Of a stretch of DNA of 64,000 bases, positions 1-64,000 are shown piece by piece; positions within the stretch are counted from its first letter, which is position 1; every line of letters begins with the position of its first letter. Made by a program: the position numbers and the translations under genes. The notes beneath the pieces were generated by a model. That model worked only from the letters and a program-made list of their open reading frames with translations, ran no database searches and had not been told where the DNA came from. Source of the stretch: an uncultured Methanosarcinales archaeon (GTDB lineage Archaea; Nanobdellota; Nanobdellia; Woesearchaeales; GW2011-AR9). The stretch is taken from contig CAYFMJ010000003.1 of the NCBI GenBank assembly GCA_964344235.1, positions 31,508 to 95,507 of the forward strand, given 5' to 3'.

Positions 1-587
1 TGAGTAAGTTGGAAGATTTTGCAGAACATTCTTTAGAATTAGAGCAGTATAGTACTTCTTCTGATATTGCCGCAGAATGGGTGTGGTCGATGGCGTTACG
101 TGGAGAAATTGCGGGAAAAGTAATATTAGATGCTGCTGCAGGGCCCGGGATTATTGGTATGGGTTTATTGTTAATGGGAGCTAAGAAAGTTATTTTTGTT
201 GATAAGGATGAAAACGCAATGCAGATTTGTATGCGGAATTTCTCTCGGTTAGAGCAAGAGTATGAGATTGGAGAAGCAGAGTTTATTGTGGAGGATGTTA
301 GGTTATTTGATTCTGACGTCGATATAGTTGCGCAGAATCCACCGTTTGGAACACAGGAGAAACATATCGACAAAGTGTTTTTGGAGAAAGCGTTTTCCGT
401 TAGTACTGTGGTATATAGTATGCATAAGTGGAGTACGAAGAGTTTTGTAGAAGGAATTAGTAAAGATAATGGTTTTTCTATTACCAATGTGTGGCGTTTC
501 TCATTTCCCATTAAGAAGCAATTTTTGCATCATAAAAAGCCAGTGCAGTATGTAGACGTAGGATTATGGCGGATGGAGAAGTTATAA
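1..587 (+). CDS. METTL5-like rRNA N6-adenine methyltransferase, 5' end probably outside the window
   Basis: LELEQYST N-terminal motif, SAM-binding LDAAAGPG, catalytic NPPF; frame is open back to base 1 (..SKLEDF). Confidence 0.85.
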   Translation, partial: SKLEDFAEHSLELEQYSTSSDIAAEWVWSMALRGEIAGKVILDAAAGPGIIGMGLLLMGAKKVIFVDKDENAMQICMRNFSRLEQEYEIGEAEFIVEDVRLFDSDVDIVAQNPPFGTQEKHIDKVFLEKAFSVSTVVYSMHKWSTKSFVEGISKDNGFSITNVWRFSFPIKKQFLHHKKPVQYVDVGLWRMEKL

Positions 588-1826
588 TGTTCTTCTTTGG
601 TAGAATCTATCTTTAGCTTTTCGAACAATTTCCTTACTTTGACCAATATAGCCAAGAGGGTCAGAGATTTCACGTAACGTTTCTTCTGAAAGTCGTGCTG
701 TGACTTCATCAGATTCTAATAACACGTCAATAAATGGTCTCCGTTGTTCGTACGCCGTTGTTGCTAAACTTGCCGTTAGATTGTGTGCTTCACTTCGTGT
801 CATAGGTTGAGAGGTTCTTCTACCATCCGTGAGATATGTCATTACCTGCTGTGATGTGACAACACCAAAGCTTCTCACTACTCTTTCCCTAGATCTCTCT
901 TCATTCAAACCGAGCCAGTATACTATGTTTGCTAGCCTCCTAATGCCGTGATCGAGATATTTAAAGCCATCTTCAAAGTTTATTCTTGCGTTTGAGGAAG
1001 CAGACAAATCCCGAGCATAAGGCATTTGACAATTAGCAAGAGCGGTTGTCATGTTTCCCATTAAGTAATTACGGACGGACATGAATTGTTCTTCAGCTGT
1101 GGGATTGCCGTTCTTCGCATCCTTATGAGGCATCGCTGAGGAGCCTTTCTTTCTTTTTGGATTAGTGTTGACAAAGATATTTACATCATCACTTCTTCCC
1201 CAAGCTATATAGCGAGCGAGGTTGTTCATCGTCTCTCCAAGTCTACATAATACAAAGAAGATGTCAGCTTCAAACTCTAATCCTGGGACTTGAGCTGGGG
1301 CAAGCATGTGGTTGACTTCCAAGTCATTACAGTATGTTTCTTGTAATACTATTCCATCAAGTCGCCTAAAGCCACGAGAAGCTGCATGATCGGTCATTAA
1401 ATTACTTGCAGCAGCAGTGGTATCATCGATTAACTGCATTACTGCGTCATCAACATGCATTAACCCTTGAGCTTCTGCTCTTGAGATGTAACGGTCTTCT
1501 GGTTCATGCTTTGTACTATAATCTAAAACTGGTCTTAAGGCAGCCGGGATTTCATCTCCACGTTGAAAACCTTCAGGTAAACCAAGATCTTGCAGTGTGA
1601 CAGACCCTTCATCAACCCTTCGCCAAACGGAAGAACTTTCTGGGAGCGCATTTCGTGATATAAATTCAATTGGTTGTACATAATGTTCAACAGGAGGATT
1701 GGCGAAAGCGTCATAATTCCATTCACCTACTGCTTCATCAAATGTGGGTTTTAATCGGTGGCCATACTCGACTCGAATTGTTGTAGGTGCAACGCCCCGA
1801 TTTATTGCATCTTTCGCTGAGATGAG
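582..1826 (-). CDS. purB: Adenylosuccinate lyase (PurB)-like region; the frame has no start of its own until 1460 and is open up to ~1842
   Basis: Lyase signature GSSAMPHK..NP, ARDLSASSNARI, C-terminal EAH..DPLGYIG; no GRTH motif found in this frame. Confidence 0.75.
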   Translation of the reverse strand, partial: LISAKDAINRGVAPTTIRVEYGHRLKPTFDEAVGEWNYDAFANPPVEHYVQPIEFISRNALPESSSVWRRVDEGSVTLQDLGLPEGFQRGDEIPAALRPVLDYSTKHEPEDRYISRAEAQGLMHVDDAVMQLIDDTTAAASNLMTDHAASRGFRRLDGIVLQETYCNDLEVNHMLAPAQVPGLEFEADIFFVLCRLGETMNNLARYIAWGRSDDVNIFVNTNPKRKKGSSAMPHKDAKNGNPTAEEQFMSVRNYLMGNMTTALANCQMPYARDLSASSNARINFEDGFKYLDHGIRRLANIVYWLGLNEERSRERVVRSFGVVTSQQVMTYLTDGRRTSQPMTRSEAHNLTASLATTAYEQRRPFIDVLLESDEVTARLSEETLREISDPLGYIGQSKEIVRKAKDRFYQRRTL

Positions 1827-2982
1827 TTCTCCCTCCTGCAGTTACCACCCCTTCTTCACTATAACCGGAGCCTGCATGGAAGATTTCAACAGAGTCACCA
1901 AACCGTCCTAGTTCTTCCTGCGGAATCCCAATGCGCTTTCCTTTTTTAGGGCCTCCCGGGAGTGAGTAACCTTGTGATGCCAATACAACTGTCACTGTTT
2001 CACCTGGTTTTGCTGTAACATCAGCTGCTGTTAATGTGCCGTCAAGTGATTTGGTCATCATGTGATATAAATCACCGCCTAATTTCATCATTGTTGGTTG
2101 TGTTTCTGGATCACCCATGCGAACGTTGAATTCTAGGATTTGGGGGCCATCTTCCGTTAACATGAAACCCCCATAAAGAAAGCCAGTGTAAGGCGTGCCA
2201 TTCGTTGCCATTTGGGTTACAGTTTGTTGCATCATGCCAACGGATTCTGCAAAAATTTCAGGTGTAACATAAGCAGGAGAAGTGTGTGCTCCCATCCCTC
2301 CGGTGTTTGGTCCTAAGTCATTATCTAATAGTCTCTTATAATCACGAGATGCAAAAGGAATCGGTACGACATGTTCACCATCGCAAAAAGCGAAAATAGA
2401 ATATTCAGGTCCAGCAAGTCGTTCTGTTACAAGAATTTTTTCTCCAAATCGTAGAAATAATTCGGGAAGTAGCTGCTGTGCTTGTTCTAATGAATTGTAG
2501 ACTTCAACCCCTTTACCGCTAGCAAGACCATCAAATTTAGCGACAATACCCCTGTCATTTTGATGCTGTTCAGCAGCTGCTTGTGCTTCCTCTACACTAT
2601 GACACAACGTCCAATTAGCGTGAGGGACCCCTGCTTCTATCATAACTCTGTTAGCAAATACTTTACTTGCTTCTAATTGGGCAGCTGCTTGGCTTGGCCC
2701 ATACACTGCATGGCCATGTTGTTGAAGATAATCTGCTAAACCAGCTACTAATGGAGCTTCCGGGCCAACAACTGTTAAATCAATTTCAGCGCCATGTAAA
2801 AGATGTTCTAATCCTTCAAATGTTTCCATATCAAAAGTGTTCAAGACATCTGCTTTCCCCACTCTAGCCATGCCGGGGTTAGGGTTAATTGTGTAGACTT
2901 TATCTACATCTGGACTTTGTGCTAATTTCCATGTTAATGCGTGTTCTCTACCGCCGTTTCCTACCACTAATACATTTGCCAT
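1738..2982 (-). CDS. purD: Phosphoribosylamine-glycine ligase (PurD); shifts frame right after TAGGR at ~1827
   Basis: VLVVGNGGREHAL, VVGPEAPL, GLASGKGV, DLGPNTGGMGA, EFNVRMGDPETQ, FHAG..VTAGGR; ATG overlaps the purA stop (TAATG). Confidence 0.92.
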   Translation of the reverse strand: MANVLVVGNGGREHALTWKLAQSPDVDKVYTINPNPGMARVGKADVLNTFDMETFEGLEHLLHGAEIDLTVVGPEAPLVAGLADYLQQHGHAVYGPSQAAAQLEASKVFANRVMIEAGVPHANWTLCHSVEEAQAAAEQHQNDRGIVAKFDGLASGKGVEVYNSLEQAQQLLPELFLRFGEKILVTERLAGPEYSIFAFCDGEHVVPIPFASRDYKRLLDNDLGPNTGGMGAHTSPAYVTPEIFAESVGMMQQTVTQMATNGTPYTGFLYGGFMLTEDGPQILEFNVRMGDPETQPTMMKLGGDLYHMMTKSLDGTLTAADVTAKPGETVTVVLASQGYSLPGGPKKGKRIGIPQEELGRFGDSVEIFHAGSGYSEEGVVTAGGRTHLSERCNKSGRCTYNNSSRVWPPIKTHI

Positions 2983-4709
2983 TATGCTACCTCCATGTAT
3001 ATCCCTTCTCCGGTGAAAGGGTTATGTAATTCAATCGTTTGCTCTCTACCTGGACCTACGCCAATTGAATAGATTCTTACACCAGTTAATTCCGCAATTC
3101 GTGTAACATATTTTCGTGCGTTTTCTGGTAACTCTTCAAATGTTCTAGCTTTTTCGACTTCTTTTGAATCCCAGCCTGCTAACGTTTCGTAATGAGCAAC
3201 TGCTTTATCTAGTTGGTAGAGAGGAATTTCTTTGTGAACTTCACCATCAACAGTGTAATGTGTTAAGATTTTAACTTCCTCAAAGTCTCCCAAACAATCA
3301 AGTTTTGTCAATGCTAAACCGGTTAAGCCGTTAACACGGACAGCATGGCGTAATGAAGCAATGTCTAACCAACCAGTTCTTCTTGGTCGACCTGTTGTTG
3401 CACCATATTCCTGTGCTTTAACCATTGTAGCCATTCCGAGAATATGGTTATATGCATCTTGCAGGAAGAACTCCTGCTCATTATTTGCTGAAGATAATCG
3501 ATCCTGAGTTTCATGAAGGATACTTAATATTCGACCAGTCACTCCATCATATTCAAGATTAGTTGCAACCTCAATCATATTATCAACAATAAATTGATAA
3601 TCGCTTGAAAGGGAATATTCTGAAGCCCAGTGTTTCCTAATTCTCCGTTGATCAGCTGTTTCAAGTTGATTGAAATCTTCAATGCTGATTCCCTCATTTT
3701 CACAAAGATAATCCATCAACTCTTTTTTCTGCAAATTTTCATTGACTAATTCTGAAGGGAACGGACCATCTCCAACCCGAGTCATTGTAAGTTTTACAAT
3801 ACCAACAATATCATCAAGAGTTCCTGGACCAACGCCAGCACCAGTACAAGCGCCACCAGCAATAGGATGAGAAGAGGTTACGTAACGATATGTTCCGTGT
3901 TTAACATCTAAGAACGTTCCTTGTGCTCCTTCATAAATAATATTTTTATTGTCATCACGAGCCAAATCTATTTTCTTGGAGCCATCAACAAACTGAATGC
4001 CCCTTCTTAGCAGCTCATTAACTTGTTTTTCTAGGTCTTTGAAGATTTTTCTCGCTTCTCTAGTAACTCTTTTATCACCCACTCTACTTTTCTTACCGTA
4101 ACGCCAATGCCGAACTTGCTTCTCAAGCATCTCTTGTGCAACTTCTGGTCGATGAATAATGTCCCCGTATGTTACAGCCCTCCTGCCAGCACGATCTTCA
4201 TACGCAGGCCTAATACCATTACGTGTTGAGCCAACACCATTACCAGAAACTTCATGGGAGACATCTTCTTCCAAATGTAAAGGTGTAATAATATCAGTAT
4301 TTTCAGACACATATAAGCGATTTTCGAGATCAAGAGGTTTTGTCACCCCATCAACTGTCACGGTTTTACCATGAAGTTCATCAAGTTCAGTAATTATTTC
4401 ATTGGGGCTAACAACAACACCATCACCCAGAAGAATGTCTGCTTCTAAATTCATGATACCAGAAGGAATAACGTGAAGAATGTATTTATCACCATTAATA
4501 ACAAGGGTATGGCCAGCATTGCCGCCGCCATTGTATCGTACTATAAGGTCAGCTAAATCCACATACCTGTCTACTTCTTTCCCTTTGCCTTCATCTCCCC
4601 AAGCGGTTCCAACAATAACAACACTTTTTGATTCTTCAGGTTTGATAGAAGGGAGTTCTGTAAGTTTATATTCAAGACTGATTAAAGGAGAGTCTGGGAG
4701 ACGGGACAC
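2982..4709 (-). CDS. purA: Adenylosuccinate synthetase with ~100-aa internal insertion
   Basis: WGDEGKGK, RYNGGGNAGHT, EGAQGTFLD..GTYRYVTSS, TRVGDGPFP, EYGATTGRPRRTGWLD, LTKLD; GGTGA RBS before the GTG. Confidence 0.95.
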   Translation of the reverse strand: MSRLPDSPLISLEYKLTELPSIKPEESKSVVIVGTAWGDEGKGKEVDRYVDLADLIVRYNGGGNAGHTLVINGDKYILHVIPSGIMNLEADILLGDGVVVSPNEIITELDELHGKTVTVDGVTKPLDLENRLYVSENTDIITPLHLEEDVSHEVSGNGVGSTRNGIRPAYEDRAGRRAVTYGDIIHRPEVAQEMLEKQVRHWRYGKKSRVGDKRVTREARKIFKDLEKQVNELLRRGIQFVDGSKKIDLARDDNKNIIYEGAQGTFLDVKHGTYRYVTSSHPIAGGACTGAGVGPGTLDDIVGIVKLTMTRVGDGPFPSELVNENLQKKELMDYLCENEGISIEDFNQLETADQRRIRKHWASEYSLSSDYQFIVDNMIEVATNLEYDGVTGRILSILHETQDRLSSANNEQEFFLQDAYNHILGMATMVKAQEYGATTGRPRRTGWLDIASLRHAVRVNGLTGLALTKLDCLGDFEEVKILTHYTVDGEVHKEIPLYQLDKAVAHYETLAGWDSKEVEKARTFEELPENARKYVTRIAELTGVRIYSIGVGPGREQTIELHNPFTGEGIYMEVA

Positions 4710-4856
4710 TCACCATTCACCCCAAATAGTAGAATCAATTATGTCCATAGCGATCACTCTGGAAATGGTAATTTCATTTAAATGCATTTATACAACGTAA
4801 CATGGAGAATGCAGAACATAGTAAAAATTATAAACTCTATTTTGTTTCTTAGTGGG

Positions 4857-5051
4857 ATGGTTGATAGAGAGTTTATTTTATGGAGTAATGTTGTGGTGTT
4901 TAGTGTTGTGTTAATTCTGCATCTCGTCAGAGGTATTTGGGGATTAGAGTTAACGTTAGGAACGTGGGGTGTGCCGGTATGGTTTAGTATTATTGCGGTA
5001 TTGTTATTAGGATTTTTGGTTGTGGTAAACTGGAGGTTGTTACACAAATGA
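4857..5051 (+). CDS. Small two-TM membrane protein
   Basis: Two hydrophobic helices (HLVR..W..P.W); ATG 4857 preferred over the track start 4782. Confidence 0.6.
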   Translation: MVDREFILWSNVVVFSVVLILHLVRGIWGLELTLGTWGVPVWFSIIAVLLLGFLVVVNWRLLHK

Positions 5052-5338
5052 AGGTTACTATTGATACTAAAGAGGATAGTCACGAAGATATTCAGAAAGT
5101 GATTCAGATTCTTACGAATATGTTACATCAGAAAGAAGTTGTTACGCCAACTGCCCCCGTGGAAGATACAACGAACATGATGAGTATGTTCGCTAATCCT
5201 ACTGCGCATGTGAAAGAAGAAGTTCCAGTGGCTGCTGAACCCGTACAGGAAAGTGCTCCTGATTTTAGTGCGTTTCTTAACCTCGCTGCAGAAGAGAAGA
5301 AAGAACCAGACGATGAAGCGAAGATTGAGTTTTTCTAA
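5048..5338 (+). CDS. Hypothetical acidic protein (MKVTIDTKEDS..)
   Basis: Overlaps the previous stop; host-like codon usage. Confidence 0.65.
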   Translation: MKVTIDTKEDSHEDIQKVIQILTNMLHQKEVVTPTAPVEDTTNMMSMFANPTAHVKEEVPVAAEPVQESAPDFSAFLNLAAEEKKEPDDEAKIEFF

Positions 5339-5547
5339 GCTGTTGCAAGAATATTTTTAACATTAACATTGGTTAAAGATTCCATAGGGATTCTTTTACT
5401 TGCATCTAAAATTTCAATACCCAAAATATTTCCATCACTATCTAAATCAATAATGGTAAAATCATCAATTTTTTTATTTGAGGCAAATGTTCCCTTACGG
5501 AACTCTATATACACTGCATCTGCTTCTTTATCGTAGCTAATTTCCAT
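5335..5547 (-). CDS. DUF2283-family protein
   Basis: YDKEADAVYI...DLDSDGNILGIEILDAS pattern. Confidence 0.85.
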   Translation of the reverse strand: MEISYDKEADAVYIEFRKGTFASNKKIDDFTIIDLDSDGNILGIEILDASKRIPMESLTNVNVKNILATA

Positions 5548-5557
5548 TATGAGCAAT

Positions 5558-6022
5558 TTATTCCTTCTGTAAGTACGCTAGCTCTTCCGCAAGTATAACA
5601 TGAAGAGACAACTTTTGGTCTTTTAGAAAATCCATCCCTAGTATTGATGGAAGAGATTCCGCTATTTGCATATTCTTTTCTGAAGTTTTTGTTGTCTTTA
5701 AAGCTTTGAGGCTAACATCCAGTTCAATATGGCCCGTGCCTTTTCCTTCTTTTAACAAATACATTTTTATCTTAGGAATAGAGATGTGTTTAAAGCGGGA
5801 TCCACCAAAATGCACTTCGCCGGAAGAGTTTCTACCTTTCAGAGGAATTTGCAACACTTTAACGTCCTTGCCACTTAGATAAGAGTCGGGACTTCCAGTA
5901 TCAATAACAAAGTTCATTAATCTTGGTTTGTGGATTCTAAGACTTTCACAGATTATCATTGAAGTTAAAACTAATCGCCCCTCGGAAATTTGTAATGGGA
6001 TTCTTGTACCTAATTTAACCAT
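5558..6022 (-). CDS. Retropepsin-like (clan AA) aspartic protease
   Basis: FVIDTGS catalytic motif and SILGMDFL psi-loop motif. Confidence 0.8.
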   Translation of the reverse strand: MVKLGTRIPLQISEGRLVLTSMIICESLRIHKPRLMNFVIDTGSPDSYLSGKDVKVLQIPLKGRNSSGEVHFGGSRFKHISIPKIKMYLLKEGKGTGHIELDVSLKALKTTKTSEKNMQIAESLPSILGMDFLKDQKLSLHVILAEELAYLQKE

Positions 6023-6028
6023 TTTTAA

Positions 6029-6268
6029 TTAAAGAATAGCCTTTACTTTGCTTACAAATCTAATGAATATATTAGAAGTATCAACACCATCTTTACGTAA
6101 TTTAGCCATCAGGCCATCAAGGCTCTTATCAGAATCTACTACTCTCTTATTATGAAAGGCAATGAACTTATTATTATACTTTGATTTAATTAATGTAAGG
6201 TTCTTATCAAACCATTGTATATCTTCTCTTCCCTGAAGCAGAGTTTGGGCAATAATGTTACTTTCCAT
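6029..6268 (-). CDS. DUF5678-like small protein
   Basis: KYNNKFIAFHNKRVVDSD..L pattern, directly upstream of a retropepsin. Confidence 0.7.
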   Translation of the reverse strand: MESNIIAQTLLQGREDIQWFDKNLTLIKSKYNNKFIAFHNKRVVDSDKSLDGLMAKLRKDGVDTSNIFIRFVSKVKAIL

Positions 6269-6344
6269 AATAATGTTTCACTTTAGTGTTATAAATGGTT
6301 TTACTTTTTAATGGTTTCGTACTAGTATTATTCATTTCCATTTT

Positions 6345-7583
6345 CTAAATAAATAACAATCCAATTCCAGCTGCAATTAGTAGAGCAAAGGCACCTACAA
6401 CGTATTTCCGGAATTGTGGTGTGCCAAACCAGAAGGCGATGCCGCCTTTCACTGCTACGTTTGTTAGGGTTGCTATGATAATTCCATTACGAGCTGTTTC
6501 TACTGAGATAGATGTCTTTGCTAATTGTGCTAGTGATAACGTAATTGCATCAACGTCAGCAAAGCCGGAAATGAAACTGGCGATGTAGATTCCTCTTGAG
6601 GAGAAGTAGACTTCTGCGATCTTTACTAATGCCAAAATAACAGCGAAGAATATTCCAAATGTTAACGCTGGTTTGATGGTAAATGGGGATTTGAGTGTAA
6701 TTTTCTTTTTGGTTTTAGACGCTCCTCTCCAGAGAAGATAGGCAAAGAGAATCGTTAAACCAGCAAGGGAAAGCATGGGAATTAAGAGAGGTCGTAAGAG
6801 TGCTCTATTCACAACAAGCACTTCAAATAATATTCTAATAAACATTATACCGTTGGCTAAGATAACTCCAAGTGCTAATGCTTTGGCTAGTTTCTTGTTA
6901 CTGTTACTTCGTTGTGCAAAACTAATAGTGGTAGCAGTGCTGCTTGCCAATCCTCCAAGAATTCCAGTTAATGGAATCCCACGTTGACCGAACCATTTCA
7001 TTAAGATGTATCCCGCAAAACTAATTCCTGAAATGAAAACGACCATGAGCCAGATAATGAATGGATTAAAAATACCATGTGGCCCATACGCTTGGTTTGG
7101 CAGTAATGGTAAGATCAAAAAAGCGATCACTGCAAATTTTAATGTGTCTGCTAACTCTTGCTTTTTCATTTTCTCTGCAAAACGATGTAAAATAGAGCGA
7201 GAGTAGAGGAGAATCGTCATCACGATAGCAATGGTGATTGCAAGGATAAGTTCGTTGTGAAAGGCGAGAATTCCTAAGAAATAGGTAACAAAACCAGCAA
7301 CTTCTGACGTCGCACCGGTATCTCTATGTGATTGGTTTTTTACAAAATACGCCACTATAATGAGGATGCCGATTAAAGCGGAAGTTGTGATAAGTATCCA
7401 AATATTAATTGTTTCACCAAAGAATGCTGCTAATGATCCGAGAAGGGCAATGAGAGGAAATGTTCTAATCCCTGCGTAATCGTGTCCTCTCTTTTTGTAG
7501 CGGGCGTATTCCCTCTCTAAGCCAACAAGTGCACCGAGGGCTAGCGCAATGATAAATGGTTGTAAGATTGAGAATGTTACCAT
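6345..7583 (-). CDS. MgtC/SapB + DUF4010 membrane protein
   Basis: LGALVGLERE, AGIRTFPL, GGLASSTATT, SGFADVDAITLS; many TM segments. Confidence 0.9.
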   Translation of the reverse strand: MVTFSILQPFIIALALGALVGLEREYARYKKRGHDYAGIRTFPLIALLGSLAAFFGETINIWILITTSALIGILIIVAYFVKNQSHRDTGATSEVAGFVTYFLGILAFHNELILAITIAIVMTILLYSRSILHRFAEKMKKQELADTLKFAVIAFLILPLLPNQAYGPHGIFNPFIIWLMVVFISGISFAGYILMKWFGQRGIPLTGILGGLASSTATTISFAQRSNSNKKLAKALALGVILANGIMFIRILFEVLVVNRALLRPLLIPMLSLAGLTILFAYLLWRGASKTKKKITLKSPFTIKPALTFGIFFAVILALVKIAEVYFSSRGIYIASFISGFADVDAITLSLAQLAKTSISVETARNGIIIATLTNVAVKGGIAFWFGTPQFRKYVVGAFALLIAAGIGLLFI

Positions 7584-7711
7584 AGTACCTCTTTTTTCTA
7601 GAAAAGTATTTTGTGGTTAATAAATGTTTTTAGTGTTGGATTTTCAAAATTTTCTTTAAACTGTAGAAAGAAATGTTTATAGAAAAGAACTTAAAGTAAT
7701 GAGGATATAAA

Positions 7712-9019
7712 ATGGTAATGAAAGAATATGATGTTGTAATTGTTGGGGGAGGAGTTACGGGAACTGCTATCTTGTATACTCTCAGTCATTTTACCAATGT
7801 TGGAAGAGTTGCATTAGTTGAGAAGTATGGGAAAATAGCTGCAGTCCAGAGTTCGAAGAATAATAATTCTCAGACTCTACACTTTGGCGATATTGAGACG
7901 AATTATACTGTTGCAAAAGCTGAGAAAGTAAAAGCGGGAGCGGAGTTGGTAGCGGCGTTTGTGGAGCAAAATAAACGAAACAATTTATTTCAGAAGTTTC
8001 AGAAGATGGTGCTTGCTGTTGGTTCTAATGAGGTAAAGAGGTTAGAAGAACGGTATGAAGATTTTAAAGAATTATTTCCACGGTTACGGAAAGTCTATCG
8101 GGAAGAATTGAAAAAGTTAGAACCGAAGATTGTGGAGGGAAGAGATGAAAATGTAGAGTTAATGGCGTTGTATACGGACGAGGGGTATGCTGTTGATTAT
8201 GGAATGTTGTCTGAGATTTTTGTCGAGAAAGCAAAGAGAGATAATTATGATGTGTTTTTGAACTCTCCCGTGACAAAAATTACTCCAGTGGACGGAAAAT
8301 ATATTGTCACGACAAATAAAACAGAGTTTAAAGCAAAAGTCGTGATGATTGCTGCATCTGCTAGTAGTCTTACGTTTGCTCACAAGTTAGGGTATGGCAA
8401 AGAGTTTATTCTTCTTCCAGTTGCAGGAGATTTCTTTTGTTCAAAGAAGAAACTTAATGGGAAAGTGTACATGATGCAGAAGCCGAAATTACCGTTTGCT
8501 GCAATTCATGGTGACCCTGCTGTGGATAATGTTAATATTACACGATTTGGGCCAATTGCGAAAGTGTTACCGATCTTAGAGAAACGTAATGTACGATCAT
8601 TTTTTGATTTCGTGAAATTATTTCGATTTAAGTGGAGTGCAATTATGAGTATTTTGAATATTTTGAAAGATCCAATTTATTATCGCTTTGTGTTTTGGAA
8701 TGTGTTGTATGGGATTCCCTATTTTGGTAAGTTTTTCTTTGTGAAAGAAGTACGAAAGATCACCCCATCAATGAAACCACAGGAATTACATTACGGCAGA
8801 GCTATTGGTGGTATTCGGCCCCAGGTAGTTGATACGAAGACGAAGAAAGTGGCGTTAGGGGAAGCAAAAATTATGGGAGACAACATAATTTTTAACATTA
8901 CACCATCTCCTGGTGCGTCAACATGTTTACAGAATGCAGTGGTTGATGTGAAAAGAATTGTTGGTTTTCTGGGGAAAGAATTTAATGAAGAGAGAATGCG
9001 GAAAGAGTTGCAGCGTTAA
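7712..9019 (+). CDS. mqo: Malate:quinone oxidoreductase-like FAD dehydrogenase
   Basis: GGGVTG FAD fold, NNSQTLHFGDIETNY, PFAAIHGDP, GGIRPQ, TPSPGAST as in Campylobacter/Helicobacter-type Mqo. Confidence 0.75.
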   Translation: MVMKEYDVVIVGGGVTGTAILYTLSHFTNVGRVALVEKYGKIAAVQSSKNNNSQTLHFGDIETNYTVAKAEKVKAGAELVAAFVEQNKRNNLFQKFQKMVLAVGSNEVKRLEERYEDFKELFPRLRKVYREELKKLEPKIVEGRDENVELMALYTDEGYAVDYGMLSEIFVEKAKRDNYDVFLNSPVTKITPVDGKYIVTTNKTEFKAKVVMIAASASSLTFAHKLGYGKEFILLPVAGDFFCSKKKLNGKVYMMQKPKLPFAAIHGDPAVDNVNITRFGPIAKVLPILEKRNVRSFFDFVKLFRFKWSAIMSILNILKDPIYYRFVFWNVLYGIPYFGKFFFVKEVRKITPSMKPQELHYGRAIGGIRPQVVDTKTKKVALGEAKIMGDNIIFNITPSPGASTCLQNAVVDVKRIVGFLGKEFNEERMRKELQR

Positions 9020-9855
9020 CGATGCTGTATTAAACCATACTTTTCACCCAAGCGAGCAGCAATGAGGTTTGCTCCTGCGAGGTTAACAACACCGGCAACT
9101 AATTGTGAACTCGGAACTGTATCAACCCTTTCTGATCGAAGAAAGTCTTTCGATAATGCGTACAGTGCTACTTCTGCTGGTTGCCGTGCGGAAGGAAAGA
9201 CTAGTCCTAACCTTAGCTCTCTACCACCATGCACATGGGTATAGGCAATCATAATAGCATCCCGGCCAGAGTGCTGTGGAATAACTGTTAGATTCCTTTC
9301 AAGTGCTGTCCTAGTTTCTTCTAGGTGTTGCTCTGTAAGTGCAAGTGAACTGAAATCTCTCATAGACCCATGTTCTGGGGAAGTTCTTATTAGACTATCG
9401 TAAAAAGCAGCAGTGCTGTTATAACTCAAGTATGCCAAAGAAGCTTCACGACGGACGTCTGCGCAATCTATTTCATCAAGAGGATTTGAACGGTCAAGAT
9501 ATTCAAAACCATCGTCTCGAGTGACAATAGTAACTTCTGTGTCTGATCCTTCTAATTGGGGTAATAGTTCCATTAACTCTACACAACGACGGGAACCATT
9601 ATCGTCCAAATCGTGCCGTGACAATTCTTGCCCAGTTATATGGTGGCGTAAGTATTGTAATCGATCAGAAAGGGGAAGTGCTTCATAGCGTGCGACTTCC
9701 GCTTCTAATTCTGCCGTAAATAATTGTTCATCTGTTGGAGTGGTTGGTTTTGGCACAGTGGCACATGCTTCTACTACTGCAGCTAAGCCGCCGAAAGCTG
9801 TCACTACAGCACCAGCACCAAGCCTTCGTAACGCATCTCGTCTTGCGAATGTCAT
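9016..9855 (-). CDS. Hypothetical exported protein with twin-arginine and lipobox-like signal
   Basis: MTFARRDALRRLG + hydrophobic stretch + VEAC, then a Pro/Thr linker. Confidence 0.6.
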   Translation of the reverse strand: MTFARRDALRRLGAGAVVTAFGGLAAVVEACATVPKPTTPTDEQLFTAELEAEVARYEALPLSDRLQYLRHHITGQELSRHDLDDNGSRRCVELMELLPQLEGSDTEVTIVTRDDGFEYLDRSNPLDEIDCADVRREASLAYLSYNSTAAFYDSLIRTSPEHGSMRDFSSLALTEQHLEETRTALERNLTVIPQHSGRDAIMIAYTHVHGGRELRLGLVFPSARQPAEVALYALSKDFLRSERVDTVPSSQLVAGVVNLAGANLIAARLGEKYGLIQHR

Positions 9856-9915
9856 CTTAGTCTCATACCAGCGTATATTTTAAAAAACTTTCCGAGAAGA
9901 ATCACTGAAGGGGAA

Positions 9916-12402
9916 CTAACCCCATTCATCTAAGCCTTTTTGTTCTTGTAATTTCTTCGCTTTTATTTTACGCATCATGTCATCATCTTTTTCTAAAATA
10001 GATTGCACTTCTTTTGCTCTTAGAACAACAGAAGCAGGTAAACCAGCTAATTCCGCAACATGAATCCCATAACTTTGATCCGTCCCGCCAGGAATTAATT
10101 TACGTAAGAAGATAATCTCTCCTCCCACATCTTTCACAGCGATGTTATAGTTTTTGATGTTAGAGAATTTTTCTTCTAACTTATTCATGACATGGTAATG
10201 TGTCGCGAATAACGTTTTTGCTTTAATGTGGTTGTAAATATGTTCGGCAACACTCCATGCTATGGAAACGCCATCAAATGTTGAGGTCCCTCTACCAATT
10301 TCGTCTAAGATAAGTAGACTTCGTTCTGTTGCGTTGTGTAAGATATTAGCGGTTTCACTCATCTCTACCATGAACGTTGATTGACCGGCGCTAAGATCAT
10401 CACTTGCACCAACTCGTGTGAAGATTCGATCGGTAATGCCAAGTGTGCATTCATCGGCAGGAACGAAGCAGCCAATTTGTGCAAGTAGAACAATAAGTGC
10501 AGTTTGTCGCATGACTGTTGACTTCCCTGCCATATTCGGTCCAGTAATGATCATCATCTCGCCGTGGTTGAGAATAATATCATTAGCAATGAAGCGTTGT
10601 TCGATTTTCTCTACAACAGGATGTCTACCGTTTGTGATGTGCAAAACATTTTGTTCCGTAAATTGTGGTTTAACGTAATTATTTTCCATAGATACTTTAG
10701 AGAATGAGGAAAGTACATCAAGTACTGCAATTTTTCTTGCTGTGGATTGAATTGTTTTGGTCTCCTTGGCTATTGTAACAAGAATCCCTTGAAAGAGGTT
10801 GTATTCTAATTCGTTGATTTTTTCCTGTGCTCCTAAAATTTTTTCTTCTTCGATTTTAAGCTCTTCAGTGATGTACCGTTCAGCATTTGCTGTTGTTTGT
10901 TTACGGATGTACGTTCCGGGAACGAGGTGGATATTTTTCTTAGTCACCTCAATAAAATAGCCGAAGACTTTATTGTATTTTATTTTAAGAGAACTAATAC
11001 CTGTTTTCTGCATTTCCTGCTGTTCTAATTGTTGTAAGAATGTTTTACTGTTGGTTTTGATGTTATGTAATTCTGCTAACTCTTCGTTGTAGGACGGTTT
11101 GATGATATTACCTTCACGAATGGTAATAGAGGGTTCTTCTTTGATAGATTTGTGGAGAAGTGTTGTTAGTTCTGTCAAAGGGTTGATAGTGTTTATTTTT
11201 TGTAGTAGTGGAGTTTGAAATGTTGCGAGTTTTTCTTGTAAATGTGGAATAGTTTGTAATGATTGTTTTAATGCCAGAAGATCTTTAGGATTCGCAGTGC
11301 CTACATTAACTTTACCAATTAATCGCTCTAAATCATAGACACTTTTGAGGAGTGTGATGATTTCCTCTCGTTGAATAACATGTTGATTGAGTTCTTCCAC
11401 TGCACTTAAGCGATGTTGAATACGTTCTGCTTGGAGAAGAGGTTGTTTTATCCATTGTTTTAATAATCTTGAACCCATTGGTGTGGTAGTTTTGTCAATG
11501 ATGGAGAGAAGTGTTCCTCTACTAGAATTGTCTTTGAGGTTTTTGATTAATTCTAAATTTCTAAACGTAGAAGAGTCGAGGAGCATGGTATTAGTGCTTT
11601 GTAAAGAAATGCGTTTGATGTGGGATAAAGCGTTTCGTTGCGTTTCTAAGAGGTATTGTAAGAGTGCACCTGAGGAGGAGATCAGTAACGGTTCCTCTAA
11701 GCCGAATTGTGTTAATGAGGAGATATTGAAATGGTTTTGGATAGTAGTAGTGGCGTTATCTTGCTTAAAGTAATAATCATCAAATGTATTGAGAAAACAA
11801 CTGGTAGCAGTGATTTTTTCTGTAAGTTCTTTGTTTACTTGTAATGTTGTTGGAATAATACATTCCTTTGGTTGGTATTTGGTGATGTAACTGATAACGG
11901 TGGGAAGAGAAGAAGTGAGAGTTGTAAAGAATTCTCCTGTTGAAAGGTCGCAAAACGCTAAAGCATAATGATCTGCTTTAGCTGTGATTGTAAGGATGTA
12001 ATTATTTTCTGTTTCATCTAACATGGACGATTCCATGATGGTTCCTGGAGTGACAATTCGTGTGAGGCCTCTTTTTACGAGTCCTTTTGCTTGCTTAGGA
12101 TCTTCCAGTTGTTCGATAATCGCTACTTTGTAGCCTTTCTTTACCAGTCTGCCAAGATAATTGTCAAGAGCATGATAGGGAATGCCTGCTAATGGAGCGC
12201 GTTTTTCTCCTTTCCCTCGTGCGGTAAGCGTGATTTCTAATTCTTTTGCTGTTATGATGGCATCCTCATAGAATAATTCATAGAAATCCCCCATGCGCAT
12301 CATGATAATGCAGTCAGGGTTTGCTTTTTTTGCATCTTGATACTGCCGCATCCCGGGGGTTAGTTTAGAAGTAGGGATAGTAAGGATTGAGACGGGTTCC
12401 AT
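9916..12402 (-). CDS. mutS: DNA mismatch repair ATPase MutS
   Basis: RMGDFYELF, GPNMAGKST, IFTRVGASD, STFMVEM, LDEIGRGTST, FATHYH. Confidence 0.97.
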   Translation of the reverse strand: MEPVSILTIPTSKLTPGMRQYQDAKKANPDCIIMMRMGDFYELFYEDAIITAKELEITLTARGKGEKRAPLAGIPYHALDNYLGRLVKKGYKVAIIEQLEDPKQAKGLVKRGLTRIVTPGTIMESSMLDETENNYILTITAKADHYALAFCDLSTGEFFTTLTSSLPTVISYITKYQPKECIIPTTLQVNKELTEKITATSCFLNTFDDYYFKQDNATTTIQNHFNISSLTQFGLEEPLLISSSGALLQYLLETQRNALSHIKRISLQSTNTMLLDSSTFRNLELIKNLKDNSSRGTLLSIIDKTTTPMGSRLLKQWIKQPLLQAERIQHRLSAVEELNQHVIQREEIITLLKSVYDLERLIGKVNVGTANPKDLLALKQSLQTIPHLQEKLATFQTPLLQKINTINPLTELTTLLHKSIKEEPSITIREGNIIKPSYNEELAELHNIKTNSKTFLQQLEQQEMQKTGISSLKIKYNKVFGYFIEVTKKNIHLVPGTYIRKQTTANAERYITEELKIEEEKILGAQEKINELEYNLFQGILVTIAKETKTIQSTARKIAVLDVLSSFSKVSMENNYVKPQFTEQNVLHITNGRHPVVEKIEQRFIANDIILNHGEMMIITGPNMAGKSTVMRQTALIVLLAQIGCFVPADECTLGITDRIFTRVGASDDLSAGQSTFMVEMSETANILHNATERSLLILDEIGRGTSTFDGVSIAWSVAEHIYNHIKAKTLFATHYHVMNKLEEKFSNIKNYNIAVKDVGGEIIFLRKLIPGGTDQSYGIHVAELAGLPASVVLRAKEVQSILEKDDDMMRKIKAKKLQEQKGLDEWG

Positions 12403-12445
12403 AGAGGATTTTTAGGAGAAATCATGTTTAAAAAGATTGTTGTGG

Positions 12446-13703
12446 TTAAGTGGTAATGGGTGAGGATCTTCCAATTGATTTATAGCAATCTGCAATAACA
12501 CTTTTAACTCGGTCTTTCGTTGCTTCTGTTGTAAGATGGTTATTCGAGAACACATCGTAGAGAGACTCTAGAGCTCGAAGTCTTCTTTCAGTCCTTGGGA
12601 AAAGTTTACGTCTCCCTCTATTCTGCTCTTTTATTTCCCAAGCTCTAAATTCCAGCTGCATGGCTAAATCCGATTCCCCTTTGTAAGGGTAGCGCTGCAT
12701 AACCGGGAGGCGAACCTGATGTCCAGTGCCATTTGTTTTACCACGATATAACGAGTGAGTGTATACTCCACTATTTTTCTTTCTTGAATGTAATCCAATT
12801 TTCCAATGGCCCTGATCTTTTCCAAATACCCTACGTTCAGGCACGCCAATTGTTCTAGCTAGTTGGCCTAACTCAAAATCTCGTGGGATAACTCTACCAA
12901 TTTCAAGTTTCTCAGCCATATACATTGCTGCAGCTAAAGCAAAGTAGGGAAGGTGGATTCGACTCGGATTAACAATTTTTTCCATATGTTCATCGTAACC
13001 ACGCCAATGTTTAAGATCTCTGAAGAAGTCATAACCACATTCAATTGCATCAATGAATAAAACAGGTGATTGTTCACGATCCATACAAACAAAAGCTCGC
13101 ATAAAGACAGAGAATTTTGCAGGAGGGACCTTAGGAACTGTTTTATCAAGTCCTAAGATATAAATTGAGCCACCCATCTGAGCATCATGAAGGATTTTCA
13201 TTCGTCCCCAAGTTGTTGACCTCAGATGATTATCGAGTGTTTCACAACTAGAGGCATGGGAAAGGTATGTGAGAAAAAAACTCCTCTTTCTAAGTCATAA
13301 GGATTCATAAATGAAAAGGCCAGATTAGCAGAGTCTAGAGGGTGATCAAAAACTGCAGTTAAGTCGTCACTATCTGCAAAGGTTTGGAATTTCTTCTCCA
13401 ATATAGGGATTTTGTCTCTTTCAGTCTTATTAGGATCGGCCGTAACTCCTTTCTGGAAAATTCTATATCTTTCTATTAAGGGCCAGACAGTTAGCATGGC
13501 AAGATGTTTTTGGAGTTCTTCAAGGGTATGGAAATCGGAGAACCCTCTACTCTAGCGGCCATAGTTCTTACTGTTTCCGGATGAGCTAAAAGGTTTCTTT
13601 GACCATAGTAGCTTATCATCTCCTCCAATGGAGGGATATCTTTGCGTGCCATAGCGGTGATTTGAGAAGCGCTTTTATAAAATTTCCTACTGTTTAGAGA
13701 CAA
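12446..13703 (-). pseudogene. One ~419-aa hypothetical gene split into three ORFs by two 1-nt deletions (pseudogene or assembly error)
   Basis: ORFs 13491-13703, 13222-13497 and 12446-13201 join in frame if one G is added at ~13545 (GGG run) and one T at ~13270 (T7 run). Confidence 0.65.
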
Positions 13704-13734
13704 ATTTATATAGAGAGAGGTGTAATGAAGCGAG

Positions 13735-14949
13735 ATGGCACAATTATCATTTGAGACTCTTAGGTTTAGAGAGAAAGAAGATGTTATTCAGGTAGATCTT
13801 CTTACATCATGGATGTGTGAAATTCCAAAAGAAGAAGTTGCTGCGATTGCAGAGTTCGAAATTGTTGATGCGTCTACGATCTCTTTTGCGATGGAAGAGG
13901 AGAAAGCACGCGTGAAGTTTGGTTTTTTATTACAAAAATATTTTGATAAGAATTTAGTAACAAAGATTACTGGAAATCCATGTACCTATATCCACCGTAA
14001 TTCTGACATTCCATTAATTGGCCATGTGGCGTTTGGGATTGTTTATAGAGGAAGTTCAATTATTGAAATTAAAACAAACAATGGTTGTAACTTAGATTGT
14101 GTCTATTGTTCCATTTCGGAAGGACTATCAAGTAAGAAGCATGATTTTGTGATTGAGAAAGATTATTTAATTGAGGAGTTAGAGAAGTTGATGGAGTATA
14201 TTGGTGAAAGTGTTGAAGTTCATATCGGTGTGCAGGGAGAACCGTTTCTGTATGGGGATATGGAGAATCTGATTATTGATTTACAAGATATGGAGAACGT
14301 GCATACGATTTCTATTGATACAAATGGTTCATTGTTGAATAAAGAAAGGATCGATAGGTTGAGTGGGTGTAGGAAATTGCAGTTTAATTTATCGTTAGAT
14401 GCAATTGACTCTGAAGTAGCCCGGAAAGTAGCGGGAACGAAAGTGTATAACGTTGAACATGTAAAAAAGATGATTGCCTATGCTTCGGAGAAGTGTACTG
14501 TTATAGTAGCACCGGTGTTAACACAGGGATATAATGAGGAAGAAGTGGAGAAAATAGTAGCGTGGGTAGCTTCGTTAGAGCACAAACCAATTTTAGGGAT
14601 TCAGAATTTTTTACGATACAAGACAGGGAGGAATCCAGCGAAGGAGATGAAGTGGGATGATTTTTATGCATTGTTGGATAGATTAGAGAAAAAGTATGGC
14701 ATCAAATTACGGCTGCGGAAAGAAGATTTTAACATTCGTAAAACTAAACCGTTAGAGAAACCGTTTGAGGTAGGAGATGAGGTTGCAGCAGTGATGAAAT
14801 GTCCTGACCGGTTTAAAGATTCGGTGATTGCAGTTGCTCAAGGGAGAATTATCTCTGTTCCTGGTGTAAAGTTTGTTGCTGAAAAAAAGATACAAGTGAA
14901 GATAACAAGAGACAAACATAATATTTTTACTGGAAAGGTTGTTTATTAG
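13735..14949 (+). CDS. Radical SAM protein with C-terminal TRAM-like domain
   Basis: CNLDCVYC cluster motif, GVQGEP, IDTNG, C-terminal KITRDKHNIF strand. Confidence 0.88.
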   Translation: MAQLSFETLRFREKEDVIQVDLLTSWMCEIPKEEVAAIAEFEIVDASTISFAMEEEKARVKFGFLLQKYFDKNLVTKITGNPCTYIHRNSDIPLIGHVAFGIVYRGSSIIEIKTNNGCNLDCVYCSISEGLSSKKHDFVIEKDYLIEELEKLMEYIGESVEVHIGVQGEPFLYGDMENLIIDLQDMENVHTISIDTNGSLLNKERIDRLSGCRKLQFNLSLDAIDSEVARKVAGTKVYNVEHVKKMIAYASEKCTVIVAPVLTQGYNEEEVEKIVAWVASLEHKPILGIQNFLRYKTGRNPAKEMKWDDFYALLDRLEKKYGIKLRLRKEDFNIRKTKPLEKPFEVGDEVAAVMKCPDRFKDSVIAVAQGRIISVPGVKFVAEKKIQVKITRDKHNIFTGKVVY

Positions 14950-15631
14950 AGAGGTTCATGGAACGTAAACCGTCAAGGGCACGTTCAAATTTGTTAAAGA
15001 GGAAAGGCATCAATTTCTGTTCTGCTTTTCGAAGATGCATCTGATAGGTTGAGAAAGAAACGTCCATTAACTTGGCTAATTCATTTAACGTAATGTGGCG
15101 AGGATATTCATAATAACCGTGTTCAATCGCTAGAAAAACCGCACGCCGTTGTTGCGGTGAGAGTTTGGGGTTGATGCCTATAAACAAAAAGTCGTCAATT
15201 GGAACGTCACGTACTTTAAGCAGTTTCCCAGCGAAATTTCCAAGCATAAATTTACTTGTTGCTAGAATGTTATCTTTATTCCAGCTGCCTAATGACCAGA
15301 ATTCTTGCCCATTGGAGCGAATTTCAACAGGCCTGAGACAGAATATTTCAGGATTATATACGGCACTTGCTGCTTTGGACTCTTTTATTTGCAAGACAAG
15401 AAAGTTGTTATGAAGCTCTGCTTTTATTACTCGTTCATGATTGAGGAGGTTTTTATGGAATACGTCGCGTTCTTTCTCAGAACCACAGACGAAGCCTATA
15501 AAATGGACTAGGATAAAGTTATGAAAATGGTGATAAGAGGTTGGATAGGCAATAAACGTAACATTTGCCGCTTTGGTCATACTTCCTAGAAGCCCCGGTG
15601 TACCGTCTATCTCAAACTCAGAAACCCACAT
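14927..15631 (-). CDS. HTH-10 (Bat-like) transcriptional regulator
   Basis: LSPQQRRAVFLAIEHGYYEYPRHITLNELA..S.ST...HLRKAE. Confidence 0.88.
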   Translation of the reverse strand: MWVSEFEIDGTPGLLGSMTKAANVTFIAYPTSYHHFHNFILVHFIGFVCGSEKERDVFHKNLLNHERVIKAELHNNFLVLQIKESKAASAVYNPEIFCLRPVEIRSNGQEFWSLGSWNKDNILATSKFMLGNFAGKLLKVRDVPIDDFLFIGINPKLSPQQRRAVFLAIEHGYYEYPRHITLNELAKLMDVSFSTYQMHLRKAEQKLMPFLFNKFERALDGLRSMNLSNKQPFQ

Positions 15632-15743
15632 AAAATATCTCCAATATTGTTCATTTTATACTTAGAAACGCTCCAGTAATAAAAATTTACTCCGATATAT
15701 ATCTGTGAAAGCTTTAATATGCCTATTAGAATAGCTATTTTTG

Positions 15744-16301
15744 ATGAGTTCTCCAATAATAATTGAGGTGCAAAAAGACCCAGCTGTGCGGGAGGTTGTG
15801 GAAAGTGGAACGTTAGATGATGTGTTAGAGGGTTATGAGAAGAAAGGGACTAGGTATGTTGATTCTGTTACGTATCTTGGCCAGGGAAGGGCTGAAGGAC
15901 AGTTTACAGTTCATGGCCATTATCATTTTGATACAGAAGATCAGTTATATCATTTAACAGAGGCAGACGTTGTGGTGTTATTTAACCAGTTTGGATACGC
16001 TGTGATGGCTCATTTGCTTCGGACAGGGAGAATTCCGCAAGTTGATCTTGCAACATTTACAAATTTTAAAGATGATTTTAGAGATATAGAATTGAGGTCG
16101 TCCCCGATTAGAAGCAGTGGATATGACTATCCTAGGGGAATTGATTTGGCTGCAGATCCAACATTTCCAGGAAAGTTGTACATAAAACAGTTATCATATT
16201 TACAAAGACCAGATGATGTCTCGTTGCATACAGAGATGGTGCTTGATTTAGCCGATGGTGCAATTCATGGAGAAAGAGACTGGCGTTTTTATTTGAAGTG
16301 A
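15744..16301 (+). CDS. Hypothetical protein
   Basis: 185-aa ORF, no recognisable motif. Confidence 0.6.
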   Translation: MSSPIIIEVQKDPAVREVVESGTLDDVLEGYEKKGTRYVDSVTYLGQGRAEGQFTVHGHYHFDTEDQLYHLTEADVVVLFNQFGYAVMAHLLRTGRIPQVDLATFTNFKDDFRDIELRSSPIRSSGYDYPRGIDLAADPTFPGKLYIKQLSYLQRPDDVSLHTEMVLDLADGAIHGERDWRFYLK

Positions 16302-16347
16302 TAGTGGTAGAGTAAAGTTTAAATAGTTTTTAGTAGATTCTTCTCTA

Positions 16348-17508
16348 ATGGAGCGGGGTGAACTAACGCAGAAGTATTTCTTTGAAGTGTATGGTGAAGA
16401 TAGTAGAATCCCTATACGGTTCCACCATGGTCTAGACTCGGTTGTTTGGCATCCAGGAGATTATGAGGGAACTGAGGATGACAGACACAACCCCTGGAGT
16501 GATATTTATGAAGCGACGAATTTTGACGAGTTTGTGCACCTTGTGGTAGGTTCTTGGAATTTGCGTTCAGCATCAAGCATGACTGCGGTTCATACTCCAG
16601 ACCAAGTAACTAATATGGGACCATTTGCAGAATTGTTGCATAGTGAACCAGACTTAACTGATGTTGTAGCATACATTCTCAGGCATACCCCTGAGCCTTA
16701 TGGTGTTAGGCAAAAAGCCACGGAGGCAGGAAAGAAACTGAATCCCTACAGGCCAGATACATTGATAGAGCGTTTAACGGAGGTTGATGAGCATGCCGCA
16801 GAATTATTTATTGAGGCGCTAAAGCGGCCAACACCAGACTATTTTGAAGCAGATGACAGGGCGATCTTTGATCCGCATTACAGAGAATGTGGGAGGATGT
16901 ATGTTCCAGACAGAGATGGTGCTCACTTGGACATGATGTTTGGAAAGAGGGCCATCAGAACAGTGAAAGGGTTCCCACGTGACTTGTCAGTTGATTATGT
17001 TGAATTACCTTCTATTGCAGTGAAGAATCAAACAGGTTTTCGAGACACAGTGTTCCGTGTAGTAACCAAATTCCCTGGCCAATATACCATTCAAGTTCGG
17101 TTTCGAGAGACAAGTCATAAAGGAGGCACACACTATGGGGAGGGAAGAATTGAGCTGCTTTATGAGGAGAGAGTAAGCCCCCTTGTAAATCTACCCATGC
17201 GTGGCATGGCTCTTGATGATGACGAAGCGATCAGTGACCAAATGCAAGATACTGCCGGTTATTTTTTAAGAGAGCTAGAAAAAGATGCGAGAATTATAGT
17301 AAACGATGTGAGCTGCAAAACTACTGACAATGGAGCTATTGCTACTTTTGAAGTTAGAAAAAGAAGTGATGAGAAAGCCCAGGCAGAAACATACCCTTCT
17401 GCAGCACAATGCCGAAGAGATTTAGTTGAAGAAGCAACAGGATATTTCCCTGGATTAAAAGATCGACCAGATGTGGCACTTGCTGCGCTAAATGGGGAGC
17501 CATTATAA
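16348..17508 (+). CDS. Hypothetical protein
   Basis: 386-aa ORF preceded by a TTTAAA TATA-like box. Confidence 0.65.
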   Translation: MERGELTQKYFFEVYGEDSRIPIRFHHGLDSVVWHPGDYEGTEDDRHNPWSDIYEATNFDEFVHLVVGSWNLRSASSMTAVHTPDQVTNMGPFAELLHSEPDLTDVVAYILRHTPEPYGVRQKATEAGKKLNPYRPDTLIERLTEVDEHAAELFIEALKRPTPDYFEADDRAIFDPHYRECGRMYVPDRDGAHLDMMFGKRAIRTVKGFPRDLSVDYVELPSIAVKNQTGFRDTVFRVVTKFPGQYTIQVRFRETSHKGGTHYGEGRIELLYEERVSPLVNLPMRGMALDDDEAISDQMQDTAGYFLRELEKDARIIVNDVSCKTTDNGAIATFEVRKRSDEKAQAETYPSAAQCRRDLVEEATGYFPGLKDRPDVALAALNGEPL

Positions 17509-20355
17509 TTGTTTTAATGTAAGTTCTTTTATTTCATCCGGCCAGTCTTCGATAAATTCTCTATATTGTTTTAATTCCGTTTTCACTTTCTGTTTCAGCG
17601 AACCAGTTTCGATAAGTTTAATGAGTGCTTCTTTGACATAGACAGGGACTTTCTTAAGATTCCAGACTTGTAATTTCATTTTTTCTTTCGCCATGTCTTT
17701 CTGTTCATCCTGTTTCTTTTTTGTCTCTTCCCAGTATTGTTGGTAGGAAAATTCTTTTTCTTGCTTGATTTTCTTTTTTCCTTCTTTCAGATTTATCTTA
17801 GCTAAGACTTGCTGATGCATTCGTCGGAGGAATTCATGTTTGTCTTCGATTCTAATAACGTCGCTGTAACCAGAGGCGATTAAACCGAAAGCAAATGGAG
17901 AAGGCATCTCTGTTGAGGTTTGGACTATTTCAATCTGATTTTGATTGACTTTGTCAATAATCTCTTGTGCATGTTGGTAATCCATTAAGTCTTCAAGTAC
18001 TTCTCTTCTCGCTTCTTTGAGAATAGGGAAGTGGTTATCGATTCTCTTGACTGCGTTGAATAAAATTTTACTGCCTATTTGCATCCTGCCTGTTTTCTTT
18101 TGTCGTCCCATATAGTTTCGGAGGATCATTAGTGATCTCGCAGCACAGTGTCTGAAGCGTCTCTTGAGAACTTCACTACGTTCGATGGCTTCTTCGAGTA
18201 GTTCTCTTAGGTTTTCTTCTTTGAGGAGGTTGAACGCCCTAGGCGCGTTAAATGGTTTTTCTGCCGCCAAGTAAAATGCGTTATCGGAAATACCAACTTC
18301 AACATCGCGATGTTGGGAACGGCCAATGATGAATGCTAATGCTCGAGAGAGACAATCGTTAACTCTTCTGCCAAATAATGTATGGAAGATGACATAGGTT
18401 CTACCTCGGTCAACGTATGTTTCAATGACAATCTTTTTGTTTGAGGGAACGATGCTAAAGTTATATTGTTCATAGAAGTATTGATAGAGACTTTCTGCTG
18501 CTTTATTTCCGACATAGAGATATTCGTTAATGAATTCTTTAATTTGTTTCTTCGTGTGTTTATTTTTGAAGCGATCTTCCATCAAGTAACGGAAGCGGGA
18601 GATTTCTGTGGCGAGGTCAAAGGAGAGAGGTAGCATCTCTGAGAACCAGGAAGGGACAGTTGGTGGTCTGTTTACTGACGTGGAGACCTGCGCTGTCATA
18701 CCTCGGGAGAATTTAAACATGTAGACATTTCCTCCCAGAACGAAAACGTCACCTGGTTTTAATCTTTCCAGAAAACCCTCATCAATCATTCCCACAACTT
18801 GATCTTTGATCTTGACTTTCACATAGGATTCTTCAGGAATAGTTCCAATATTCGTCATGTAAATAATCCTCGCCATTTTTCCTCTTTTCCCGATTTGACC
18901 GGTTTCTTCATCGTACCAAATTCTAGCGAAGACATATCGTTCCTCTAAGCTCACGTAATAGCCTGAGAGGTATTTGATCGTTTCAAAGAAGTCGTGCCAT
19001 TCTAAGTTTTGATAGCAGTACGATTGTTTGACTAATTGGAAGAGTTCCTTGATGTGGATAATGTCGTTGATTGCTATGCCGTAAATATGTTGTGCTAAGA
19101 CGTCTAATGCGTTTTCAGGGATGTGCACTCTGTCGATTTTCTTTTCTATTGCCGATTTTAGGAGGAGGGAACATTCTACTAAGTCATCTCGGTCCATGAC
19201 GATGATTCGTGCTTTAACAGTGGAGTGTAATTGGTGGCCTGCTCGTCCAGCTCGTTGTAAGAATCGTGCAACTGATTTCGGTGAGCCTAAGCAGAGAACT
19301 AAATCAATGTATCCGATGTCTATACCAAGTTCTAAAGAAGTTGAGGAGACAACAACTTTAAGACTACCATCTCGTAAATCTTGTTCAGTTTTGAAACGGA
19401 CTTCTTTACTTAATGAACCGTGATGTGCTGCTATATTATTATGGTTGTAATGTTGTGGGAACATTTCTTTGAGGTTGTGGACGACTCTTTCGGTAGCAGC
19501 TCTAGTGTTGGTGAAGACAACAGTTGTTTTATGTTTTTGAATTTGTTTGTCAATTAATTCATACATCTTTTTGTGTTTGAGCATGTAATCAAGATCAACT
19601 AAACTTCTCACGGGTGAGAGAACTTTGAGATCCATGTCTTTGATAAATTGCACGTCAACAACGCCGCAGTTTCTATTTGCTCCTACTAAGTACTGGGCAA
19701 TTTTTTCTAGTGGTGCGATGGTAGCGGAGAGGCCTACTCTCGTTAATCCGGGTGAGACTCTTTGTAGCCGTTCCATTGTTAGCGAGAGGTGTGTGCCTCG
19801 TTTGTTTTCTGCTAGGGAGTGGATTTCATCTACTAAAAGCCATTGTGTGTCTTTGAGATGAAGTTTGAATTTAGGAGAGTTGATCATGATGGCTAATGAT
19901 TCAGGTGTGGTGATGAGAATGTGTGGTGGTTTCTTGAGCATCTTTTGCTTTTGGTATGCTGTTGTATCACCCGTTCTGACACCTACACGGATGTTAAGTG
20001 GTTTGCCGTTAAGTTCTTCTAGTTCTTTGAGTGGTTTGAGAAGGTTTTGTTCAATGTCGTAGTTAAGTGCTTTTAATGGGGAAACGTAGACGCAGTAGAC
20101 TTTGTCTTCTAACGCTAACTTCTTTGTTGAGTCAACAAGTTCGTTGAGGATTGCGAGGAAGGCTGTTAATGTTTTTCCTGAACCTGTTGGAGCGGAGATG
20201 AGGACGTTTTTTCTGTTATGGATTTCCATCACCCCGAAGAGTTGTGGTGGGGAGAAGGTTTTGAATTTGTTGAAGAACCATTTATTGATTAATGGATGTA
20301 GAATAGACTTAAGATGGAGTTCTTTGTACGGTTCAGTTAAATGTGTGATGGACAT
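17503..20355 (-). CDS. lhr: Lhr-core ATP-dependent helicase
   Basis: APTGSGKT, DEIH, SAT, HHGSL, LELGID, QRAGRAGH, GTIP, RRFRHCA; true start MSITH at 20355 (the track start lies inside a tRNA-like gene). Confidence 0.93.
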   Translation of the reverse strand: MSITHLTEPYKELHLKSILHPLINKWFFNKFKTFSPPQLFGVMEIHNRKNVLISAPTGSGKTLTAFLAILNELVDSTKKLALEDKVYCVYVSPLKALNYDIEQNLLKPLKELEELNGKPLNIRVGVRTGDTTAYQKQKMLKKPPHILITTPESLAIMINSPKFKLHLKDTQWLLVDEIHSLAENKRGTHLSLTMERLQRVSPGLTRVGLSATIAPLEKIAQYLVGANRNCGVVDVQFIKDMDLKVLSPVRSLVDLDYMLKHKKMYELIDKQIQKHKTTVVFTNTRAATERVVHNLKEMFPQHYNHNNIAAHHGSLSKEVRFKTEQDLRDGSLKVVVSSTSLELGIDIGYIDLVLCLGSPKSVARFLQRAGRAGHQLHSTVKARIIVMDRDDLVECSLLLKSAIEKKIDRVHIPENALDVLAQHIYGIAINDIIHIKELFQLVKQSYCYQNLEWHDFFETIKYLSGYYVSLEERYVFARIWYDEETGQIGKRGKMARIIYMTNIGTIPEESYVKVKIKDQVVGMIDEGFLERLKPGDVFVLGGNVYMFKFSRGMTAQVSTSVNRPPTVPSWFSEMLPLSFDLATEISRFRYLMEDRFKNKHTKKQIKEFINEYLYVGNKAAESLYQYFYEQYNFSIVPSNKKIVIETYVDRGRTYVIFHTLFGRRVNDCLSRALAFIIGRSQHRDVEVGISDNAFYLAAEKPFNAPRAFNLLKEENLRELLEEAIERSEVLKRRFRHCAARSLMILRNYMGRQKKTGRMQIGSKILFNAVKRIDNHFPILKEARREVLEDLMDYQHAQEIIDKVNQNQIEIVQTSTEMPSPFAFGLIASGYSDVIRIEDKHEFLRRMHQQVLAKINLKEGKKKIKQEKEFSYQQYWEETKKKQDEQKDMAKEKMKLQVWNLKKVPVYVKEALIKLIETGSLKQKVKTELKQYREFIEDWPDEIKELTLKQL

Positions 20356-20416
20356 GAGTAGAAAACATCTATCTCTTACTATTTTGTTGTGTTTTTTATA
20401 ATGATTGTGTTTACAG

Positions 20417-20520
20417 CGGCAGGGACGGGATTTCCGTGGTTGGCAATTCGAACCCGTGTGACGTGGGAACGTCAACCGATTATCAATCGGTTGCTTTTGG
20501 CCTTTCTTGGCCACTTCTTT
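20417..20520 (-). tRNA. Class II (Ser-shaped) tRNA-like gene, anticodon GAT, 16-nt intron at 59/60, unpaired acceptor 5' strand (possible pseudo-tRNA)
   Basis: D-arm TGGCCAAG..GGCC, anticodon arm ACCGA-TTGATAA-TCGGT, variable arm TGACGT-TCCC-ACGTCA, T-arm ACGGG-TTCGAA[intron]T-CCCGT, 3' strand CCCTGCC-G. Confidence 0.75.
20431..20446 (-). other. Bulge-helix-bulge tRNA intron in the T-loop
   Basis: TTCG pairs with intron CGGA, 3-nt bulges AA|T on both sides, TG/CA intron helix; removal restores TTCGAAT. Confidence 0.8.
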
Positions 20521-20789
20521 TTGTTGTGGAATTTGTTTATAAGAATTAGGGATGGTTGTCGAGTGGGGAGTGGGGCAGAATTATAGAAAGGAGTAACGAA
20601 AATTCAACCTTAACGACTAATTGATTTTTAGGGGGACTTAAGAAAAATATTGTTAATCAAAGGACCAGCACCTGTACATTTCTGGGTTAGATAGATTATG
20701 AATTCATCTTTCTGATCTTGGCAAGATTTTCCAAAAATCAGAGAATGGCACATTCAATGCCTGGCCCTATAGGGCCGATACCCATAATT

Positions 20790-21548
20790 CTACTCTTTGG
20801 CTCTTAACTTTTTTACAGTATTGAAGCTAAATATGTCCCCCTCTAAACCCAATTTTTTTGCTATTAATCGAGCTTTCTTTTCTCCACCAACATAGGAATA
20901 CATCTTCGCAATATTTTTATCAAACCGATACTTCTCTAGGTATTTTAAACCAAGAAAAAGTTCCTGAATTTCCTCTCTTGGAGGGGGTTGAAAACCCCTC
21001 GACATAAACCTAATGCAAGCGTAAAGATCTGATCCAAAAACTTTTTCTCTGCCTGGGTTTAGACGAAGTTTTTTTGCTTTCATATCTTTAAATGAACCAT
21101 CTAAAGCAATCAGACTATCGAACCAATTATTAAGAAAAATATCTTTAAGGTTAATTGCAAAAGCATTTATTGTAAAATTTATTTTCTCTTTTAAGATATT
21201 TTCAATATTTTGCCCTTTGTAAAAGGAGATATCTAAGACTAAGTAATCCTCAATAGATTTAGCTTTGGGAAATTTCCTCTTTTTAAGGACCAATTGTTTT
21301 TGTCTTCTAATCTTTCCATAAAGAAAACCCTTTTTCCTAAGATTTCTAATAAATAATTCTTTATTCCCAATAAAGATAACATCATAATCTCTTTGGGGGA
21401 GTTCCTTTTTGAAGTAATAGTAAAAAACGGTATTTCTTAATGTTCCTCCAATAAGAAAAAGTTTAGATTTTTTTGGCATCGATGAAATTACACCCCTTAG
21501 AATTCTGTCTACGTTTTTATCTCGCAAAAAATGAGGGTATTTTTCCAT
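20790..21548 (-). CDS. Class II (CCA-adding / poly(A) polymerase-type) nucleotidyltransferase, divergent
   Basis: LIGGTLRN, RDYD catalytic DxD, NFTINA; very Lys-rich, atypical codon usage. Confidence 0.7.
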   Translation of the reverse strand: MEKYPHFLRDKNVDRILRGVISSMPKKSKLFLIGGTLRNTVFYYYFKKELPQRDYDVIFIGNKELFIRNLRKKGFLYGKIRRQKQLVLKKRKFPKAKSIEDYLVLDISFYKGQNIENILKEKINFTINAFAINLKDIFLNNWFDSLIALDGSFKDMKAKKLRLNPGREKVFGSDLYACIRFMSRGFQPPPREEIQELFLGLKYLEKYRFDKNIAKMYSYVGGEKKARLIAKKLGLEGDIFSFNTVKKLRAKE

Positions 21549-21669
21549 ATCCAGTGATTAGTTTAATCAGTTTTAATACTTTCTTTTTTGAGCCAAGAAT
21601 ATTAAAACCATAAAAACTAAACTATGCCTAATCCAAACTTTTAAATAACCAAAAACACTACTGTAAGTC

Positions 21670-21894
21670 ATGAAGAAGAAATCTACAAAAGGGAAACCAA
21701 AAGCAGAGAAGTGTTGTTGGAATATGGAGAGTTGTTCGTCGGGCGGTTTTATCTATGGCTTAGGAGCGATTGGCGCTGCTGTGTACTTCGTCTCTACGGC
21801 AACAGGTTTCTGGATGGGTGTACTTGGTGTATTGAAAGCGATTGTTTGGCCAGCGTTTTTAGTGTTTGAACTACTAAAGTTCTTAGGGATGTAG
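21670..21894 (+). CDS. Small membrane protein
   Basis: Basic N-terminus plus GFIYGLGAIGA..FW.GVLG.LKAIVWPAFLV hairpin. Confidence 0.75.
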   Translation: MKKKSTKGKPKAEKCCWNMESCSSGGFIYGLGAIGAAVYFVSTATGFWMGVLGVLKAIVWPAFLVFELLKFLGM

Positions 21895-21938
21895 TTTCCC
21901 TCGAAAAGTTATAAAAAAATGGCTACTTTTTTGTAGGT

Positions 21939-22616
21939 ATGGGAACAGATGCCTATTATGAAGATCTTGCAGGTAAGTACTTATATCTAGCGAGACGATA
22001 TGTTAGGAGATATGACGAGCTGGTGCAGCTTGTCGCTGATACGGTGTTAGAAGCGAGTCCTTCTACTGTTTTAGATGTAGGTCAAGGGCCAGGTCATATT
22101 GATCAAATGATTTTAGATAGGAATCCATCTGTCCATATTGATTGTATTGATGCACAAGAAGGGATGGTAAACGTTGCAAGAAGAGCACTTGCGGCATATG
22201 GAGAAAGAGTCAGTGTCGTGCATGCGGATGTGCGTCAATATCAACCAGAAAGGCAATATGATGTTGTTTTGTGTAATCTGGTGATTCATAATATCCCTTA
22301 CGATCAAAAGTTAGAAGTTCTTAAAGCAATATATCAACATCTTGAAGCAGGAAAGCCGTTTATTTGGGGGGACATGGTAGGGTTTGAGGATCCACAAAAA
22401 GTAAAAGCGGCGTTTGACGCACGGAAGAGGTTTGCTGTGAGTAACGGAGAAGATCCCGAGTCAGAGTTTTTTAGAACGAGTTTTCATAAAGAAGAACACT
22501 CAGATTATACGCTCACTCCAGAGCAAACAATGGATTTAATGAAACAGGCTGGTTTTCAAAGTCCTCGTCAGATTTGGGAGTATGATAATTTTGCGTTATT
22601 CATAGCCCAAAAGTAA
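21939..22616 (+). CDS. Class I SAM-dependent methyltransferase
   Basis: VLDVGQGPG motif I, acidic motif II (CIDAQ), HAD, DVVLCNLVIH. Confidence 0.85.
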   Translation: MGTDAYYEDLAGKYLYLARRYVRRYDELVQLVADTVLEASPSTVLDVGQGPGHIDQMILDRNPSVHIDCIDAQEGMVNVARRALAAYGERVSVVHADVRQYQPERQYDVVLCNLVIHNIPYDQKLEVLKAIYQHLEAGKPFIWGDMVGFEDPQKVKAAFDARKRFAVSNGEDPESEFFRTSFHKEEHSDYTLTPEQTMDLMKQAGFQSPRQIWEYDNFALFIAQK

Positions 22617-22654
22617 ACCACAATCTTTTTTAACAACCTCATTATCCGAAACGT

Positions 22655-23257
22655 ATGAAACTGATTTTATTAGGGCCGCCAGGTTCAGGAAAAGGAACTG
22701 TAGCGGAAAAACTAGCAAAGGATTTCAATCTAAAACACATCTCAACCGGCGCATTATTACGAGAGGAGATTGCTAAAGATACCCCCATTGGTAGGGATGT
22801 TAAGAAGTATGTGGAAGCGGGAGAGTTCGTGCCAAGTACGTTCATATTAGAAATGATGAAGTTAGAGATTACTGACAAAGATGATTACATTCTGGATGGT
22901 TTTCCTCGGTCTCTTGATCAAGCAGAGGCAATGACTGAGGTTGATGCGGTGATTTATTTAGAAGTACCAGATGAAAATTTAATAGAGCGGTTTGCAGGAA
23001 GAAGAATTGATCCAGTCACAAAGAAAGGGTATCATTTGAAGTATATCCCTCCACCAGATGAGATAAAAGATAGGTTGATTCAACGGAAAGATGATAAACC
23101 AGAAATTGTAAAAGAGAGATTAGCAGAGTACCACGAAGTTACACAACCGTTAGTTGCATTCTATAAAGAGAAAGGACTTCTGAAAACTGTTGATGGTGCA
23201 CCACTGCCGGATGAAGTATATGAATCCGTTAAAGCAGTAGTTGAACAGATTCAGTAA
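22655..23257 (+). CDS. adk: Adenylate kinase, bacterial type
   Basis: LLGPPGSGKGT, HISTG, LDGFPR, LID region, QRKDD. Confidence 0.95.
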   Translation: MKLILLGPPGSGKGTVAEKLAKDFNLKHISTGALLREEIAKDTPIGRDVKKYVEAGEFVPSTFILEMMKLEITDKDDYILDGFPRSLDQAEAMTEVDAVIYLEVPDENLIERFAGRRIDPVTKKGYHLKYIPPPDEIKDRLIQRKDDKPEIVKERLAEYHEVTQPLVAFYKEKGLLKTVDGAPLPDEVYESVKAVVEQIQ

Positions 23258-23511
23258 ACCCGTTCTCGTTTGTCTATATCTTCAATGTAAACGGTTAAAT
23301 TTTGATAATTCACAAAGTATAGAATTCTGAAGCTGCCAACTCTCACTCTGAATACTTTTGGTTCAGTATAACCTTCAACTCTTTTAGCGTCTGAAGGGAA
23401 TGGGTTCTCAGCTAATTTCTCGATTGCATTAATAATTCTTTTACGGTCATTGGCAACTGCTAGCTTCTTCAAAAATCTAGAAGCTTTCTTCTTTAGCTTA
23501 ACGGAATACAT
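23251..23511 (-). CDS. relE: RelE/ParE-family toxin
   Basis: Basic 86 aa, ENPFP...FRVRVGSFRILY...IDKRERVY. Confidence 0.88.
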   Translation of the reverse strand: MYSVKLKKKASRFLKKLAVANDRKRIINAIEKLAENPFPSDAKRVEGYTEPKVFRVRVGSFRILYFVNYQNLTVYIEDIDKRERVY

Positions 23512-23664
23512 CTAAAGACCAAGTTCTTGCTTAAGGTCTTTCAAAGAAACAAAATCAGATTCATCGCCGGCTTTGACTTTAGCAATAGATTCGTCCAACA
23601 TTCTTTTCTCTTCTGCAGACAATTTTGTATCTGGATCTTCTAAGACCTTGCCAACTGACGTCAT
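23512..23664 (-). CDS. Putative antitoxin, 50 aa, not in the ORF track
   Basis: Hand translation MTSVGKVLEDPDTKLSAEEKRMLDESIAKVKAGDESDFVSLKDLKQELGL; stop abuts the toxin ATG. Confidence 0.75.
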   Translation of the reverse strand: MTSVGKVLEDPDTKLSAEEKRMLDESIAKVKAGDESDFVSLKDLKQELGL

Positions 23665-23764
23665 GTGAACTAAATAGGCGTTATTCTATAAATATTTATT
23701 GCCGATATCGTAACAAAACAATTAAATACCTCTTCTCTCAATCATACACAAAAGAGTTGATTAT

Positions 23765-25690
23765 ATGAAATTCCACGATTTTACATTAGATCCATTTCAG
23801 GAACAGTCGATTAAAGCGATTGAGAAGAATCATTCTGTTGTTGTTTCCGCTCCTACAGGAAGTGGAAAGACGTTGGTAGCGGATTATATTATTCATAAAA
23901 CGTTGAAAGGAAAGAAGCGAATTATTTACACCGCTCCGATTAAAGCGCTTTCTAACCAGAAATTTAAAGATATCACACGGGAACATGGTGCGGATAAAGT
24001 TGGCTTGATGACAGGAGATATAGTCATTAACCCACACGCACAACTGCTGATTATGACCACTGAGATTTATCGAAATATGGTGGTGAGTAATGATGAGGAA
24101 GTGAAAGATGTGGCGTACGTTGTATTTGATGAAGTGCATTACATTAATGATATTGAGCGAGGCTATGTGTGGGAGGAATCGATTATCTACAGCCCTGCAA
24201 TGGTACGGTTTCTTTGTTTATCTGCAACAATTCCAAATGCACAGGAGTTCGCTGCTTGGATTCAATCGATTAAAAAGCATGAAGTAGAAACGGTTGTAGC
24301 AGTAAAAAGAAATGTGCCACTCAAACATATGTTCTATGATTATGAGTTAGGTATCACAACGTTAGAGAAGATTCGGAAAGCAAAAGATATTCCAGGGTAT
24401 GATAATGTGTTTCGCAGAAGAGGCAGAAAGCGAGAACGAACACCTGCTCCTGATCACGTTGCGTTACTAAGAGAGTTGGGAAAAGATAAGTTACCCTGTT
24501 TATTCTTCTCATTTTCACGAAGAGATTGCCAGATGAAAGCAGCGGAGTTAGCGAAGACAAACATGTTCAAACCAGAAAAGAGGATTCAGGAGTTTGTGGC
24601 GAAGATGTTACAGGATGCTCCTACTGGAATCACTCAGTTAAAGACAACACAGACATTGAGGAGAACAATTGCGAAAGGAATTGCGTTTCACCATGCTGGT
24701 TTACTACCAATATTAAAAGAAATTGTAGAGGAATTATTCAGTAGAGGATGGATTAAAGTTCTCTATACTACCGAAACGTTCGCAGTAGGAATTAACATGC
24801 CTGCTAAGACTGTCTGTTTTGCTGCATTGCGGAAGTATGATGGGATTAGTTTTAGAGCATTGAATACAAAGGAGTATTTTCAAATTGCAGGAAGAGCTGG
24901 GAGAAGAGGTATCGATACGGTTGGGTATGTCGTCAGTATGATTTTCCGTCCAACGTTTCGATATAGAGAAGTAAAGAAGTTAACTGCGAAAGATGTAGAA
25001 CCAATTAAATCACAGTTTAAGTTAGGTGTGAATACAGTATTGAATTTAATTGATCAGAAAACGCCGGAAGAGATTGAACATATTTTACGGTTGAGTTTCT
25101 TTTCGTATCAGAAATTTGGAGAGGAATATGAAACGATTCCAACGAAGAAGTTGTTAGCTCGGTACAATAGTATTCGACGAAAGTTGGAGAAGTTACAATA
25201 TGTTGTTGATGGGAAATTAACAGCAAAAGGACAATTCTCTTCCAAAATATTTGCCCATGAGATTGCGATAGGAGAAATCTTTGCAACCCCTATAAACAGT
25301 AAGTTAGATGAGTATCAGATTTTATTGGTATTAGCTGCATTAGTGTATGAACCTCGTGATACGTATAAGTTTAAACAGAAATTCCGCAATGAAGCTCTGA
25401 AGAAGTTGAAGATTATTTTGCGAAAGAATGAGTTTCTGGCAAAGGAGAAACATTTACTTGAGTTGGATACGATGACGACGATCATTAATCCAATGTATAA
25501 TGGGAAAACGTTTTTTGAAGTGCTTGAGTTAACAAATTTATTAGAGGGCGATTTGATTCGGTTGTATTTGCAAGTGTTAGATCGGTTAGGGCAAATTAGA
25601 AAAGCGTCGACTGATCATAAATTGTTAGCGAAAGTTGAGAATTGTGAAGGGATTGTGCATAAGATTCTGGAAGGGATTTATGAGATTTAG
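23765..25690 (+). CDS. Ski2/HelY-like DEVH RNA helicase
   Basis: APTGSGKT, TAPIKALSNQK, GLMTGD, DEVH, LSAT, FHHAG, TETFAVGINMP, QIAGRAGRRG. Confidence 0.92.
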   Translation: MKFHDFTLDPFQEQSIKAIEKNHSVVVSAPTGSGKTLVADYIIHKTLKGKKRIIYTAPIKALSNQKFKDITREHGADKVGLMTGDIVINPHAQLLIMTTEIYRNMVVSNDEEVKDVAYVVFDEVHYINDIERGYVWEESIIYSPAMVRFLCLSATIPNAQEFAAWIQSIKKHEVETVVAVKRNVPLKHMFYDYELGITTLEKIRKAKDIPGYDNVFRRRGRKRERTPAPDHVALLRELGKDKLPCLFFSFSRRDCQMKAAELAKTNMFKPEKRIQEFVAKMLQDAPTGITQLKTTQTLRRTIAKGIAFHHAGLLPILKEIVEELFSRGWIKVLYTTETFAVGINMPAKTVCFAALRKYDGISFRALNTKEYFQIAGRAGRRGIDTVGYVVSMIFRPTFRYREVKKLTAKDVEPIKSQFKLGVNTVLNLIDQKTPEEIEHILRLSFFSYQKFGEEYETIPTKKLLARYNSIRRKLEKLQYVVDGKLTAKGQFSSKIFAHEIAIGEIFATPINSKLDEYQILLVLAALVYEPRDTYKFKQKFRNEALKKLKIILRKNEFLAKEKHLLELDTMTTIINPMYNGKTFFEVLELTNLLEGDLIRLYLQVLDRLGQIRKASTDHKLLAKVENCEGIVHKILEGIYEI

Positions 25691-25750
25691 TTTGTATCCA
25701 CTGGCAAGTTACATTTTTTAAGCAAATTTTATAAAAAAATAATCATTCTT

Positions 25751-26868
25751 ATGCGTAAAATGTCAAAGGAAGACCATAGTGGAAATGTTTTAAGAAGACT
25801 TGATGCAACTCCCTACAACGACAACATATGTCCTGAAGCTGAAGGAACATTTAGAGGAGACTTAGTTGCTGCTATAACACTTCGAAATAATCTGGGAGAT
25901 ACTACATTTGCACCTTATGTTAACCCTGATTATGTTCGCGGACAAGTTGTATCTGCTGCACCGTTTCCAAACCAAGTTAGGGATCCAATGTTTAGTACTA
26001 GAGAAGTATATTACGGTTCACATTTTGCATTTCTCGTTCGTCCGGTAGATGAGGGGGGGCGCTCTACTCAACGATTTTATGGAGTACCGTTAGTGATGCA
26101 GGACATAGTCTCTTTAGAGGATAGTGGAATTCTCGATCGGGAAATTAGTACGGTTCGAGTACAGGGAAACCTTACAGTTAGGGATGATAAACTTCTTGGC
26201 TATTTAAGTGAAATTGCTGGTGAAAGCGAACCCAGGAGACGTAATCAGGACGTTCTATTAAATCTAACCTATAGACAATTTTCGAAGCTTATGAAAGGGA
26301 AGAAAGCCCGCCCTTCGAAGGGGTAGAAGTACAGAGAGTCACGGCATTAATTCCGGTTAACGGGGCTGCATACCAAACCGAGGCACGAGGTTTTGCAATA
26401 CAAACAGACTCCGAAGAACAACATTCGATGTGTTTTGCCTATGGAATTGGAGATACGGTCTTCCGGGGTAGACCAATCGTGGGAGGGGGCACTGCAAACT
26501 TCGGAAATGGGAGAGCATTAACAGATATTGATTCTGGAGGAAGAGAAGCCTTTTTTGATGTTAGAACTTTACAAGATCATGGCGGTTCTGGTGGGGAAGC
26601 TGCTGTTGGGAATCTCGTTGTCGTAGCACTGCCATTAGTTGGTGAAAAAAGAGTTCCGCCACCATCTTTACGCACGCCTAGTACCCACTCTCTTACGATG
26701 GGAGTAGATCTTGCTCAGCTGGCAACCGGGAGGAGGACGGGGACTTCAAGCAGATTGGTCCCTGGAACATTTGATACAACAAGAAGAATTAGTATCATGG
26801 ATGTAAGACTTCTCACAGTAAGCCCCGAGGAAATGATTCCCGAAGGCATTGAAATGTTGCTTAGTTAA
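25751..26868 (+). pseudogene. One ~372-aa hypothetical gene split by a 1-nt deletion
   Basis: Frame of ORF 26428 is open back to ~26275; adding one T to CAATTTTCG (~26280) fuses it to ORF 25751. Confidence 0.6.
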
Positions 26869-29029
26869 TGGATCTCCCTTCAATTTCTTTTACTACATCA
26901 GCAATAAAATCTTTGGTGGGCATGTCGAACTTTGTTTCGCCGTTGCGTAATCGAACTGCAACGGTGTTGTTCTCTTGCTCTTTATCGCCAATCGTCACAA
27001 TATAATTAACGTGTTCCATTTGGGCATCACGAACTTTCTTGCCCATAGATTCAACACGATCGTCTAACTCAACTCGAATGCCAACCAATTTCATTTCAGT
27101 TACCAATTTCTCTGCTGCGTCTTTGTTTCTATCGGTAATCGTTAACACTTTAACTTGCACAGGAGATAACCACGTGGGGAATTTACCGGCAAAATGTTCG
27201 ATCAAGACAGACATAAATCGTTCTAAAGATCCAGAAATAGCACGGTGAATCATCACGGGCCGTTCTTTCACGCCTTCTTTATTCATGTAATGTAATTCAA
27301 ATCGCTCAGGCAGGTTGAAATCTAATTGAACTGTAGCAAGTTGCCATTCTCTTCCTAAAGCATCTTTAAACATGAAGTCTAATTTAGGACCGTAAAATGC
27401 TGCTTCTCCCAGAATTTTTTTGAATGGTAAGTTGTTTTCTTGTGCAGCTTCTTCTAATGAAGATTCAGCGATGTTCCATACTTTTTCTTCACCGAGGTAT
27501 TTTGACTTGTCCTCTCCTCGAACGGAAAGCGATACCCAGTAATCTTTATCCATACCAAGTGTTTTATAGAATTGTAAGATGATGTTCACGATCGTTTTTA
27601 CTTCTTGTTTAATCTGATCTATTCGACAGAAGATATGGCCATCATCCTGTGTAATGGAACGTACACGAGATAATCCAGTCAATTGACCTGCTTTCTCATC
27701 TCTGTATACGGTTGTTGGTTCAAAGAATCGGATTGGAAGGTCACGGTAGCTGTAGTTAAAGTTGTCAAAAATTTGAATGTGGTGAGGACAGTTCATTGGT
27801 TTCATCACAAAATTTTCATGTGCTCCTTTCACGTGGAATAGTTCTTCACCGAATTTATCCCAATGGCCTGACTTTTTGTAGAGGGAATCTTTGGCAATAT
27901 GGGGAATAGATACTTTTTGATAGCCTTTGTCTTGATGGAGAGACCAAAGGAAGTCCGTAATTGCATCTTTGATAATCATTCCTTTTGGTGCGATTAATGG
28001 TAAACCAGCTCCTACTAAGTCAGATACTAAGAAGAGGCCCTGCTCTTTTCCAATCTTTAAATGGGAACGATTTGCTGCAGCTTCTTGTTCTTTTTTGTAT
28101 TCCTGTAATTTTTCTTGTGAGTCAAATGCAACCAAATTAATACGGGTTAATTGTGTATTTTTCTCATTATTTTTCCAATACGCGCTAGAGATGGAGAGTA
28201 ATTTTATTGCATTGATTGGCGTTGTGGTGAAAGGTTTAGGGAATAATGGGGTGACTGTTGTGTTTGCTGCAGTATAGAAAGTTGGTTCTTTCAAATCGTG
28301 AGCGATTTGTTGCTGTAATCCGGTTGGATTCCCTTCTGGTTGGAATGTTGTGTCTTTCCGTAGTTCTTTAACTTTCTTTGTAATTCTATTAAGGTCGTCC
28401 TGTCGTAGTTTAACGTTAGAGACGTCAACATATGCTTGATCGTGATAAAAGCCAACAGCGCCCATTTCAGCATTTTCATATAATTGTGTTACGGCGATTC
28501 CTGTTAGGTAGGCAGCGGTTAATTTTACTTTTTGATCATCTGTTAATGCTTCTGTGTTAAATGTGAACGGCTCGTCTTTGTAATCTCTCTTGAGAGAGGT
28601 TGCTTGTTCTTCACCGCTAAATTCCCTACTTAATTCTGATAATGGATGGCCTTTACATGCAATAGTGAAAGATTTATACCAGCCAAAAGGCGCTCGATAG
28701 ACAGAGAATTTTTGCTGTAGTTCCTGTTGTGCGTCTTTGAGAAATTGTTCCGCTATTTTAGGAGATGCTAAGTCTGAACTCAGATGTGCGTACGGGTACA
28801 AAACAATATGTTGTGGATTAACTTGCTGCGCAATATTTTTGATTTCCTGCAAATAGCGTTTCATCACTGCTTCTATGTTCTTCTCATCTCGCTTTTCAAC
28901 AGCGGTGAAGATAACTAAACATTCTTCTACTTTTTCCTGTTCTGTGGAGATATTTTCCTCAGCGCCTTTGAAGGCCTGCTTTTTCGCTTGAAATTCGATG
29001 AAATCTGCGTGGATTGCTAGGATTTTCAT
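26861..29029 (-). CDS. thrS: Threonyl-tRNA synthetase: archaeal editing domain + degenerate bacterial N2 domain + bacterial-type core
   Basis: MKILAIHADFIEF, YPYAHLSS, RAPFGWYKSF..CKGHPLSELSR; SAYW..TRI; SGHWDKF, KPMNCPHH, GEAAFYGPKLD, QLDFNLP, HRAISGSLERF. Confidence 0.95.
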   Translation of the reverse strand: MKILAIHADFIEFQAKKQAFKGAEENISTEQEKVEECLVIFTAVEKRDEKNIEAVMKRYLQEIKNIAQQVNPQHIVLYPYAHLSSDLASPKIAEQFLKDAQQELQQKFSVYRAPFGWYKSFTIACKGHPLSELSREFSGEEQATSLKRDYKDEPFTFNTEALTDDQKVKLTAAYLTGIAVTQLYENAEMGAVGFYHDQAYVDVSNVKLRQDDLNRITKKVKELRKDTTFQPEGNPTGLQQQIAHDLKEPTFYTAANTTVTPLFPKPFTTTPINAIKLLSISSAYWKNNEKNTQLTRINLVAFDSQEKLQEYKKEQEAAANRSHLKIGKEQGLFLVSDLVGAGLPLIAPKGMIIKDAITDFLWSLHQDKGYQKVSIPHIAKDSLYKKSGHWDKFGEELFHVKGAHENFVMKPMNCPHHIQIFDNFNYSYRDLPIRFFEPTTVYRDEKAGQLTGLSRVRSITQDDGHIFCRIDQIKQEVKTIVNIILQFYKTLGMDKDYWVSLSVRGEDKSKYLGEEKVWNIAESSLEEAAQENNLPFKKILGEAAFYGPKLDFMFKDALGREWQLATVQLDFNLPERFELHYMNKEGVKERPVMIHRAISGSLERFMSVLIEHFAGKFPTWLSPVQVKVLTITDRNKDAAEKLVTEMKLVGIRVELDDRVESMGKKVRDAQMEHVNYIVTIGDKEQENNTVAVRLRNGETKFDMPTKDFIADVVKEIEGRSIN

Positions 29030-29138
29030 ATTGTGGTGGGAGTAGAGAGGAGTTTAAAAAGATAGCGGGGGAAGAAGTGACTACTTTTTAGGGGTTAATT
29101 GGGAAAATTTTATAAAATAAGCCCATTTGTAATGTATT

Positions 29139-29422
29139 ATGGTTAATAGTTCCGATATCCCTCGAAACGCAATACATGCCTCTGCTAGTCCGGGAGATGT
29201 GGTTGAAGTTCTCTTTCAAACACCTGATGGAATGGAGAGGTTTTATTTCACAGAAGAAGGTTTAGTCAACCCTTTTGGAGCAGCATATCCTCACACTGGA
29301 ACTCCAACCATTTCATTAGATGGAGTTGTTGTAGAAGGTGATGGCAGGGAATATCATTCCGGGGAGGAAGGATTTCACTTGCAGAGTATATCGCTTATAT
29401 AAATTTTTCGTTACTTATGAGT
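29139..29422 (+). pseudogene. 5' part of the host gene interrupted by the integrated element
   Basis: Ends at attL; continues in 43983-44543 once the element is removed. Confidence 0.6.
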
Positions 29423-29437
29423 GAAAAAAGTCACGAA
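29407..29437. repeat. attL: TTCGTTACTT-aTGAGTgaaaa-AAGTCACGAA imperfect inverted repeat
   Basis: Read directly from the sequence; right arm is the exact reverse complement of the attR arm over 12 bp. Confidence 0.8.
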
Positions 29438-29487
29438 TCCCCAAAAATTCGTTTTTCATTACTTTAAGTGGTTACAGAGTGCCGAGA

Positions 29488-29503
29488 TTTTCGTTACTTT
29501 TTT
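29488..29503 (-). repeat. Accessory copy of the end motif (TTTTCGTTACTTTTTT)
   Basis: 16-bp reverse complement of 43885-43900. Confidence 0.8.
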
Positions 29504-29523
29504 GCCAAAAAGAGGTGAAAAAG

Positions 29524-29844
29524 ATGACTGACACGACCAAATTGTACCATGAATTGCTAGAAAAGAGCGTATATGCGGTTCTCAGGGGAAACCTGCAGCG
29601 AAATGGCCTTCTGATGGAAGAAACAGATCAGACTGTCAAAATTATAGGGAATTCTAGAATTTCTATTATCCCCAAAGCGGAGATAATTGTTATAGACCTA
29701 GATAAGGAAGGGGCAGATATTACGCCAGAACAACAGACAGAGCTGCAGAAGATCAAAGCCTATCTTGAAGAGAAAAATAGGGCTACCAGGGAGAAAATAA
29801 AGGGGGATAATGAACCCCAATTTTCACTTAATAACTCAAGTTAA
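29524..29844 (+). CDS. Element hypothetical protein
   Basis: GAGGTGA RBS before ATG 29524. Confidence 0.7.
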   Translation: MTDTTKLYHELLEKSVYAVLRGNLQRNGLLMEETDQTVKIIGNSRISIIPKAEIIVIDLDKEGADITPEQQTELQKIKAYLEEKNRATREKIKGDNEPQFSLNNSS

Positions 29845-30063
29845 TACAATTTCAGGACTAAACGGTATGTAGTCGGATTTTGCGGTTACATATCAAAAAG
29901 AGGTGGTAAAGGAGGCTTCAACAATAGATTTGAGGCTAAAAAAAAGAGCATTTTGTGGAGCATTTTGCTCAACTTGTCTTGAAAATTAACAAAAATTCAC
30001 AACACCATCAAGGCTCGCTGAGAAATATGAAGTTGAGTTATTAACAAAAAAGAGGTATCAAAT

Positions 30064-30366
30064 GTGGGTAAACCAAAGAAGTATGATGTAAGAAGTATCA
30101 ATTTTGGCGAAGTAGGCCATCCAGCCAGGATATTAGTAGATAAATTCGTTAGTTTGCATGGAAAAACTGCACTTTCTCGCTTAATTAGACGTCTAGTGAT
30201 GATCTATCTTATGGAAAAGCCAGAGTATAGAGATTGGAAGGCTCAGAAGCTCATCTATGAGAGAAAAGAGCTAGGAAAGAAAGTTGCTCAGATCTTGGAA
30301 AGAAGGAGAAAGGTGGACGAAGAATTGAGAGACCTTGGAGTGAATCCAGATGAACTGATTTACTGA
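30064..30366 (+). CDS. Putative ribbon-helix-helix regulator with coiled-coil tail
   Basis: Beta strand (SINF) then helix-G-helix (ALSRLIRRLV), heptad C-terminus; GAGGT RBS. Confidence 0.5.
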   Translation: MGKPKKYDVRSINFGEVGHPARILVDKFVSLHGKTALSRLIRRLVMIYLMEKPEYRDWKAQKLIYERKELGKKVAQILERRRKVDEELRDLGVNPDELIY

Positions 30367-30368
30367 AA

Positions 30369-30524
30369 ATGAAGGGGCTAAAACGATTCAAATGTGGGCA
30401 CTGCTCAAGGAAATACACGGGCCTGAATAAATGGATCTTCAAGCATTTGGAGAAAAAACATCCTGACAAACCACCAAGGGCGCGTGCAATTGACCTAAAA
30501 TTTAGGTATCATCACGGAGGATAG
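30369..30524 (+). CDS. C2H2 zinc-finger microprotein, 51 aa, not in the ORF track
   Basis: MKGLKRFKCGHCSRKYTGLNKWIFKHLEKKH..; fits tightly between its neighbours. Confidence 0.7.
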   Translation: MKGLKRFKCGHCSRKYTGLNKWIFKHLEKKHPDKPPRARAIDLKFRYHHGG

Positions 30525-30528
30525 AACA

Positions 30529-30936
30529 ATGAAGGAAGATGAAAAAATAAAACAAGATTTCAACCAGAGAGTTCCAATCAATTTAGTTGACGAGCTTCTA
30601 ATACTACCAGGAGACATGAAGTCTAAAGAGAATAAGATTCAAGCTATAAAATTCAAAATAGCAGACCTTAAGAAAAAAGTTGAGAAGTGGGAGTTAAATG
30701 AACTAGAGAAAATTTATCTTCAGGTTGGCAGTGATGGAAAAAGAGTTTATTCTAATGAGAAGCTAAGGGAAGCAGAACTAGAGCGAAGAAAAGATGCTTC
30801 TCCTGAGATTAAGAAATTATACGCAGAATTGTATGAGAATGAAATCAAGCTAGAATCTGAATTAATCGAATTTCGATATATGGATCGCAGATATAGTGCA
30901 CTTAGAAACATTGCTAACATATTTTGTACTAGATAA
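30529..30936 (+). CDS. Coiled-coil element protein
   Basis: Charged helical ORF, GGAGG RBS. Confidence 0.7.
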   Translation: MKEDEKIKQDFNQRVPINLVDELLILPGDMKSKENKIQAIKFKIADLKKKVEKWELNELEKIYLQVGSDGKRVYSNEKLREAELERRKDASPEIKKLYAELYENEIKLESELIEFRYMDRRYSALRNIANIFCTR

Positions 30937-30938
30937 AA

Positions 30939-32294
30939 ATGGAAAACGAATCAATCAAAAGCATGAGGATAGAGAAGTTGAGCATAAGTTCTATTACTCC
31001 GGCCAATTATAATCCTAGAAAGATAAGTCCAGATGAACTTAACAAGTTAAGGAATAGCATACAGAAGTTTGGTTATGTTGAACCTATAATCTACAATAAG
31101 AGAACAGGGAAAATAGTTGGGGGACATCAAAGATTCAAGATACTTAAAGAAATTCTTGCTCCTGAAGAGCTCGTAGATGTTGTTATTGTTGATTTGGATG
31201 AGAATGAAGAAAAAACCCTTAACGTTGCGCTGAATAGAATTGGTGGAGAGTGGGATGACAATAAGTTATCAGAATTACTAAAGAATATTCACGATAATGA
31301 AGAAGACCTGCTAGAATTTACTGGGTTTAATGATAAAGAAATTGAACTCCTTTTGAATCAATTAGAATACGAAGACATATCCAAGGAAGAGAGATTTTTT
31401 TCCATCAATAGGGAAGACATCAAAGAATCAAAAATAAAGACAGGGGACATAGTTGTTCTAAATGATAAGCACAAAATAATTTGCGGCGATTCTTCTGATT
31501 CTTCAATATTCAAAAAATTATTTGTTAATAGAAAATTTGATTTAATGGTGACTAGTCCGCCATATAATGTAAACATTGCTTATGGTAAATATAAAGATAA
31601 CAAGAAATGGAATGAATACATTGACTTGATAAAAAAGATTTTTGATAATTCTAAACAATTCTTGAACGATTACAGATTTTTATGCATCAATATTGGTGAT
31701 ATGACGAAGAACAATTTATCTGCTCATTATAGCATAATATTGGAGAATCTTGATTACAAATACTGTAAAACAATCTATTGGGTCAAACCTTCTGCCTCAG
31801 CAAGAGGAACAAATGTATTGAAAACTCCCTATCCGCGATGGTATAGGCCAAAGGTCAACACGGAAACAATCTTGGTTTATGAATTTGGAGAAAAAGAACC
31901 AGAGATAGCTAATGTGATGTTGACATACTCAAAAGGAGAACTAACTTCTAAAACTAAGCCGGACAAAGGAGAAGCACAGGTAATTAGCAAGAGGTTGCTG
32001 AAACAATTTTTGACTAATGTTTGGTACATGCAACCTGAGACTACGCTCAGCAGAGATCATCCCGCACCTTATCCTGTTCAGTTACCTCTTAATTGTCTTA
32101 AGTTTTTCAGTTTGGAGAACGAAAGGGTATTTGATCCTTTTACTGGAAGCGGAACTAGTTTGCTAGCAGCCGATCTTCTTGGACGGGAATTTTACGGTAT
32201 AGAGTTAGATCCAAAATATGTTCAGTTGGTGATTGAGCGATATAAGAGGTATAAACCTGAATCAAAGATTGAGATAATAAAAAATGAAAATTGA
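30939..32294 (+). CDS. ParB-like N-domain + beta-class DNA amino-methyltransferase (SPPY, possibly m4C)
   Basis: YNPRKIS..SIQKFGYVEPII..IVGGHQR; TSPPY; HPAPYP; DPFTGSGTS. Confidence 0.9.
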   Translation: MENESIKSMRIEKLSISSITPANYNPRKISPDELNKLRNSIQKFGYVEPIIYNKRTGKIVGGHQRFKILKEILAPEELVDVVIVDLDENEEKTLNVALNRIGGEWDDNKLSELLKNIHDNEEDLLEFTGFNDKEIELLLNQLEYEDISKEERFFSINREDIKESKIKTGDIVVLNDKHKIICGDSSDSSIFKKLFVNRKFDLMVTSPPYNVNIAYGKYKDNKKWNEYIDLIKKIFDNSKQFLNDYRFLCINIGDMTKNNLSAHYSIILENLDYKYCKTIYWVKPSASARGTNVLKTPYPRWYRPKVNTETILVYEFGEKEPEIANVMLTYSKGELTSKTKPDKGEAQVISKRLLKQFLTNVWYMQPETTLSRDHPAPYPVQLPLNCLKFFSLENERVFDPFTGSGTSLLAADLLGREFYGIELDPKYVQLVIERYKRYKPESKIEIIKNEN

Positions 32295-33027
32295 AGAAGG
32301 AGATTTAGTTTATTTGGATAAGCACAGGCTTTTATGTGGAAATAGTTTGAAGTATTCAGTATTAAAAAAGTTACTTGGTGACAAAAAAGTTTCTATGTTG
32401 TTTACGGATCCACCTTATAATATAAGTTATGTTCCGGAAGATAGACCAATTGGGGGCCGGAGAAGGTCAAAAAATAAACTTGGCGGGATTATTGGTGATA
32501 CTAACTTTGATTTTAATAAATTTTTCAAGATTCTTGAGATTGGTTTTATAAAAGGAGCCATCTACGTTTGTGGGAGCACAAAGAACTACTGCGATGTTTA
32601 CAAATGGATGACTAATTTCTTTGACAGAGAACCGATTGTAATTGTTTGGAACAAGAATAACTACAGCATTGGAAGAAGAGATTATCATAGACAACACGAA
32701 TTTCTATTTTACTCTTGGTTTAAAGAAAAGGTTTGGAATGGTGACAAGGAAAGAAATCAGTCTGATGTTTGGAATGTTAAAAGAGTTCCATCAACAAAAT
32801 ACATTCATCCTACTCAGAAACCAGTTATCTTAGTTAAGAAAGCTATTTTGAACAGCAGCAACAAAGGGGAGATTGTTCTAGATTTATTTGGCGGTAGCGG
32901 AAGCACTTTGATAGCAGCTGAATCGTCTGGAAGGATATGTTATACTGTCGAATTGGATCCTCATTATTGCGAGAAGATGGTAGAGCGATGGGAAGCATTT
33001 ACTGGAAAAAAAGCGGTTAAGGTCTGA
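32284..33027 (+). CDS. Beta-class DNA methyltransferase (DPPY, likely m6A)
   Basis: FTDPPYN, HPTQKPV, LDLFGGSGST. Confidence 0.92.
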   Translation: MKIEEGDLVYLDKHRLLCGNSLKYSVLKKLLGDKKVSMLFTDPPYNISYVPEDRPIGGRRRSKNKLGGIIGDTNFDFNKFFKILEIGFIKGAIYVCGSTKNYCDVYKWMTNFFDREPIVIVWNKNNYSIGRRDYHRQHEFLFYSWFKEKVWNGDKERNQSDVWNVKRVPSTKYIHPTQKPVILVKKAILNSSNKGEIVLDLFGGSGSTLIAAESSGRICYTVELDPHYCEKMVERWEAFTGKKAVKV

Positions 33028-33029
33028 AA

Positions 33030-33362
33030 ATGATTGAATCTTATTTGAGAAAGCAAGAGAAGTGGGAGGAAACATCCACTGTTGAAGGGATGGATGCTTT
33101 AGAAGGAGAAACTATCACAAAAATTATTCCCTTAGATAAAGACAAGTATATGATTTTAATGAAAAGTGGGGCTAGTTGCGTTGTTCACACAGCTGGATCA
33201 TTTACGATTTATACAAAAGAAAAGACAACTAAGATACTGCAAGAAGTAACTGCCAAAAGTAAGAATTTCAGCATAATTCATTCAAGGGCTAAACTAGCTT
33301 TAGATCAGTTGGCACAAGAAAACCAACAGAAGAACGAACAGAATAAAACGGGGGCTGAATAA
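33030..33362 (+). CDS. Element hypothetical protein
   Basis: Co-oriented ORF packed 2-3 nt from its neighbours. Confidence 0.65.
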   Translation: MIESYLRKQEKWEETSTVEGMDALEGETITKIIPLDKDKYMILMKSGASCVVHTAGSFTIYTKEKTTKILQEVTAKSKNFSIIHSRAKLALDQLAQENQQKNEQNKTGAE

Positions 33363-33365
33363 AAG

Positions 33366-36338
33366 ATGGGTGTTTTTAGAGGAGTTAAATATGAGCTTTC
33401 GGATGAGGACAGAGTACTTGGCGGAAAGAGTAGAAGCCCAGCAAAAATAGCAGCTGCTAAAGTCAATGCTTTAAAGCATGGAAAATCATCTAAGGACCCC
33501 ACAATAAAAGAAGCAATTACTCCTACATCTAAAGAGAAAGCACTAGGAATTACGACTTCTGATAAAATCAAGCAGCTTAAGAGATTAAACCCTTTATTTG
33601 CAAGTGAAAATAGATTCAATTATTTATATGGGGTTCAGGAGTTCTTAGGGGAATTACTAGTTTCTGCATTGAGAAAGAAAAAGGAAGGTAAGTCAACAGA
33701 TTATGAATATAGGCAACTTACTAGATTGAGTTTAGAGTTGTTTGATAGATTCTATGGCAAGCCAGATACTATTGTGAATGTACAGCAAAATTTGGAAGTT
33801 ACGGAAAGTGTTTTACTTACTCCTACGGCTGCACCTGTAGCAGCAAAAGGATTAATCTACTTTGACAGCACAGCCAATAAGATCAAAGTTTCGGAAGATG
33901 GAGCTACGTTTGTAGATCTTGGTGGAGATGTTACAGAAGTAATTGCTGGTTCTGGATTGACGGGCGGAGGAACTGGTGGAAGTATTACTCTTGATATAGG
34001 TTCAAGTACTGGGATAATAGTTAATGCTAATGATATTGCCGTTGATGTTGGTACAGGACCAAACCAAATTGTCCAGTTAGATGGGACTTCCAAACTTCCC
34101 GCAGTGGATGGAAGTCAATTAACAAACTTACCTTCAACGCCAGGGGAAACAACAACTGGCGTTAATAGAGAACTTAAGCAACAAATTGAGGTAGTAGAAT
34201 TATTAGAGGTTAGTAGTTTAACATCTTTAGTTGGTGTTAGTGAAGATATAATTGTTGAAACATTCTCTGACGCTGATGGATTTAACAATTTAGTTAATGT
34301 TAGTAATACGGATGCTACTCATGATTTGCCTAGCAAAAGATACAAAGCAGAATTTGTTGCTGGCGGTGGTGGTTTAATCATTGATGATTTTGACAGAGCC
34401 GATAGTGCTACCGTAGGAAACGGCTGGACTGAAGTTGAAACAACAGGAAGTACATGGTCAATAGTAAGTAACAGAGTTAAATGTGATTATGAAGGAAGCA
34501 GTGATCCAAATATTCATAAAAATATTGGAAATCAGCCAGCATTTGATATCAAGGTTAAGTGGGAATCTACAAATGTTAATATAACAAGGCCCTCTTTAGC
34601 GGTAAATGGTGATGGAATCGCACCACAAAATGGTTTATCGATGAGGGCTACTTCTAGTAGTGGTTTTGGAATTACAAGAAATGGAAGTGTACTTGCTTCT
34701 ACATCTTTCACTTTCTTAGACAACACTGAGTATTTCTATAGACTACAGTGGAACGGCTCTACTTTGAAAGGAAAAGTATGGAAAGCAACAGATGCAGAAC
34801 CTGGAAGTTTTCAACTAAGTACAAGCACCACTACGGTTACGGACAATGAAGTTACTTTATCCTGTATAGCAAATGCAAGTGGTTCTGAGGATGTGTTCTT
34901 TGAAGATTTACAATTCGTAGGAGAAACAATAGAAACGATTGATGATTTTAATAGAGCAAACTCTGCTACTGTCGGCAATGGATGGACAGAGGATGAAGGT
35001 TTTGGGACATGGCAAATTCTTTCAAATAAAGTAAGAGGAGAAAGGACATCGGATGGGAAAGTGACTATGTTTAAAACACTGGGTAATAAAAGTAGTATGA
35101 TTCTTAAATCAAAGGTTAATCGTACAACGACAGTCGCTACTCTCAATTTCAGAATGGGATTTAATTCTACTTCCGGAGATGTTAATGCAAGTGGATTAAC
35201 TCTCCTTGTTGAAGATAGTGGGTCTATTTTAAGTCTATTAAGAGAAGGTGTAAGTTTAGCTAGTACCACTTTCACAGTTGATGAGAGTACAGATTATTTT
35301 ATGCAATTATCTTGGGACGGTTCAACGTTCAAAGGAAAAATCTGGAAAACTTCTGAAAGCGAGCCATCTGGTTACCAACTCTCCGCAAGTACTACAAATT
35401 CAACTGGAGATAAAATTGGATTCACTATCAGTGGTGGTGGACCTGCAACTGGAACAATTGATTGGGATGATGTGGAGATTCCTGCCAATACTGGACTTGC
35501 CGCAACCATAGATGACTTTAACAGGGCCAATTCAACAACAATTGGAAATGGATGGACAGAAGATGTGGGAAACTGGGAAATTTCTGGTAATGAACTAAAG
35601 GGGCCAGTTGATAACAGCAATCCGCGAATTACTAAAGACATAGGAAATAGAGGGACATTTAACGTAAAAGCAAAGATTAGAAGAGAAGATACTAGTTTTA
35701 GATTTAGCATGGAGATCAACAATACAACTCCTAATTTATCTACTGGAATGAAAATTGCATATGATGATAGTACTTTTAGCATTGGTAGAGCCGCTACAGG
35801 ACTTGCATCTACACCTCTTTCTTTTCCAGCAAACACAGACCATTTTATGAGATTGCAGTTTGATGGAACTGATTTGAAAGGAACCCTCTGGGACGCTTCC
35901 GGAGCTGAACCAAGTCCTCAACTTTCTGCAACTACTACAAACACATCTGGGACAGGTATCTTACTTCGTAATGATAAAGCTGGAGGAGGCATTGGTCTAT
36001 CACAGTTTTGGGATGAAATAATCGATGAGAGTATTACTGGCACTGGACCGGGGATAACAGAAAGAAAAGTAGAATTAGATTTACCAACTATAAGCGGAAC
36101 AGTCACTGATACTCAACTTGCTTCCCGATTTAATTTGGAAACTGGAAATGAAATTAAGTATGAATTGGAAGATGCAAGTGCTAACAAAGATACCGACTTA
36201 GCATTTGATACCAAGAATACTCTCACAAATCTTGTATCAAACCCAACAAAGTTAAGGATATTGTTAAAACGAGGAACAGGTGGTTCAGTTGACGAACCAA
36301 ATGTTAAATCAATAGCAATGAGATTATTCAAATCATAA
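33366..36338 (+). CDS. Chimera: terminase-small-subunit-like N-terminus (~145 aa) fused to a tail-fibre/receptor-binding-like protein
   Basis: Basic NALKHG..DRFYGKP head; then GLIYFDST..KVSEDG, GSGLTGGG, NQIVQLDGTSKLPAVDGSQLTNL and three beta-rich repeats. Confidence 0.7.
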   Translation: MGVFRGVKYELSDEDRVLGGKSRSPAKIAAAKVNALKHGKSSKDPTIKEAITPTSKEKALGITTSDKIKQLKRLNPLFASENRFNYLYGVQEFLGELLVSALRKKKEGKSTDYEYRQLTRLSLELFDRFYGKPDTIVNVQQNLEVTESVLLTPTAAPVAAKGLIYFDSTANKIKVSEDGATFVDLGGDVTEVIAGSGLTGGGTGGSITLDIGSSTGIIVNANDIAVDVGTGPNQIVQLDGTSKLPAVDGSQLTNLPSTPGETTTGVNRELKQQIEVVELLEVSSLTSLVGVSEDIIVETFSDADGFNNLVNVSNTDATHDLPSKRYKAEFVAGGGGLIIDDFDRADSATVGNGWTEVETTGSTWSIVSNRVKCDYEGSSDPNIHKNIGNQPAFDIKVKWESTNVNITRPSLAVNGDGIAPQNGLSMRATSSSGFGITRNGSVLASTSFTFLDNTEYFYRLQWNGSTLKGKVWKATDAEPGSFQLSTSTTTVTDNEVTLSCIANASGSEDVFFEDLQFVGETIETIDDFNRANSATVGNGWTEDEGFGTWQILSNKVRGERTSDGKVTMFKTLGNKSSMILKSKVNRTTTVATLNFRMGFNSTSGDVNASGLTLLVEDSGSILSLLREGVSLASTTFTVDESTDYFMQLSWDGSTFKGKIWKTSESEPSGYQLSASTTNSTGDKIGFTISGGGPATGTIDWDDVEIPANTGLAATIDDFNRANSTTIGNGWTEDVGNWEISGNELKGPVDNSNPRITKDIGNRGTFNVKAKIRREDTSFRFSMEINNTTPNLSTGMKIAYDDSTFSIGRAATGLASTPLSFPANTDHFMRLQFDGTDLKGTLWDASGAEPSPQLSATTTNTSGTGILLRNDKAGGGIGLSQFWDEIIDESITGTGPGITERKVELDLPTISGTVTDTQLASRFNLETGNEIKYELEDASANKDTDLAFDTKNTLTNLVSNPTKLRILLKRGTGGSVDEPNVKSIAMRLFKS
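34377..36030 (+). repeat. Three ~186-190-aa tandem domains starting IDDF(D/N)RA(D/N)S.T(V/I)GNGWTE
   Basis: Unit starts at ~34377, ~34935, ~35505; shared L.W/F.G..LKGK.W....EP...QLS.ST ends; synonymous sites diverged. Confidence 0.9.
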
Positions 36339-36353
36339 TGGAGGTAGATAATA

Positions 36354-36632
36354 ATGGCAGATAGATGGTTTAGAGTACCACAAATTGGAGCTGGAACGAC
36401 AGCTGATCCATTTAGACCTGAAACAAATGGATTGAATCAATGGGCTAGTGCTGGACAATACGGAGACAACGACTTTCTCGTACGAGTTTATGGGACCACG
36501 GCAGAACTTGACGCTTTAGCACTAGTGACTGGAGTAACTGAAGTGACAGCAACATTTGATACTGAATACAATACTCTATGGACTACAAGTTTAGGCAAAC
36601 CCGACATTGAGGCAAAAGTTTTTGCTGCTTAA
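36354..36632 (+). CDS. Small virion-associated-like hypothetical protein
   Basis: GGAGGT RBS; P..GAGT..DPFRP motif; directly follows the fibre gene. Confidence 0.65.
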   Translation: MADRWFRVPQIGAGTTADPFRPETNGLNQWASAGQYGDNDFLVRVYGTTAELDALALVTGVTEVTATFDTEYNTLWTTSLGKPDIEAKVFAA

Positions 36633-36634
36633 GA

Positions 36635-36784
36635 ATGGATCTGTTCAAATGGTTACAAGAAATAAAGCGGAACACATACTTTCATTTGAAAGAACTAATC
36701 GAGAAACTCCACAAAAAATACTTCCAAGAAGTATGGATTGAAGTTGGACACAATGGTAACAGATACTGGAAAAATAAACGGTAA
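36635..36784 (+). CDS. 49-aa hypothetical, not in the ORF track
   Basis: ATG 2 nt after the previous stop. Confidence 0.4.
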   Translation: MDLFKWLQEIKRNTYFHLKELIEKLHKKYFQEVWIEVGHNGNRYWKNKR

Positions 36785-37037
36785 TGTCATCAGAATGGCT
36801 GAATTTAAAGGAGAAGTTCTTGCTACTTTGAGGTATCTTAAGGAACAGCAACGCGAACATAGAGATGAAGTAAAAACAGGATTTAAAGAACAAAGCGAGG
36901 ATATTAAGAAAATTTCACGAAACTTGGAAAAGCATCTTAAAAAGTCAGCTATTCAGAAATGGGTAACTGGTTCAATAGTAGTATGGTTAAGTGCCCTTAC
37001 TGGTGTTCTTGTTAAAATATTTGTACTTGGAGGTTGA
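36738..37037 (+). CDS. Coiled-coil protein with C-terminal TM helix (lysis-cassette-like)
   Basis: AEFKGEV.. heptads plus one C-terminal hydrophobic helix; true start may be downstream. Confidence 0.6.
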   Translation: MKLDTMVTDTGKINGNVIRMAEFKGEVLATLRYLKEQQREHRDEVKTGFKEQSEDIKKISRNLEKHLKKSAIQKWVTGSIVVWLSALTGVLVKIFVLGG

Positions 37038-37039
37038 AA

Positions 37040-37207
37040 ATGAAAAAAGACTGGTGGAAATCACGGATGATTTGGATTAATGTTCTAGTTACAGTTAGTG
37101 GTATTGCAACTGCTCTTGCAGATCATTTGACAGCAGGAGGAGCATTGACGGGAATAGGAGTTGTTAATATTGTATTAAGAGTCCTTACAAAACAACCAGT
37201 GAAGTAA
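37040..37207 (+). CDS. Holin-like two-TM microprotein, 55 aa, not in the ORF track
   Basis: MKKDWWKSRMIWINV...VVNIVLRVLTKQPV; GGAGGT RBS. Confidence 0.7.
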   Translation: MKKDWWKSRMIWINVLVTVSGIATALADHLTAGGALTGIGVVNIVLRVLTKQPVK

Positions 37208-37314
37208 TTATTTTTATAAATCTCTTTTCACACAGAAGCCTATACCACCTCTTTTTCCCTATTTGGAGTCGAATCCCTACTCCATCAATCTGGCGAGGGA
37301 AAGTAGCGCCAGAT

Positions 37315-37770
37315 TTAGGGTTTTTTTAATCGTTCTCCCACATCCTTCCTTAACGTAGAAACATACAATTTCAATTGCACTTCAACTTCTCGCCATTCTT
37401 TATCTGTGATTGACTTTCCTTCATAATGTGTTCTGTTTCTCATAAAACGGACTTTCTCAAAGAAATTCCAATCTAATTCTAGTTCAGGAAACTTAACACA
37501 GATATATGCAAAACATCCCTGATGGTTACTACATTTGACTTTTTGCAGGCGAAGCAGAATGTCACACAATTCCCTTAGTGAATCATAATAAAGAAGAAAA
37601 ATTACACGCCAGTTAATGACTTTCTTAGTAATAAGGGTTTCTGCAAACTGTACATTATCAGCAGCAATATCGTACATTCTTTGAAGAGCAAGTTCATCTA
37701 TATCTTTTTCTCTATACTCTCCTGCTACTGTTACTTTATCATAAATTTCTTCAGCTGTCTTTTCAGGCAT
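37315..37770 (-). CDS. HEPN-like domain protein (toxin of an MNT-HEPN pair)
   Basis: LYYDSLRE, NHQG, RFMRNRTHYEG; overlaps the MNT gene. Confidence 0.75.
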   Translation of the reverse strand: MPEKTAEEIYDKVTVAGEYREKDIDELALQRMYDIAADNVQFAETLITKKVINWRVIFLLYYDSLRELCDILLRLQKVKCSNHQGCFAYICVKFPELELDWNFFEKVRFMRNRTHYEGKSITDKEWREVEVQLKLYVSTLRKDVGERLKKP

Positions 37771-38305
37771 GAATGCTCACCGTAAATGGTTCTATTTTTC
37801 CTTTAACATGTATTCCTGCAAGGATATTAGGTATAACATTCTCAATCCTTTTTAATTTTTGCGGGTCTTCGTATTCAAAAAGTTGAATTTCCCTCTTAAA
37901 AATGCGTTCAAACTTTCCTTGTTCAAATTCATCAGCATTACCATAGATAAATAGATCAATATCACTCTCATAATCCCAATCAGCTCTAGCAAAACTGCCA
38001 AAAATAATGACTGTTTTGGCCTTGGGTAAGGAACTGAGGTGTTCTAAAAATCCTGTCTTTTCAAATTGCTGGAAAGCATAGAGCCTTTTCTCCATCTTGA
38101 ATTTTACATTTGTGTAGTTAGCAATATAATATGGCATTTTGCCTTTAGGTCTAAATTTTTTTATGAGCTCTTCCTTAGTTAATTTTTTAAGCCATTTATT
38201 GGTGCTAGTTCTACTTAATCCAGACTTCTTTACAAGGTCGTCAAAGTGCCAGTGCTTCGTTGAATAATTGAAGAATAGCTCTTTAATATTCTCTTTTTGT
38301 CTCAT
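37763..38305 (-). CDS. wHTH + minimal nucleotidyltransferase (MntA-like antitoxin)
   Basis: N-terminal HTH; FGSFARADWDYESDIDLF. Confidence 0.88.
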   Translation of the reverse strand: MRQKENIKELFFNYSTKHWHFDDLVKKSGLSRTSTNKWLKKLTKEELIKKFRPKGKMPYYIANYTNVKFKMEKRLYAFQQFEKTGFLEHLSSLPKAKTVIIFGSFARADWDYESDIDLFIYGNADEFEQGKFERIFKREIQLFEYEDPQKLKRIENVIPNILAGIHVKGKIEPFTVSIHA

Positions 38306-38419
38306 ATTTTAGTACATATATGTGTACTACTTTATAAAGTTTTTGTTCCTAAATCGCTGTAGTTGTACCTCAGAATAAGTAACAAGCTTTTTAAATGAGC
38401 TAAATTATAACAAAATAAA

Positions 38420-40483
38420 ATGAAGTTTACAAGGAATTTATCGGAATTGGACAAGGATGATGTCTCATTAGCGGGAGGAAAAGGGGCATCATTAGGAGAA
38501 ATGATTAAAGCAGGTATCCCTGTGCCAGGCGGATTTGTTGTTCTCTCTACGGCATTTGAGGATTTTATCGAAAAAACAGATTTAAACGTAGAAATTGACT
38601 CTATTTTACATTCTGTTGATCTTAAGAAAATGCATACCATTGAAGAGGCATCAGAAAAAATTAATGCTCTTATTCTTAATGCAAAGATTCCAAATGAGAT
38701 AGTGAGAGAAATAAAAGAATTATTCAAAAAAATGGGAGCCTCATTTGTTGCAGTTCGTTCTAGTGCTACTGCTGAAGACAGCTCAACAGCTGCATGGGCT
38801 GGTCAATTAGAGACCTATCTTAATACTACTGAAGAAAATCTTATTGAGAATATTAAAAAGTGTTGGGCTTCACTGTTTACACCAAGAGCAATATTCTATC
38901 GCTTCGAAAAAGACCTGCATAAGCAAAGAATTTCTGTTGCTGTTGTTGTGCAGAAAATGATTCAAAGTGATGTTTCGGGAATAGCATTCTCGGTTCACCC
39001 CGTTACTGAAGACAGGAATCAACTTATTATAGAAGCAGGATATGGCTTAGGTGAAGCAATTGTTTCTGGTTCTATAACTCCTGATAGTTATGTAGCCGAA
39101 AAAGAACCACTGAAGATTCTTGATAAAAACGTGTATGCTCAAGAAAAATCACTTGTCAAATCAGAAGAAGGTGGTACAGAATGGAAAGAAGTTGCTCAGG
39201 CAGATGTTGAAAAGCAAAAATTAACAGATAATCAGGTACTTGAGCTTACAAAAATCATAATCAACATTGAGGATCATTATGGATTTCCTGTTGATGTTGA
39301 ATGGGCTTTAGAAAATGGAAAATTCTACCTAACGCAATCTAGACCAATTACCACACTTTCAGCGGATACAGGATCTAAGGAAAAATTTTCAGGAGTTCCC
39401 GATATTGCAAACGATGATCTTCAGTATCTTCTTGAGCGAAATGAACTTTACTTTGTATCTTCTATTTTAGCAGGCGGGTTTTGTGGTGAAGAAAATGTAA
39501 AGAAAATATTTGACATTTCTCCTCCAGCGGGAATAGTTCAACGCAATGATGACTTTTTCTTAATTAAATCAACATTGATACCATTTACAAAAAAACTGAA
39601 AGAGAAAATAAAACAAGAGGGTTATGTAAGAAGAATTATTGAAGAATGTCATCAAGCTGGAGCGCAATTACAGGCAGAACTCAAAGAGATTGGAGAGAGG
39701 GCTGCAAAAGTAAGAACAAAAGAAGAGATAGCAAGGTTATTAGAAGAATTTTTTGAAAAAGCAAAAACCTATTGTTCTTTTTATCCAATTGCCCTTTTTG
39801 AGAAACCAATGACTGAATTTGCAGAAAAAATTGCTAAGAAATACACTAAGGATGACAATGAGATGCAAGAGATTTTTAACTTAATAACAACTCCAAGTCA
39901 TACTACAGAAGCTGATAAAGAAAGAGATGATTTTCTAAAGTTATGTGCTCTTGCAGACAAAGGTGAAGATATAAGTCACTTGGCAGAAGAACATGCAAGA
40001 AAATATGGTTGGATAGCAATTAGATATCTCAGAGGAAATTTATGGAAGAAAGAAGATATCCTAAAAAGAGTTGCAGAAGCTGACCTTACCCTTGCAGAAC
40101 AAGAACTCAAATCAAGGAAAAAACATAGAAAAGGAGTAGAAGAAAAGTTGCAAGAATTCATTAAAAAAGTGTCAAATGAAGATAAAGAAAGAATTCAACA
40201 AATAAGAGAAATTGTGTACTTACGAACACAACGGGCTGAGTATTTAGACATGTCAACACAGTATATAATTGGATTTCTACATAGGGTTAATGACGAGTTG
40301 GGTTTAGACTATGAGGACATGCTTCAATGTAATCTGCGTGAAATTGTCGATATGCTAACCACTGGTATTAATTTAAAAGAAGAAATTGCAGCTAGGCATA
40401 AGGAGCTGCTTGTTTTTCATAATGCTGGAGGGGTTTGTCTTTCTGGAGAAGATGCTGAGGAGTATATGGAGCTTCTGGATTAA
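38420..40483 (+). pseudogene. PEP synthase / rifampin-phosphotransferase-like ATP-grasp protein lacking the C-terminal phospho-His domain
   Basis: AGGKGASLGE, VAVRSSATAED, VVVQKM, EAGYGLGE.IVSG, DVEWA, QSRPIT; stops with no GG..SHAAI.RE motif. Confidence 0.75.
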
Positions 40484-40676
40484 GACATTTCACTAACCTT
40501 TTCTTTCTTAGTTCTCCAAGTGTTACAGATACTTTTACTAATTGTATCTTAAGAGATTTACTGATTTCTGTAGGCGTTATGGGCTCTTCGTATTCATCCA
40601 AAATATTCAGCACTTTCTTCCTGCGATAACCTCTTCGTAGCCACGCCACCAAACGGTAATCAATAGATAAGTCCAT
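40392..40676 (-). pseudogene. Winged-helix regulator truncated after KCLNPEA
   Basis: R.KVL..L..PITPTEISK..VS.TL.EL...LVKCLNP; the tail reads antisense into the PEP gene. Confidence 0.65.
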
Positions 40677-40758
40677 AGAAAGAACAGGTATCCTATCGGA
40701 TAAAAGACAGGTTTACCGTTAGATATAACTATTTAACAAGGGCAACTTATTTAAAGAA

Positions 40759-41019
40759 ATGAGAAAACAAAAACTAACGAGGTGGTTATTTATGGAAGAA
40801 AATAAATTTATGAATAAAGAGGATCTAAGCAAGCTAGCTAAAGAAGTTGTGAAAATTTTGAAGAATGACGAAGAGTATGCTCAATTTGTTGGTAGCGAAG
40901 TTCAAGATTATCTTGAAAAAACTAAAATACGAGAACATATTAATGAAATTGATGAACTAAAAAAAGAATTTAAACAATTATTATCTGAAGTAAAAGGCAA
41001 AGCTAGACAAGAACCATGA
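40759..41019 (+). CDS. Element hypothetical coiled-coil protein
   Basis: GAGGTGG RBS suggests a start at MEEN. Confidence 0.55.
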   Translation: MRKQKLTRWLFMEENKFMNKEDLSKLAKEVVKILKNDEEYAQFVGSEVQDYLEKTKIREHINEIDELKKEFKQLLSEVKGKARQEP

Positions 41020-41022
41020 TTT

Positions 41023-41181
41023 TTACTTCTTTCTTTTCATATACTGATTAATGAATCTTTCTAGTACTGTCCAGACTTTTTCTCTTCTTTTCTTGACTTC
41101 ATGAGTAAAATCAATCCATTTATCTCTATTCCCTCGGAAGGACAATGAATCATCCTCGGACGAACCCTTTTTTTTTGCCAT
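41023..41181 (-). CDS. Putative RHH/CopG-like repressor, 52 aa, not in the ORF track, divergent from the integrase
   Basis: MAKKKGSSEDDSLSFRGNRDKWIDFTHEVKKRREKVWTVLERFINQYMKRKK. Confidence 0.55.
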   Translation of the reverse strand: MAKKKGSSEDDSLSFRGNRDKWIDFTHEVKKRREKVWTVLERFINQYMKRKK

Positions 41182-41544
41182 GTGGTACAATGCTATTGTC
41201 TTACTATATAAATATTTACATTAATTTAGGGCAATCTTTATATATCTCCTATGTCCCACAGTGACAAAGTGCTACAAATAAAAAAGTACGTAAATGGAAG
41301 AAATTTAGGCTTATTTATCCCAAAAAAGAGAAATATAGTATTATTCTCTCAGAAAGGGATAAGGATAAGTGAAAATTGTACCATGTTAGTGGTGAAAAAG
41401 GCAACACAATATCAACCATGCCGTAATCCTAGTTTAAAGGGGGCGGTATGTGATAGCAAGAGCCCCAACATCTGTTTTTACTTGTTGGGTAGTTAAGAGT
41501 TGGAGCTGTGCCTGCTGTCTCCAAAAAAAATGGAGGTGGTAGGT

Positions 41545-42396
41545 ATGCTACCAAATAGAATAAGGTATGTGAAAATGGGTAAATCAACCCTAGCGAAAAA
41601 AATAACGGAAGAGGAATTGCAGACATTCTTTGACGCAATTCCAAGAGTGACAAAAAGGAGCACGTATTGGCTCACATTGTTTATGACTCTAAGCGATGCT
41701 GGGCTTAGAGCAGGTGAGGCAGTGAGATTGAAAATAAATGATATCCATCAGGAGAAGAATATCATTACAGTACACCAGCAAAAGAATGGCGTAGATCATG
41801 AAGATACGCCTTTTACTCAAAGGTTGAGAGAACAACTCAACAAATTTATTGCCTTATATCATAAACAAATCAAAGAGAGTGGGGACTATATGTTCTTCAC
41901 TCAATATACAGTTAGGGGTCAAGATGTTATAGGCGAGGGTGAGCACATTAAGACTTCTAATTTACGAAAGATGTTCAATAAAGTAAGGGCTGAAGCAGCC
42001 ACTGTCATGCCAAGCATAGGAAGAGCTTATACAAAGAGGACAACAAAAGACGTTACCAATGGTAATGCTCCATGTAAGGCACTTGGCAGGCCTCTGATGG
42101 TAATTACGCCCCACACTTTAAGACATCGCTTTATACAGCGAATAGCGGACCAGGAGGGACTCTTTAAGGCCCAACAGTGCGCTAGACACCTACATTTTTC
42201 TTCTACCTTAGTCTATGCAAAAAAGAGCATGAAAGCAAAAGTTGAAGCAATAAACAACACGTTTGATTCCGAGAAGAAGGACCAAGCAGAAGAGATTAAT
42301 GAATTAAAAGAACAGGTTGCAAGCCTTACAAAAATGCTTCAGGATAATATGAATATTCTGAAGTTCATTAAGGGGGTGAATGGAGGAAATGAATAA
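41545..42396 (+). CDS. Tyrosine recombinase/integrase: catalytic domain with C-terminal coiled coil
   Basis: AGLRAGE (R), QKN (K), PHTLRH (H-x-x-R), HLHFSSTLVY (H..Y); GGAGGTG RBS before ATG 41545. Confidence 0.92.
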   Translation: MLPNRIRYVKMGKSTLAKKITEEELQTFFDAIPRVTKRSTYWLTLFMTLSDAGLRAGEAVRLKINDIHQEKNIITVHQQKNGVDHEDTPFTQRLREQLNKFIALYHKQIKESGDYMFFTQYTVRGQDVIGEGEHIKTSNLRKMFNKVRAEAATVMPSIGRAYTKRTTKDVTNGNAPCKALGRPLMVITPHTLRHRFIQRIADQEGLFKAQQCARHLHFSSTLVYAKKSMKAKVEAINNTFDSEKKDQAEEINELKEQVASLTKMLQDNMNILKFIKGVNGGNE

Positions 42397-42664
42397 GCAA
42401 GAAACCAAATATCTCTTAGAAGTTTACAAAGATTGTCTAAAACTTGAAAGGCAGAACCAATTAACAGAGCATGGTGCTGGAATGGGCGAATTAGCTTCTA
42501 TTCTTCTCAAGAAGCACAGAGAATTCAAGCATCTGAAAGAAAGGGAGAAATTGAAATGCCTATCTTGTAAGAAGGCTTATTGGGTATCTAATGAAGAGAG
42601 ATGCGTTTTTTGCGATTCAAAAAAGGTAGTGAAGGCAAATGCCCCTCTACCAGTTAAACACTAA
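42380..42664 (+). CDS. Zinc-ribbon element protein
   Basis: CLSC..CVFC. Confidence 0.65.
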   Translation: MEEMNKQETKYLLEVYKDCLKLERQNQLTEHGAGMGELASILLKKHREFKHLKEREKLKCLSCKKAYWVSNEERCVFCDSKKVVKANAPLPVKH

Positions 42665-42680
42665 CTTGGAGGTAATACCA

Positions 42681-42986
42681 ATGAAAGAAAACAAAAAACT
42701 AGCCGTAGGCATAAAAAAGGACTTTACTAAGAAGAAATCCGGAAGAAAAAGAGTATCACACAGGGAAGTGTGTTATAGAATTCTAAAGGAGAGAGGTAAG
42801 CCAATGCATTACAAAAAAATAACGGAAGAAGTTCTAAAGGAATGTAAGTCAGTAGGTAAGACTCCGCAAAATACAATGTATGCTAGAATGTTAACAGACA
42901 AGAAAAGATTCAAACTTCTTGGCAAGGGAAAGTTTGCTCTCTTAGAATGGGAAAACAAAGCGAAGGTGATTAAGAATGCCAAATGA
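42681..42986 (+). CDS. HARE-HTH domain protein
   Basis: EVCYRILKERGKPMHYKKITEEV...GKTPQNTMYARM..RF...GKG.F.L; GGAGGT RBS. Confidence 0.8.
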   Translation: MKENKKLAVGIKKDFTKKKSGRKRVSHREVCYRILKERGKPMHYKKITEEVLKECKSVGKTPQNTMYARMLTDKKRFKLLGKGKFALLEWENKAKVIKNAK

Positions 42987-43332
42987 AATTGGAATTGTAT
43001 CTAAAGTCAAACCACGGGACAAAACTTACAGTGTTGCAGTAAACAAACAATGGTTTGGTGGTTTCGGTAAGTGTCCTGTACTTGAAGGAGAAACAGTGAA
43101 AATTGAATGGAAGCAGAAAGGTGACTTTAAGAATATATTAAAAATAGAGAAAGTAGAACCTGTATTTCAAGATGAGCTACAACAAGCTCCTGAAATTGAT
43201 TCTAGGATCAATGATATAAGGCTTCAGGTTTGTGTAAAAGCTGCAGCCGGAGTGTTTGCAGGAACAAAAATCAACCCATCAGAAATTGCTGAGTATTCAA
43301 GGAACTTGTTTAAGGAATTGTGGGGGAAGTAA
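42976..43332 (+). CDS. Possible OB-fold ssDNA-binding protein
   Basis: Beta-rich N-half (GETVKIEWKQKGDFKNI) and helical IRLQVCVKAA tail; tentative. Confidence 0.4.
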   Translation: MPNEIGIVSKVKPRDKTYSVAVNKQWFGGFGKCPVLEGETVKIEWKQKGDFKNILKIEKVEPVFQDELQQAPEIDSRINDIRLQVCVKAAAGVFAGTKINPSEIAEYSRNLFKELWGK

Positions 43333-43333
43333 T

Positions 43334-43516
43334 ATGACTAAAGCAACAGAAGAGCTAACAAATGAGAAACAAGACAGCATAAAATTAAGCAAGAATTCAA
43401 AGGGTTATGTCTGGGAAATCAAACGATATTACGATTTCTCAAAGACAAAGCCAGAAGATGTAATTAAACAGCTTGGAGAGATAGATAAAGAGCTTAAAGA
43501 GAAATTTGGAGGTTGA
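43334..43516 (+). CDS. Element hypothetical protein
   Basis: SIKLSKNSKGYVWEIK; ATG 1 nt after the previous stop. Confidence 0.65.
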   Translation: MTKATEELTNEKQDSIKLSKNSKGYVWEIKRYYDFSKTKPEDVIKQLGEIDKELKEKFGG

Positions 43517-43522
43517 ATTATC

Positions 43523-43780
43523 ATGAGTGAATGGTTTAAGAAAAAGTTTCCTGGGCTTACTAGTGAAGTTGGAGAAGTGACTCAGAGAGAGTGGAAGGAG
43601 GCAAAGAAAGCTTACTTAGAATGGAAGAAACAGGAAATGTTGTCTCCGGAGAACATTGAAAAACATTGTCTTGATAAAGAGCTGGTAAGGAAAGCAGTGG
43701 GAAAATTAATTTTATTGAATCAAGAGGATCCAAAATTAAGAAAGTGGTACAATGTTATCACAAAAGAACTGGGCCTTTGA
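43523..43780 (+). CDS. Element hypothetical protein
   Basis: GGAGGT RBS. Confidence 0.65.
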   Translation: MSEWFKKKFPGLTSEVGEVTQREWKEAKKAYLEWKKQEMLSPENIEKHCLDKELVRKAVGKLILLNQEDPKLRKWYNVITKELGL

Positions 43781-43863
43781 GAGCAAAAATGCGGAAACCG
43801 AAAAGCATAAATAGATGTACTACTTTACTCATTCTAGACATGCACTTAAAATTAAGTGTGTGT

Positions 43864-43959
43864 AAAAAGTAACGAAACACCACAAAAAAAGTAACGAAAA
43901 CTGAAAAATGCCAAGCGTAACGGAAATGTGGGAACTCGTGAATTCTTAAGCAACGGAAA
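43864..43959 (+). repeat. Four direct copies of the end motif: two AAAAAGTAACGAAA, two degenerate G(T/C)AACGGAAA
   Basis: At 43864, 43884, 43917 and 43948. Confidence 0.75.
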
Positions 43960-43969
43960 TAGGCAATTA

Positions 43970-43985
43970 TCGTGACTTTTTGAGT
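43970..43985. repeat. attR: TCGTGACTTTT-TGAGT
   Basis: Arm is the reverse complement of 29425-29436; TGAGT is shared with attL. Confidence 0.8.
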
Positions 43986-44543
43986 TTACCAATAATTCAA
44001 GGAGAACTTCGTATAAATATTGATGGGCGTTTTTTAGCAAGTCCCGACAATGATTTCTTAGCTGTAATAAGGGATGATGATTAGAGAGTTGGTTGCTTAT
44101 ATGGCCAGGGAAGTAGGTTTTTTCGAGCTGGAGATTTTGGAAACCAAGAAGCTGCAAGAAGATATTTACAGGAGTTAGAACCCGAAGTCGCCAGGTTTTT
44201 TGGTTATGGAAGAAGGTTACCATGGCAAGTTAAAAAATTGAGAGATTTGTCTCAAGGAAAGGATCTGCCACATGACCCCAAGATGGATGGTGGGAGTGAT
44301 GTTGTTAGAAGAGAAACTATCGATACACTACTTCTAACCACAATTATTTTTGAGACGGAGCCAGGGAAGAGTGCTTTTGCTACAGTTTATGCAACTCCCG
44401 CACCTCTTGAGCAAGGAGTAGTTGACAGAGGGTGTTTATATCTTGACGTAGCACAGATATCTGACCCGGGAGGCATGCACATGCCTGCAGCTTCTGTATT
44501 TGAACGAAAGGCCAGGAGAAGGTGTATAAGAGAAGTGTGGTAA
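43983..44543 (+). pseudogene. 3' part of the interrupted host gene, with one in-frame TAG at 44082
   Basis: One frame reads SLPIIQGELR..DDD*RVGCLYGQG..KLRDLSQGK..EVW and includes track ORF 44238-44543. Confidence 0.65.
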
Positions 44544-44583
44544 TGAGCATACATTTTTAAATCTTGAGAATCTCTTTAGAATC

Positions 44584-45243
44584 ATGCCAAAAAAGAGGTC
44601 TAAAGAAACTATTGTGGTGATGAGTGCCCACACAGATGATTTTGTAATAGGGGCAGGTGGAACTATTCTAAATTATTTGAAAGAGGGGAAAGAAGTGATT
44701 GCCGTTGTTTTCTCATTAGGAGAAAAGTCGCATCCCTGGTTAAAAGATGGTGTGATTAAAGATATTCGAAAGAAGGAAACGTTTGATGCGTTAAATATTA
44801 TGCCCTGTAAGATTCGTTTTTTAGATTTAGGTGATCAAGCTATTTACAAAGATTTTACAAAGCAGAAAAAAGTAAGAGAAAAATTGCAGAAAGTATTTGA
44901 TAAAAAACCAACGAAAATTTTTACACATAGTAGTGAAGATCCCCATCCAGATCACCGGGCGGTACACAAGATAACATTAGAGATGTATGAGAAGCTTAAT
45001 GGGAAAAAAAAGCCAGAGGTGTATATTTACTCTGTTTGGAATCCAGTATCGTTTAAAACACAATTTCCATCGTTATATGTTAATGTGACGAAGACGTTTT
45101 TCAAGAAATTAAAAGCGTTAAAGACGTTTGAAAGTCAGAAATTTGCAGTTGTTTACCCAACGTTCTTACTGATGTGGCGGGCGTTTAAGGATGGGTTCAA
45201 AATCCGAACGTGGTTTGGGGAGCATTTTTTTAGGATAAAATGA
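44584..45243 (+). CDS. PIG-L/LmbE-family deacetylase
   Basis: AHTDDFVIGAGG, DPHPDH, K..AL..FESQ. Confidence 0.88.
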   Translation: MPKKRSKETIVVMSAHTDDFVIGAGGTILNYLKEGKEVIAVVFSLGEKSHPWLKDGVIKDIRKKETFDALNIMPCKIRFLDLGDQAIYKDFTKQKKVREKLQKVFDKKPTKIFTHSSEDPHPDHRAVHKITLEMYEKLNGKKKPEVYIYSVWNPVSFKTQFPSLYVNVTKTFFKKLKALKTFESQKFAVVYPTFLLMWRAFKDGFKIRTWFGEHFFRIK

Positions 45244-46382
45244 CAGAGAAAGCAACGGTGTTAATGGTAGCGGATAGATATTTTCCGAAGGTAGATGGCG
45301 TGCTGATATTTATGGAAGAGTTCATGAAACGGGCCCAGGATTCGTTTGAGTTACGTGTGCTTGTTCCAAAGATGAAAGGAAAGAGTTCTAAATTCAAAAA
45401 AATTCCAACAGCGTACTTAGAAGTATCAGAGAAGTGGAAATTGGCTGGCTATCCAAGTATTAAATTCTCATCTAAGAATAGAACGGCGATTAAGAAAGCA
45501 GTAAAAGCAGCAGATATTGTGTTTGTGCAAGAGATAGCTCCGACAGGATATTATGCAGCAAAATATGCAAAGCGGTTCAAAAAGAAAAGTGTGTTATATA
45601 TTCACAATACACATTGGGATTTTATTATCCAATATTTCTCACTCTCGCCATTACTTGCTGGTATTGTGAAACGGTTTTTTGTGAGGGTGTTCAATAAATT
45701 CTCATTGTTATTGTTACCATACCCTGATCTTGAAAGGGAAATGAGGGAGGCAGGTGTGAAAAGCCCATGCAAGATTGCTCGGTTGGGTGTTGATATTCAA
45801 CGATTTTCTCCAGCTAAGGACAAAAGTGCAGCGAAAAAAGCAATAAAGTTAGATCCAACAAAAACAGTTGTAGGATATGTGGGCAGGGTTTCCACAGAGA
45901 AGAATATTCCTGTTCTCTTATCAGCGTTCAGAAAGTTACATGATCCAGAGAAATATCATTTGTTAATTGTCGGTGACGGTTCTCCAGAGATTATTGCAAA
46001 GTGTAAGAAACTGCGTAATTGTACCGTCACTGGGTTTGTGGAGAACGTAGAGAAGTATGTAAAAGCAATGGACATTTTTGTGATGCCGTCGCGGACAGAA
46101 ACTACGTCTTTGGCTACACTCGAAGCAATGGCGTCGGGTGTTGCAGTGATCTCTTCCCGCGTAGGGTTTATGCAGACGTATATTAGAAAAGATCAAAATG
46201 GGATGTTCTTCCCGAAGAATAATCCTGCGACGTTGGCGTTGAAAATAGAGAAGTTACGGAAAGATGAAGAATTACGGGAAACGCTTGCAAATAACGGGAG
46301 GAGAATGGTTGCTTATAGCTTCTCTTGGGAGCGATCGATTAATAGGGTTATCAGGTTGCTGATGGATGTGTTTCATAAATAA
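45240..46382 (+). CDS. GT4 glycosyltransferase
   Basis: YFPKVDGV, YVGRVSTEKN, DIFVMPSRTET..LEAMASG. Confidence 0.92.
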   Translation: MTEKATVLMVADRYFPKVDGVLIFMEEFMKRAQDSFELRVLVPKMKGKSSKFKKIPTAYLEVSEKWKLAGYPSIKFSSKNRTAIKKAVKAADIVFVQEIAPTGYYAAKYAKRFKKKSVLYIHNTHWDFIIQYFSLSPLLAGIVKRFFVRVFNKFSLLLLPYPDLEREMREAGVKSPCKIARLGVDIQRFSPAKDKSAAKKAIKLDPTKTVVGYVGRVSTEKNIPVLLSAFRKLHDPEKYHLLIVGDGSPEIIAKCKKLRNCTVTGFVENVEKYVKAMDIFVMPSRTETTSLATLEAMASGVAVISSRVGFMQTYIRKDQNGMFFPKNNPATLALKIEKLRKDEELRETLANNGRRMVAYSFSWERSINRVIRLLMDVFHK

Positions 46383-46466
46383 ACCCCATATATATCGCCC
46401 CCAGAGCATATAGATATAGAGCATAAACGAAACATTTAAAAGACCTTTACAACCGTTGTGATTTTC

Positions 46467-46703
46467 ATGGAAGACTTTCTATTAGATACAGGAAATGAAG
46501 AGACACCCTCCATCGAGGATGGCGCAGTAGACTCTTCAGAAGAAGCGTTCATGAAGGGCTATGAAGACGAAGGAAACGCAAAAGCATGTCCAGAATGTGG
46601 CATGGCCTTTGACGAAGGTGTGACAAAAGAGGTTGATGGAGAAGTCCAGACATTTTGCTCGACCGGATGTGCGGAAGATTACGAAGAAAGTCTTGGTGCT
46701 TAA
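46467..46703 (+). CDS. Small acidic metal-binding protein (CxxC..FCSxxC, TRASH-like)
   Basis: CPECG...FCSTGCAE. Confidence 0.65.
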   Translation: MEDFLLDTGNEETPSIEDGAVDSSEEAFMKGYEDEGNAKACPECGMAFDEGVTKEVDGEVQTFCSTGCAEDYEESLGA

Positions 46704-46987
46704 TGCATTGAAAGGATCTCTTTTAATTCATCGGTTGGTTGCCAGGGTGGGTTGAATGTTATTTCAATCTCAACGTTTGCAACACCTGCTTCTTTCATTT
46801 TTTCTTTTAATGATTTTACTAACTCCGGCCCGAACGGACAGAACGGAGAGGTAAAGGTCATTTTAATCCACACGTTATTTTCTTCAATTTTTTTATCGTA
46901 AATTAACCCTAAAGTCCAAATATCAATATTTAATTCAGGATCTTCAACTTGTTTACAGGCTTCGATAAATTGTCCTTCACTAAGCAT
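46700..46987 (-). CDS. sufT: DUF59/SufT Fe-S assembly protein
   Basis: VEDPELNIDIWTLGLIY, TFTSPFCP, FNPPW. Confidence 0.9.
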   Translation of the reverse strand: MLSEGQFIEACKQVEDPELNIDIWTLGLIYDKKIEENNVWIKMTFTSPFCPFGPELVKSLKEKMKEAGVANVEIEITFNPPWQPTDELKEILSMH

Positions 46988-47711
46988 GTGCAATCATCCC
47001 CGTAAAGCCTGTTTCTTCAATCTCATGTGCGAGGTCTGCATCTCCTTGTTTGATGATTTTTCCTTCATAGAGAATGCTCACTTCATCCGGTTGCAGGTAC
47101 TCCAAGAAACGCTTGTAGTGTGTAATTACAATAATTGCCCTATCCTTCTTGACTTTGTTGATTCCTTCTGCGACAATTCTGATTGCATCGACATCAAGAC
47201 CAGAATCTGTTTCATCGAGTAAAGCGTACTTTGGTTCTAATACCATTAGCTGTAACATTTCTGCTTTCTTCTTCTCTCCACCAGAAAATCCGTCGTTAAG
47301 ATATCTGCGGCTGAATGAAGAGGGAATGTGCAGTTCGGCCATCTTTTCTTTGAGAAGTGCGTGGAATTCTACCACAGAGTACGGTGTTTCTCGTTTGGTG
47401 TTGACTGCAGCGCGGAGGAATTTGCCGATTGTTACACCAGTGATAGCAGAGGGGTATTGAAATGATAAAAATAATCCTGCTTTCGCCCGGTCTTCTGGGG
47501 TGGCATGGGTAATATCTTTGCCATCAAGAAGTATTTGGCCTTCCGTGATGATATATTTAGGATGTCCCATGATTGCCTGTGCTAGAGTTGATTTCCCAGA
47601 ACCGTTAGGGCCCATCAACGCATGGACTTTTCCAGGAGTAAATGTGAGAGAGATGCCTTTAATGATTTCGGTGTTATCAACGGATACATGGAGGTTTTTA
47701 ATTTCTAACAT
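46980..47711 (-). CDS. sufC: Fe-S assembly ABC ATPase SufC
   Basis: GPNGSGKST, FLSFQYP, GFSGGEKKK, LDETDSGLDVD. Confidence 0.95.
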   Translation of the reverse strand: MLEIKNLHVSVDNTEIIKGISLTFTPGKVHALMGPNGSGKSTLAQAIMGHPKYIITEGQILLDGKDITHATPEDRAKAGLFLSFQYPSAITGVTIGKFLRAAVNTKRETPYSVVEFHALLKEKMAELHIPSSFSRRYLNDGFSGGEKKKAEMLQLMVLEPKYALLDETDSGLDVDAIRIVAEGINKVKKDRAIIVITHYKRFLEYLQPDEVSILYEGKIIKQGDADLAHEIEETGFTGMIAHA

Positions 47712-48082
47712 AATGCACCTCGGACTGTTTTTATGGAAAGTGTTGCACATTTCATTCTGGTGTGGCTAATAGGTATGCCAAGAAGTTCGATGATCGTTTG
47801 ATCGCTGATTTGTTTTATTTGGTCTACTGTTTTGTTTTTGATATGGTCGGTTAACATAGAAATAGCTGCTTGACTAATTGCACAACCATGCCCGTCAAAT
47901 GTTGCTTCTGTTATGATGTTGTTTTCTACGTGTAAGAAAATGGTAATTTCATCGCCACATAATGGATTTAATTCGCGATGGGAATGCGTTGCATGTTCCA
48001 ATGTCCTTTTATTACGAGGGTTTTTGTAGTGATCTAACACGTTCTCTTTGTACATTTCCTGTTCTTCTGTCACAGCCATCAT
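47705..48082 (-). CDS. sufU: SufU/IscU-type scaffold
   Basis: LDHYKNPRN, NPLCGD, GCAISQA, RMKCA. Confidence 0.92.
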   Translation of the reverse strand: MMAVTEEQEMYKENVLDHYKNPRNKRTLEHATHSHRELNPLCGDEITIFLHVENNIITEATFDGHGCAISQAAISMLTDHIKNKTVDQIKQISDQTIIELLGIPISHTRMKCATLSIKTVRGALC

Positions 48083-49266
48083 GCGAACACCACCTGCACT
48101 TTTTTGAGTGTGTTACATAATGCGTCAATCTCTTCTTTCGTATTGTAGAGGTAGAACGATGCTCTTGTGGTTCCAGGAAGGGTTAGTTGTTTCATCAACG
48201 GCATTGCGCAATGATGACCCGCCCGTACAGCAATGTTACTTCTGTTCAAAATCTCAGCAACATCGTGAGGATGGATGCCGTCAATGGTAAATGAGATAAC
48301 AGGACCACGGTTTTCGGTCGTTGGTCCGACGATGGTGATTGATGGATTCTCTGAAAGTTTCTGTAATGCGTACTGTGTTAGTTCTTTAGTGTGGTTTTCA
48401 AGTTCTTGCATACCAATAGTTTGTAAAAAATCAATAGCAGCTGCCAAACCGATAGCTCCAGCGATATTCGGTGTGCCTGCTTCAAATTTTGTTGGGGAAG
48501 TGGTCCAAGTTGAGTCTTCTGTCGTGACTTCGTGAATCATTCCACCGCCGAATTGTACTGGAGAGAGGGTTTGTAAACGTTCTTTTGTTCCGTATAGAAC
48601 ACCAATACCTGTTGGCCCACACATTTTATGGCCAGAAAAGACAAGAAAATCTGCGTTTAACTGTTCCACATCAACAGACATGTGAGGAACAGATTGTGCT
48701 GCATCCACAACGATTGTCGCGTTAACGTTGTGAGCGAGTTGAGTGAGTTCTTTAATGGGATTGATAGTGCCAAGAACGTTTGACATGTGTGTTACCGCAA
48801 CGATTTTTGTTTTTTCTGTGATCAGTTGTTTTGCTTTTTCCATGTCAAGTTGGTAATTGTCAGTGAGAGGAATAAATTTGAGGGTTGCGTTTTTCTGTTT
48901 TGCGAGTTGTTGCCATGGTACAAGATTAGAGTGGTGCTCCATTATTGTGAGAACGATTTCATCGCCCGCTTGTATTGTTGGAGCGAGCATGTGAGCAAGT
49001 ATGTTGATACTCTGCGTTGTACCAGACGTAAAAACAATTTCCTCCGGTGCAGCGTTGATGAATCTCGCTACAGTTTTCCGAGCATTTTCGTAGGCAATGC
49101 TCGCTTTTTCTGACAAATTGTAAATGCCACGATTGATGTTAGCGTTCTGTGTGTTGTAGAAATTGTTGATGGCATCCAGAACACGTTGCGGTTTTTGCGT
49201 TGTTGCAGCATTATCTAGGTAAATCGTTCCTGTTTGTGCAAGTAATGGGAATTCCGCGCGCTTCAT
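48079..49266 (-). CDS. sufS: Group II cysteine desulfurase SufS
   Basis: YLDNAATTQKP, EHHSNLVPW, FSGHKMCGPTG, RAGHHCA. Confidence 0.96.
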   Translation of the reverse strand: MKRAEFPLLAQTGTIYLDNAATTQKPQRVLDAINNFYNTQNANINRGIYNLSEKASIAYENARKTVARFINAAPEEIVFTSGTTQSINILAHMLAPTIQAGDEIVLTIMEHHSNLVPWQQLAKQKNATLKFIPLTDNYQLDMEKAKQLITEKTKIVAVTHMSNVLGTINPIKELTQLAHNVNATIVVDAAQSVPHMSVDVEQLNADFLVFSGHKMCGPTGIGVLYGTKERLQTLSPVQFGGGMIHEVTTEDSTWTTSPTKFEAGTPNIAGAIGLAAAIDFLQTIGMQELENHTKELTQYALQKLSENPSITIVGPTTENRGPVISFTIDGIHPHDVAEILNRSNIAVRAGHHCAMPLMKQLTLPGTTRASFYLYNTKEEIDALCNTLKKVQVVFA

Positions 49267-50660
49267 TAGATTGTCCCCTCAATCTCTAACTCAATTAATT
49301 TGTTTAATTCTAATGCGTATTCTAACGGTAATTCTTTAACAATCGGCTCAATAAACCCAGAAACGATCATCTTCATCGCATCTTCTTCTGATAAACCACG
49401 GGAACGAAGGTAAAAAATAGATTCCTCACTAATCTTCCCTACTTTCGCTTCGTGTGCAGCATCCACATCATTATTTGCGACATCTAGTTGCGGAATAGTG
49501 TTGGAAACTGATTTCTCGTCTAGAATTAAACCGTCACAGACAACACTAGTGGTAGCGCCTTTGGCATTAGGCATGATTTTAACCAAACCGCGATAGGTAG
49601 AGATACCCCCATCTTTGCTAATACTCTTAGAGTGGATTGTGCTGCTCGTATTTGGAGCGGTGTGAATTGCTTTCCCTCCGACATCTTGATGTTGTCCAGC
49701 TCCAGCGAAGGCAATGCCAATGTTATCTGTTTTCGCTCCCTCTCCTCGTAAAATGGAACAGGGATAAAGCATGGTTTTAGAAGAGCCCATATTCCCAGAA
49801 ACCCAAATCATCGTTGCGTCTTTATCTACTAAGGCTCGTTTTGTATTAAGATTGTACACATTCCGGCTCCAGTTTTCGATAGAAGTGTACCGCATCGTCG
49901 CTCCAGGTTTAACAAAGATTTCCACACAGCCTGCATGTAAGGAAGATTGCTGGTAGCGCGGAGAGGAGCAGCCTTCAATATAATGTAACTCAGCTCCTTC
50001 ATCAACAATAATTAATGTATGTTCAAACTGTCCACCCTGTTGTGCATTCATTCGGAAGTATGCCTGTAATGGTAAATCGACTTTCACATTTTTAGGAACA
50101 TAAATAAACGTGCCACCACTCCACACAGCACCGTGTAACATAATGAATTTGTGGTCATTAATAGGGATACAAGAGGTCATGAAATGCTTTTTAATTAACT
50201 CAGGATATTTCTGTACAGCAACGTCCATATTTTCAAAGATAACACCTTTCTCCTCTAGATCTTTCTTGATGTTATGATAGACTACTTCTGAATCGTATTG
50301 CCCACCAACTCCTGCAAGTGACTTCTTTTCTGCTTCAGGAATACCCAGTTTGTCAAATGTTCTTCGGATCTCTTCAGGAACTTCTTCCCACGTTTTAACT
50401 TCTTTAGCATTTGGTTGGATAAAGTAGACAATATTATTGAGATCAAGATCTTTCAAGCTAGGTCCCCAATTGGGAAGGGGGGTTTGCTGGAAGAGTTGCA
50501 GTGATTGTAATCGTTTGTCAAGCATCCACCGAGGTTCGTTTTTGGAAGCAGAAATATGGCGAACGACTTCTTCATTAATACCTGGTTTCGCAGTAAACTT
50601 CGCTTGATGATCATCGGCTTTATCGTACAAGTCTCGGTTAATTTCAATTGTTTGAGTCAT
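49266..50660 (-). CDS. sufB: Fe-S assembly scaffold SufB
   Basis: QYDSEVVYH, AVWSGGTF, QFEHTLI, YIEGCS, AAHEAKVG, FYLRSRGL. Confidence 0.95.
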   Translation of the reverse strand: MTQTIEINRDLYDKADDHQAKFTAKPGINEEVVRHISASKNEPRWMLDKRLQSLQLFQQTPLPNWGPSLKDLDLNNIVYFIQPNAKEVKTWEEVPEEIRRTFDKLGIPEAEKKSLAGVGGQYDSEVVYHNIKKDLEEKGVIFENMDVAVQKYPELIKKHFMTSCIPINDHKFIMLHGAVWSGGTFIYVPKNVKVDLPLQAYFRMNAQQGGQFEHTLIIVDEGAELHYIEGCSSPRYQQSSLHAGCVEIFVKPGATMRYTSIENWSRNVYNLNTKRALVDKDATMIWVSGNMGSSKTMLYPCSILRGEGAKTDNIGIAFAGAGQHQDVGGKAIHTAPNTSSTIHSKSISKDGGISTYRGLVKIMPNAKGATTSVVCDGLILDEKSVSNTIPQLDVANNDVDAAHEAKVGKISEESIFYLRSRGLSEEDAMKMIVSGFIEPIVKELPLEYALELNKLIELEIEGTI

Positions 50661-51034
50661 TGGATATGGCACCCCACAAGATGCGGTTGGCAATTGGAGG
50701 GAAGATCTCCTAATTGGTGGTGGATTTGGCAGAGTACTTTGGTTCTTCTAATGGAACGGAGAAGTGATTGGACTTGTGTAAAATAAGAAACAGTGTCAGT
50801 AATTTTTGTCGCCGCCTGTTTGATTTCAGAGATAGTTTCTTCAGGAAATTCTATCTTATGACCTCGTTTGGTACTTCGGTATTGGCTAATCGTAGCAGAG
50901 TTGATTCCCAGGAGCTGAGCAACGTCTTTTTGCTTTATTCCCTGTTCCAGTAGCGCGACAGCTAAGTGTCTCCGAATGGTCGGAATGATGTAAAATGTTT
51001 CAATTTCCTGTGGATGAAGCAGTGCTTTTGCCAT
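50657..51034 (-). CDS. HTH transcriptional regulator leading the suf operon
   Basis: PQEIE..IPTIRR.LA..GIKQKDVAQLLGI..ATISQY, C-terminal C..H and Cys residues; ATGA overlap with sufB. Confidence 0.8.
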   Translation of the reverse strand: MAKALLHPQEIETFYIIPTIRRHLAVALLEQGIKQKDVAQLLGINSATISQYRSTKRGHKIEFPEETISEIKQAATKITDTVSYFTQVQSLLRSIRRTKVLCQIHHQLGDLPSNCQPHLVGCHIQ

Positions 51035-51065
51035 TTTGCTCTTTATAGAGAGATTCTTTAAAAAG

Positions 51066-51079
51066 TTAACTATAGTTAA
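51066..51079. promoter_or_regulatory. Perfect 14-bp palindrome TTAACTATAGTTAA, candidate suf operator
   Basis: 32 nt upstream of the regulator ATG, next to a TATA-like TTTTAA. Confidence 0.5.
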
Positions 51080-51142
51080 TAGAATTTATCTGATTGTAGA
51101 AAGCTTTAAATTAATGTTCCCTTTGATATTTCCTACCAAGCC

Positions 51143-52318
51143 ATGGCAACAGCAATGAAAGATAGTAAAGAGCGGAAAGTCTTCAAGATTCTAGACTATT
51201 GGAAGAAAGTTATGGAAGTGATGCCGCCGGAAAAAATTGTGGATAAGAATAGTGATTTGTTCCCTTTGTTTGATTATTTGTATACAGAAACGAGACAGCT
51301 GTATACAAAGATGCCGGATCGAAAGAATGGAGACGATCCTTTCCTTCATCCACTAAATATTGTGTTAGCTTTGAAAGATTCTGATATTGATGACGGAGTC
51401 ACTTTATGTGCTGGTTTAGTCCACGACTATGTTGAAGAGAAAGTTGATTTGTATAAAAAGAAGCATAGAGTTGAAGAAAATCGTAGGGGAATTGCGATTC
51501 TTGATGAGTATGAAGAGGATGTGTTTGAGGAAGTGACAAGAGCAATGCATATTTTTGCCAAAGAAAATGCGATTCCGGTAAAAGTTGTGGATGAAATTTT
51601 GTTGATTATGAAACTGTTAACGCGACATAAGCGAGATTTTTATTACCGTTCAATTCGAACGATTTTTCTGTGTGAGGATGAAGAGATTAAAGAGAAAGCG
51701 TTATTGATTAAGTTAGCAGACAGGATGCATAATATTGTCACGATTGAGTGTTTCAATGAGCAAGAGCAGATTTATCAATGTTTCAAAAATCTGTTTATTC
51801 TGAATAATGTTAAGAAATATATTATTGAAAAGTATGGGGAAGATGTTTTTACACAAGAAGAGAAGCCGCCAATTGAGTTATTGTTTAAAGGATGTGCAAA
51901 AGCAACCTATGAAGCGTTCTTTAAAATATGTAAATTAGCACGGCAGAAAGGAATTGAGGAAGTGGTTTCAGTATTGCAATTAGCGTTTAAGAAGTTTGAG
52001 TTAGAGGAAGCTGGAACGAGGGAAGTTACTGCACCTACGAAGAAAGATATTCACCCCATCCGGCTGTATAAAGGGATTATTCATAAGTATGATTACCGTT
52101 TACACCATAAGTGGCAACATTTTGAGAAGTTAAAAGAGAGTGAGTGTGAGTATTCTAAGAAATTTTTTGTGGATTTTAATTTTAGTGACAAACAAATTCA
52201 GGCAATTATTGACTATAAAGATTCTTATGCGATGAAAGAAGTGATTGCGTATTTAATTTACATTCAAGATTATTTCATTGCTGGATTTGAGTATACGAAT
52301 TTCTTTAAGGAGATTTAA
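51143..52318 (+). CDS. HD-domain protein of RelA/SpoT-hydrolase (Mesh1-like) type with long C-terminal extension
   Basis: RKNGDDPFLHP, AGLVHDYVEE, IKLADRMHN. Confidence 0.75.
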   Translation: MATAMKDSKERKVFKILDYWKKVMEVMPPEKIVDKNSDLFPLFDYLYTETRQLYTKMPDRKNGDDPFLHPLNIVLALKDSDIDDGVTLCAGLVHDYVEEKVDLYKKKHRVEENRRGIAILDEYEEDVFEEVTRAMHIFAKENAIPVKVVDEILLIMKLLTRHKRDFYYRSIRTIFLCEDEEIKEKALLIKLADRMHNIVTIECFNEQEQIYQCFKNLFILNNVKKYIIEKYGEDVFTQEEKPPIELLFKGCAKATYEAFFKICKLARQKGIEEVVSVLQLAFKKFELEEAGTREVTAPTKKDIHPIRLYKGIIHKYDYRLHHKWQHFEKLKESECEYSKKFFVDFNFSDKQIQAIIDYKDSYAMKEVIAYLIYIQDYFIAGFEYTNFFKEI

Positions 52319-52869
52319 TGATGGAGTGTCATGCAGGGACGGTAGAAGAGTGGCAGGCTTGGTTTGAAAAATGTGGAGATTCTGAGAAGAAGGTTACATT
52401 AATTATTTGGAAAAAACATACGGGAAGGCCATCGATGTCGTACCAGGATTCAATGGACGTTGCTATCTGTTATGGATGGATTGATACAACTGTAAGAAGA
52501 ATTGATGAGGAGCGATATTCGCGAACGTTTGTTCGGCGAGGAAAGAATAGCCGATGGAGCAAAAACACGTTAAGTTATGGGAAAAGGTTACTGGAAACTG
52601 GAAGGATGAATGCGTACGGCAAACAGATGTATGAGGAGGGGTTGTTAAAACCGACGATTGATCATGATTTGCCGAAGAACCCTGACGTGCCAGAAGTGTT
52701 GAAGAAAGCGTTGGTTCAAGAGGGGTTATTAGAGAAGTTTATGGTGTTGGCGCCATCTTATCGACGATATGTTATTTATTGGGTTGTACGGGCTGTTAGG
52801 ACAGAGACGAAGGAAAGAAGAGTTGGAGTAGTTATAGAAAAATTAAAGAAGGGAGAGAAAGTGTTTTAG
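52318..52869 (+). CDS. YdeI/OmdA-family protein
   Basis: AICYGWID...F..R...SRWS..; LAPSYRR..I.W...A...ET..RR. Confidence 0.88.
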   Translation: MMECHAGTVEEWQAWFEKCGDSEKKVTLIIWKKHTGRPSMSYQDSMDVAICYGWIDTTVRRIDEERYSRTFVRRGKNSRWSKNTLSYGKRLLETGRMNAYGKQMYEEGLLKPTIDHDLPKNPDVPEVLKKALVQEGLLEKFMVLAPSYRRYVIYWVVRAVRTETKERRVGVVIEKLKKGEKVF

Positions 52870-53480
52870 CAATTGATAGGTCCAATCTCTAATCTTCCAT
52901 CGCGGATTCTTTCTAATACCTCAGCCATGATTTGATATTCTTCTGCTAAGACTATTTTTTGGAGCGCTTTTGCGTTTTCTTCAGTGGGGTTGCCAATTAA
53001 GTCTTTTGGAATGGGGATAGCGACTTGTCGTAAAATTCTTCCTTCATCATAATTAGCATTCATTAAATGCACAGTTGGTCCTGTATGTGTATCCCCCGCA
53101 TCTAATATTGCTAAATGTGTTGCTAAACCGTACATGCCTTTTCCTCCATGTTTAGGCAGAAGAGTGGGGTGGATGTTAATGACTCTGTCTTGATAGGCAG
53201 CTAGTAAAGGACCTTCGACTCTTTTAATGTATCCTAATCCTAACACGAGGTCAACTTCATGGGCTGCTAGTAATTCTAGTTGTCTCCCAACTCTTGGTGC
53301 ATGAGATGCTGGAATGCCTAATCGTTCAGCTCGCTCGTAAATTCCTGCTTGGCGTTTATTGCAGAGGATAGCAGCCGATTGGAATCCCGGGAGGCGACCA
53401 TCGGCTATCTTTTTGTGTAGTTCTTCAACACTGGAGCCGCTGCCAGAAGCGAGGTAGCCTAATCGTATGTCTCGGTGCAT
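52866..53480 (-). CDS. purN: Phosphoribosylglycinamide formyltransferase
   Basis: LASGSGSS, INIHPTLLPKHGGKGMYG, TGPTVH..YDEG.IL.Q. Confidence 0.92.
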   Translation of the reverse strand: MHRDIRLGYLASGSGSSVEELHKKIADGRLPGFQSAAILCNKRQAGIYERAERLGIPASHAPRVGRQLELLAAHEVDLVLGLGYIKRVEGPLLAAYQDRVINIHPTLLPKHGGKGMYGLATHLAILDAGDTHTGPTVHLMNANYDEGRILRQVAIPIPKDLIGNPTEENAKALQKIVLAEEYQIMAEVLERIRDGRLEIGPINC

Positions 53481-53485
53481 ATTTA

Positions 53486-54289
53486 TTATTCTCCAAATAT
53501 TTTTTGATAATTTTGCCAAATCGCATCTGCGACTTCTTGTTCCGACAGAGATTTGATCTCAGCAATCTTTTTTATTGATTCTATCACAAATGCAGGTTCG
53601 TTCGGTTTGTCTTTGAATGGACTTAACCAGGGAGCGTCTGTTTCTGTGAGTAATTGTGTTAATGGTGCTTTCTTTACAAGCGTTTGAAAATTAGATGCTT
53701 TAGTAATGATTGGAGGAATGGAGAAGTAATGACCTAATTCAATTGCTTTCGTCATTAATGATTTCCTGCCAGAGAAACAATGTTGAATCACAGGTATTTC
53801 ATTGTGTTTGATTTCTTGTTCTAATATTTCTAAACACTCTTCTTCTGCTTTCCTGGAATGGATAATGATTGGTTTTTGTAGTTTAATAGCGAACTGAATA
53901 ATTTTTCTGAAATTAGCTGTTTGTTCTTCATATGTTTCTTCTTTGGTAACCCAATAAAAGTCCATGCCAACTTCGCCAATTGCAATGATGTTGTCTTTGT
54001 GTTTTTCTATAAATTGGAACTCTTTATCTAAATCAATTTTCCCTTCGTGATGTGGTAACCCGGTAGCGTCAGGTTGTTTGCCTAGTGCGTCAATGGGATA
54101 AATGCCAAGAGAGGCTTTGATTAATGGATGTTTCTTTGATAGTTCGAGAACTTCTTTGTTGTTTTCTGGATTAACGCCAGAAAGAAGAATTGCTTTCACG
54201 CCTGCTTTCTCTGCTCGTTTGAGAACTTCGTTTAGTTGCGGTTTCAATTGTTCGTGGTTAATGTGGCAATGTACGTCTACGAGTTTCAT
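53486..54289 (-). CDS. tatD: TatD-family nuclease
   Basis: DVHCH, AIGEVGMD, IIHSR, HCFSG, ETDAP. Confidence 0.94.
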   Translation of the reverse strand: MKLVDVHCHINHEQLKPQLNEVLKRAEKAGVKAILLSGVNPENNKEVLELSKKHPLIKASLGIYPIDALGKQPDATGLPHHEGKIDLDKEFQFIEKHKDNIIAIGEVGMDFYWVTKEETYEEQTANFRKIIQFAIKLQKPIIIHSRKAEEECLEILEQEIKHNEIPVIQHCFSGRKSLMTKAIELGHYFSIPPIITKASNFQTLVKKAPLTQLLTETDAPWLSPFKDKPNEPAFVIESIKKIAEIKSLSEQEVADAIWQNYQKIFGE

Positions 54290-54324
54290 AGAGAAGAGTT
54301 TTATGTTGACTGATTTAAATGTTT

Positions 54325-55242
54325 TTATAACCCTGCTCTATGTGCTTGATATACCAATTCTCCGAGAGCATCGCCGGCACTTTGTGCTGTCTGAATCCTG
54401 CAAGGTGGGTTTGGGTGAAGAAGCGCTAGAAGTGTTTTATGAGTAAGGGCTGTTACTTCACTATCACAAAATTGTATCTCCTTAACTTTCTTCTCTGGTT
54501 TTTTCTTTCTTTTGATAAGGCGACGGATTCCACCACTAGAAAGTGTTCCAGTAGGGAATGCTTCCAAGCCAGTAATCATATGGTATACCAAACAGCCGAG
54601 GCTATATACATCAAAACGAGGATCAGAAGGAGCTCCCTCAATAGCTTCTGGAGCTCTTGCGGAAATTGTTGTGTATACTTCATATTCTATCTGGCCGATC
54701 TCTCCGAGGCTATCTAAATCAATAACAACAACCCTTTGATCTAACTCCGTTCCATTAAAATGAGGAACAACTGGATCCTCTACCAAAGCATTATCAGGTT
54801 TAACATCTCCATGAATAAGGCCGGTATTATGGACTTCCTGCAAAGTATACGCTAATTTCCGGGCGTAGCGAAAGCTTCTGAAAAGAGGTAGGTGAGTTCT
54901 CAGTGATCTAAGGCTTCTTCCTGTAATAAATGGCGCAACAAGTAACCGAGAATTATGATTAACATGTGTAGGAACACGGACATTTTCTACTTCTCTAAGA
55001 CGTTCACAATAGCTATCGATACGAAGAAGGACACTTGAAACGCCGTCAAGTGGATTCATTCTCCGAACACAAGCAATTTTAGGGAACACATCGGTTGGTC
55101 TCCCTTCTATAAGGCGGGCTTTATACGCAGTAGCGATCCCTCCCTCGCCAACTTTCTCAATTTCTTCATATGTATGGCCAGGAAATTCAAACCGTTGTAA
55201 TGTCGGATACGGGTAGAAAAATCTTCGTGGTTCTGTTGTCAT
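54325..55242 (-). CDS. Hanks-type Ser/Thr protein kinase
   Basis: GEGGIATAY, IHGDVKPDN, IDLD in place of DFG, APE, DVYSLG, R in subdomain XI. Confidence 0.85.
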   Translation of the reverse strand: MTTEPRRFFYPYPTLQRFEFPGHTYEEIEKVGEGGIATAYKARLIEGRPTDVFPKIACVRRMNPLDGVSSVLLRIDSYCERLREVENVRVPTHVNHNSRLLVAPFITGRSLRSLRTHLPLFRSFRYARKLAYTLQEVHNTGLIHGDVKPDNALVEDPVVPHFNGTELDQRVVVIDLDSLGEIGQIEYEVYTTISARAPEAIEGAPSDPRFDVYSLGCLVYHMITGLEAFPTGTLSSGGIRRLIKRKKKPEKKVKEIQFCDSEVTALTHKTLLALLHPNPPCRIQTAQSAGDALGELVYQAHRAGL

Positions 55243-55251
55243 TGTGGAGAA

Positions 55252-55682
55252 TTAGTGTTTTGCGTCCGCTAAGTTATATTCTACCGCAGTTGCAGGTTCT
55301 GGAGTTTCTGGTTGACTTGGGAAATATGATGCTAATAAGCCTGCAACAGTTACTCCTACTGCGAAAATTCCAACTGCAATAGCAGCTCGCCAAGAAGAAC
55401 CTTGTTTTCGTTTATGGAATCTTGGAATTCTTCGAGTAGGACGTTCTTGCACTGAATATTTTCTAACTTTAATCTCAATTGATGGCCGAGCTGGTTTCGG
55501 TGATCCTACTTCGTACAATGGTTCTGGAACAAAATTATCATCAATAGTCCTGTTGGGGTGTAAGAGGTTTCGTATAGCACGTGATCCCGCATTCGTCGTG
55601 TAGGGATTATAGAAATACCACGATATTGTTGCCGCTCGAATGCTCTGTCGATTCTCTTTGAAAGTTCTGGGCTAACGGTCAT
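55252..55682 (-). pseudogene. ~143-aa C-terminally anchored membrane protein split by a 1-nt deletion near 55620
   Basis: ATG 55682 frame (MTVSPELSKR..) joins the frame of ORF 55252-55518 (..WYFYNPY..) if 1 nt is added. Confidence 0.5.
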
Positions 55683-55859
55683 CTGAGGAGAGAATAGAAT
55701 CGAGTTTATAATTGTTACGTAAGAGTTGTGAAAAATTAGCAGAATATTTAAAAGAGAAAGCGGTTTTTAGAGTAATTATGTCCTCAGTGAGAAAATCTGG
55801 AAGTTAAGTATTTCTTTAGTAGTAGATTGAGGTTTGGTTTTTAGTTTGTTTATGAGATA

Positions 55860-57212
55860 ATGGAAATTACAACAACACATGGAGAAGGGTCACATCTTAC
55901 AGTTGATTTATTTGGCTGTAACGTTGAGGTACTGGGAAGTATCGAGAAAATTACTACGGTATTAACAACCCTTCCAGATGATATTAACATGACCCCTATT
56001 TCGGGGCCATTGGTTAAGTACCATCAAGCAGAGAATGAGATGGATTCTGGTGTCACGGGAGTTATTATTATTGCAGAGAGTCACATTAGTATCCACACAT
56101 ATCCGAAAAGGAAATTTGCATCGGTTGATATCTTTTCATGTAAAGAGTTTAATGTCAATAGAGCGGTTGAATTTCTGAAACAAGTTTTTTCACCAGAGAG
56201 AGTTGAGAGAAATGTGTTGCATCGAGGGTTTAAAGAGAATTTACACACAGAGAGATTTTGTGAGGAAGTAAAGGGAATAGAGATTTCAGAGGATCTTACG
56301 ATCAGTCAATTTCTTAATAGTGCGAAGCAAATAGGTTTTCAAGCAGCACACTTAGGACAAGCCGTTGATGTGTTACGGAAGATGAAGCAAGATAATGCAA
56401 CGATTTTTTTGTCATTCACTTCTAACATGGTCTCGTCTGGTTTAAGAGAAGTGTTTGCACAGATTGTGAAGGAAAAGTTGGTTGATGTTATTATCACTGG
56501 TGTGGGTTCGATTGAAGAAGATGTGATGAAAAGTTCGAAACCGTTTTTATTAGGACAATTTGCAGCAGATGATGTTGAATTACATAAGAAGGGGATAAAC
56601 AGAATTGGAAATATTTACGTTCCTGATGATAGGTATGAGGGCTTAGAGGATTTTTTGGTGCCAATCTTTACAGAGGCATTTGAAGAACAACAGAAAACAA
56701 GGAAGATGTTAACCCCCGCGGCACTGATTCGAAAGATCGGAGAGAAGATTGAAGATACAAATTCATTTTTGTATTGGAGTGTGAAGAATAATATCCCCAT
56801 TTATTGTCCTGCAATTACTGACGGTGCATTAGGACTACAATTATTTTTCTTCAAGCAGAAACATGATACGTTTGGTATTGACACGACGGGAGATATGAAA
56901 GAACTTGCTGGCTATGTTTTACAGGCAGAGAAAACAGCAGGCATTATTTTAGGAGGAGGGTTTGCGAAACATCATTTAATTGGAATTAACATTTTGCGAG
57001 AGGGGTTGGATTACGCGATCTACGTAACAACAGCACGCGAAGGAGATGGATCACTCTCTGGTGCAAGGCCAAAGGAAGCGAAGTCATGGAGTAAGTTGAA
57101 AGAGGAAGCAAATAATGTGTGTATTGAATCTGATGCAACAATTGTTTTTCCATTATTAGCGGTAGCAATGAAACGAGAGTTAGGAGGGCGCGAGAATGTT
57201 CGATTGGATTAG
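55860..57212 (+). CDS. Pyruvoyl decarboxylase (SpeD/ArgDC-like) fused to deoxyhypusine synthase
   Basis: GSHLTVD, GVTG..IAE^SHISIHTYP, VDIFSC; then GFQA..LG, FTSNMVSSGLRE, GINRIGN, CPAITDG, GGGFAKHH, DGSLSGA, EAKSWSK. Confidence 0.93.
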   Translation: MEITTTHGEGSHLTVDLFGCNVEVLGSIEKITTVLTTLPDDINMTPISGPLVKYHQAENEMDSGVTGVIIIAESHISIHTYPKRKFASVDIFSCKEFNVNRAVEFLKQVFSPERVERNVLHRGFKENLHTERFCEEVKGIEISEDLTISQFLNSAKQIGFQAAHLGQAVDVLRKMKQDNATIFLSFTSNMVSSGLREVFAQIVKEKLVDVIITGVGSIEEDVMKSSKPFLLGQFAADDVELHKKGINRIGNIYVPDDRYEGLEDFLVPIFTEAFEEQQKTRKMLTPAALIRKIGEKIEDTNSFLYWSVKNNIPIYCPAITDGALGLQLFFFKQKHDTFGIDTTGDMKELAGYVLQAEKTAGIILGGGFAKHHLIGINILREGLDYAIYVTTAREGDGSLSGARPKEAKSWSKLKEEANNVCIESDATIVFPLLAVAMKRELGGRENVRLD

Positions 57213-57747
57213 TGTTACTTTGTTATTTGCGTTGAGTTTTGTTGCAGGATTAGTGGTTAAGTACGCAGATTTTTTAGAGGATACGGTTAAAAAGAGGGGC
57301 GTAGTGCCGTATGTTGTCGGTGCTCTTTATGGTGGTTTATTGTTTTTTGTGATGTTTTTATTTCCAGAGATTACAAGTTTATGGGTGGGGATCGTTATTG
57401 GATTATTAGTTATTGGAAAGATAGATGCGCCTGCGCATTATGTTGGCGTTGGAGTGTTCTTCTTGTTGTTGGTAATGTTTGGTGTGCAAGATGTTATTGT
57501 GTGGTTATTGTTAACGGTGATTTTAGTTACGGTGTTTGAGGAGCTGTTAAATGATTATAGTGATAGAAAAGGAGTAAAAAACAAAACGCTACAGAAAATT
57601 ATTTCATGGAGACCGTTGTTAGAGGTAACATTGTTTATTATTGCAGTTACTACGGGAATGTGGCGGCCATGGTTAGCGTTATTAGGGTTTGATATTGGAT
57701 ATATATTGGTAAGTAAATATGAGAAGAGGATGGAGGTTGTGGAATGA
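57196..57747 (+). CDS. Multi-pass membrane protein inside the polyamine operon
   Basis: About 5-6 TM segments, K.AD, GKID..H motifs; overlaps both neighbours. Confidence 0.75.
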   Translation: MFDWISVTLLFALSFVAGLVVKYADFLEDTVKKRGVVPYVVGALYGGLLFFVMFLFPEITSLWVGIVIGLLVIGKIDAPAHYVGVGVFFLLLVMFGVQDVIVWLLLTVILVTVFEELLNDYSDRKGVKNKTLQKIISWRPLLEVTLFIIAVTTGMWRPWLALLGFDIGYILVSKYEKRMEVVE

Positions 57748-58589
57748 ACTTTATGAACTTACCAGAGAAATATGCACAGGGGGAATTTGTAATTCTTCCT
57801 ATTTCATATGAGAAGCATGTTACGTATGGTGGTGGAGCATCAAAAGGGCCAGCAGCAATTGTTGCAGCGAGTAAACATTTAGAATATTATGATGATCAAT
57901 TTGATTGCGAACCGTTTGAGAAAGGGATTAGGTTATTAGACGAATTGAAACTCAATGAAAAAACACCGGAAGAGATGGTTGATGTTGTTTCTAAAGAAGT
58001 GAGTAAGCATAAAGAAAAGTTTGTTATTGGATTGGGAGGGGATCATGCTGTAACAATTGGTGTTGTGAGAGGTTTAGAACAATCACATGAAGTGTTTTCA
58101 GTCGTTCAATTTGATGCGCATGCTGACTTTCGTAATAGTTGGAATGGTTCTGCACTAAATCACGCATGTATTGCACGGCAAATTAGCAAGAAGCATGAGT
58201 TGTTACAAATTGGAATCAGAAGTATGGATGTTGACGAGAAAGAATTGTTAGAAGGAGCAGAAAATGTTCATGTCATTAAAGCATATGATTTTTCATTAGA
58301 TAAAGTAAGAGAGTTATTGCCGAAACTAAAAGATAGAGTGTTTATTACAATTGATGTTGATGTGTTTGATCCAAGTTTTCTGAGAAATACAGGAACGCCC
58401 GAACCGGGTGGATTGCTGTGGAACGATGTTGTTAATTGTTTGAAATTAATTTTTGAGAATAAAACCGTGATTGGAGCAGACATAACAGAGTTTGCGCCAA
58501 AGGGAAATTATGATGCTGAAGCGTATGCGTTAGCGAAATTCGTGTATAAGATTATGGCGATGAAGGTTACTTATGAAACAAAAGTATAA
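57744..58589 (+). CDS. speB: Agmatinase
   Basis: GGDHAVT, FDAHAD, IDVDVFDP..TGTPEPGG. Confidence 0.93.
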   Translation: MNFMNLPEKYAQGEFVILPISYEKHVTYGGGASKGPAAIVAASKHLEYYDDQFDCEPFEKGIRLLDELKLNEKTPEEMVDVVSKEVSKHKEKFVIGLGGDHAVTIGVVRGLEQSHEVFSVVQFDAHADFRNSWNGSALNHACIARQISKKHELLQIGIRSMDVDEKELLEGAENVHVIKAYDFSLDKVRELLPKLKDRVFITIDVDVFDPSFLRNTGTPEPGGLLWNDVVNCLKLIFENKTVIGADITEFAPKGNYDAEAYALAKFVYKIMAMKVTYETKV

Positions 58590-58779
58590 AGTTGTGATTG
58601 GAATAAAGGAGGGAATGTTTTCGAAGTCTGTTGATGAACCAGTGTACTTTGATGATTTAGAGAAAGCAAAAGAGTATATTCGGAAAAAGAGGAAAGAGTT
58701 ACAAGAAAATTTATGGTTCTATAAAGTCTGGGAATTTGGTAAAGAAGATTATATTGATATGGGTTTAGTGGTTGAGTAG
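58573..58779 (+). CDS. Small hypothetical protein
   Basis: Overlaps the speB stop; host-like codons. Confidence 0.55.
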   Translation: MKQKYKVVIGIKEGMFSKSVDEPVYFDDLEKAKEYIRKKRKELQENLWFYKVWEFGKEDYIDMGLVVE

Positions 58780-58908
58780 ATTTTTGATCGTGAGCAGGTT
58801 TAATTTGTTTGGTATAGCTTCCGCTAGGTTTTCATAAAAAAAAGAAAACAAAGGCGAACAAAAGTTCACCAATGAGATGTAAATGAAAACCATATGTAAG
58901 GTAACACA

Positions 58909-61900
58909 AAGTATGAACGTTAGTAACCGCATGCTGAATCCCTCGTTACCTTGGAACTTACACACCGGTTCTATCAAGCCGCTCTTCTTGCGACGTTCTA
59001 AGGAATCTCTTTTCAAGGTACGCTTCGTGCTTAGATGCGTTCAGCACTTATCACTTATGGCGTAGCTGCCCGGCATGCCTTGTCAGACAACCGGTCGACC
59101 AGTGGCCACGAGCCTCCGTTCCTCTCGTACTAAGAGGTCCTTCCTTTCAGATTCCCAACACTTCCAGTAGATATCAAACAAACTGCCTCACAGCGTTCTG
59201 AACCCAGCTCACGATCCCTTTTAATGGGTGAACACCCCCACCCTTGGCAGCTTCTGCACCGCCAGGATAGGAAGAGCCGACATCGAAGTAGCAAACCGCG
59301 CCGTCGATATGAACTCTCGGGCGCGACAACTCAGTTATCCCCGGAGTAACTTTTCAGTCATTCACAGCCCTCATTAAGAAGGCTTGTGAGTTCGCTAAGC
59401 CACACTTTCGTGTTTGGAATTCGTTATGTTAGAATTCCAATCAGGCTGGCATTTGCCTTTGCACTCCACTTCGGATTTCTAAACCGAATGAGCCAACCTT
59501 TGGGCGCTATTGATATCCTTTCAACAGCGTGCCACCCCAGCCAAACTGTCCACCAACCGGTGTCCCTCAATTTAGAGGTAAGTGATATAGTTTCTAATAA
59601 GTGGTGTTACATTGACGCCTCAGTACTTCTCTGACGACAAGTACCTCAAACAGCTCCCACTTACGCTATATATTAAAAGCCACATCACAGCGACAGGCTA
59701 CAGTAAAGTTTCACGGGGTCTTCGCTTCCCACTGGAAGTCCCTGGCCTTTGCACCAGGACAGAGTATTCGGGAGATTCTACGTTGGGACAGTGGCGATCT
59801 CGTTATACCATTCATGCAGGCCGTCATTCAAACGGCAAGGCATTTCGCTCACGTCTGTTACTTTCACTCAGAAGAGTTACTGACCATTGGAATATGGCGG
59901 ATATACATTTCTGCATATCTCCTTACATCGCTGCAAGGATCGGACTATATCTTCATCTGTTGCCAGATGTTTGGCGTATAGTCTCTGAGGATTCTTCTTT
60001 AAGAAAGAAGTCTTTCCTGCTGATTGTCTCCACTTATTGATTTTCAGGGGTCGTTGCTTTGTTACCAAAACAATATCCTACAACAAGATACAGAGATTTT
60101 CCAGCATATAGCCAAATTTTTATCTCAGTTTTTTCGGTATCTGTTTAACAACCTGAGACTTAAGGCAACGAAGTGCTTACCTTAAGAGAGTTATAGTTAC
60201 TCCCGCCGTTTACCAGCTCTTCACCCCGTTGGAACGAGGCTTAAAGTACTGGCACTGGGCAGATATCACCTTCTATACACATCTTTACAGACTAGCAGAA
60301 AGTTTTGTTTTTGTTAAACAGTCGGACCACCTTTGTTACTGCGCCCTGGACTCGCACTCATGCGAATACGAATTCAGGGATCCCTTATACCGAAGGTACG
60401 GGACTAATTTGCCGAATTCCCTAACGTAGATTAAACTCACACATCTTAGGCTTCTCACCTAGGGGCACCAGTGCCGGTTCTGGGTACGGTTACTTCAGAT
60501 TTATTTCCATTCCCTTTTCAGGGGCTCCAGATACCAACCAAACGAACCATAGGTCCGCCATTCTACAATTTAATCATGTTCTCATCATTACGATACTCCC
60601 ATGATGTATCTGTATTAGCACTTCCGACAAGAAGTGTTGGTCTCTTCCAAAGCGTTAGAAATGGAACTTGCGTCGCCGCACATACTAAAGTAGTAGTGGA
60701 ATATTAACCACTTTCCCTTTCCCATTACTCCGTTAGGAGATTGGTTAGGACCGACTAACCCTTGGCTGATTGACATTGCCAAGGAACCCTTGCCCTTACG
60801 ATGGTACGGATTCTCACCGTACTAAGATCCTACTTTCACCAGGATATTCATTTCTTCCAGGTCCACGTCTCCTCACGGAAACGCTTCTGCCCTAGAAAAA
60901 CGCCCACCTATCCCCACTTTCGTGGTCTATGGTATCGGCGGTCAGCTTAGACCCGTCAATTTTCCGGGCCCACGACCTCAACAAGTAAGCTGTTACGCAC
61001 TTTTTAAAGGATGGCTGCTTCTAAGCCAACCTCCTTGCTGTCTAAGATCACGGACTCCGTTTACCCTTTATCACTTAGCTGACACTTAGGGGCCTTAACC
61101 ATAGTCTGGGTTGTTCCCCTCACGGAAATCAAGTTTACCCCAAGATCCCCTGTTTCCCAGAGTCTACAACGTTACAGCATTCGGAGTTGGACAGGAAACC
61201 GACAGATTTCTCCGCCTAAATCCCCTATCCGTAGCTCTACAACCGTAACCATCTCGTCTGAGACTTGACTAAGGTCAATTTCGGTAGGAACCTGCTATTG
61301 CCGAGCTCGATTGGCTTTTCACCCCTATTCCCAAGTCAGAAAAACACTTGCACGTAGAACTTCTTCAGGCCTCCACGACGTCTTACCATCGCTTCACCTT
61401 GCTCAGGAATAGATCGCCCGGTTTCAGGTCGTATCCCTGTGACTTATGGCACTTATCATACCATTCTCCTCGTAAACTGCGAGATTTTGCTTTCGCTTTG
61501 GCTCCCCTTTTACAGGTTAACCTCGCCACAGAAATACACTCCCTGGCACGTTATTCAAAACGCACGGTACAACTCCTAAGAGCAGTACCTCACTATCGCT
61601 ACTAGATTTCAGAGTCTTTGAACTCCCTATCAAGGGTTCTTTTCAACTTTCCCTCACGGTACTTGTATGCTATCGGTTTCGAAACGTGTTTAGTCTTAGA
61701 GGTTAATGCCCCCCATATTCCCACTCCATTTTCAAGGAGCAGTACTCCGGAGACTTCCTAGGACCAACGTATCTTACTTTACGGGACTATCACCCTGTAT
61801 CGTGTTGCTTTCCAGCAAACTTCAAGTCAATACTTTGGCCGTAATGGAAATCCATACACCACATCTCCATTACATTACTGTAACAGATTCAGTTTGGACT

Positions 61901-62132
61901 ATACCGCTTTCGTTCGCCACTACTCACGGCATCTCAATTGATTTCTTTTCCTGCAGGTACTAAGACGCTTCAATTCCCTGCGTTCCCCTACCTAAAAAGG
62001 TATAGAAGAGAGAAGTCTCATTCGGACATCTCTGGTTCAATGCCTACATGCGACTCGCCAGAGCATTTCGTTGCTTGTCACGTCCTTCATCGGCGTTTCG
62101 AACCTAGTCATCCATCTAGCAGCTTCCTAAGA
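58909..62132 (-). rRNA. rrl: 23S rRNA, archaeal; mature ends approximate
   Basis: Sarcin-ricin loop AGTACGAGAGGAAC, GGATAACTGAG, GTTCGCTACTTCGATGTCGGCTC, GAGTAACTATAAC, CGCCGATGAAGGACG on the minus strand. Confidence 0.97.
59850..60178 (-). ncRNA. Group I intron at LSU position 1931 (E. coli numbering), 329 nt, no ORF
   Basis: Inserted in CTTAAGGT^AGCGAAAT, ends in G; IGS GCCTTA; core P TATATGCTGGAAA, Q AATCAGCAGG, R TCAGAGACTA, S AAGATATAGTCC. Confidence 0.95.
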
Positions 62133-62315
62133 TGTGTTACCTTACATATGGTTCATTACTATGATGTGTTAACGTGGAGTTGAACTTCACTCCATCATAT
62201 TTCAACCGTCGTCACCGAGATTGCGAGTTCTCGATATCCGTTTGCTAATTTTTATTAGCGGTTGCGCCCCCTCACCTCGAAAGATTTGGGAACATTTGTG
62301 TGGACTTGTGTCCAA

Positions 62316-62387
62316 TGGACCCTGTGGGATTTGAACCCACGACCTCCTGCTTGCAAGGCAGGCGCTCTCCCCCTGAGCTAAGGGCCC
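62316..62387 (-). tRNA. tRNA-Ala(TGC) in the 16S-23S spacer, CCA not encoded
   Basis: GGGCCCT..CCTGC-CTTGCAA-GCAGG..GGTTCAAATCC..AGGGTCCA; G3:U70. Confidence 0.97.
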
Positions 62388-62431
62388 GGGAAAGTCATTG
62401 TATGTTTGTGCTTTTTCCGAAAAAGGAAAAA

Positions 62432-64000
<1,569 letters not shown>

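Follow-up and report, generated by a model that had tools for sequence, protein, structure and literature searches.

What defines the allo-tRNAs of bacteria is an acceptor/T-stem layout of 8/4 or 9/3 (Mukai et al. 2017, PMC5389517). They combine a Ser-like body, with a long variable arm and G73, with non-Ser anticodons, and active as well as inactive members have been associated with toxin-antitoxin systems (PMC5389517). In nematodes, nev-tRNAs are extra class II tRNA genes derived from tRNA-Leu, which are charged with leucine and whose anticodons, including that of Ile, belong to neither Leu nor Ser (Hamashima et al. 2012, PMC3333845). Split tRNA halves, for their part, join through complementary leaders that form a bulge-helix-bulge, and in permuted genes the 5' half lies downstream (PMC4033280).

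The tRNA-like element analyzed here is located within an archaeal stretch of 64,000 nucleotides (hereafter, the window), which carries an rRNA operon at its far end and belongs to a small DPANN genome of 1.19 Mb with 39% G+C, assembled in 37 contigs. Relatives carrying the neighbouring helicase gene are labelled Candidatus Woesearchaeota or Nanoarchaeota. At 20520..20417, the minus strand of the window reads like a class II tRNA that has G73, a loop with GAT and, in the T-loop, a 16-nt insert, the presence of which explains its length of 104 nt. The sequence features reported by the first-pass annotation, namely a long variable arm, G73, the GAT triplet, a 5' strand AAAGAAG unable to pair with CCCTGCC and a mismatched A23, were confirmed, and its TTATAAA box about 20 nt upstream was likewise found in place. 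The features of the locus and of its paralogs are compiled in Table 1.

Table 1. Features of the tRNA-like element, its surroundings in the window and the intact Ser-shaped genes of the same genome
Feature	Position	Strand	Remarks
General promoter upstream motif CCACTCGACAAC	20555..20566	(-)	TATA box ~12 nt later
TATA-like box TTATAAA	20536..20542	(-)	22 nt upstream of TGGCC
A-run AAAAAGAAG	20514..20522	(-)	includes AAAGAAG; oligo-T run on the + strand
Hairpin 1, TGGCC / 6-nt loop / GGCCA	20498..20513	(-)	piece-type counterpart of the D-arm
Hairpin 2, anticodon-like arm	20475..20491	(-)	stem ACCGA/TCGGT, loop TTGATAA, GAT at 20484-20482
Variable-arm hairpin GACGT/ACGTC	20459..20474	(-)	holds the junction at ~20464-20468
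T-arm ACGGG/CCCGT	20425..20457	(-)	16-nt T-loop insert at 20431-20446, common to paralogs
Acceptor 3' strand CCCTGCC and discriminator G73 (20417)	20417..20424	(-)	identical in two intact paralogs
8-nt trailer CTGTAAAC	20409..20416	(-)	conserved with paralogs
Proximal TATA and CACAACAAAA, Lhr core promoter	20382..20402	(-)	second copy of the direct repeat
Lhr-type helicase gene	17503..20355	(-)	same strand, start codon 54 nt downstream of the element
Intact paralog, GAT loop	C2:8020	minus	same T-loop insert and trailer, leader GTTTCAG
Intact paralog, GAT loop	C7:12253 (C7:12253-12357)	plus	same T-loop insert and trailer, leader GTTTCAG
Further class II G73 genes, GAT loops	C12:11488, C4:46177, C2:170419		
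Class II G73 gene, TAA loop	C6:25395		

ARAGORN did not call the element as a tRNA, and neither did Rfam at the gathering threshold or at E<=10. With a covariance model built from five intact paralogs of the same genome, the element scored 65.7 bits (E 1.6e-17), compared with 109-124 bits for the five training paralogs and 89.8 bits for a sixth, held-out member. The score was thus far above chance yet below those of the paralogs, and the element is therefore clearly defective.

The heptamer AAAGAAG (20520-20514) is unable to pair with CCCTGCC (20424-20418), which in both intact paralogs pairs with GGCAGGG, so that the 7-bp acceptor helix of a functional tRNA (positions 1-7/66-72) is lacking. 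In the cloverleaf register, the D-stem contains a C12/A23 mismatch, and the sequence prefers to form the TGGCC/GGCCA hairpin. The anticodon-like, variable and T stems are intact; the anticodon-like arm can alternatively be drawn as a 7-bp stem with a 3-nt loop. Folding of the tRNA-sense strand of the element gave z = -2.05. The 16-nt T-loop insert is presumed to be an intron; simple folding revealed no evident bulge-helix-bulge around it, and inserts in the T-loop are frequent among the tRNA genes of this genome.

Only nine tRNA genes genome-wide passed the Rfam cut-off. A scan tolerant of inserts recovered approximately 30, most of which are interrupted one to three times, T-loop included. 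Among them are six intact Ser-shaped (class II, G73) genes whose loops carry GAT or TAA. As to the normal Ser genes that the first-pass annotation had proposed to look for, intron-containing genes with the Ser anticodons UGA, GGA and, probably, GCU were recognized by inspection only. The Ser-shaped GAT and TAA genes are thus a family of extra Ser-shaped genes, the GAT members being putatively extra for Ile decoding as well. In a separate observation, the intact GAT member at C7:12253-12357 (+) is convergent with a multi-intron tRNA gene at C7:12520-12383 (-), about 25 nt apart, and its trailer region contains CACTTCTT, the complement of AAGAAGTG in the window element.

In general terms, a long variable arm and G73 suffice for the archaeal serylation enzyme. 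Both are present in the window copy, which lacks the paired acceptor end that a tRNA-Ser also has. In its presumed function, the parent family comes nearest to the allo-tRNAs and the nev-tRNAs. The family shares with bacterial allo-tRNAs the Ser-like body and the non-Ser anticodons (PMC5389517), and with nev-tRNAs the class II architecture, the anticodons (Ile included) that are neither Leu nor Ser and the status of extra genes (PMC3333845). It differs from the former in being archaeal, in its 7/5 layout and in its T-loop inserts, and from the latter in carrying G73, which is Ser-like with serylation only predicted, and in its upstream pieces, which the nematode genes do not have. The proposal of the first-pass annotation that the window copy is itself an allo-tRNA inserting Ser at Ile codons was not borne out: the paralogs align with a canonical 7-bp acceptor stem and a 5-bp T-stem rather than 8/4 or 9/3, and the window copy retains the 5-bp T-stem without any acceptor stem. 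In function, the intact paralogs may act as allo-tRNA-like inserters of Ser at Ile codons.

In all six intact members of this genome, the tRNA gene is accompanied by a short piece, located 45-60 nt upstream of tRNA position 1. Each piece is made up of an A-run, a pair of hairpins corresponding to a diverged D-arm and a diverged anticodon arm, and a 7-13-nt identical copy of a segment of the partner tRNA; in one piece subtype, the D-arm counterpart includes part of the acceptor end. The shared segment usually corresponds to the 5' half and loop of the partner's variable arm, and homology ends after it. It varies between modules and matches within each module, and in intact modules this variable-arm part closes the piece as a copy of 10-13 nt. 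The covariance model also found strong relatives in other genera of the family. Among those examined there, seven modules have an upstream piece, with GAT, TAA or GAA loops in the tRNA, the piece boundaries in these relatives coming from a rough automated extraction. In A-type pieces of three genera, the A-run abuts TGGCC, and none of the five has a 5' acceptor strand. The stem of hairpin 2 co-varies in the other A-type pieces, whose loop is not anticodon-like. In addition, leader and trailer of the tRNA form a helix that co-varies between modules (CAG/CTG, TGTG/CACA, GGG/CCC and AGTG/CACT) and that includes a single G-T pair when read in the tRNA sense; in this helix the trailer CTGTAAAC pairs with the leader GTTTCAG, which is missing from the window element. 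Such a module, in which a Ser-shaped tRNA with an Ile, Leu or Phe anticodon goes together with a partner-matched upstream piece, is apparently undescribed in Archaea.

Either strand of the piece is a candidate for the RNA made from it. Firstly, it could be the opposite strand, in which the A-run becomes a terminal oligo-T. The spacer of intact modules has a TATA about 20-24 nt from the piece end, placed suitably for this option, and for the pieces the more stable fold is that of the opposite strand in 13 out of 13 modules, while in the same comparison 12 out of 13 tRNA genes fold better on their own strand; part of this asymmetry could reflect base composition. Secondly, the piece could be transcribed in the tRNA sense, as a general promoter motif and a TATA precede both the C2 piece and the window element; here, a transcribed leader requires a start site upstream of the spacer TATA. 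The upstream motif, CCACTnGACAAC, often with a second CCACT before it, lies ~10-12 nt ahead of a TATA at 31 sites in the genome. These mostly precede protein genes, and one copy is that of the C2 piece, at C2:8171 (-). The same motif CCACTnGACAAC is also located ahead of tRNA genes in relatives.

Six class II G73 tRNA genes of relatives (L025, L029, L031, L033, L044 and L045) have TAA or GAA loops, introns in the anticodon loop, an intact acceptor stem and an A-run right before position 1, and have no upstream piece. The ancestral form of the pieces may have looked like these genes. We also considered the pieces as attachment-site remnants of an integrated element, and rejected this idea, given that no family member in this genome has a recombinase homolog nearby. 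In one relative (L018, G042:C82), a 298-aa tyrosine-recombinase-like ORF with LLGHTSIDTTMVYLH at its C-terminus stops 6 nt short of the A-run of the module's piece.

Comparison with these modules accounted for the anomalous 5' part of the window copy. Aligned with the two intact A-type paralogs, the element is homologous only from position 8 on, through the 3' end and the trailer, and BLAST against its own genome returned two separate matches to the C2 module, one to the piece (C2:8072-8128, 84%) and one to the tRNA. Over one span, the 5' part is 82-83% identical to pieces vs. 67-68% to tRNA 5' parts; over a second span it is 84.5-85.7% identical to the pieces of C2 and C7, whose boundaries it shares. 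Hairpin 1 is nearly the same in the C2 and C7 pieces, whereas the intact tRNAs have a different D-arm. For the 3' part, identity to the two intact paralogs reaches 95.6-95.7%. The window copy accordingly contains a piece that runs straight into a tRNA 3' half. Absent are the TATA-bearing spacer, the leader and positions 1-47 of the tRNA, and the two parts meet within the variable arm, right at the direct repeat common to piece and tRNA. On these alignments, the 5' part reads as an upstream piece fused to a genuine tRNA 3' half, and not as a mutated tRNA half. Since five out of five A-type pieces lack a 5' acceptor strand, AAAGAAG is the A-run of the piece rather than a mutated acceptor strand.

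We therefore regard the window copy as, most probably, the collapsed remnant of a third A-type module that arose by a deletion between direct repeats. Piece and tRNA of an intact module share a short segment in direct orientation, and a deletion between its two copies would take out the leader, positions 1-47 of the tRNA and the spacer together with the TATA in it. The product would have the piece joined directly to the tRNA 3' half, with one repeat copy kept, and would be left without the 5' acceptor strand and without the leader that pairs with the trailer, and hence without an acceptor helix. This helix is required for the end processing, CCA addition and charging of tRNAs. With neither the strand nor the leader, it cannot form and the copy is dead as a tRNA; the window copy almost certainly cannot function as one. 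That the event was a deletion, and the fused form not the ancestral state, is the parsimonious direction, and we infer that the window copy has no remaining function. The suggestion of a pseudo-tRNA in the first-pass annotation is thus the one favoured by the evidence, with the correction that the 5' part is a fused upstream piece. The arrangement resembles deletions between short direct repeats by replication slippage or illegitimate recombination, in that 10-13-nt repeats bound the missing segment and one copy is kept, and departs from them in that the repeats are a built-in, co-varying feature of the gene module. Because the repeats are built into the module, its collapse is a recurrent and predictable way for it to die.

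tRNA pseudogenes are common, and an ordinary one, in which the 5' acceptor strand and D-arm of a complete paralog mutated without recombination, would need only four changes from GGCAGGG to the observed heptamer, all of them to A. Such an origin appears quite improbable, as the whole 5' part, including the A-run and TGGCC/GGCCA, is nearer to pieces than to tRNA 5' parts, the boundary between A-run and TGGCC is common to pieces in three genera, the upstream region is unrelated to those of the intact genes and the remaining element is undecayed. Regarding this last point, identity of the 3' part to either intact paralog is no lower than that between the paralogs themselves (~95.6%), the piece part has diverged no more than intact pieces have from one another, and all four hairpins are perfect. 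The absence of excess decay fits a recent event and fits continued constraint as well.

A 3' piece of a split or permuted tRNA whose 5' strand is encoded separately would also leave CCCTGCC without a partner in place. The element has in common with split, tri-split and permuted archaeal genes a tRNA part with a promoter-like box, here a TATA box of its own at a suitable distance, and a lineage with disrupted tRNA genes, highly fragmented ones being present in archaea of this general kind; both gene types are known in Archaea (PMC4033280). What sets it apart is that neither a partner nor a bulge-helix-bulge motif was found here. No heptamer able to pair with CCCTGCC occurs within 300 nt upstream or 600 nt downstream, the latter region being the Lhr promoter and coding sequence, and no permuted layout with the 5' half downstream of the 3' half was detected within the same 600 nt. 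For 240 candidate 5' strands in the genome, complementarity of the following sequence to the leader of the element did not exceed 10 nt and was AT-rich. The leader itself is a short A-run, unlike the complementary leaders of known split halves. The first-pass annotation had envisaged a GGCAGGG-bearing 5' piece acting in trans; this was not supported, as GGCAGGG was found in a tRNA context solely where the two intact paralogs begin, both of them complete genes. We thus give a split or permuted gene very little credence.

It is similarly hard to credit that the fusion is an artefact of assembly, i.e., a collapse or chimeric join at a repeated tRNA sequence. The 3' 45 nt are near-identical in three loci and the genome assembly consists of 37 contigs, which would favour such an error. 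Nevertheless, several positions in each half distinguish the element from either paralog, it is situated midway along a long contig and its flanks are unique, and the exact repeat that a collapse would require measures only ~11-13 nt. Moreover, an independent fusion is present in another assembly.

That second fusion was found in a relative from another genus, G052 (L166, G052:C3:37476-37606), where an A-run and a piece-type 5' end are followed by the body of a GAT tRNA, again with the acceptor 3' strand unpaired. The first 25 nt are 96% identical to the piece of the module L019, and the remainder is 87.5% identical to the L019 tRNA. The junction lies in the D-arm, with a 10-nt overlap, as for deletions between short direct repeats, and ~95 nt are missing. 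Its host locus, which precedes a conserved gene, could be followed across three species: it holds an intact module in G118 (L020, G118:C11), the fusion in G052 and nothing in G051, the sister species of G052 (empty state L205, G051:C7:55867-55903). Module collapse has occurred at least twice independently. Across 114 genomes, searches restricted to the family counted one A-type fusion vs. four intact A-type modules, plus one clear fusion of the other subtype. Neither the fused form nor its position is conserved.

We also compared the position of the window copy, upstream of the Lhr-type helicase gene, with that of the same gene elsewhere. Relatives share the helicase (75-83% identity), the proximal TATA and a conserved 5' UTR, and the gene on the other side of the element is not syntenic in them. 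Among 109 Lhr loci of other species, nothing comparable was found upstream of the gene beyond three isolated matches: a weak class II match directly upstream (26 bits), one ~0.9 kb away (46.7 bits) and a marginal one (14 bits). Conserved synteny of the element with Lhr was consequently not found, and no conserved ortholog of the element was seen upstream of Lhr at these loci. An operator mimicking a tRNA, controlling a downstream synthetase gene, was discarded on the identity of the downstream gene, which encodes the helicase.

An imperfect direct repeat flanks the element. Its first copy lies upstream, at ~20519-20548, and 23 of the 29 aligned positions match the second copy in the Lhr core promoter. 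This score was reached by 3 of 2000 shuffles and was the best among 31 promoters of the same class, one unrelated member of which scores almost as high. Such a repeat would fit a secondary insertion into the Lhr promoter and, given the score of that unrelated promoter, is no more than suggestive of one.

Two further observations concern this gene. The helicase frame is open for 53 codons upstream of the ATG, through the element and up to a GTG at 20514 (20355-20514 (-)), and an ORF caller would thus give a helicase of 1003 aa; relatives begin at the conserved ATG. A AGATGTTTTCTA-like element of the 5' UTR (~20356-20372 (-)), right before the Lhr start codon, recurs in many genera (Lhr loci L174-L202). 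The intergenic DNA around it is not conserved across genera.

As it stands behind a bona fide general promoter motif and a TATA, the element may be transcribed. It could then still be a functional non-coding RNA, made from either strand. On the + strand, this would be a 5'-extended version of the module's small RNA, running from the Lhr TATA region to the oligo-T run, with ~95% complementarity to the two intact GAT tRNA precursors along their 3' half and its insert; on the minus strand, a tRNA-like decoy or the 5' leader of the Lhr transcript, started from the upstream general promoter. In line with this are the perfect hairpins and the lack of excess decay, the promoter motif and TATA in the tRNA sense, the TATA-rich DNA on the other side with the oligo-T run at the far end, and the strand preferences of pieces (13/13) and tRNA genes (12/13). 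However, the spacer TATA of intact modules is deleted here, the fused A-type architecture occurs in 1 of 114 genomes and is not conserved, nothing similar lies upstream of Lhr elsewhere, bar the isolated matches among 109 loci, and the folding asymmetry may owe something to composition. We consider a retained RNA function rather unlikely, though deserving of some weight.

It is also unlikely, in our estimation, that the fused copy was kept as a derivative in its own right, either as a trans-acting antisense RNA from the + strand or as the outcome of a collapse that serves as the normal off-switch of the module. In the antisense version, an RNA extending from near the Lhr TATA to the oligo-T run would combine the small-RNA part with ~35 nt of antisense, which would cover the T-arm, the insert and the acceptor 3' strand of unspliced precursors of the two GAT tRNAs. 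In the off-switch version, a deletion between direct repeats would be a safe, one-step silencing of a potentially miscoding tRNA together with its partner, and the built-in repeat would be a designed weak point of the module.

As a collapsed module, the element alone is an ordinary tRNA gene remnant: like others, it is confined to one lineage, escapes standard finders and has a partial cloverleaf without an acceptor helix, and unlike them, its 5' half is replaced by a structured piece instead of random flank, with no decay of sequence. Its value lies in the evidence that it provides on the parent module and its pathway of decay. The series of empty, fused and intact states is natural material for asking if the module is selfish, regulated or harmful, and annotators obtain a concrete reason why "tRNAs with unpaired acceptor stems" turn up in DPANN genomes.

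Elsewhere in the window, the archaeal 23S rRNA gene (58901-62140) is about 250 nt longer than the model, and a match to a group I intron lies within this LSU rRNA gene at 59921-60159 (-) (Rfam, 85.6 bits, E 2e-20).

Follow-up and report, generated by a model that had tools for sequence, protein, structure and literature searches.

The locus between thrS and the PIG-L/GT4 genes

The analysed window, a stretch of 64,000 nucleotides, holds a putative integrated element of 14,563 bp (29423-43985, + strand), which we delimited by inverted 12-mers, motif arrays and a gap in synteny. To its left lies thrS (26861-29029, - strand), an archaeal-type threonyl-tRNA synthetase recognised by Pfam and by its orthologues, and to its right a PIG-L deacetylase with a GT4 glycosyltransferase (44584-46382, + strand). 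The two serve as conserved host anchors. The full-length thrS orthologues of relatives are 58-69% identical and adjoin PIG-L/GT4. Since the spacer between these anchors measures 15.6 kb at the studied locus and 0.1-4.4 kb in 20 sampled relatives of the family (100-170 bp in three relatives), the segment is supported as an insertion relative to those 20. Both junctions were assembled alike in independent sequencing runs.

The DNA directly flanking the segment is orphan sequence, and homologues of either flank were absent from the relatives and from large protein sets. The left flank encodes a complete ORF of 87 aa (29139-29402, + strand), uninterrupted by the element, without homologues among 60 relatives. 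It matches one whole unit of an 87-aa repeat that is present in 20 copies in the 4060-aa protein P0005. The right flank (43986-44583, + strand) contains an orphan ORF at 44238-44543, open from 44088, and no recognisable B' arm. The initial annotation had placed the insertion inside a protein-coding gene. This reading fails, as the 87-aa ORF matches a complete repeat unit and ends (stop TAA at 29400-29402) 15 nt before the TGAGT at the left junction. It is a different frame that runs open through the rebuilt junction; it spans 59 codons between stops, or 34 aa when counted from its ATG (29417). The element landed between genes, where thrS and PIG-L diverge from a variable spacer.

Neither flank gave a tRNA or Rfam match, the sole tRNA of the window being at 62316-62387, which agrees with the annotated non-tRNA target. 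The attB thus lies outside any tRNA or tmRNA gene, the site that defines tRNA islands. Such a target is not new for archaea, where intergenic and intragenic attB sites are already documented (PMC8371274).

Proposed attachment sites and repeated motif

Direct reading of the sequence gave ...TTTTTCGTTACTTA-TGAGT-GA-AAAAAGTCACGA-ATC for attL and ...TTA-TCGTGACTTTTT-GAGT-TTACCAATAA for attR. The P' core arm AAAAAGTCACGA lies at 29425-29436 (+ strand), and the P core arm at 43970-43981 is its reverse complement (- strand; TCGTGACTTTTT on the + strand). TGAGT is common to attL (29418-29422, + strand) and attR (43981-43985, + strand) and is the probable crossover segment. When 43970-43985 was joined to 29423-29436, the result was TCGTGACTTTTT/GAGTGA/AAAAAGTCACGA, a perfect 12-bp dyad. 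The annotated joining of the ends through TGAGT into a 12-6-12 palindrome was thereby confirmed. Folded as a single strand, the rebuilt attP formed 12 pairs (z = -7.5), attL only 9 in an interrupted fold, and attR and the rebuilt attB none. The hexamers outside the arms, GAGTGA on the left and GAGTTT on the right, differ at 2 of 6 positions.

The shared TGAGT gives the only coherent junction. No direct repeat longer than TGAGT between the two end regions rose above chance. As alternative junctions, ACTT and the 8-mer GCTTATAT (29393/44095) were discarded, since neither exceeds chance and either would break up the 12-bp dyad. The 5 bp are the identity between attL and attR and no measure of the overlap length; if the overlap were 6 bp long with heterology at its end, the same sequences would remain after replication. 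As a background for this geometry, we counted 4928 exact inverted pairs of 12-mers in the genome with 3-40 kb between them, and about 100 of these (~2%) also had a flanking direct repeat of at least 5 bp giving a 5-9-bp spacer. An inverted repeat with a 5-bp direct repeat is therefore not rare. The ends owe their significance to the clustered motif, to the integrase gene between them and to the break in synteny, and not to the palindrome alone.

The 12-mer AAAAAGTMACGA occurs five times in the 1.19-Mb genome, each time at one of the two element ends. In the 64-kb window AAAGTMACGA was observed five times where 0.29 were expected, and six of the seven exact AAGTMACGA 9-mers lie at the element ends. 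A single, unrelated AAGTCACGA 9-mer is present at 48522. The GTCAC variant is confined to the two core-arm copies, the outermost of the element, and the remaining exact copies (29408 and 29491 on the - strand, 43867 and 43889 on the + strand) read GTAAC, as had been noticed in the initial annotation and was borne out by our motif scan. Inside the left end there are two accessory copies (29456-29502, - strand), AAGTAATGA at 29456-64 and AAAAAGTAACGA at 29491-29502. The right end carries four co-oriented copies (43864-43955, + strand), of which two are exact AAAAAGTAACGA (43864 and 43886) and two are degenerate, GCGTAACGGAAA at about 43915 and AAGCAACGGAAA at about 43944. The clusters thus mark both edges of the insert and mirror each other in orientation. 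All accessory copies repeat the core motif; no distinct arm-type sequence of the lambda kind was seen.

The look-alike arm which had been annotated on the host side of attL (29407-29417, - strand; TTCGTTACTT at 29407-29416) is also present and is an exact AAGTAACGA on the - strand. It is positioned 3 nt from TGAGT, compared with 4 nt for the P arm, and so is 1 nt out of register. From the background motif rate, an exact 9-mer in near register would be expected there by chance at ~5e-5. Over 12 nt this arm is identical to the internal accessory copy at 29488-29499. The reconstructed attB has one good arm, no second arm and no dyad, and shares a 5-bp identity with attP. Since the host-side arm is real and the rebuilt attB lacks a second one, half-site targeting is plausible at the level of sequence. 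To call this side the host side is an assumption, given the orphan sequence next to the element. The suggestion that target choice would be relaxed has one insertion as its basis.

The recombinase and its neighbouring genes

The element encodes one of the 11 tyrosine recombinases of the genome (41545-42396, + strand; 283 aa), which consists of a catalytic domain with a C-terminal helix and has no core-binding domain. Its match to PF00589 scored 60 bits (cut-off 27.1) and 56.3 bits in the genome scan. The catalytic residues R55, K80, H190, R193 (H-x-x-R), H215 and Y224 are invariant in an alignment of six sequences and align to those of XerA. The alignment to XerA 4a8e starts from residue 92 of the 4a8e chain. 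The AF2 model (pLDDT 65) shows no fold before residue 22, where an N-terminal core-binding (SAM-like) domain would be expected, and no upstream frame encoding such a domain was found. XerA, IntI and Tn1549 Int were the best fold matches. The score against the XerA equivalog NF040815 was 49.4 bits, far below its cut-off of 220.

Downstream of the recombinase lie genes for a HARE-HTH protein (PF05066), a 118-aa protein and a 60-aa protein (42639-43516, + strand). The HARE-HTH and 118-aa genes have counterparts, 44-66% identical, beside integrases in 7 other MAG loci, and the 60-aa gene was matched in only one of these (L066). This module is a candidate for an accessory DNA-binding or directionality set that travels with the integrase clade. 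Its close MAG relatives are labelled Woesearchaeota, and more distant Woesearchaeota relatives carry two recombinases. In distant relatives of the module the repeats seem to be longer (16+8 bp in L066, 11 bp in L077). Among close relatives of the integrase, one protein is 80% identical (Logan SRR22387952, on a 1.7-kb contig), and a search of three collections returned no related loci.

Integration model and related systems

We consider it somewhat better than an even bet (about 0.55) that 29423-43985 is a 14.6-kb integrative element of a small-genome archaeon, moved by its own tyrosine recombinase through an attP core. The element would undergo conservative site-specific recombination catalysed by the enzyme encoded at 41545-42396. 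In the excised circle the ends would abut to form the attP core, with TCGTGACTTTTT and AAAAAGTCACGA inverted around a 6-bp spacer and six further motif copies flanking it in roughly mirror-image orientation. During integration, strand exchange would take place within the shared T-GAGT or at its border, and the chromosomal site would supply a single good arm, TCGTTACTT, with nothing recognisable as a second. The predicted circle junction is ...ATCGTGACTTTTT GAGTGA (or GAGTTT) AAAAAGTCACGAAT..., the predicted empty site is ...TTCGTTACTTATGAGTTTACCAATAA..., and clean excision would restore TTACTTATGAGTTTACC. We infer the exact crossover point, the circle and the empty site, as well as the motif-binding protein and the present activity of the element.

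Contigs with the flanks or ends were gathered by looking up the exact proteins of four genes from these regions. All 18 contigs or contig parts, from seven PRJEB17505 runs (ERR2281799-ERR2281805), were collinear with the integrated state. Spanning evidence for the circle junction or the empty site, which the initial annotation had named as a check, was found neither in these contigs nor in other strains or close relatives. The exact 28-bp predicted circle junction was absent from the viral and genome collections searched, and in a degenerate arm-N6-arm scan of metagenome, genome and viral sequences the hits were nine hairpins, bacterial or unrelated, without element genes. Cluster look-ups gave no strain variants of the flank proteins. 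A minus-strand ORF across attR is predicted to be 81 aa long in the empty site and 123 aa in the occupied one, and the protein collection held only the 123-aa form. In the relatives, the spacers between thrS and PIG-L hold unrelated genes without any att-like motif, and no empty allele could be rebuilt from them. Contig breaks at 29414/29417 (ERR2281799) and 43864/43868 (ERR2281804) do not fit the branch points of an attB/attP mixture and were read as low-coverage breaks.

The 6-bp length of the rebuilt spacer, the canonical value for Xer/dif (PMC8371274), supports integration through an attP core. Against it stand the lack of an empty site or circle junction in these searches, a geometry found in ~2% of pairs, the off-register host arm, the orphan flanks and the longer repeats of the distant module relatives L066 and L077. 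The 5-bp identity is also shorter than in any reported archaeal att, where attL and attR share 8-243 bp (PMC8371274).

An alternative is a transposon of the Tn916/CTnDOT/SE/Tn554 style moved by a tyrosine recombinase. The inverted 12-mers would then be termini and the outer 6 bp coupling sequences acquired from flanking DNA, with the 4-5 shared bases reflecting target preference or chance. Its circle joint would also be arm-6 bp-arm, with one or the other hexamer, or a heteroduplex, as spacer, and excision might not restore the predicted empty site. The differing hexamers beside the arms (GAGTGA and GAGTTT), the single arm of the rebuilt attB and the Tn1549 Int fold match are in line with this. 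So are the ends of SE/Tn554-type elements, inverted repeats whose 6-bp joint spacer needs no homology (PMC10214605). However, the element has one integrase and lacks the SE core set intA-tfp-intB-srap, and the shared T and GAGT are in the exact register expected from homology-dependent exchange. The variability of the target is not judgeable from a single known insertion. On balance we hold this explanation to be unlikely. A transposon with terminal inverted repeats and target-site duplication was rejected, as the element has no transposase, DDE or other, and its repeats and the duplicated bases do not join flush.

The boundaries could also differ from those proposed, although we give this rather little credence. 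The TCGTTACTT arm and the orphan flanks would then themselves be mobile DNA, left by an earlier related occupant (a hybrid P-O-P' attL, tandem or nested) or belonging to a larger island of 15.5 kb. The very short thrS-PIG-L spacers in three relatives, the absence of flanking ORF homologues in all 20, the 12-nt identity of the host arm to the internal accessory copy and the abundance of mobile DNA in a genome with 11 tyrosine recombinases speak for it. However, no accessory motif array was seen left of 29405 and no above-chance direct repeat near thrS or PIG-L, and the 87-aa ORF has the look of a repeat from giant cellular proteins and not of a mobile-element gene. Least probable, and very much so, is that the motif clusters are origin iterons or regulator operators and the palindrome is coincidental. 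Such sites would account for accessory copies that share the core motif and for an integrase without the usual DNA-binding N-terminal domains, and the geometry alone is not rare. But the clusters coincide exactly with the two ends of the insertion and mirror each other in orientation, the GTCAC variant is restricted to the two outermost copies, and none of the element's genes was recognised as a replication initiator. The recombination and iteron/operator roles are, moreover, not mutually exclusive.

For tyrosine recombinases, a 6-bp spacer flanked by inverted arms is the standard arrangement. The layout proposed for an integrative element, with such arms and spacer and with integration outside tRNA genes, is accordingly ordinary for these enzymes. 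The mobile elements and integration sites of DPANN-type archaea are poorly mapped, and if confirmed, the locus would give precise ends for an integrative element in such an archaeon. It would then also point to a compact recombinase acting on a symmetric site of 30 bp, which would lend itself to biochemistry as a simple system. More tentatively, a catalytic-domain-only clade in Woesearchaeota-like archaea might use one 9-12-bp motif for both crossover arms and accessory sites, with a single-arm target and an identity of at most 5 bp, the motif being recognised by the catalytic domain or by the HARE-HTH/118-aa proteins.

Among known systems, the lambda-type attP core (C-O-C') and the pNOB8-type (type II) archaeal integrases share with the element inverted recombinase arms around a short overlap, extra sites on both sides of the core and an int that stays intact on integration. 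The rebuilt 12-6-12 junction has the inverted sites and the 6-8-bp overlap of a lambda-type core, a likeness at the level of sequence only. However, attL and attR of lambda share 15 bp, compared with 5 bp here, and the element differs from both in having accessory sites made of the core motif, an integrase without an arm-binding or core-binding domain and a target outside tRNA genes. XerA/dif, XerCD/dif and XerH/difH have a similar arm-6 bp-arm site (11-6-11 in dif, 12-6-12 here), and XerA is the best match to the integrase in both sequence and fold. Nevertheless, the integrase is not a XerA orthologue, has no N-terminal domain and is encoded by the element, and its chromosomal partner site is not palindromic.

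CTnDOT/NBU1 and Tn916/Tn1549 need little or no overlap homology, a tolerance that the element may share. They resemble the proposed element in having one conserved side of the target and in a circle joint with inverted ends around a 5-7-bp coupling sequence. They differ in that their enzymes are bacterial, contain arm-binding and core-binding domains and act on conjugative elements; the element has no conjugation genes. In SEs the terminal inverted repeats may be perfect or imperfect, the circular joint has a 6-bp spacer, and strand transfer is carried out by tyrosine recombinases alone. The terminal repeats and 6-bp joint of the SE/Tn554/GInt group (PMC10214605) are matched in geometry only. 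SEs need intA, tfp, intB and srap, and the element has one recombinase. SSV-type (type I, 'suicidal') integrases are likewise archaeal tyrosine recombinases of integrating elements. There, attP lies inside int and integration splits the gene, whereas the int of this element is intact and positioned 1.6 kb from attR.

The insertion at the thrS locus

The thrS gene is divergent from, and adjoins, the genes for a PIG-L deacetylase and a GT4 glycosyltransferase in each of 20 relatives sampled from its family. The intervening spacer is 0.1-4.4 kb in these relatives, whereas it extends to 15.6 kb in the source genome, a 1.19 Mb MAG which is 96% complete. This comparison supports reading the segment between the two junctions (29423-43985, 14,563 bp) as an insertion relative to the 20 relatives. 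Both junctions were identical across assemblies from independent PRJEB17505 runs, and the SNPs between these contigs fell outside the att cores. The window contains an rRNA operon and a ThrRS gene, both archaeal in type, which identify the host as an archaeon. The thrS/PIG-L spacer is itself a variable spot in the relatives (loci L046-L065; 100 bp to 4.4 kb) and its contents vary by genus: a SAM methyltransferase, an LPG-synthase-like membrane protein, Bro-N, HTH_10 and GNAT.

The genes inside the segment resemble the cargo of a mobile element. They encode two methylases, one of them in a ParB fusion, a repeat protein of 990 aa whose virion and tail-like matches are weak, a PPDK_N protein, a tyrosine recombinase (41545-42396) and a HARE-HTH protein. 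A nucleotidyltransferase gene adjoins a 151-aa partner gene without a family match, which we read as a putative HEPN-type pair. Directly past the last gene there is a sub-threshold match to the DUF805b RNA of Rfam (27.6 bits against 35.6; 43789-43815, + strand), probably a terminator-like hairpin.

Junction sequences and the rebuilt circle

The left junction (attL) reads ...TTTTTCGTTACTTA TGAGT GA AAAAAGTCACGA ATC, with TGAGT at 29418-29422 and the element-side 12-mer at 29425-29436. The right junction (attR) reads ...TTA TCGTGACTTTTT GAGT TTACCAATAA, with the 12-mer at 43970-43981 and TGAGT at 43981-43985. The initial annotation had proposed that joining the ends through the common TGAGT rebuilds a perfect 12-6-12 palindrome, and direct reading confirmed it: TCGTGACTTTTT / GAGTGA / AAAAAGTCACGA. 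Single-strand folding gave 12 perfect pairs for this rebuilt circle junction (attP; z = -7.5) and nine interrupted pairs for attL; no pairs formed in attR or in the rebuilt empty site (attB).

Genome-wide, 4928 exact 12-mer inverted pairs lie 3-40 kb apart, and in about 100 cases the pair is also flanked by a direct repeat of at least 5 bp that would yield a 5-9-bp spacer. The bare att geometry alone is no more than what is expected by chance, and its significance comes from the context. The genome has five copies of AAAAAGTMACGA, all of them no more than about 120 bp from one of the two junctions. The same regions contain six of the window's seven exact AAGTMACGA 9-mers. The outermost element-side motif copies are the two GTCAC copies, and we found no other direct repeat above chance joining both end regions. 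In the rebuilt circle the accessory copies flank the dyad in rough mirror symmetry, with four co-oriented copies at about -36 to -113 from its centre and two inverted ones on the other side, at about +39 and +74.

The segment is most likely a genuine integrated element, with a 12-6-12 attP core in its circle (confidence 0.55). A joint of the form arm-6 bp-arm is likely, more so than this core alone, when it also covers the coupling-sequence variant, in which the 6 bp outside the inverted 12-mers are taken from flanking DNA, in the style of Tn916, CTnDOT, SE and Tn554. In SE and Tn554-type elements, the inverted-repeat joint has a 6-bp spacer and homology is not required (PMC10214605). The dif sites are 11-6-11, the identity between archaeal att sites spans 8-243 bp, and both intergenic and intragenic archaeal targets were reported previously (PMC8371274). 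What is unusual here is the short att identity, a single motif serving core and accessory sites alike, and the recombinase's lack of a core-binding domain.

Target site, host-side arm and unoccupied forms

Integration into a protein-coding gene, as initially proposed, was not borne out. The 87-aa ORF on the left (29139-29402) already stops (TAA, 29400-29402) 15 nt ahead of TGAGT. It is one complete unit of the 87-aa repeat that occurs in 20 units in the 4060-aa protein P0005, that is, a stand-alone copy of the giant protein's repeat domain. A different frame runs open through the rebuilt junction; it spans only 59 codons stop-to-stop, or 34 aa when counted from the ATG at 29417. The ORF on the right flank (44238-44543) is an orphan, and no homologues of either flank were found in relatives or elsewhere in the source genome. 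The element has therefore inserted into orphan DNA specific to the lineage, within a variable spacer, and the label "host side" is thus an assumption.

Tyrosine recombinases normally act on inverted arms flanking a 6-8-bp overlap. The look-alike arm described on the host side of attL is present: on the correct strand the sequence reads exactly AAGTAACGA. This arm equals the internal copy at 29488-29499 over 12 nt, lies 1 nt nearer to TGAGT than the element-side arm, and has a chance expectation of ~5e-5 from the background motif rate; no opposite arm was recognisable at the rebuilt attB. The match can be read in two ways: the recombinase may pick a pre-existing half-site together with a short matching overlap, or the arm could be left over from a related occupant that came before. 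The 5-bp identity of attL and attR is no measure of the overlap. A 6-bp overlap with distal-end mismatches, left first-strand exchange and replication would give exactly the observed attL and attR. The initial observation is confirmed and its interpretation partly supported.

Neither a circle junction nor an empty site was found. Searches with exact and degenerate junction patterns gave nothing relevant. Four flank or end proteins led to 18 contigs or contig parts, every one collinear with the occupied state. Strain variants of the flank proteins were absent from the protein collection, which recorded only the 123-aa occupied form and not the 81-aa ORF expected from the empty site. Contigs broke with 4-5-nt overlaps in the assemblies of two runs, at the attL core in ERR2281799 (29414/29417) and, in ERR2281804, where the accessory repeats of attR begin (43864/43868). 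These positions differ from the branch points expected of attB/attP mixtures, and we read the breaks as due to low coverage; local heterogeneity could also explain them.

The recombinase and its relatives

In a profile search the recombinase matched PF00589, and it retains R, K, H-x-x-R, H and Y. Its alignment to XerA begins only at residue 92 of the XerA chain, so it lacks the core-binding domain, and none was found in the frames upstream of the gene. The AlphaFold model (pLDDT 65) has one catalytic domain and a long C-terminal helix, with XerA, integron integrase, Tn1549 Int, XerH, Cre and lambda Int as the best fold matches. It scores 49 bits where the cut-off for XerA is 220, and is not an orthologue of that protein. 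A single close homologue of the integrase turned up, at 80% identity.

More distant relatives of the module were found in seven MAG loci, several labelled Woesearchaeota (L066 on G066 C4, L067/L080 on G021 C6, L076-L079 and L081). Their gene order is int, HARE-HTH, a 118-aa gene and int. Both integrases face outward, all are without a core-binding domain, and they are 26-33% identical to the element recombinase. These loci have two integrases and TGTCAAG repeats, whereas the element has the GTMACGA motif instead. L066 contains a 16+8-bp imperfect direct repeat (ATAAATACTTTTCGGC, 4-5 variable nt, then TGTCAAGT) with copies 15.2 kb apart (40-68 and 15227-15255), which may mark the ends of an element of similar size; in L077 a direct repeat of 11 bp was seen. 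L066 also has an 8-6-8 palindrome (1404-1425; GCTGTCAC-AGCGTT-GTGACAGC) situated between its leftward integrase and its HARE-HTH gene and adjoined by a TTGACA/TGTCAA inverted pair that also occurs in G021 (L067, ~14731).

The source genome has eleven PF00589 matches, ten over the Pfam cut-off, a very high recombinase load for 1.19 Mb; they include an inverted pair ~1.3 kb apart (C1:402401-404578). Several contigs (C11, C14, C20, C23; C7, C12) share a 12-17-nt sequence at their start and close with the reverse complement of it; CCACCAAAGTGG near base 9 is one example. These could be repeated elements with terminal inverted repeats that interrupt the assembly, or an assembly artefact. A group I intron (RF00028 in Rfam, 85.6 bits) lies within the archaeal 23S rRNA gene (59921-60159, - strand).

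Follow-up and report, generated by a model that had tools for sequence, protein, structure and literature searches.

A 990-codon ORF joining a candidate small-terminase domain to a lectin-bearing fibre in a probable defective provirus of a DPANN archaeon

The integrated element and its genes

As listed in Table 1, an integrated element of about 14.6 kb, hereafter the island, lies within the 64,000-nucleotide stretch of archaeal DNA analyzed in this study (the window). Its GC content is 36.1%, versus 40.2% in the rest of the window. The end motif TTTCGTTAC occurs at positions 29406 and 29489 on the plus strand and at 43869 and 43891 on the minus strand; five copies were found against 0.48 expected. 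Together with the tyrosine-recombinase integrase, these motifs bear out the element ends that the initial annotation had proposed. The fusion gene of interest is preceded by a module of a ParB/DNA methyltransferase (MTase) fusion, which also precedes the gene for the N-terminal domain (N-domain) in related viruses. In the IMG/VR contig G401, a ParB-MTase homologue is directly upstream of an N-domain homologue. The other genes of the island all look intact. The 92-aa ORF behind the fibre has no known family in Pfam or PHROGs and no match in phage records, while the 99-aa ORF might be holin-like, as a guess from its position only.

Table 1. Coordinates of the features in the window and in the reference virus contig G402
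Feature	Coordinates	Strand	Evidence
Integrated element with the fusion gene	29404..43985		End motifs, integrase, GC content
ParB-N/DNA methyltransferase fusion	30939..32294	+	PF02195 and PF01555; phrog_498, E 8e-92
Second DNA methyltransferase	32284..33027	+	PF01555, E 5.9e-24; phrog_498, E 3.5e-65
110-aa ORF directly upstream of the fusion gene	33030..33362	+	G402 homologue (phmmer)
Fusion ORF	33366..36338	+	990 codons
Residues 1-142, candidate small-terminase (terS-position) domain	33366..33791	+	Free-standing homologues; TerL-overlapping gene position; AF2
Junction codon L143 (TTG) between the homology blocks	33792..33794	+	Ends of tblastn blocks
Residues 144-185, native N-terminal motif of a fibre-type protein	33795..33920	+	55% identity to residues 9-50 of P0149 (338 aa)
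Residues 186-265, Gly/Thr/Ser-rich fibre motif	33921..34160	+	Many large beta-strand-repeat and tail-fibre matches
Residues 270-330, neck segment common with a family of 320-430-aa viral proteins	34173..34355	+	blastp: P0146, P0150, P0156, P0202 and others
Lectin-like repeat 1, residues 335-520	34368..34925	+	Direct repeat family D1; alignment A4
Lectin-like repeat 2, residues 521-710 (modelled repeat)	34926..35495	+	AF2, Foldseek, PHROGs
Lectin-like repeat 3, residues 711-895	35496..36050	+	Direct repeat family D1; alignment A4
Residues 896-990, conserved C-terminal domain	36051..36335	+	37-59% identity to the C-terminal ~100 residues in at least 25 clusters of 320-430-aa proteins, P0149 among them
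92-aa ORF after the fibre	36354..36632	+	ORF list; no family match
99-aa ORF with a hydrophobic C-terminus	36738..37037	+	Weak phrog_9415 match, E 9.6e-5
Tyrosine-recombinase integrase of the element	41500..42396	+	PF00589, E 3.2e-16; phrog_1, E 4e-19
G402: homologue of the 110-aa ORF	451..792		phmmer, E 9.8e-16
G402: N-domain homologue	731..1348		Profile, E 4.3e-30
G402: TerL, start overlapped by the N-domain homologue	1311..2960		phrog_2, E 5e-35
G402: portal/MuF	5666..8011
G402: major head protein	12049..13056
G402: baseplate wedge	30917..33004		phrog_6, E 4.5e-52
G402: fibre-motif virion proteins	between the baseplate wedge and P0149
G402: P0149, fibre-type protein, last gene of the tail module	39454..40470

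A fusion ORF with a one-codon junction

The 990 codons of the fusion ORF contain no stop, as had been noted initially. At the base composition of the island, 848 codons would stay open by chance with a probability of about 8e-31. The composition of the protein changes along its length: residues 1-142 have 19% K+R and 20% G+S+T, and residues 143-990 have 7.9% K+R and 32.8% G+S+T. This switch had been placed near nt 33800, within 33780-33830, and homology now places it at a single codon. When the proteins of the reference virus were searched against the genome by tblastn, the N-domain block stopped at nt 33791 and the fibre block began at nt 33795; only L143 separates the two abutting blocks. 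In two large searches, of 5.8 billion and 1.84 billion proteins, the only full-length match to the 990-aa protein was the protein itself, and no second protein joining the N-domain and the fibre part was found.

Is the join real? The genome is a metagenome-type assembly of 37 contigs. Thus, the true provirus could be of full length, and the assembler could have passed straight from the terS-type gene into that of the fibre or collapsed a minority variant. However, the reading frame continues across the join, which sits in the interior of a 95.5-kb contig and is flanked by host genes to the left and right. The genes that would have been skipped are absent from the other contigs of the bin, and the exact 990-aa protein is on record from two contigs. 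An assembly artefact is therefore quite improbable.

Separate translation of the fibre from the TTG codon 143 was also considered. It was rejected as unlikely since no Shine-Dalgarno-like motif precedes this TTG, while several genes of the island have one. The BLAST alignments of P0165 and P0134 extend over the junction, but upstream of residue ~150 these extensions are low-identity padding and not real homology.

The fibre part and its lectin-like repeats

Residues 144-990 make up a fibre. Behind its N-terminal motif come a tail-fibre motif, three domains of the ConA-like lectin type, and finally a conserved C-terminal domain. The fibre part begins 8 codons into the native fibre-type protein P0149, to whose C-terminus residues 902-990 align. 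The Gly/Thr/Ser-rich motif is 80.6% identical over 31 aa to an annotated tail fiber protein of the Pelagibacter phage HTVC309P. The Gly/Thr/Ser-rich fibre of the initial annotation is thus confirmed by its composition, by the tail-fibre matches, and by the lectin-fold repeats. The N-terminus was also considered as a normal fibre anchor. This is not the case, because residues 1-142 are normally a separate gene, directly upstream of TerL, and because the fibre part starts inside a native fibre-type protein.

The three internal repeats are spaced by 558 and 570 nt (family D1) and have diverged to 38-39% amino-acid identity. Repeat 1 has a match to DUF7257 at 25.9 bits, which is under the 27-bit cut-off, and repeat 2 matches the virion structural protein family phrog_2804 (E 1.9e-9). 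The AF2 model of repeat 2 (pLDDT 90.4, pTM 0.88) was compared with the PDB using Foldseek, and the matches were CBM66 (4b1m, E 9.7e-10), the L-type lectins ERGIC-53/VIP36/Emp47p, and legume lectins. Thus, the repeat unit resembles the fold of ConA-like, CBM66, and L-type lectins (4b1m, 1gv9, and 2duq; Foldseek E about 1e-9, TM 0.65-0.76), while it differs from them in the low sequence identity (10-17%) and in being present in three tandem copies on a viral fibre. The model predicts that these distal repeats are ligand-binding domains, possibly binding sugars.

Could the fibre be a domesticated protein that serves the archaeon as an adhesin in attaching to a partner cell? Many DPANN archaea live as cell-surface symbionts, which speaks for this idea, as do the three lectin-fold domains and the intact ORF. 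On the other hand, the N-terminus has neither a signal peptide nor a membrane anchor, and the gene is still within an element with an integrase and end repeats. Moreover, four related proviruses/genomes gave neither a match nor an orthologue of the fibre part, and when 401 genomes of the phylum were searched with the N-domain, only small ORFs were returned. Domestication is thus hardly credible. A search of GTDB genomes with P0149 gave nothing.

The N-terminal domain and the small-terminase question

Among the best 150 matches, residues 1-142 match only free-standing proteins of 165-205 aa, including P0128, P0132, P0136, P0170, P0195, P0201, P0206, P0210, P0227, and P0230. P0128 is 56% identical to the window protein over residues 1-143. 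The free-standing homologues run 25-35 residues beyond a conserved NVQQN motif, where the window protein switches to the fibre, so that these final residues are missing from the window copy. The AF2 model of the N-domain is all-helical with a long hairpin (83-107/112-130), at a pLDDT of 66.5. The initial annotation had called this part a terminase-small-like head. Its basic and helical nature is borne out by the K+R content and the model, whereas membership in a terS family is not visible in any curated family: neither the N-domain nor 15 members of its family matched a terS family of Pfam or PHROGs at E values up to 1. With this low-confidence model, Foldseek found nothing below E 0.6 in BFVD and the PDB, and no solved terS was matched; the VIA wide fold search returned generic hairpins only (Z at most 7.8). 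In the ESM Atlas, the sub-0.9 leads pointed to viral hypothetical clusters only.

The N-domain alone gave no match in word-index protein searches, and alignment A1 gave three proteins only. Alignment A2 had no matches in IMG/VR or in GTDB genomes and retrieved three short contigs from JGI. No relatives were found in IMG/VR using the N-domain of the window, the C-terminal 280 aa, or P0195. One further contig, of 10.9 kb, was added with alignment A7.

In five loci, the reference virus G402 and L014-L017, the homologue gene overlaps the start of the TerL gene on the same strand, and the TerLs of these loci belong to two unrelated families, phrog_38 and phrog_2. L014-L017 are DPANN proviruses, in which a distant homologue of ~200 aa lies between ParB and TerL (for example, 9922..10530 overlapping TerL at 10499..11968); the homologue in L022 finds that in L014 with a pairwise phmmer E of 3e-6. 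In the ParB-to-TerL intervals of G402 and L014, the two loci examined, no other terS candidate was seen. The complex prediction for the TerL and the N-domain homologue of G402 scored 0.53 versus 0.00 for the best control, which is a weak pass, as are all passes at or below 0.60. Of 80 solved complexes, 58 reached the mark used (partner pLDDT of at least 48 and contact agreement of at least 28%), as did 2 of 110 mismatched pairs.

The family resembles the TerS of tailed viruses in gene position, directly upstream of and overlapping TerL, in the size of its proteins, the basic N-terminus and the predicted helical structure with a long hairpin, and, weakly, in the predicted TerL contact. It differs in lying outside the curated terS families and in resembling no solved terS, and the window copy differs further by its C-terminal truncation. 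The label terS is used here for the gene position and the weak complex prediction, not for family membership, and the domain is a putative TerS on these grounds. Alternatively, the deletion scar may be real while the N-domain family is another small nucleic-acid-binding protein, a regulator or accessory factor, encoded between ParB and TerL. The missing terS matches, in sequence and in structure, as well as the weakness of the TerL prediction, would fit this alternative. So would the finding that the basic N-terminal motif alone recurs in tandem genes of 123-143 aa in other DPANN genomes, not adjoining TerL. However, the conserved overlap with TerLs of two unrelated families, the lack of another candidate in G402 and L014, and the fit of size, helical content, and hairpin to terS argue against it, and it is known that sequence models fail to cover the diversity of terS families. 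I regard this alternative as rather unlikely, though one to be kept in mind.

Gene order in a reference virus and a probable deletion

The reference for the gene order is G402 (IMGVR_UViG_3300033150_001344), a 48,749-bp IMG/VR contig of an uncultivated tailed virus whose listed genes are all on one strand. Three features of the window have homologues there, with order and strand conserved: the 110-aa ORF, the gene for the N-domain, and that for the fibre-type protein. In contrast to the window, the N-domain and fibre-type genes of G402 are about 38 kb apart, an interval occupied by TerL, portal, head, tail, and baseplate genes, and the fibre-type gene comes last, distal in the tail/baseplate module. 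The G402 fibre-type protein also differs from that of the window, having 338 aa, no fibre motif, and no clear counterpart of the three lectin repeats. Since G402 is only remotely similar (N-domain, 29.5% identity; fibre segments, 27-55%) and searches of IMG/VR and GTDB genomes with the window's own parts brought up no close relative of full length, I infer, rather than observe, that the ancestor carried the gene order of G402.

It was then assessed what remains of these genes. TerL, portal, capsid, and tail-tube families are absent from every island ORF by Pfam and PHROGs, as the initial annotation had claimed. The rest of the 1.19-Mb genome (96% complete) has no match for phrog_38, phrog_2, phrog_6, the L014 TerL, or the L014 portal. 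In whole-genome tblastn searches, the fusion ORF was the sole match to any G402 ORF, while the G401 ORFs matched ParB-MTase homologues and the N-domain only. In short, the island has an integrase and element ends and is devoid of the particle genes that G402 has between the homologous genes.

These results suggest, with a probability of about 0.7, that the island derives from a tailed archaeal virus and is now a defective provirus, which underwent one in-frame deletion of about 38 kb. The evidence is that the ORF has homology in two parts that are separated by one codon, that the reference virus has the corresponding genes at either end of its morphogenesis block, and that the morphogenesis genes are absent here. 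A large deletion scar, one of the possibilities raised initially, is thus favoured, as N-domain genes adjoin TerL in relatives and the fibre gene closes the tail module of G402. The junction would stem from a single deletion. Its left end would lie in the first packaging gene, that of the small, helical, and basic protein in the small-terminase slot, about 25-35 codons short of the end of this gene, and its right end 8 codons past the start of the last tail gene, that of the lectin-bearing fibre. The deletion would have taken out the TerL, portal, head, tail, and baseplate genes and preserved the frame by chance. What would remain is a single ORF of 990 codons, and any translation of it would begin at the terS-type start at 33366. 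The C-terminal tail of TerS is the usual contact site for TerL. Because this tail is lost, the fusion protein probably has no packaging function.

Another explanation is that the island is a small satellite-like element whose lineage lacks morphogenesis genes, which keeps a terS-type recognition protein and a receptor-binding fibre and needs a helper virus. The fusion would then have been selected, or two neighbouring genes would have been joined through a small local deletion. The integrase and the end motifs are intact and every island ORF is open, and satellites of tailed archaeal viruses are so far undescribed; these points fit the idea. In addition, the closest N-domain homologues (L022 and L023, 44-53% identity) are not directly followed by TerL: small ORFs come next in L022 and a convergent wHTH gene in L023, which is homologous to the island gene at 40392..40676. 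However, these contigs are 1.0-1.6 kb in length, and TerL may sit just beyond. It also counts against a satellite that neither large protein search found the fusion architecture a second time, that the terS-type part is truncated, that the genome has no helper provirus and no TerL, portal, or baseplate genes, that no replication initiator was recognized in the island by Pfam or PHROGs, and that two steps are required instead of one deletion. A satellite origin is thus improbable, and no support was found for the satellite-like or domesticated element that had been suggested at first. In G401, the N-domain homologue is followed by two small ORFs and then the contig end; a small ancestral element without TerL would be compatible with the contexts in L022, L023, and G401.

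Phage-inducible chromosomal islands (PICIs) and related satellites carry their own terS, and satellites of this kind typically have no fibre. The island resembles them as a small integrated element with an integrase, a terS-type gene, and no capsid genes. It differs in that the terS-type gene is truncated and fused, in that a fibre is carried, and in that neither a helper in the genome nor a family of like elements was found (protein searches, IMG/VR, and GTDB genomes). According to a 2025 preprint, the only known archaeal satellites are pSSVx/pSSVi and the SRCEs described therein, all linked to spindle-shaped viruses (10.1101/2025.02.15.638363). It is very doubtful that the island is a working satellite of tailed DPANN viruses that rides in helper particles, with the hybrid protein or a derived fibre supplying lectin-type receptor binding. 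If true, it would be the first for a tailed archaeal virus.

Probable decay of a provirus in a reduced genome

Returning to the favoured deletion, provirus decay of this kind is an ordinary event, while this junction is unusually clean. The remnants in E. coli K-12 are well-known cryptic prophages formed by internal deletion. Like them, the island still has an integrase, element ends, accessory genes, and a gene of the tail-fibre type, and its packaging, head, and tail genes are gone. Unlike them, it resides in a DPANN archaeon, and the first and the last morphogenesis genes are joined cleanly and in frame into a 990-codon hybrid ORF. Reviews dealing at least in part with cryptic (defective) prophages are available (PMC6379469 and PMC7744054).

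The candidate small-terminase family of tailed DPANN viruses, invisible to Pfam and PHROGs, could improve the annotation of these poorly known viruses. The three ConA-like lectin domains of this fibre type suggest that the receptors on these cells are glycans. The precisely mapped junction offers a case of provirus decay dated by structure and suggests that a reduced symbiont genome of 1.2 Mb still carries and erodes proviruses. The intact island genes and the stop-free fusion ORF fit either a recent deletion or selection.

Gene content of the element

The element covers about 14.6 kb of a 1.19-Mb genome (37 contigs, 96% complete), and its GC content is lower (36.1% versus 40.2%). A ThrRS with an archaea-specific editing domain is encoded nearby, and Lhr- and Ski2-type helicases also occur, indicating that the host is an archaeon. 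TTTCGTTAC motifs are found inverted at the element ends; the window has five copies against 0.48 expected, and the fifth exact copy is some 9 kb away from the element, at 20593-20601 (-), with the Lhr helicase gene on one side and a 252-aa ORF on the other. Gene content was assigned by Pfam and PHROGs (see the table). Neither database gave a TerL, portal, capsid or tail family for any element ORF, in agreement with the initial annotation. By its layout, the nucleotidyltransferase gene with its small neighbor looks like a putative MNT/HEPN-type toxin-antitoxin pair. The 687-aa protein has a long K/E-rich helical region after its ATP-grasp domain.

Coordinates of the element, the parts of the fusion protein, and related loci
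Locus	Feature	Position	Strand	Remark
Window	Element	about 29404-43985
Element	Small regulators, C2H2-type finger			Pfam/PHROGs
Element	ParB-MTase	30939..32294
Element	Second MTase	32284..33027
Element	110-aa ORF
Element	Fusion ORF, 990 codons	33366..36338	+
Element	92-aa ORF
Element	99-aa ORF			hydrophobic tail
Element	Nucleotidyltransferase gene, small adjoining ORF	37315-38305	-	PF01909; just past fibre and small ORFs
Element	PPDK_N-only protein, 687 aa	38420-40483	+	PPDK_N ATP-grasp, E 1.4e-100
Element	wHTH protein	40392-40676	-
Element	Tyrosine integrase	41500..42396
Element	HARE-HTH protein	42639..42986
Fusion protein	N-domain	residues 1-142
Fusion protein	N-terminal motif of fibre-type protein	residues 144-185
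Fusion protein	Widespread fibre motif	residues 186-265		80.6% identity over 31 aa to annotated tail fiber of Pelagibacter phage HTVC309P
Fusion protein	Neck segment	residues 270-330		common to a family of 320-430-aa proteins
Fusion protein	Three repeats	residues about 335-895		~186-190 aa each
Fusion protein	C-terminal domain	residues 896-990		same family as neck segment
G402	Homologue of 110-aa ORF	451..792		first; E 9.8e-16
G402	N-domain gene	731..1348		second; profile E 4.3e-30
G402	TerL	1311..2960		third; phrog_2, E 5e-35
G402	Portal/MuF	5666..8011		fourth
G402	Major head protein	12049..13056		fifth
G402	Many unassigned genes of structural size			sixth
G402	Baseplate wedge protein	30917..33004		seventh; phrog_6, E 4.5e-52
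G402	Three virion proteins with fibre motifs			eighth
G402	P0149	39454..40470		ninth; strand switches after it
L023	Convergent wHTH gene	360-617	-	1-kb JGI contig; directly after a close N-domain homologue
L022	108+-aa ORF	1235-1558	+	cut at contig end
L018	Tandem small genes	6645-7450	-
L018	Tandem small genes	14413-15215	+
L019	Tandem small genes	1168-1942	+
L020	Tandem small genes	9773-10550	+

An in-frame fusion of two viral genes

The fusion ORF is free of stop codons, and the chance of 848 open codons is about 8e-31 at the base composition of the island. The unbroken frame described initially is confirmed, as is the switch at about 33800 from a basic head to a G/S/T-rich fibre: K+R falls from 19% in residues 1-142 to 7.9% in the remainder, while G+S+T rises from 20% to 32.8%. 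The full architecture was found in no other protein, either among the 1.84 billion representatives searched exhaustively with HMMER or among the 5.8 billion covered by a word-index search. Among its best 150 matches, the N-domain matches only free-standing proteins of 165-205 aa (cluster P0128 with 56% identity over residues 1-143, and nine further clusters). The middle repeat, modelled from a shallow alignment (pLDDT 90.4, pTM 0.88), is predicted to be a ConA-like lectin sandwich; in the PDB it comes closest to CBM66 (E 9.7e-10), to the L-type lectins ERGIC-53, VIP36 and Emp47p, and to legume lectins. In Pfam, the repeats match DUF7257 only just under the threshold. On the opposite strand, a 104-aa ORF covering the beginning of the fusion gene (33305-33619 (-)) is not a gene but merely reflects conservation of the sense frame; its apparent homologues run antisense to the N-domain genes of the short contig L022 and of G402.

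The junction could be located precisely. All free-standing N-domain homologues have a conserved NVQQN near their end, followed by 25-35 more residues; in the window protein NVQQN occupies residues 138-142, and then the character changes. P0149, a 338-aa fibre-type protein of the reference virus G402 (IMGVR_UViG_3300033150_001344), starts with eight residues and continues with a stretch aligning to residues 144-185 at 55% identity. When all ORFs of this virus were compared with the whole genome by tblastn, the N-domain block ended at nucleotide 33791 and the P0149 block began at 33795, leaving one codon, L143 (TTG, 33792-33794). Thus, 25-35 codons are gone from the end of the first gene, but only eight from the start of the second. 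BLAST alignments of P0165 and P0134 that seemed to take fibre homologues across the junction are low-identity padding. A Shine-Dalgarno-like motif is present at 33366 and at several other island genes and absent ahead of TTG143, which makes separate translation of the fibre from this codon appear unlikely. The N-terminus as a normal fibre anchor was also considered and is excluded, since everywhere else the N-domain is encoded by a small gene of its own, and a native N-terminal motif is present in the fibre part. Misassembly at the junction is quite unlikely, because the join is in frame and lies mid-contig (95.5 kb), the skipped genes are on no other contig of the bin, and the 990-aa protein is recorded on two contigs.

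A probable deletion in a larger provirus

G402 (48,749 bp, CheckV completeness 69%) is a distant relative, with 27-55% identity in the segments matching the window; no close full-length relative of the element was found in IMG/VR or GTDB genomes. Its genes run on one strand in the order given in the table, so that those fused in the window are the first and the last of a morphogenesis block of about 38 kb. The G402 proteins between them have no tblastn match in the window's whole genome. Searches of this genome with the families for TerL (phrog_38, phrog_2) and baseplate wedge (phrog_6) and with the TerL and portal of the DPANN provirus L014 likewise gave no match, except for one (E 6.8e-4) to a 789-aa ORF on a different contig. 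These results support the deletion scar proposed initially. The simplest account of the gene order is that the provirus was once about 50 kb long and that a single deletion probably joined its first and last morphogenesis genes, with a chance of one in three of doing so in frame. Such an event is of a common type and adds one more to the cryptic proviruses; its junction is unusually tidy.

A satellite or a selected fusion retains a small chance, since the short contigs L022 and L023 leave small-element ancestry possible. On the other hand, the architecture is unique, searches recovered neither helper genes in the genome nor a replication initiator in the island nor a group of similar elements, and the terS-type part is cut at its C-terminal end, where TerS usually meets TerL. 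If true, the satellite reading would be novel: according to a 2025 preprint (10.1101/2025.02.15.638363), all archaeal satellites described to date are linked to spindle-shaped viruses. Domestication of the fibre by the host as an adhesin is very unlikely, as it has no export signal and no orthologue of the fibre part was found in four related genomes.

A candidate small-terminase family

Is the head of the fusion terS-like, as the initial annotation stated? Its gene position agrees, while no Pfam or PHROG family was matched by the window protein or by 15 family members. The AF2 model of the N-domain is all-helical with a long hairpin (83-107/112-130) at moderate confidence (pLDDT 66.5); fold searches gave noise or generic hairpins only, and the ESM Atlas pointed only weakly to viral hypothetical clusters. 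When 401 genomes of the phylum were searched with a profile, weak matches turned up in six other genomes. In four DPANN proviruses (L014-L017), a protein of about 200 aa matching both profile ends is encoded between the ParB and TerL genes and overlaps the TerL start; it is tied to the family by pairwise phmmer (L022 to L014, E 3e-6). Their TerL (phrog_38, E 8e-48), followed by a portal/MuF gene, is from a different family than that of G402, whose N-domain gene also overlaps TerL. A ParB or ParB-MTase gene lies upstream of the N-domain gene in the window, L024, G401, G402 and L014-L017. Complex prediction for G402 TerL and its N-domain homologue scored 0.53 against 0.00 for the best control, passes up to 0.60 being rated weak (partner pLDDT ≥48, contact agreement ≥28%). 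Gene position, which is informative, and this weakly supported complex suggest that the family is probably a small terminase, as a candidate rather than a demonstrated member. This family, which lacks annotation and occupies the terS position in tailed viruses associated with DPANN archaea, is a modest by-product of the analysis, as is the triple-lectin fibre.

The family may not be a small terminase despite its position: its nearest homologues sit on very short contigs, where small ORFs or a convergent wHTH gene come next instead of TerL. In L023 the convergent wHTH gene follows directly and is homologous to that of the island (E 3.6e-8); the layout hints at small elements with a terS-type gene closing an operon, on a contig too short to judge. 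In L022 the ORF downstream of the free-standing N-domain gene weakly matches phrog_4652 (E 0.0013). IMGVR_UViG_3300033069_001236 (L032-L034, 32.9 kb) encodes a primase/helicase-like protein (655 aa), a 177-aa ORF whose ERK-containing motif looked nuclease-like by eye, a ParB-MTase, the N-domain homologue P0210 and two small ORFs before the contig end. At its opposite end, large ORFs (one of 1585 aa) follow one another over a long stretch on a single strand. This contig seems to break inside the packaging region.

The N-terminal basic motif alone (profile positions about 6-51) also occurs in other DPANN genomes, in pairs or triplets of tandem genes encoding 123-143 aa that share only this motif with the family, which likewise counts against the small-terminase label. 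These genes may form a small-protein family of their own that uses the same DNA- or RNA-binding motif. Next to them in L018 and L020 comes a HARE-HTH-type gene of about 97 aa, homologous to that of the window.

What the first reader, a model, noticed from the sequence alone, without database searches (positions are those of the whole stretch)
55860..58589. Self-cleaving decarboxylase-deoxyhypusine synthase fusion operon: a candidate spermidine-free aIF5A pathway
Seen: a SpeD-fold domain (E73^S74) fused to a DHS that keeps its catalytic Lys, then a membrane protein and agmatinase, all overlapping, with no spermidine synthase in the window. Known: SpeD homologs are often arginine decarboxylases, and Haloferax makes deoxyhypusine from agmatine using DHS plus an agmatinase-like enzyme. 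Inference: Arg to agmatine to modified aIF5A (or homospermidine) is channelled on one autoprocessed polypeptide, and the membrane protein may import Arg or polyamine.
Basis: partly seen in the sequence, partly recalled or inferred. Interest (0 to 1): 0.72.

Follow-up and report, generated by a model that had tools for sequence, protein, structure and literature searches.

The report
Decarboxylase–deoxyhypusine synthase fusion operon
A tiny-genome (DPANN) archaeon with no spermidine pathway has fused a self-cleaving, probably arginine-specific decarboxylase to its only deoxyhypusine synthase, in one operon with an uncharacterised membrane protein and an agmatinase-like enzyme. This gives a compact gene set for testing whether archaea modify translation factor aIF5A from agmatine instead of spermidine.

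Summary
Window 55860-57212 encodes one intact 450-aa protein: a SpeD-fold pyruvoyl domain (E73|S74, H79, C94) joined to a full deoxyhypusine synthase (K412). It overlaps a 183-aa membrane-protein gene, which overlaps an agmatinase-like gene.

- **Genome.** It is 96% complete. This is its only SpeD, only DHS and only arginase-fold gene. No speE or other arginine/ornithine decarboxylase was found. aIF5A is present with its target lysine.
- **Fusion.** It recurs in more than 55 protein clusters of DPANN archaea.
- **Decarboxylase domain.** It falls outside the speE-linked clade, with arginase-linked homologues. In related genomes a PLP decarboxylase sits in the DHS-ureohydrolase operon instead.
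- **DHS pocket.** All three spermidine-anchoring residues are lost (D243L, N292G, D316L), partly like agmatine-dependent bacterial SpeY.
- **Membrane protein.** It has no family or recognisable fold. In 201 genomes of the order its strong matches occur in exactly the 12 genomes carrying this DHS type. Elsewhere it is fused to the decarboxylase or the arginase domain.

Best reading: arginine to agmatine to aIF5A (and/or homospermidine), spermidine-free; biochemistry untested. It is a new variant of the published speDA-speY-speB clusters. This scan reached the same reading before on other genomes.

The parts
55860..57212 (+). Fusion gene (450 aa, P0001): SpeD-fold pyruvoyl decarboxylase domain joined to deoxyhypusine synthase
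   Evidence: Intact ORF. Pfam PF02675 and PF01916 both match. TIGR00321 scores 332.5 against a cut-off of 304.25. AF2 model has pLDDT 90.
55860..56219 (+). SpeD-like (class 1b AdoMetDC-fold) domain, aa 1-120; probable L-arginine decarboxylase (SpeDA-like)
   Evidence: PF02675 2.7e-29. PDB SpeD hits 2iii and 1tlu. In the tree it lies outside the speE-linked clade. pLDDT above 90 for aa 11-120.
56076..56081 (+). Predicted autoprocessing site E73|S74. S74 would become the pyruvoyl group at the N-terminus of the chain that carries the DHS domain
   Evidence: Codons GAG AGT. S74 and H79 are in 57/57 fused homologues, C94 in 54/57 and E73 in 49/57. The motif is IAESHISIHTYP. Cleavage itself is inferred.
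56220..56264 (+). Interdomain linker, about aa 121-135
   Evidence: pLDDT drops to 58 for aa 121-130 and 81 for aa 131-140, between two confident domains.
56265..57182 (+). Deoxyhypusine synthase domain, aa 136-441; the only DHS in the genome
   Evidence: PF01916 1.6e-105. Best PDB match 7cmc_A at 8.7e-87; ungapped alignment to human DHS 95-352. Single genomic copy.
56835..57056 (+). Donor-pocket positions L326, G375 and L399, which replace human D243, N292 and D316 (the spermidine amine anchors); also A323, which replaces S240
   Evidence: Alignment to human DHS. Roles of the human residues from PMC7226451. Codons checked. A/L/G/L(V) is shared by 120 homologues.
57093..57095 (+). Catalytic lysine K412 (human K329). 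H371, E406 and W410 are also kept
57196..57747 (+). 183-aa polytopic membrane protein (P0002, called MEM in this report) of an uncharacterised family. It is the constant partner of this DHS type. Function unknown
   Evidence: No Pfam or NCBIfam match. AF2 pLDDT 93, all-helical. No PDB fold match above noise. 664 family representatives. Fused to SpeD or arginase domains elsewhere. Co-occurs 12/12 with the L-G-L DHS in the order sample.
57744..58589 (+). Agmatinase-like ureohydrolase (281 aa, P0003); the only arginase-fold gene in the genome
   Evidence: PF00491 3.7e-54 and TIGR01230 207.5 against a cut-off of 174.3. Mn ligands H101, D124, H126, D128, D204 and D206 are present; best PDB hit 3pzl, an agmatine ureohydrolase. 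Single copy.

Best explanation
This is a spermidine-independent, arginine-fed module that serves the archaeon's only deoxyhypusine synthase.

**Proposed steps**
1. The N-terminal SpeD-fold domain cleaves itself between E73 and S74. That yields a 73-aa beta chain and a pyruvoyl-headed alpha chain that continues into the DHS domain. It decarboxylates L-arginine to agmatine (inferred).
2. The DHS domain keeps K412, H371, W410 and E406. It oxidises the primary amine of agmatine with NAD and transfers the 4-guanidinobutyl group to the conserved lysine of aIF5A (motif PGKHGHAK). It may also transfer it to a second agmatine, giving bis-guanidino-homospermidine (G44G) as bacterial SpeY does (inferred).
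3. The agmatinase-like enzyme removes urea, giving deoxyhypusine-aIF5A and/or homospermidine (inferred).

**The membrane protein.** The 183-aa protein is translationally coupled between the two enzymes and is an integral fourth component. I think it most likely tethers the soluble enzymes at the membrane and supplies or gates the cationic substrate (imported arginine or agmatine). Its actual activity is unknown.

**Shown here:** the gene structure, the conserved catalytic residues, the genome inventory, the co-occurrence and the domain fusions. **Inferred:** every substrate and product.
For: **Genome inventory (96.3% complete)**
- No Spermine_synth match.
- One SpeD, one DHS and one arginase-fold gene, all in this operon.
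- No pyruvoyl PdaD-type decarboxylase and no alanine-racemase-fold PLP decarboxylase.
- aIF5A is present with STSRPGKHGHAK.
- No argininosuccinate synthase, so arginine is probably imported.

**Decarboxylase domain**
- S74 and H79 are kept in 57/57 fused homologues and C94 in 54/57.
- In a 50-sequence tree a 100/99 branch separates speE-adjacent SpeDs from the clade that holds all DHS-fused, membrane-fused and arginase-adjacent SpeDs.
- Twelve related genomes carry the operon DHS, then an alanine-racemase-fold PLP decarboxylase, then an arginase-like gene. A PLP amino-acid decarboxylase therefore accompanies the DHS and the ureohydrolase there, the role proposed here for the SpeD-like domain.
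- Published precedent: SpeD homologues from Woesearchaeota and Diapherotrites that cluster with speY and speB/aguAB are specific arginine decarboxylases (PMC10407285).

**DHS pocket**
- In human DHS, D316 binds spermidine N1, and D243 with N292 bind N10 (PMC7226451). Here these positions are L399, L326 and G375. The same holds in all 120 closest homologues.
- The DHS copies in the PLP-decarboxylase/ureohydrolase operons are F-L-M at these positions.
- D-N-D DHS copies occur in G039, which has a genuine speE, and in G016, G025, G031 and G194, which have no arginase gene.
- Two bona fide agmatine-dependent SpeY proteins (NF002699 scores 564 and 592, cut-off 500) carry F at position 243 and C or L at 316.

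**Ureohydrolase.** All six Mn ligands are present.

**Membrane protein**
- It lies immediately downstream of 10 of 10 L-G-L DHS genes examined and none of 11 others.
- Strong matches occur in exactly the 12 genomes of 201 that carry the L-G-L DHS.
- It is fused to SpeD in 9 of the 10 longest family members and in 17 species-representative loci, and to an arginase domain in P0309.
Against: - No enzyme of this operon or of its close homologues has been assayed.
- SpeDA cannot be told from true AdoMetDC by sequence motifs. The Pro that Li et al. report as poorly conserved in SpeDA is, on my reading of which Pro they mean, kept here as P82.
- The L-G-L pocket offers no obvious acidic partner for a guanidinium group. 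SpeY has Asp at position 292 and Asn at 288, whereas this DHS has Gly and His. The pockets are therefore only partly alike.
- The Haloferax model on which the aIF5A route rests was never reconstituted.
- Nearly all genomes of this order lack a genuine speE whatever their DHS type. Absence of speE therefore does not discriminate, and scavenged host polyamines remain possible.
- Within the window's own order sample the membrane gene is always next to the L-G-L DHS wherever contigs allow. Among species representatives across DPANN, 20 of 63 L-G-L loci have none within 3.5 kb.
Confidence: 0.6

Rival explanations
1. The module is a homospermidine pathway of the SpeY kind. Two agmatines are coupled to G44G, and the ureohydrolase releases homospermidine as the cell's triamine. 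aIF5A is then modified secondarily from homospermidine or from a scavenged polyamine, or not at all.
For: The set of an arginine decarboxylase, a DHS homologue and a SpeB-like enzyme is exactly the published bacterial diagmatine pathway (PMC13625781). Li et al. 2023 labelled the Woesearchaeota and Diapherotrites DHS homologues speY. Positions 243 and 316 are hydrophobic, as in SpeY.
Against: It is the only DHS in a genome that keeps aIF5A with its target lysine. It scores as an archaeal DHS (TIGR00321 above cut-off) and only 135 against the 500 cut-off on the SpeY model. H288 is kept, whereas SpeY has Asn there. If homospermidine were the donor for aIF5A, its distal amine would need the D243/N292 anchors, which are missing. 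The two roles are not mutually exclusive.
Confidence: 0.2
2. Arginine goes to agmatine, the agmatinase makes putrescine, and the DHS uses putrescine as aminobutyl donor for aIF5A, or couples two putrescines to homospermidine.
For: P0003 passes the agmatinase equivalog model TIGR01230. Its closest solved relative is an agmatine ureohydrolase.
Against: In human DHS, putrescine is held by D243 and N292, and both are lost here. T. kodakarensis DHS does not use putrescine. SpeY-associated ureohydrolases act on G44G and not on agmatine, and a true agmatinase would starve an agmatine-dependent synthase.
Confidence: 0.08
3. The SpeD domain is a genuine AdoMet decarboxylase. The DHS uses spermidine that is made by an unrecognised aminopropyltransferase or taken from the host.
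For: TIGR03330 SAM_DCase_Bsu scores 89.1 against a cut-off of 75.65. Its closest free-standing homologues (45-51% identity) include Aquificae proteins named AdoMetDC. DPANN archaea scavenge many metabolites (general knowledge).
Against: No speE in the genome. The domain lies across a 100/99 branch from the speE-linked SpeDs. The spermidine anchors of the DHS are lost. An agmatinase-like gene sits in the operon. A PLP amino-acid decarboxylase accompanies the DHS and the ureohydrolase in related operons.
Confidence: 0.05
4. The membrane protein and the decarboxylase form a precursor/product exchange system (arginine in, agmatine out) for proton consumption or energy gain. The link to the DHS is secondary.
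For: Membrane-domain/SpeD fusions are frequent. The family keeps many acidic residues at 81-99% across 149 representatives: D25, D29, D77, D/E115, E116, E143 and D166. That would suit a cationic substrate.
Against: The membrane gene follows the DHS type, not the decarboxylase. It sits beside L-G-L DHS genes that have no adjacent SpeD (G124, G066, G041), and G066 has no SpeD match at all. It is also fused to an arginase domain. No similarity to any known transporter fold was found.
Confidence: 0.07

Closest known systems
speDA-speY-speB/aguAB gene clusters; SpeD-derived pyruvoyl arginine decarboxylases (Li, Liang, Phillips and Michael, JBC 2023, PMC10407285)
   Same: A SpeD homologue in a genome without speE and without a canonical arginine or ornithine decarboxylase, clustered with a DHS homologue and an agmatinase homologue. 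The published examples include a Ca. Woesearchaeota MAG, and its SpeD homologue was shown to be arginine-specific.
   Different: Here the decarboxylase and the DHS form one polypeptide. The only fusions that paper describes are SpeD-SpeD. I found no paper mentioning a SpeD-DHS fusion. The papers read mention no membrane protein in these clusters. I could not measure identity to the assayed protein PIN80235.
[quoted passage not shown]
   Same: A DHS-fold, NAD- and lysine-dependent enzyme working with an arginine decarboxylase and a SpeB-like ureohydrolase. Hydrophobic residues replace D243 and D316.
   Different: P0001 scores 135 against a cut-off of 500 on the SpeY model but passes the archaeal DHS model. 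It keeps H288 where SpeY has Asn, and has Gly at position 292 where SpeY has Asp. It is the sole DHS of an organism with aIF5A, so it must also serve, or only serve, protein modification. That paper leaves open whether archaea have agmatine-dependent DHS.
Proposed agmatine route to deoxyhypusine in Haloferax volcanii (Prunetti et al., Archaea 2016, PMC5178350)
   Same: No spermidine, an essential arginine decarboxylase, an essential agmatinase-like gene clustered with the DHS and aIF5A genes, and a DHS whose spermidine-binding residues are not conserved.
   Different: Haloferax uses a PdaD-type decarboxylase and separate genes, and no membrane partner is reported. The haloarchaeal difference was reported at H288, which is kept here. 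The model was never reconstituted in vitro.
Canonical spermidine-dependent DHS (human 1RLZ/6XXJ; Thermococcus kodakarensis; Pyrococcus-type 7CMC)
   Same: Same fold, with the catalytic Lys, His, Trp and Glu. 7cmc_A matches at 8.7e-87. The alignment to the human enzyme is ungapped over 258 residues.
   Different: D243, N292 and D316 are replaced by L, G and L. The Pyrococcus-type enzyme keeps D243 and N292. There is an N-terminal pyruvoyl-enzyme domain.

Membership tests
Class 1b AdoMetDC/SpeD fold (Pfam PF02675) | Profile match above the curated cut-off | tested here: met
   102.1 bits against a cut-off of 25, covering the full 107-position profile.
Class 1b AdoMetDC/SpeD fold (Pfam PF02675) | Self-processing Ser preceded by Glu, with the catalytic His at +5 and Cys at +20 (T. 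maritima S63/H68/C83) | tested here: met
   E73-S74, H79 and C94. They are conserved in 49-57 of 57 fused homologues. Residue roles are from PMC10407285.
Functional AdoMet decarboxylase (spermidine pathway) | Partner aminopropyltransferase (SpeE) in the genome, and membership of the speE-linked clade | tested here: not met
   No PF01564 match in the 96.3%-complete genome. A 100/99 branch separates this domain from the speE-adjacent SpeDs.
SpeDA (SpeD-derived L-arginine decarboxylase, Li et al. 2023) | Genomic criteria used by the authors: no SpeE, no canonical ADC/ODC, and clustering with speB or aguAB and a DHS homologue | tested here: met
SpeDA (SpeD-derived L-arginine decarboxylase, Li et al. 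2023) | Decarboxylates L-arginine and not AdoMet, ornithine or lysine | not testable with these tools
   This needs an enzyme assay. The only sequence cue in the paper is the loss of a Pro that is invariant in AdoMetDC. If that Pro is the one in HTxP, it is kept here as P82, but which Pro the paper means could not be verified.
Deoxyhypusine synthase (TIGR00321 / PF01916) | Equivalog model above its cut-off, with the catalytic Lys329, His288, Trp327 and Glu323 | tested here: met
   332.5 against 304.25. K412, H371, W410 and E406 are present.
Deoxyhypusine synthase (TIGR00321 / PF01916) | Spermidine-anchoring residues D243, N292 and D316 | tested here: not met
   They are L326, G375 and L399.
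Deoxyhypusine synthase (TIGR00321 / PF01916) | An aIF5A substrate with the target lysine is encoded in the genome | tested here: met
   TIGR00037 scores 149.7 bits. The 130-aa ORF carries STSRPGKHGHAK.
[quoted passage not shown] | Equivalog model above its cut-off | tested here: not met
   135 bits against a cut-off of 500. Two true SpeY proteins score 564 and 592.
Agmatinase / ureohydrolase (TIGR01230, PF00491) | Model above its cut-off, with the six Mn ligands | tested here: met
   207.5 against 174.3. H101, D124, H126, D128, D204 and D206 are present.
Agmatinase / ureohydrolase (TIGR01230, PF00491) | Substrate: agmatine, G44G or guanidinobutyl-lysine on aIF5A | not testable with these tools
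   SpeY-associated homologues are G44G-specific. No sequence discriminator is available here.
Any known membrane transporter or enzyme family (for the 183-aa protein) | A profile or fold match | tested here: inconclusive
   No Pfam or NCBIfam hit. Best Foldseek PDB E-value is 0.87. Best VIA-align Z is 7.5, within the noise for helical bundles. The ESM Atlas returns only 'hypothetical protein' clusters.

The most novel reading that the evidence does not exclude
The L-G-L pocket, and the related F-L-M pocket, mark agmatine-dependent archaeal deoxyhypusine synthases. Such enzymes would answer the question Li et al. 2026 leave open. The conserved membrane protein of about 175 aa would be a new fourth component of this pathway, either a substrate-delivering transporter or a membrane enzyme. 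It would assemble the decarboxylase, the DHS and the ureohydrolase into a membrane-bound complex that makes deoxyhypusine on aIF5A straight from arginine.
Probability: 0.35. Interest if true: 0.8.

Novelty: new variant of a known kind. Interest (0 to 1): 0.6.

Why it matters
Hypusine or deoxyhypusine on (a/e)IF5A is generally regarded as essential and is described as strictly spermidine-derived. How archaea without spermidine make it has been open since the unreconstituted Haloferax model of 2016. The 2026 SpeY study asks explicitly whether archaea have agmatine-dependent DHS.

- **A minimal testable set.** This operon puts a decarboxylase-DHS fusion, a ureohydrolase and the aIF5A substrate in one small genome.
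- **A sequence signature.** The residues at human positions 243, 292 and 316 sort DHS genes of one archaeal order into three classes. Each class has a matching gene context.
- **An unstudied partner.** The membrane-protein family has 664 representatives, and its constant linkage and fusions say it belongs to the pathway.

If confirmed, the textbook donor rule for hypusination would need a second branch. The origin of bacterial SpeY from archaeal DHS would also gain a functional explanation.

Tried and rejected
- **Link to an assayed enzyme.** I tried to tie the SpeD domain directly to the assayed Woesearchaeota enzyme PIN80235. Cluster look-ups of ten free-standing homologues gave other accessions, and the paper's supplement holds no sequences. 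No identity value could be given.
- **speE absence as a discriminator.** Only about 4 of 201 genomes in the order have a full-length, high-scoring SpeE, so absence is the rule there. I dropped it as an argument specific to this clade.
- **Agmatine demand for tRNA-Ile agmatidine.** No TiaS domain was found in the genome, so this argument for an arginine decarboxylase does not apply.
- **Fold of the membrane protein.** Foldseek against the PDB and a full VIA-align sweep gave nothing above the level expected for helical bundles. Copper transporter Ctr1 (Z 7.5, 88 residues) was rejected as chance.
- **A diiron hydroxylase role (an archaeal DOHH substitute).** I consider this unlikely, because only one histidine is conserved.
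- **The search for related loci with the membrane-protein alignment.** It failed for lack of a conserved stretch. I used the fusion alignment instead.
- **A single origin of the fusion.** Not supported. The DHS tree needs at least two gains or losses.
- **Haloferax chromosomal DHS.** It could not be fetched. Only the pHV3 paralogue was compared; it is N-M-L at the three positions.
Full report
**1. What is in the window**

Three co-directional, overlapping ORFs lie at 55860-58589 on the + strand.

The first is 55860-57212 (450 aa, P0001).
- It matches Pfam AdoMet_dc over aa 12-123 (2.7e-29) and Pfam DS over aa 151-435 (1.6e-105).
- It passes the NCBIfam deoxyhypusine synthase equivalog TIGR00321 (332.5 against 304.25).
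- It scores only 135 against a cut-off of 500 on the SpeY model NF002699.
- The motif IAESHISIHTYP puts the predicted self-processing site at E73|S74 (56076-56081).
- H79 and C94 follow at the spacing of the T. maritima catalytic residues.
- The DHS part aligns without gaps to human DHS 95-352 (offset +83). It keeps K412, H371, W410 and E406, equivalent to human K329, H288, W327 and E323.
- An AlphaFold2 model built on 43 fused homologues has mean pLDDT 90. It shows two confident domains and a low-confidence linker at about aa 121-135.

The second ORF is 57196-57747 (183 aa, P0002; called MEM below). It overlaps the first by 17 nt and has no Pfam or NCBIfam match.

The third is 57744-58589 (281 aa, P0003). 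It overlaps the second by 4 nt. It passes the agmatinase equivalog TIGR01230 (207.5 against 174.3) and keeps all six Mn ligands.

Directly downstream, on the other strand, lies an archaeal rRNA operon.

**2. Genome inventory**

The assembly is 1.19 Mb in 37 contigs and 96.3% complete. The closest named homologues are from Candidatus Woesearchaeota.
- No spermidine synthase family match.
- One SpeD homologue and one DHS, both in this gene.
- One arginase-fold gene, P0003.
- No PdaD-type pyruvoyl arginine decarboxylase and no alanine-racemase-fold PLP decarboxylase.
- No argininosuccinate synthase and no TiaS domain.
- aIF5A is present and carries the canonical STSRPGKHGHAK loop.

A caveat applies. 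In a 201-genome sample of the same GTDB order, only about four genomes have a convincing SpeE. Lack of speE is thus the norm for the order, not a peculiarity of this clade.

**3. The fusion is real and recurrent**
- A search of 5.8 billion proteins returned the same two-domain architecture in 57 of the 120 best hits (47-74% identity). Where named, they are annotated only as 'deoxyhypusine synthase' from Woesearchaeota or Aenigmatarchaeota.
- S74 and H79 are invariant in these 57, and C94 is present in 54.
- In the order sample, 7 of 201 genomes carry the fusion. G121, one of the seven, is an unpublished genome.
- On a DHS tree the fused genes sit among unfused relatives and need at least two gains or losses.

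**4. What the decarboxylase domain probably does**

Sequence alone cannot separate arginine-specific SpeDA from true AdoMetDC. Three independent context tests were possible.
- **Tree.** In a tree of 50 SpeD domains, a long 100/99 branch splits two groups. One group holds all speE-adjacent SpeDs (G058, G102, G190). The other holds all DHS-fused, membrane-fused and arginase-adjacent SpeDs. G039 and G102 have one copy in each group, which is the pattern Li et al. used to find arginine decarboxylases.
- **Equivalent operons.** In twelve other genomes of the order the operon is DHS, then a 340-390-aa alanine-racemase-fold PLP decarboxylase, then an arginase-like gene. A PLP amino-acid decarboxylase therefore accompanies the DHS and the ureohydrolase there, the role proposed here for the SpeD-like domain.
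- **Published assays.** SpeD homologues from Woesearchaeota and Diapherotrites clusters were assayed and are arginine-specific.

**5. The DHS has a changed donor pocket**

In human DHS, spermidine N1 binds D316, and N10 binds D243 and N292 (PMC7226451). In P0001 these are L399, L326 and G375, and S240 is A323. All 120 closest homologues, fused or not, share A/L/G/L(V).

About 45 DHS genes of the order sample were typed. They fall into three classes.
- **D-N-D.** Seen in G039, which has a genuine SpeE and a speE-clade SpeD. Also seen in G016, G025, G031 and G194, which have no arginase gene.
- **F-L-M.** Seen in every PLP-decarboxylase/ureohydrolase operon.
- **L-G-L.** This is the clade of the window.

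I fetched two bona fide agmatine-dependent SpeY proteins from plasmid records. One, from Sphingomonas, lies next to a type III PLP enzyme. They have F at position 243 and C or L at 316. They also have D at 292 and N at 288, which the archaeal enzymes do not.

Loss of the amine anchors argues against spermidine, homospermidine and putrescine as donors. It is compatible with agmatine, but the pocket is not a copy of SpeY's.

**6. The membrane protein belongs to the module**

*Position next to the DHS*
- A homologue lies immediately downstream of all 10 L-G-L DHS genes examined in the order sample. That holds whether SpeD is fused, adjacent or elsewhere. It lies next to none of 11 genes of other types.
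- With a family profile, strong matches (at least 169 bits) occur in exactly 12 of 201 genomes. These are the same 12 that carry the L-G-L DHS, they are spread over 11 GTDB families, and G121 is again among them.
- The window's two same-family relatives have neither the L-G-L DHS nor the membrane protein.

*Size of the family and domain fusions*
- A profile search of 1.84 billion representatives finds 664 members.
- Nine of the ten longest carry a C-terminal AdoMet_dc domain, and one carries an arginase domain.
- Their loci read DHS | MEM-SpeD and DHS | MEM-arginase.
- A scan of species-representative genomes returned 80 loci from Woese-, Aenigmat-, Micr- and Iainarchaeota. The architectures are:
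  - [SpeD-DHS] | MEM | (arginase-like);
  - SpeD | DHS | MEM;
  - DHS | MEM;
  - MEM | DHS;
  - [MEM-SpeD] | DHS, 10 loci;
  - DHS | [MEM-SpeD], 7 loci.
- 49 of 69 loci with an L-G-L-like pocket have the membrane domain within 3.5 kb, against 0 of 7 D-N-D loci.

*Structure and conservation*
- The model is confident (pLDDT 93) and all-helical, and it has no PDB match above noise.
- Over 149 representatives these residues are 76-99% conserved: K22, D25, D29, Y45, G46, K75, D77, H81, D/E115, E116, R139, E143, D166 and Y169.
- That is more than a passive anchor would need.
- The C-terminal fusions place its C-terminus in the cytoplasm (inference).
- What it does is unknown. Substrate delivery combined with scaffolding is my preferred guess, and a membrane enzyme is the alternative.

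**7. Mechanism proposed**

Arginine, probably imported, is decarboxylated to agmatine by the pyruvoyl domain. After self-cleavage, the alpha chain of that domain remains covalently joined to the DHS. The DHS transfers the guanidinobutyl group of agmatine to the aIF5A lysine, or to a second agmatine. The ureohydrolase then removes urea.

All substrates are inferred.

**8. Relation to what is known**

The closest published system is the speDA-speY-speB cluster, which includes a Woesearchaeota example (PMC10407285). I found no paper describing a SpeD-DHS fusion or the membrane partner. PMC13625781 leaves open whether archaea have agmatine-dependent DHS.

I looked up earlier notes of this scan only after my own analysis. 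They describe the same fusion, the membrane-SpeD fusions and the PLP-decarboxylase operon in other genomes, with the same reading. They also describe SpeDA-SpeY fusions in Marine Group II archaea.

I therefore class this as a new variant of a known kind. It has a genuinely uncharacterised component and a testable prediction.

**9. Claims that rest on unpublished genomes**

G121 is one of the 7 fusion genomes and one of the 12 membrane-protein/L-G-L genomes. G112, G132 and G183 enter only the order-wide tallies.

Noticed in passing
window 58901-64000 (- strand): An archaeal rRNA operon lies directly downstream: 16S at 62433-64000, tRNA-Ala(TGC) at 62316-62387 and 23S at 58901-62140. Rfam finds a group I intron at 59921-60159 inside the 23S (85.6 bits).
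   Followed up: partly
window 55243-55859: A 617-nt gap without a convincing gene lies between the divergent upstream gene (54325-55242, - strand) and the fusion gene. That is long for a 1.2-Mb genome. Rfam finds nothing there.
   Followed up: no
L033-L044 (G028, G022, G006, G085, G053, G139, G192, G145, G097, G060, G034, G098): Other members of the order share a conserved operon: DHS, then a compact (about 340-390 aa) alanine-racemase-fold PLP decarboxylase, then an arginase-like gene. All twelve DHS copies have F at position 243 and M at 316 (F-L-M in ten of them).
   Followed up: partly
L070 340-1131 (G186:C21): One 264-aa ORF holds two tandem SpeD-like domains. Both sit on long branches within the speE-linked clade. 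Li et al. 2023 state that they did not detect SpeD-SpeD fusions in archaea.
   Followed up: no
G023, G132, G001, G135, G100, G027, G187 and others: Many genomes of the order have ORFs of 680-750 aa with a partial Spermine_synth match (60-105 bits, profile positions about 4-131). These could be long SpeE-like proteins. I did not count them as genuine SpeE.
   Followed up: no
L120, L132, L073, L074, L081, L083, L152 (record titles): Archaeal DHS/membrane-protein loci sit in records titled Candidatus Falkowbacteria, Chloroflexi or 'uncultured Methanosarcinales'. These are probably mis-binned or mislabelled MAGs. That may explain why the ESM Atlas lists Methanobacteriota for the membrane family.
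   Followed up: no
G000 whole genome: No TiaS (agmatidine synthetase) domain and no argininosuccinate synthase were found in the 96%-complete assembly.
   Followed up: partly
L032 3938-4912 (Haloferax volcanii pHV3): Haloferax species carry a plasmid-borne DHS paralogue next to a DoxX membrane protein and an amino-acid racemase. It has N, M and L at the three spermidine-anchor positions.
   Followed up: no
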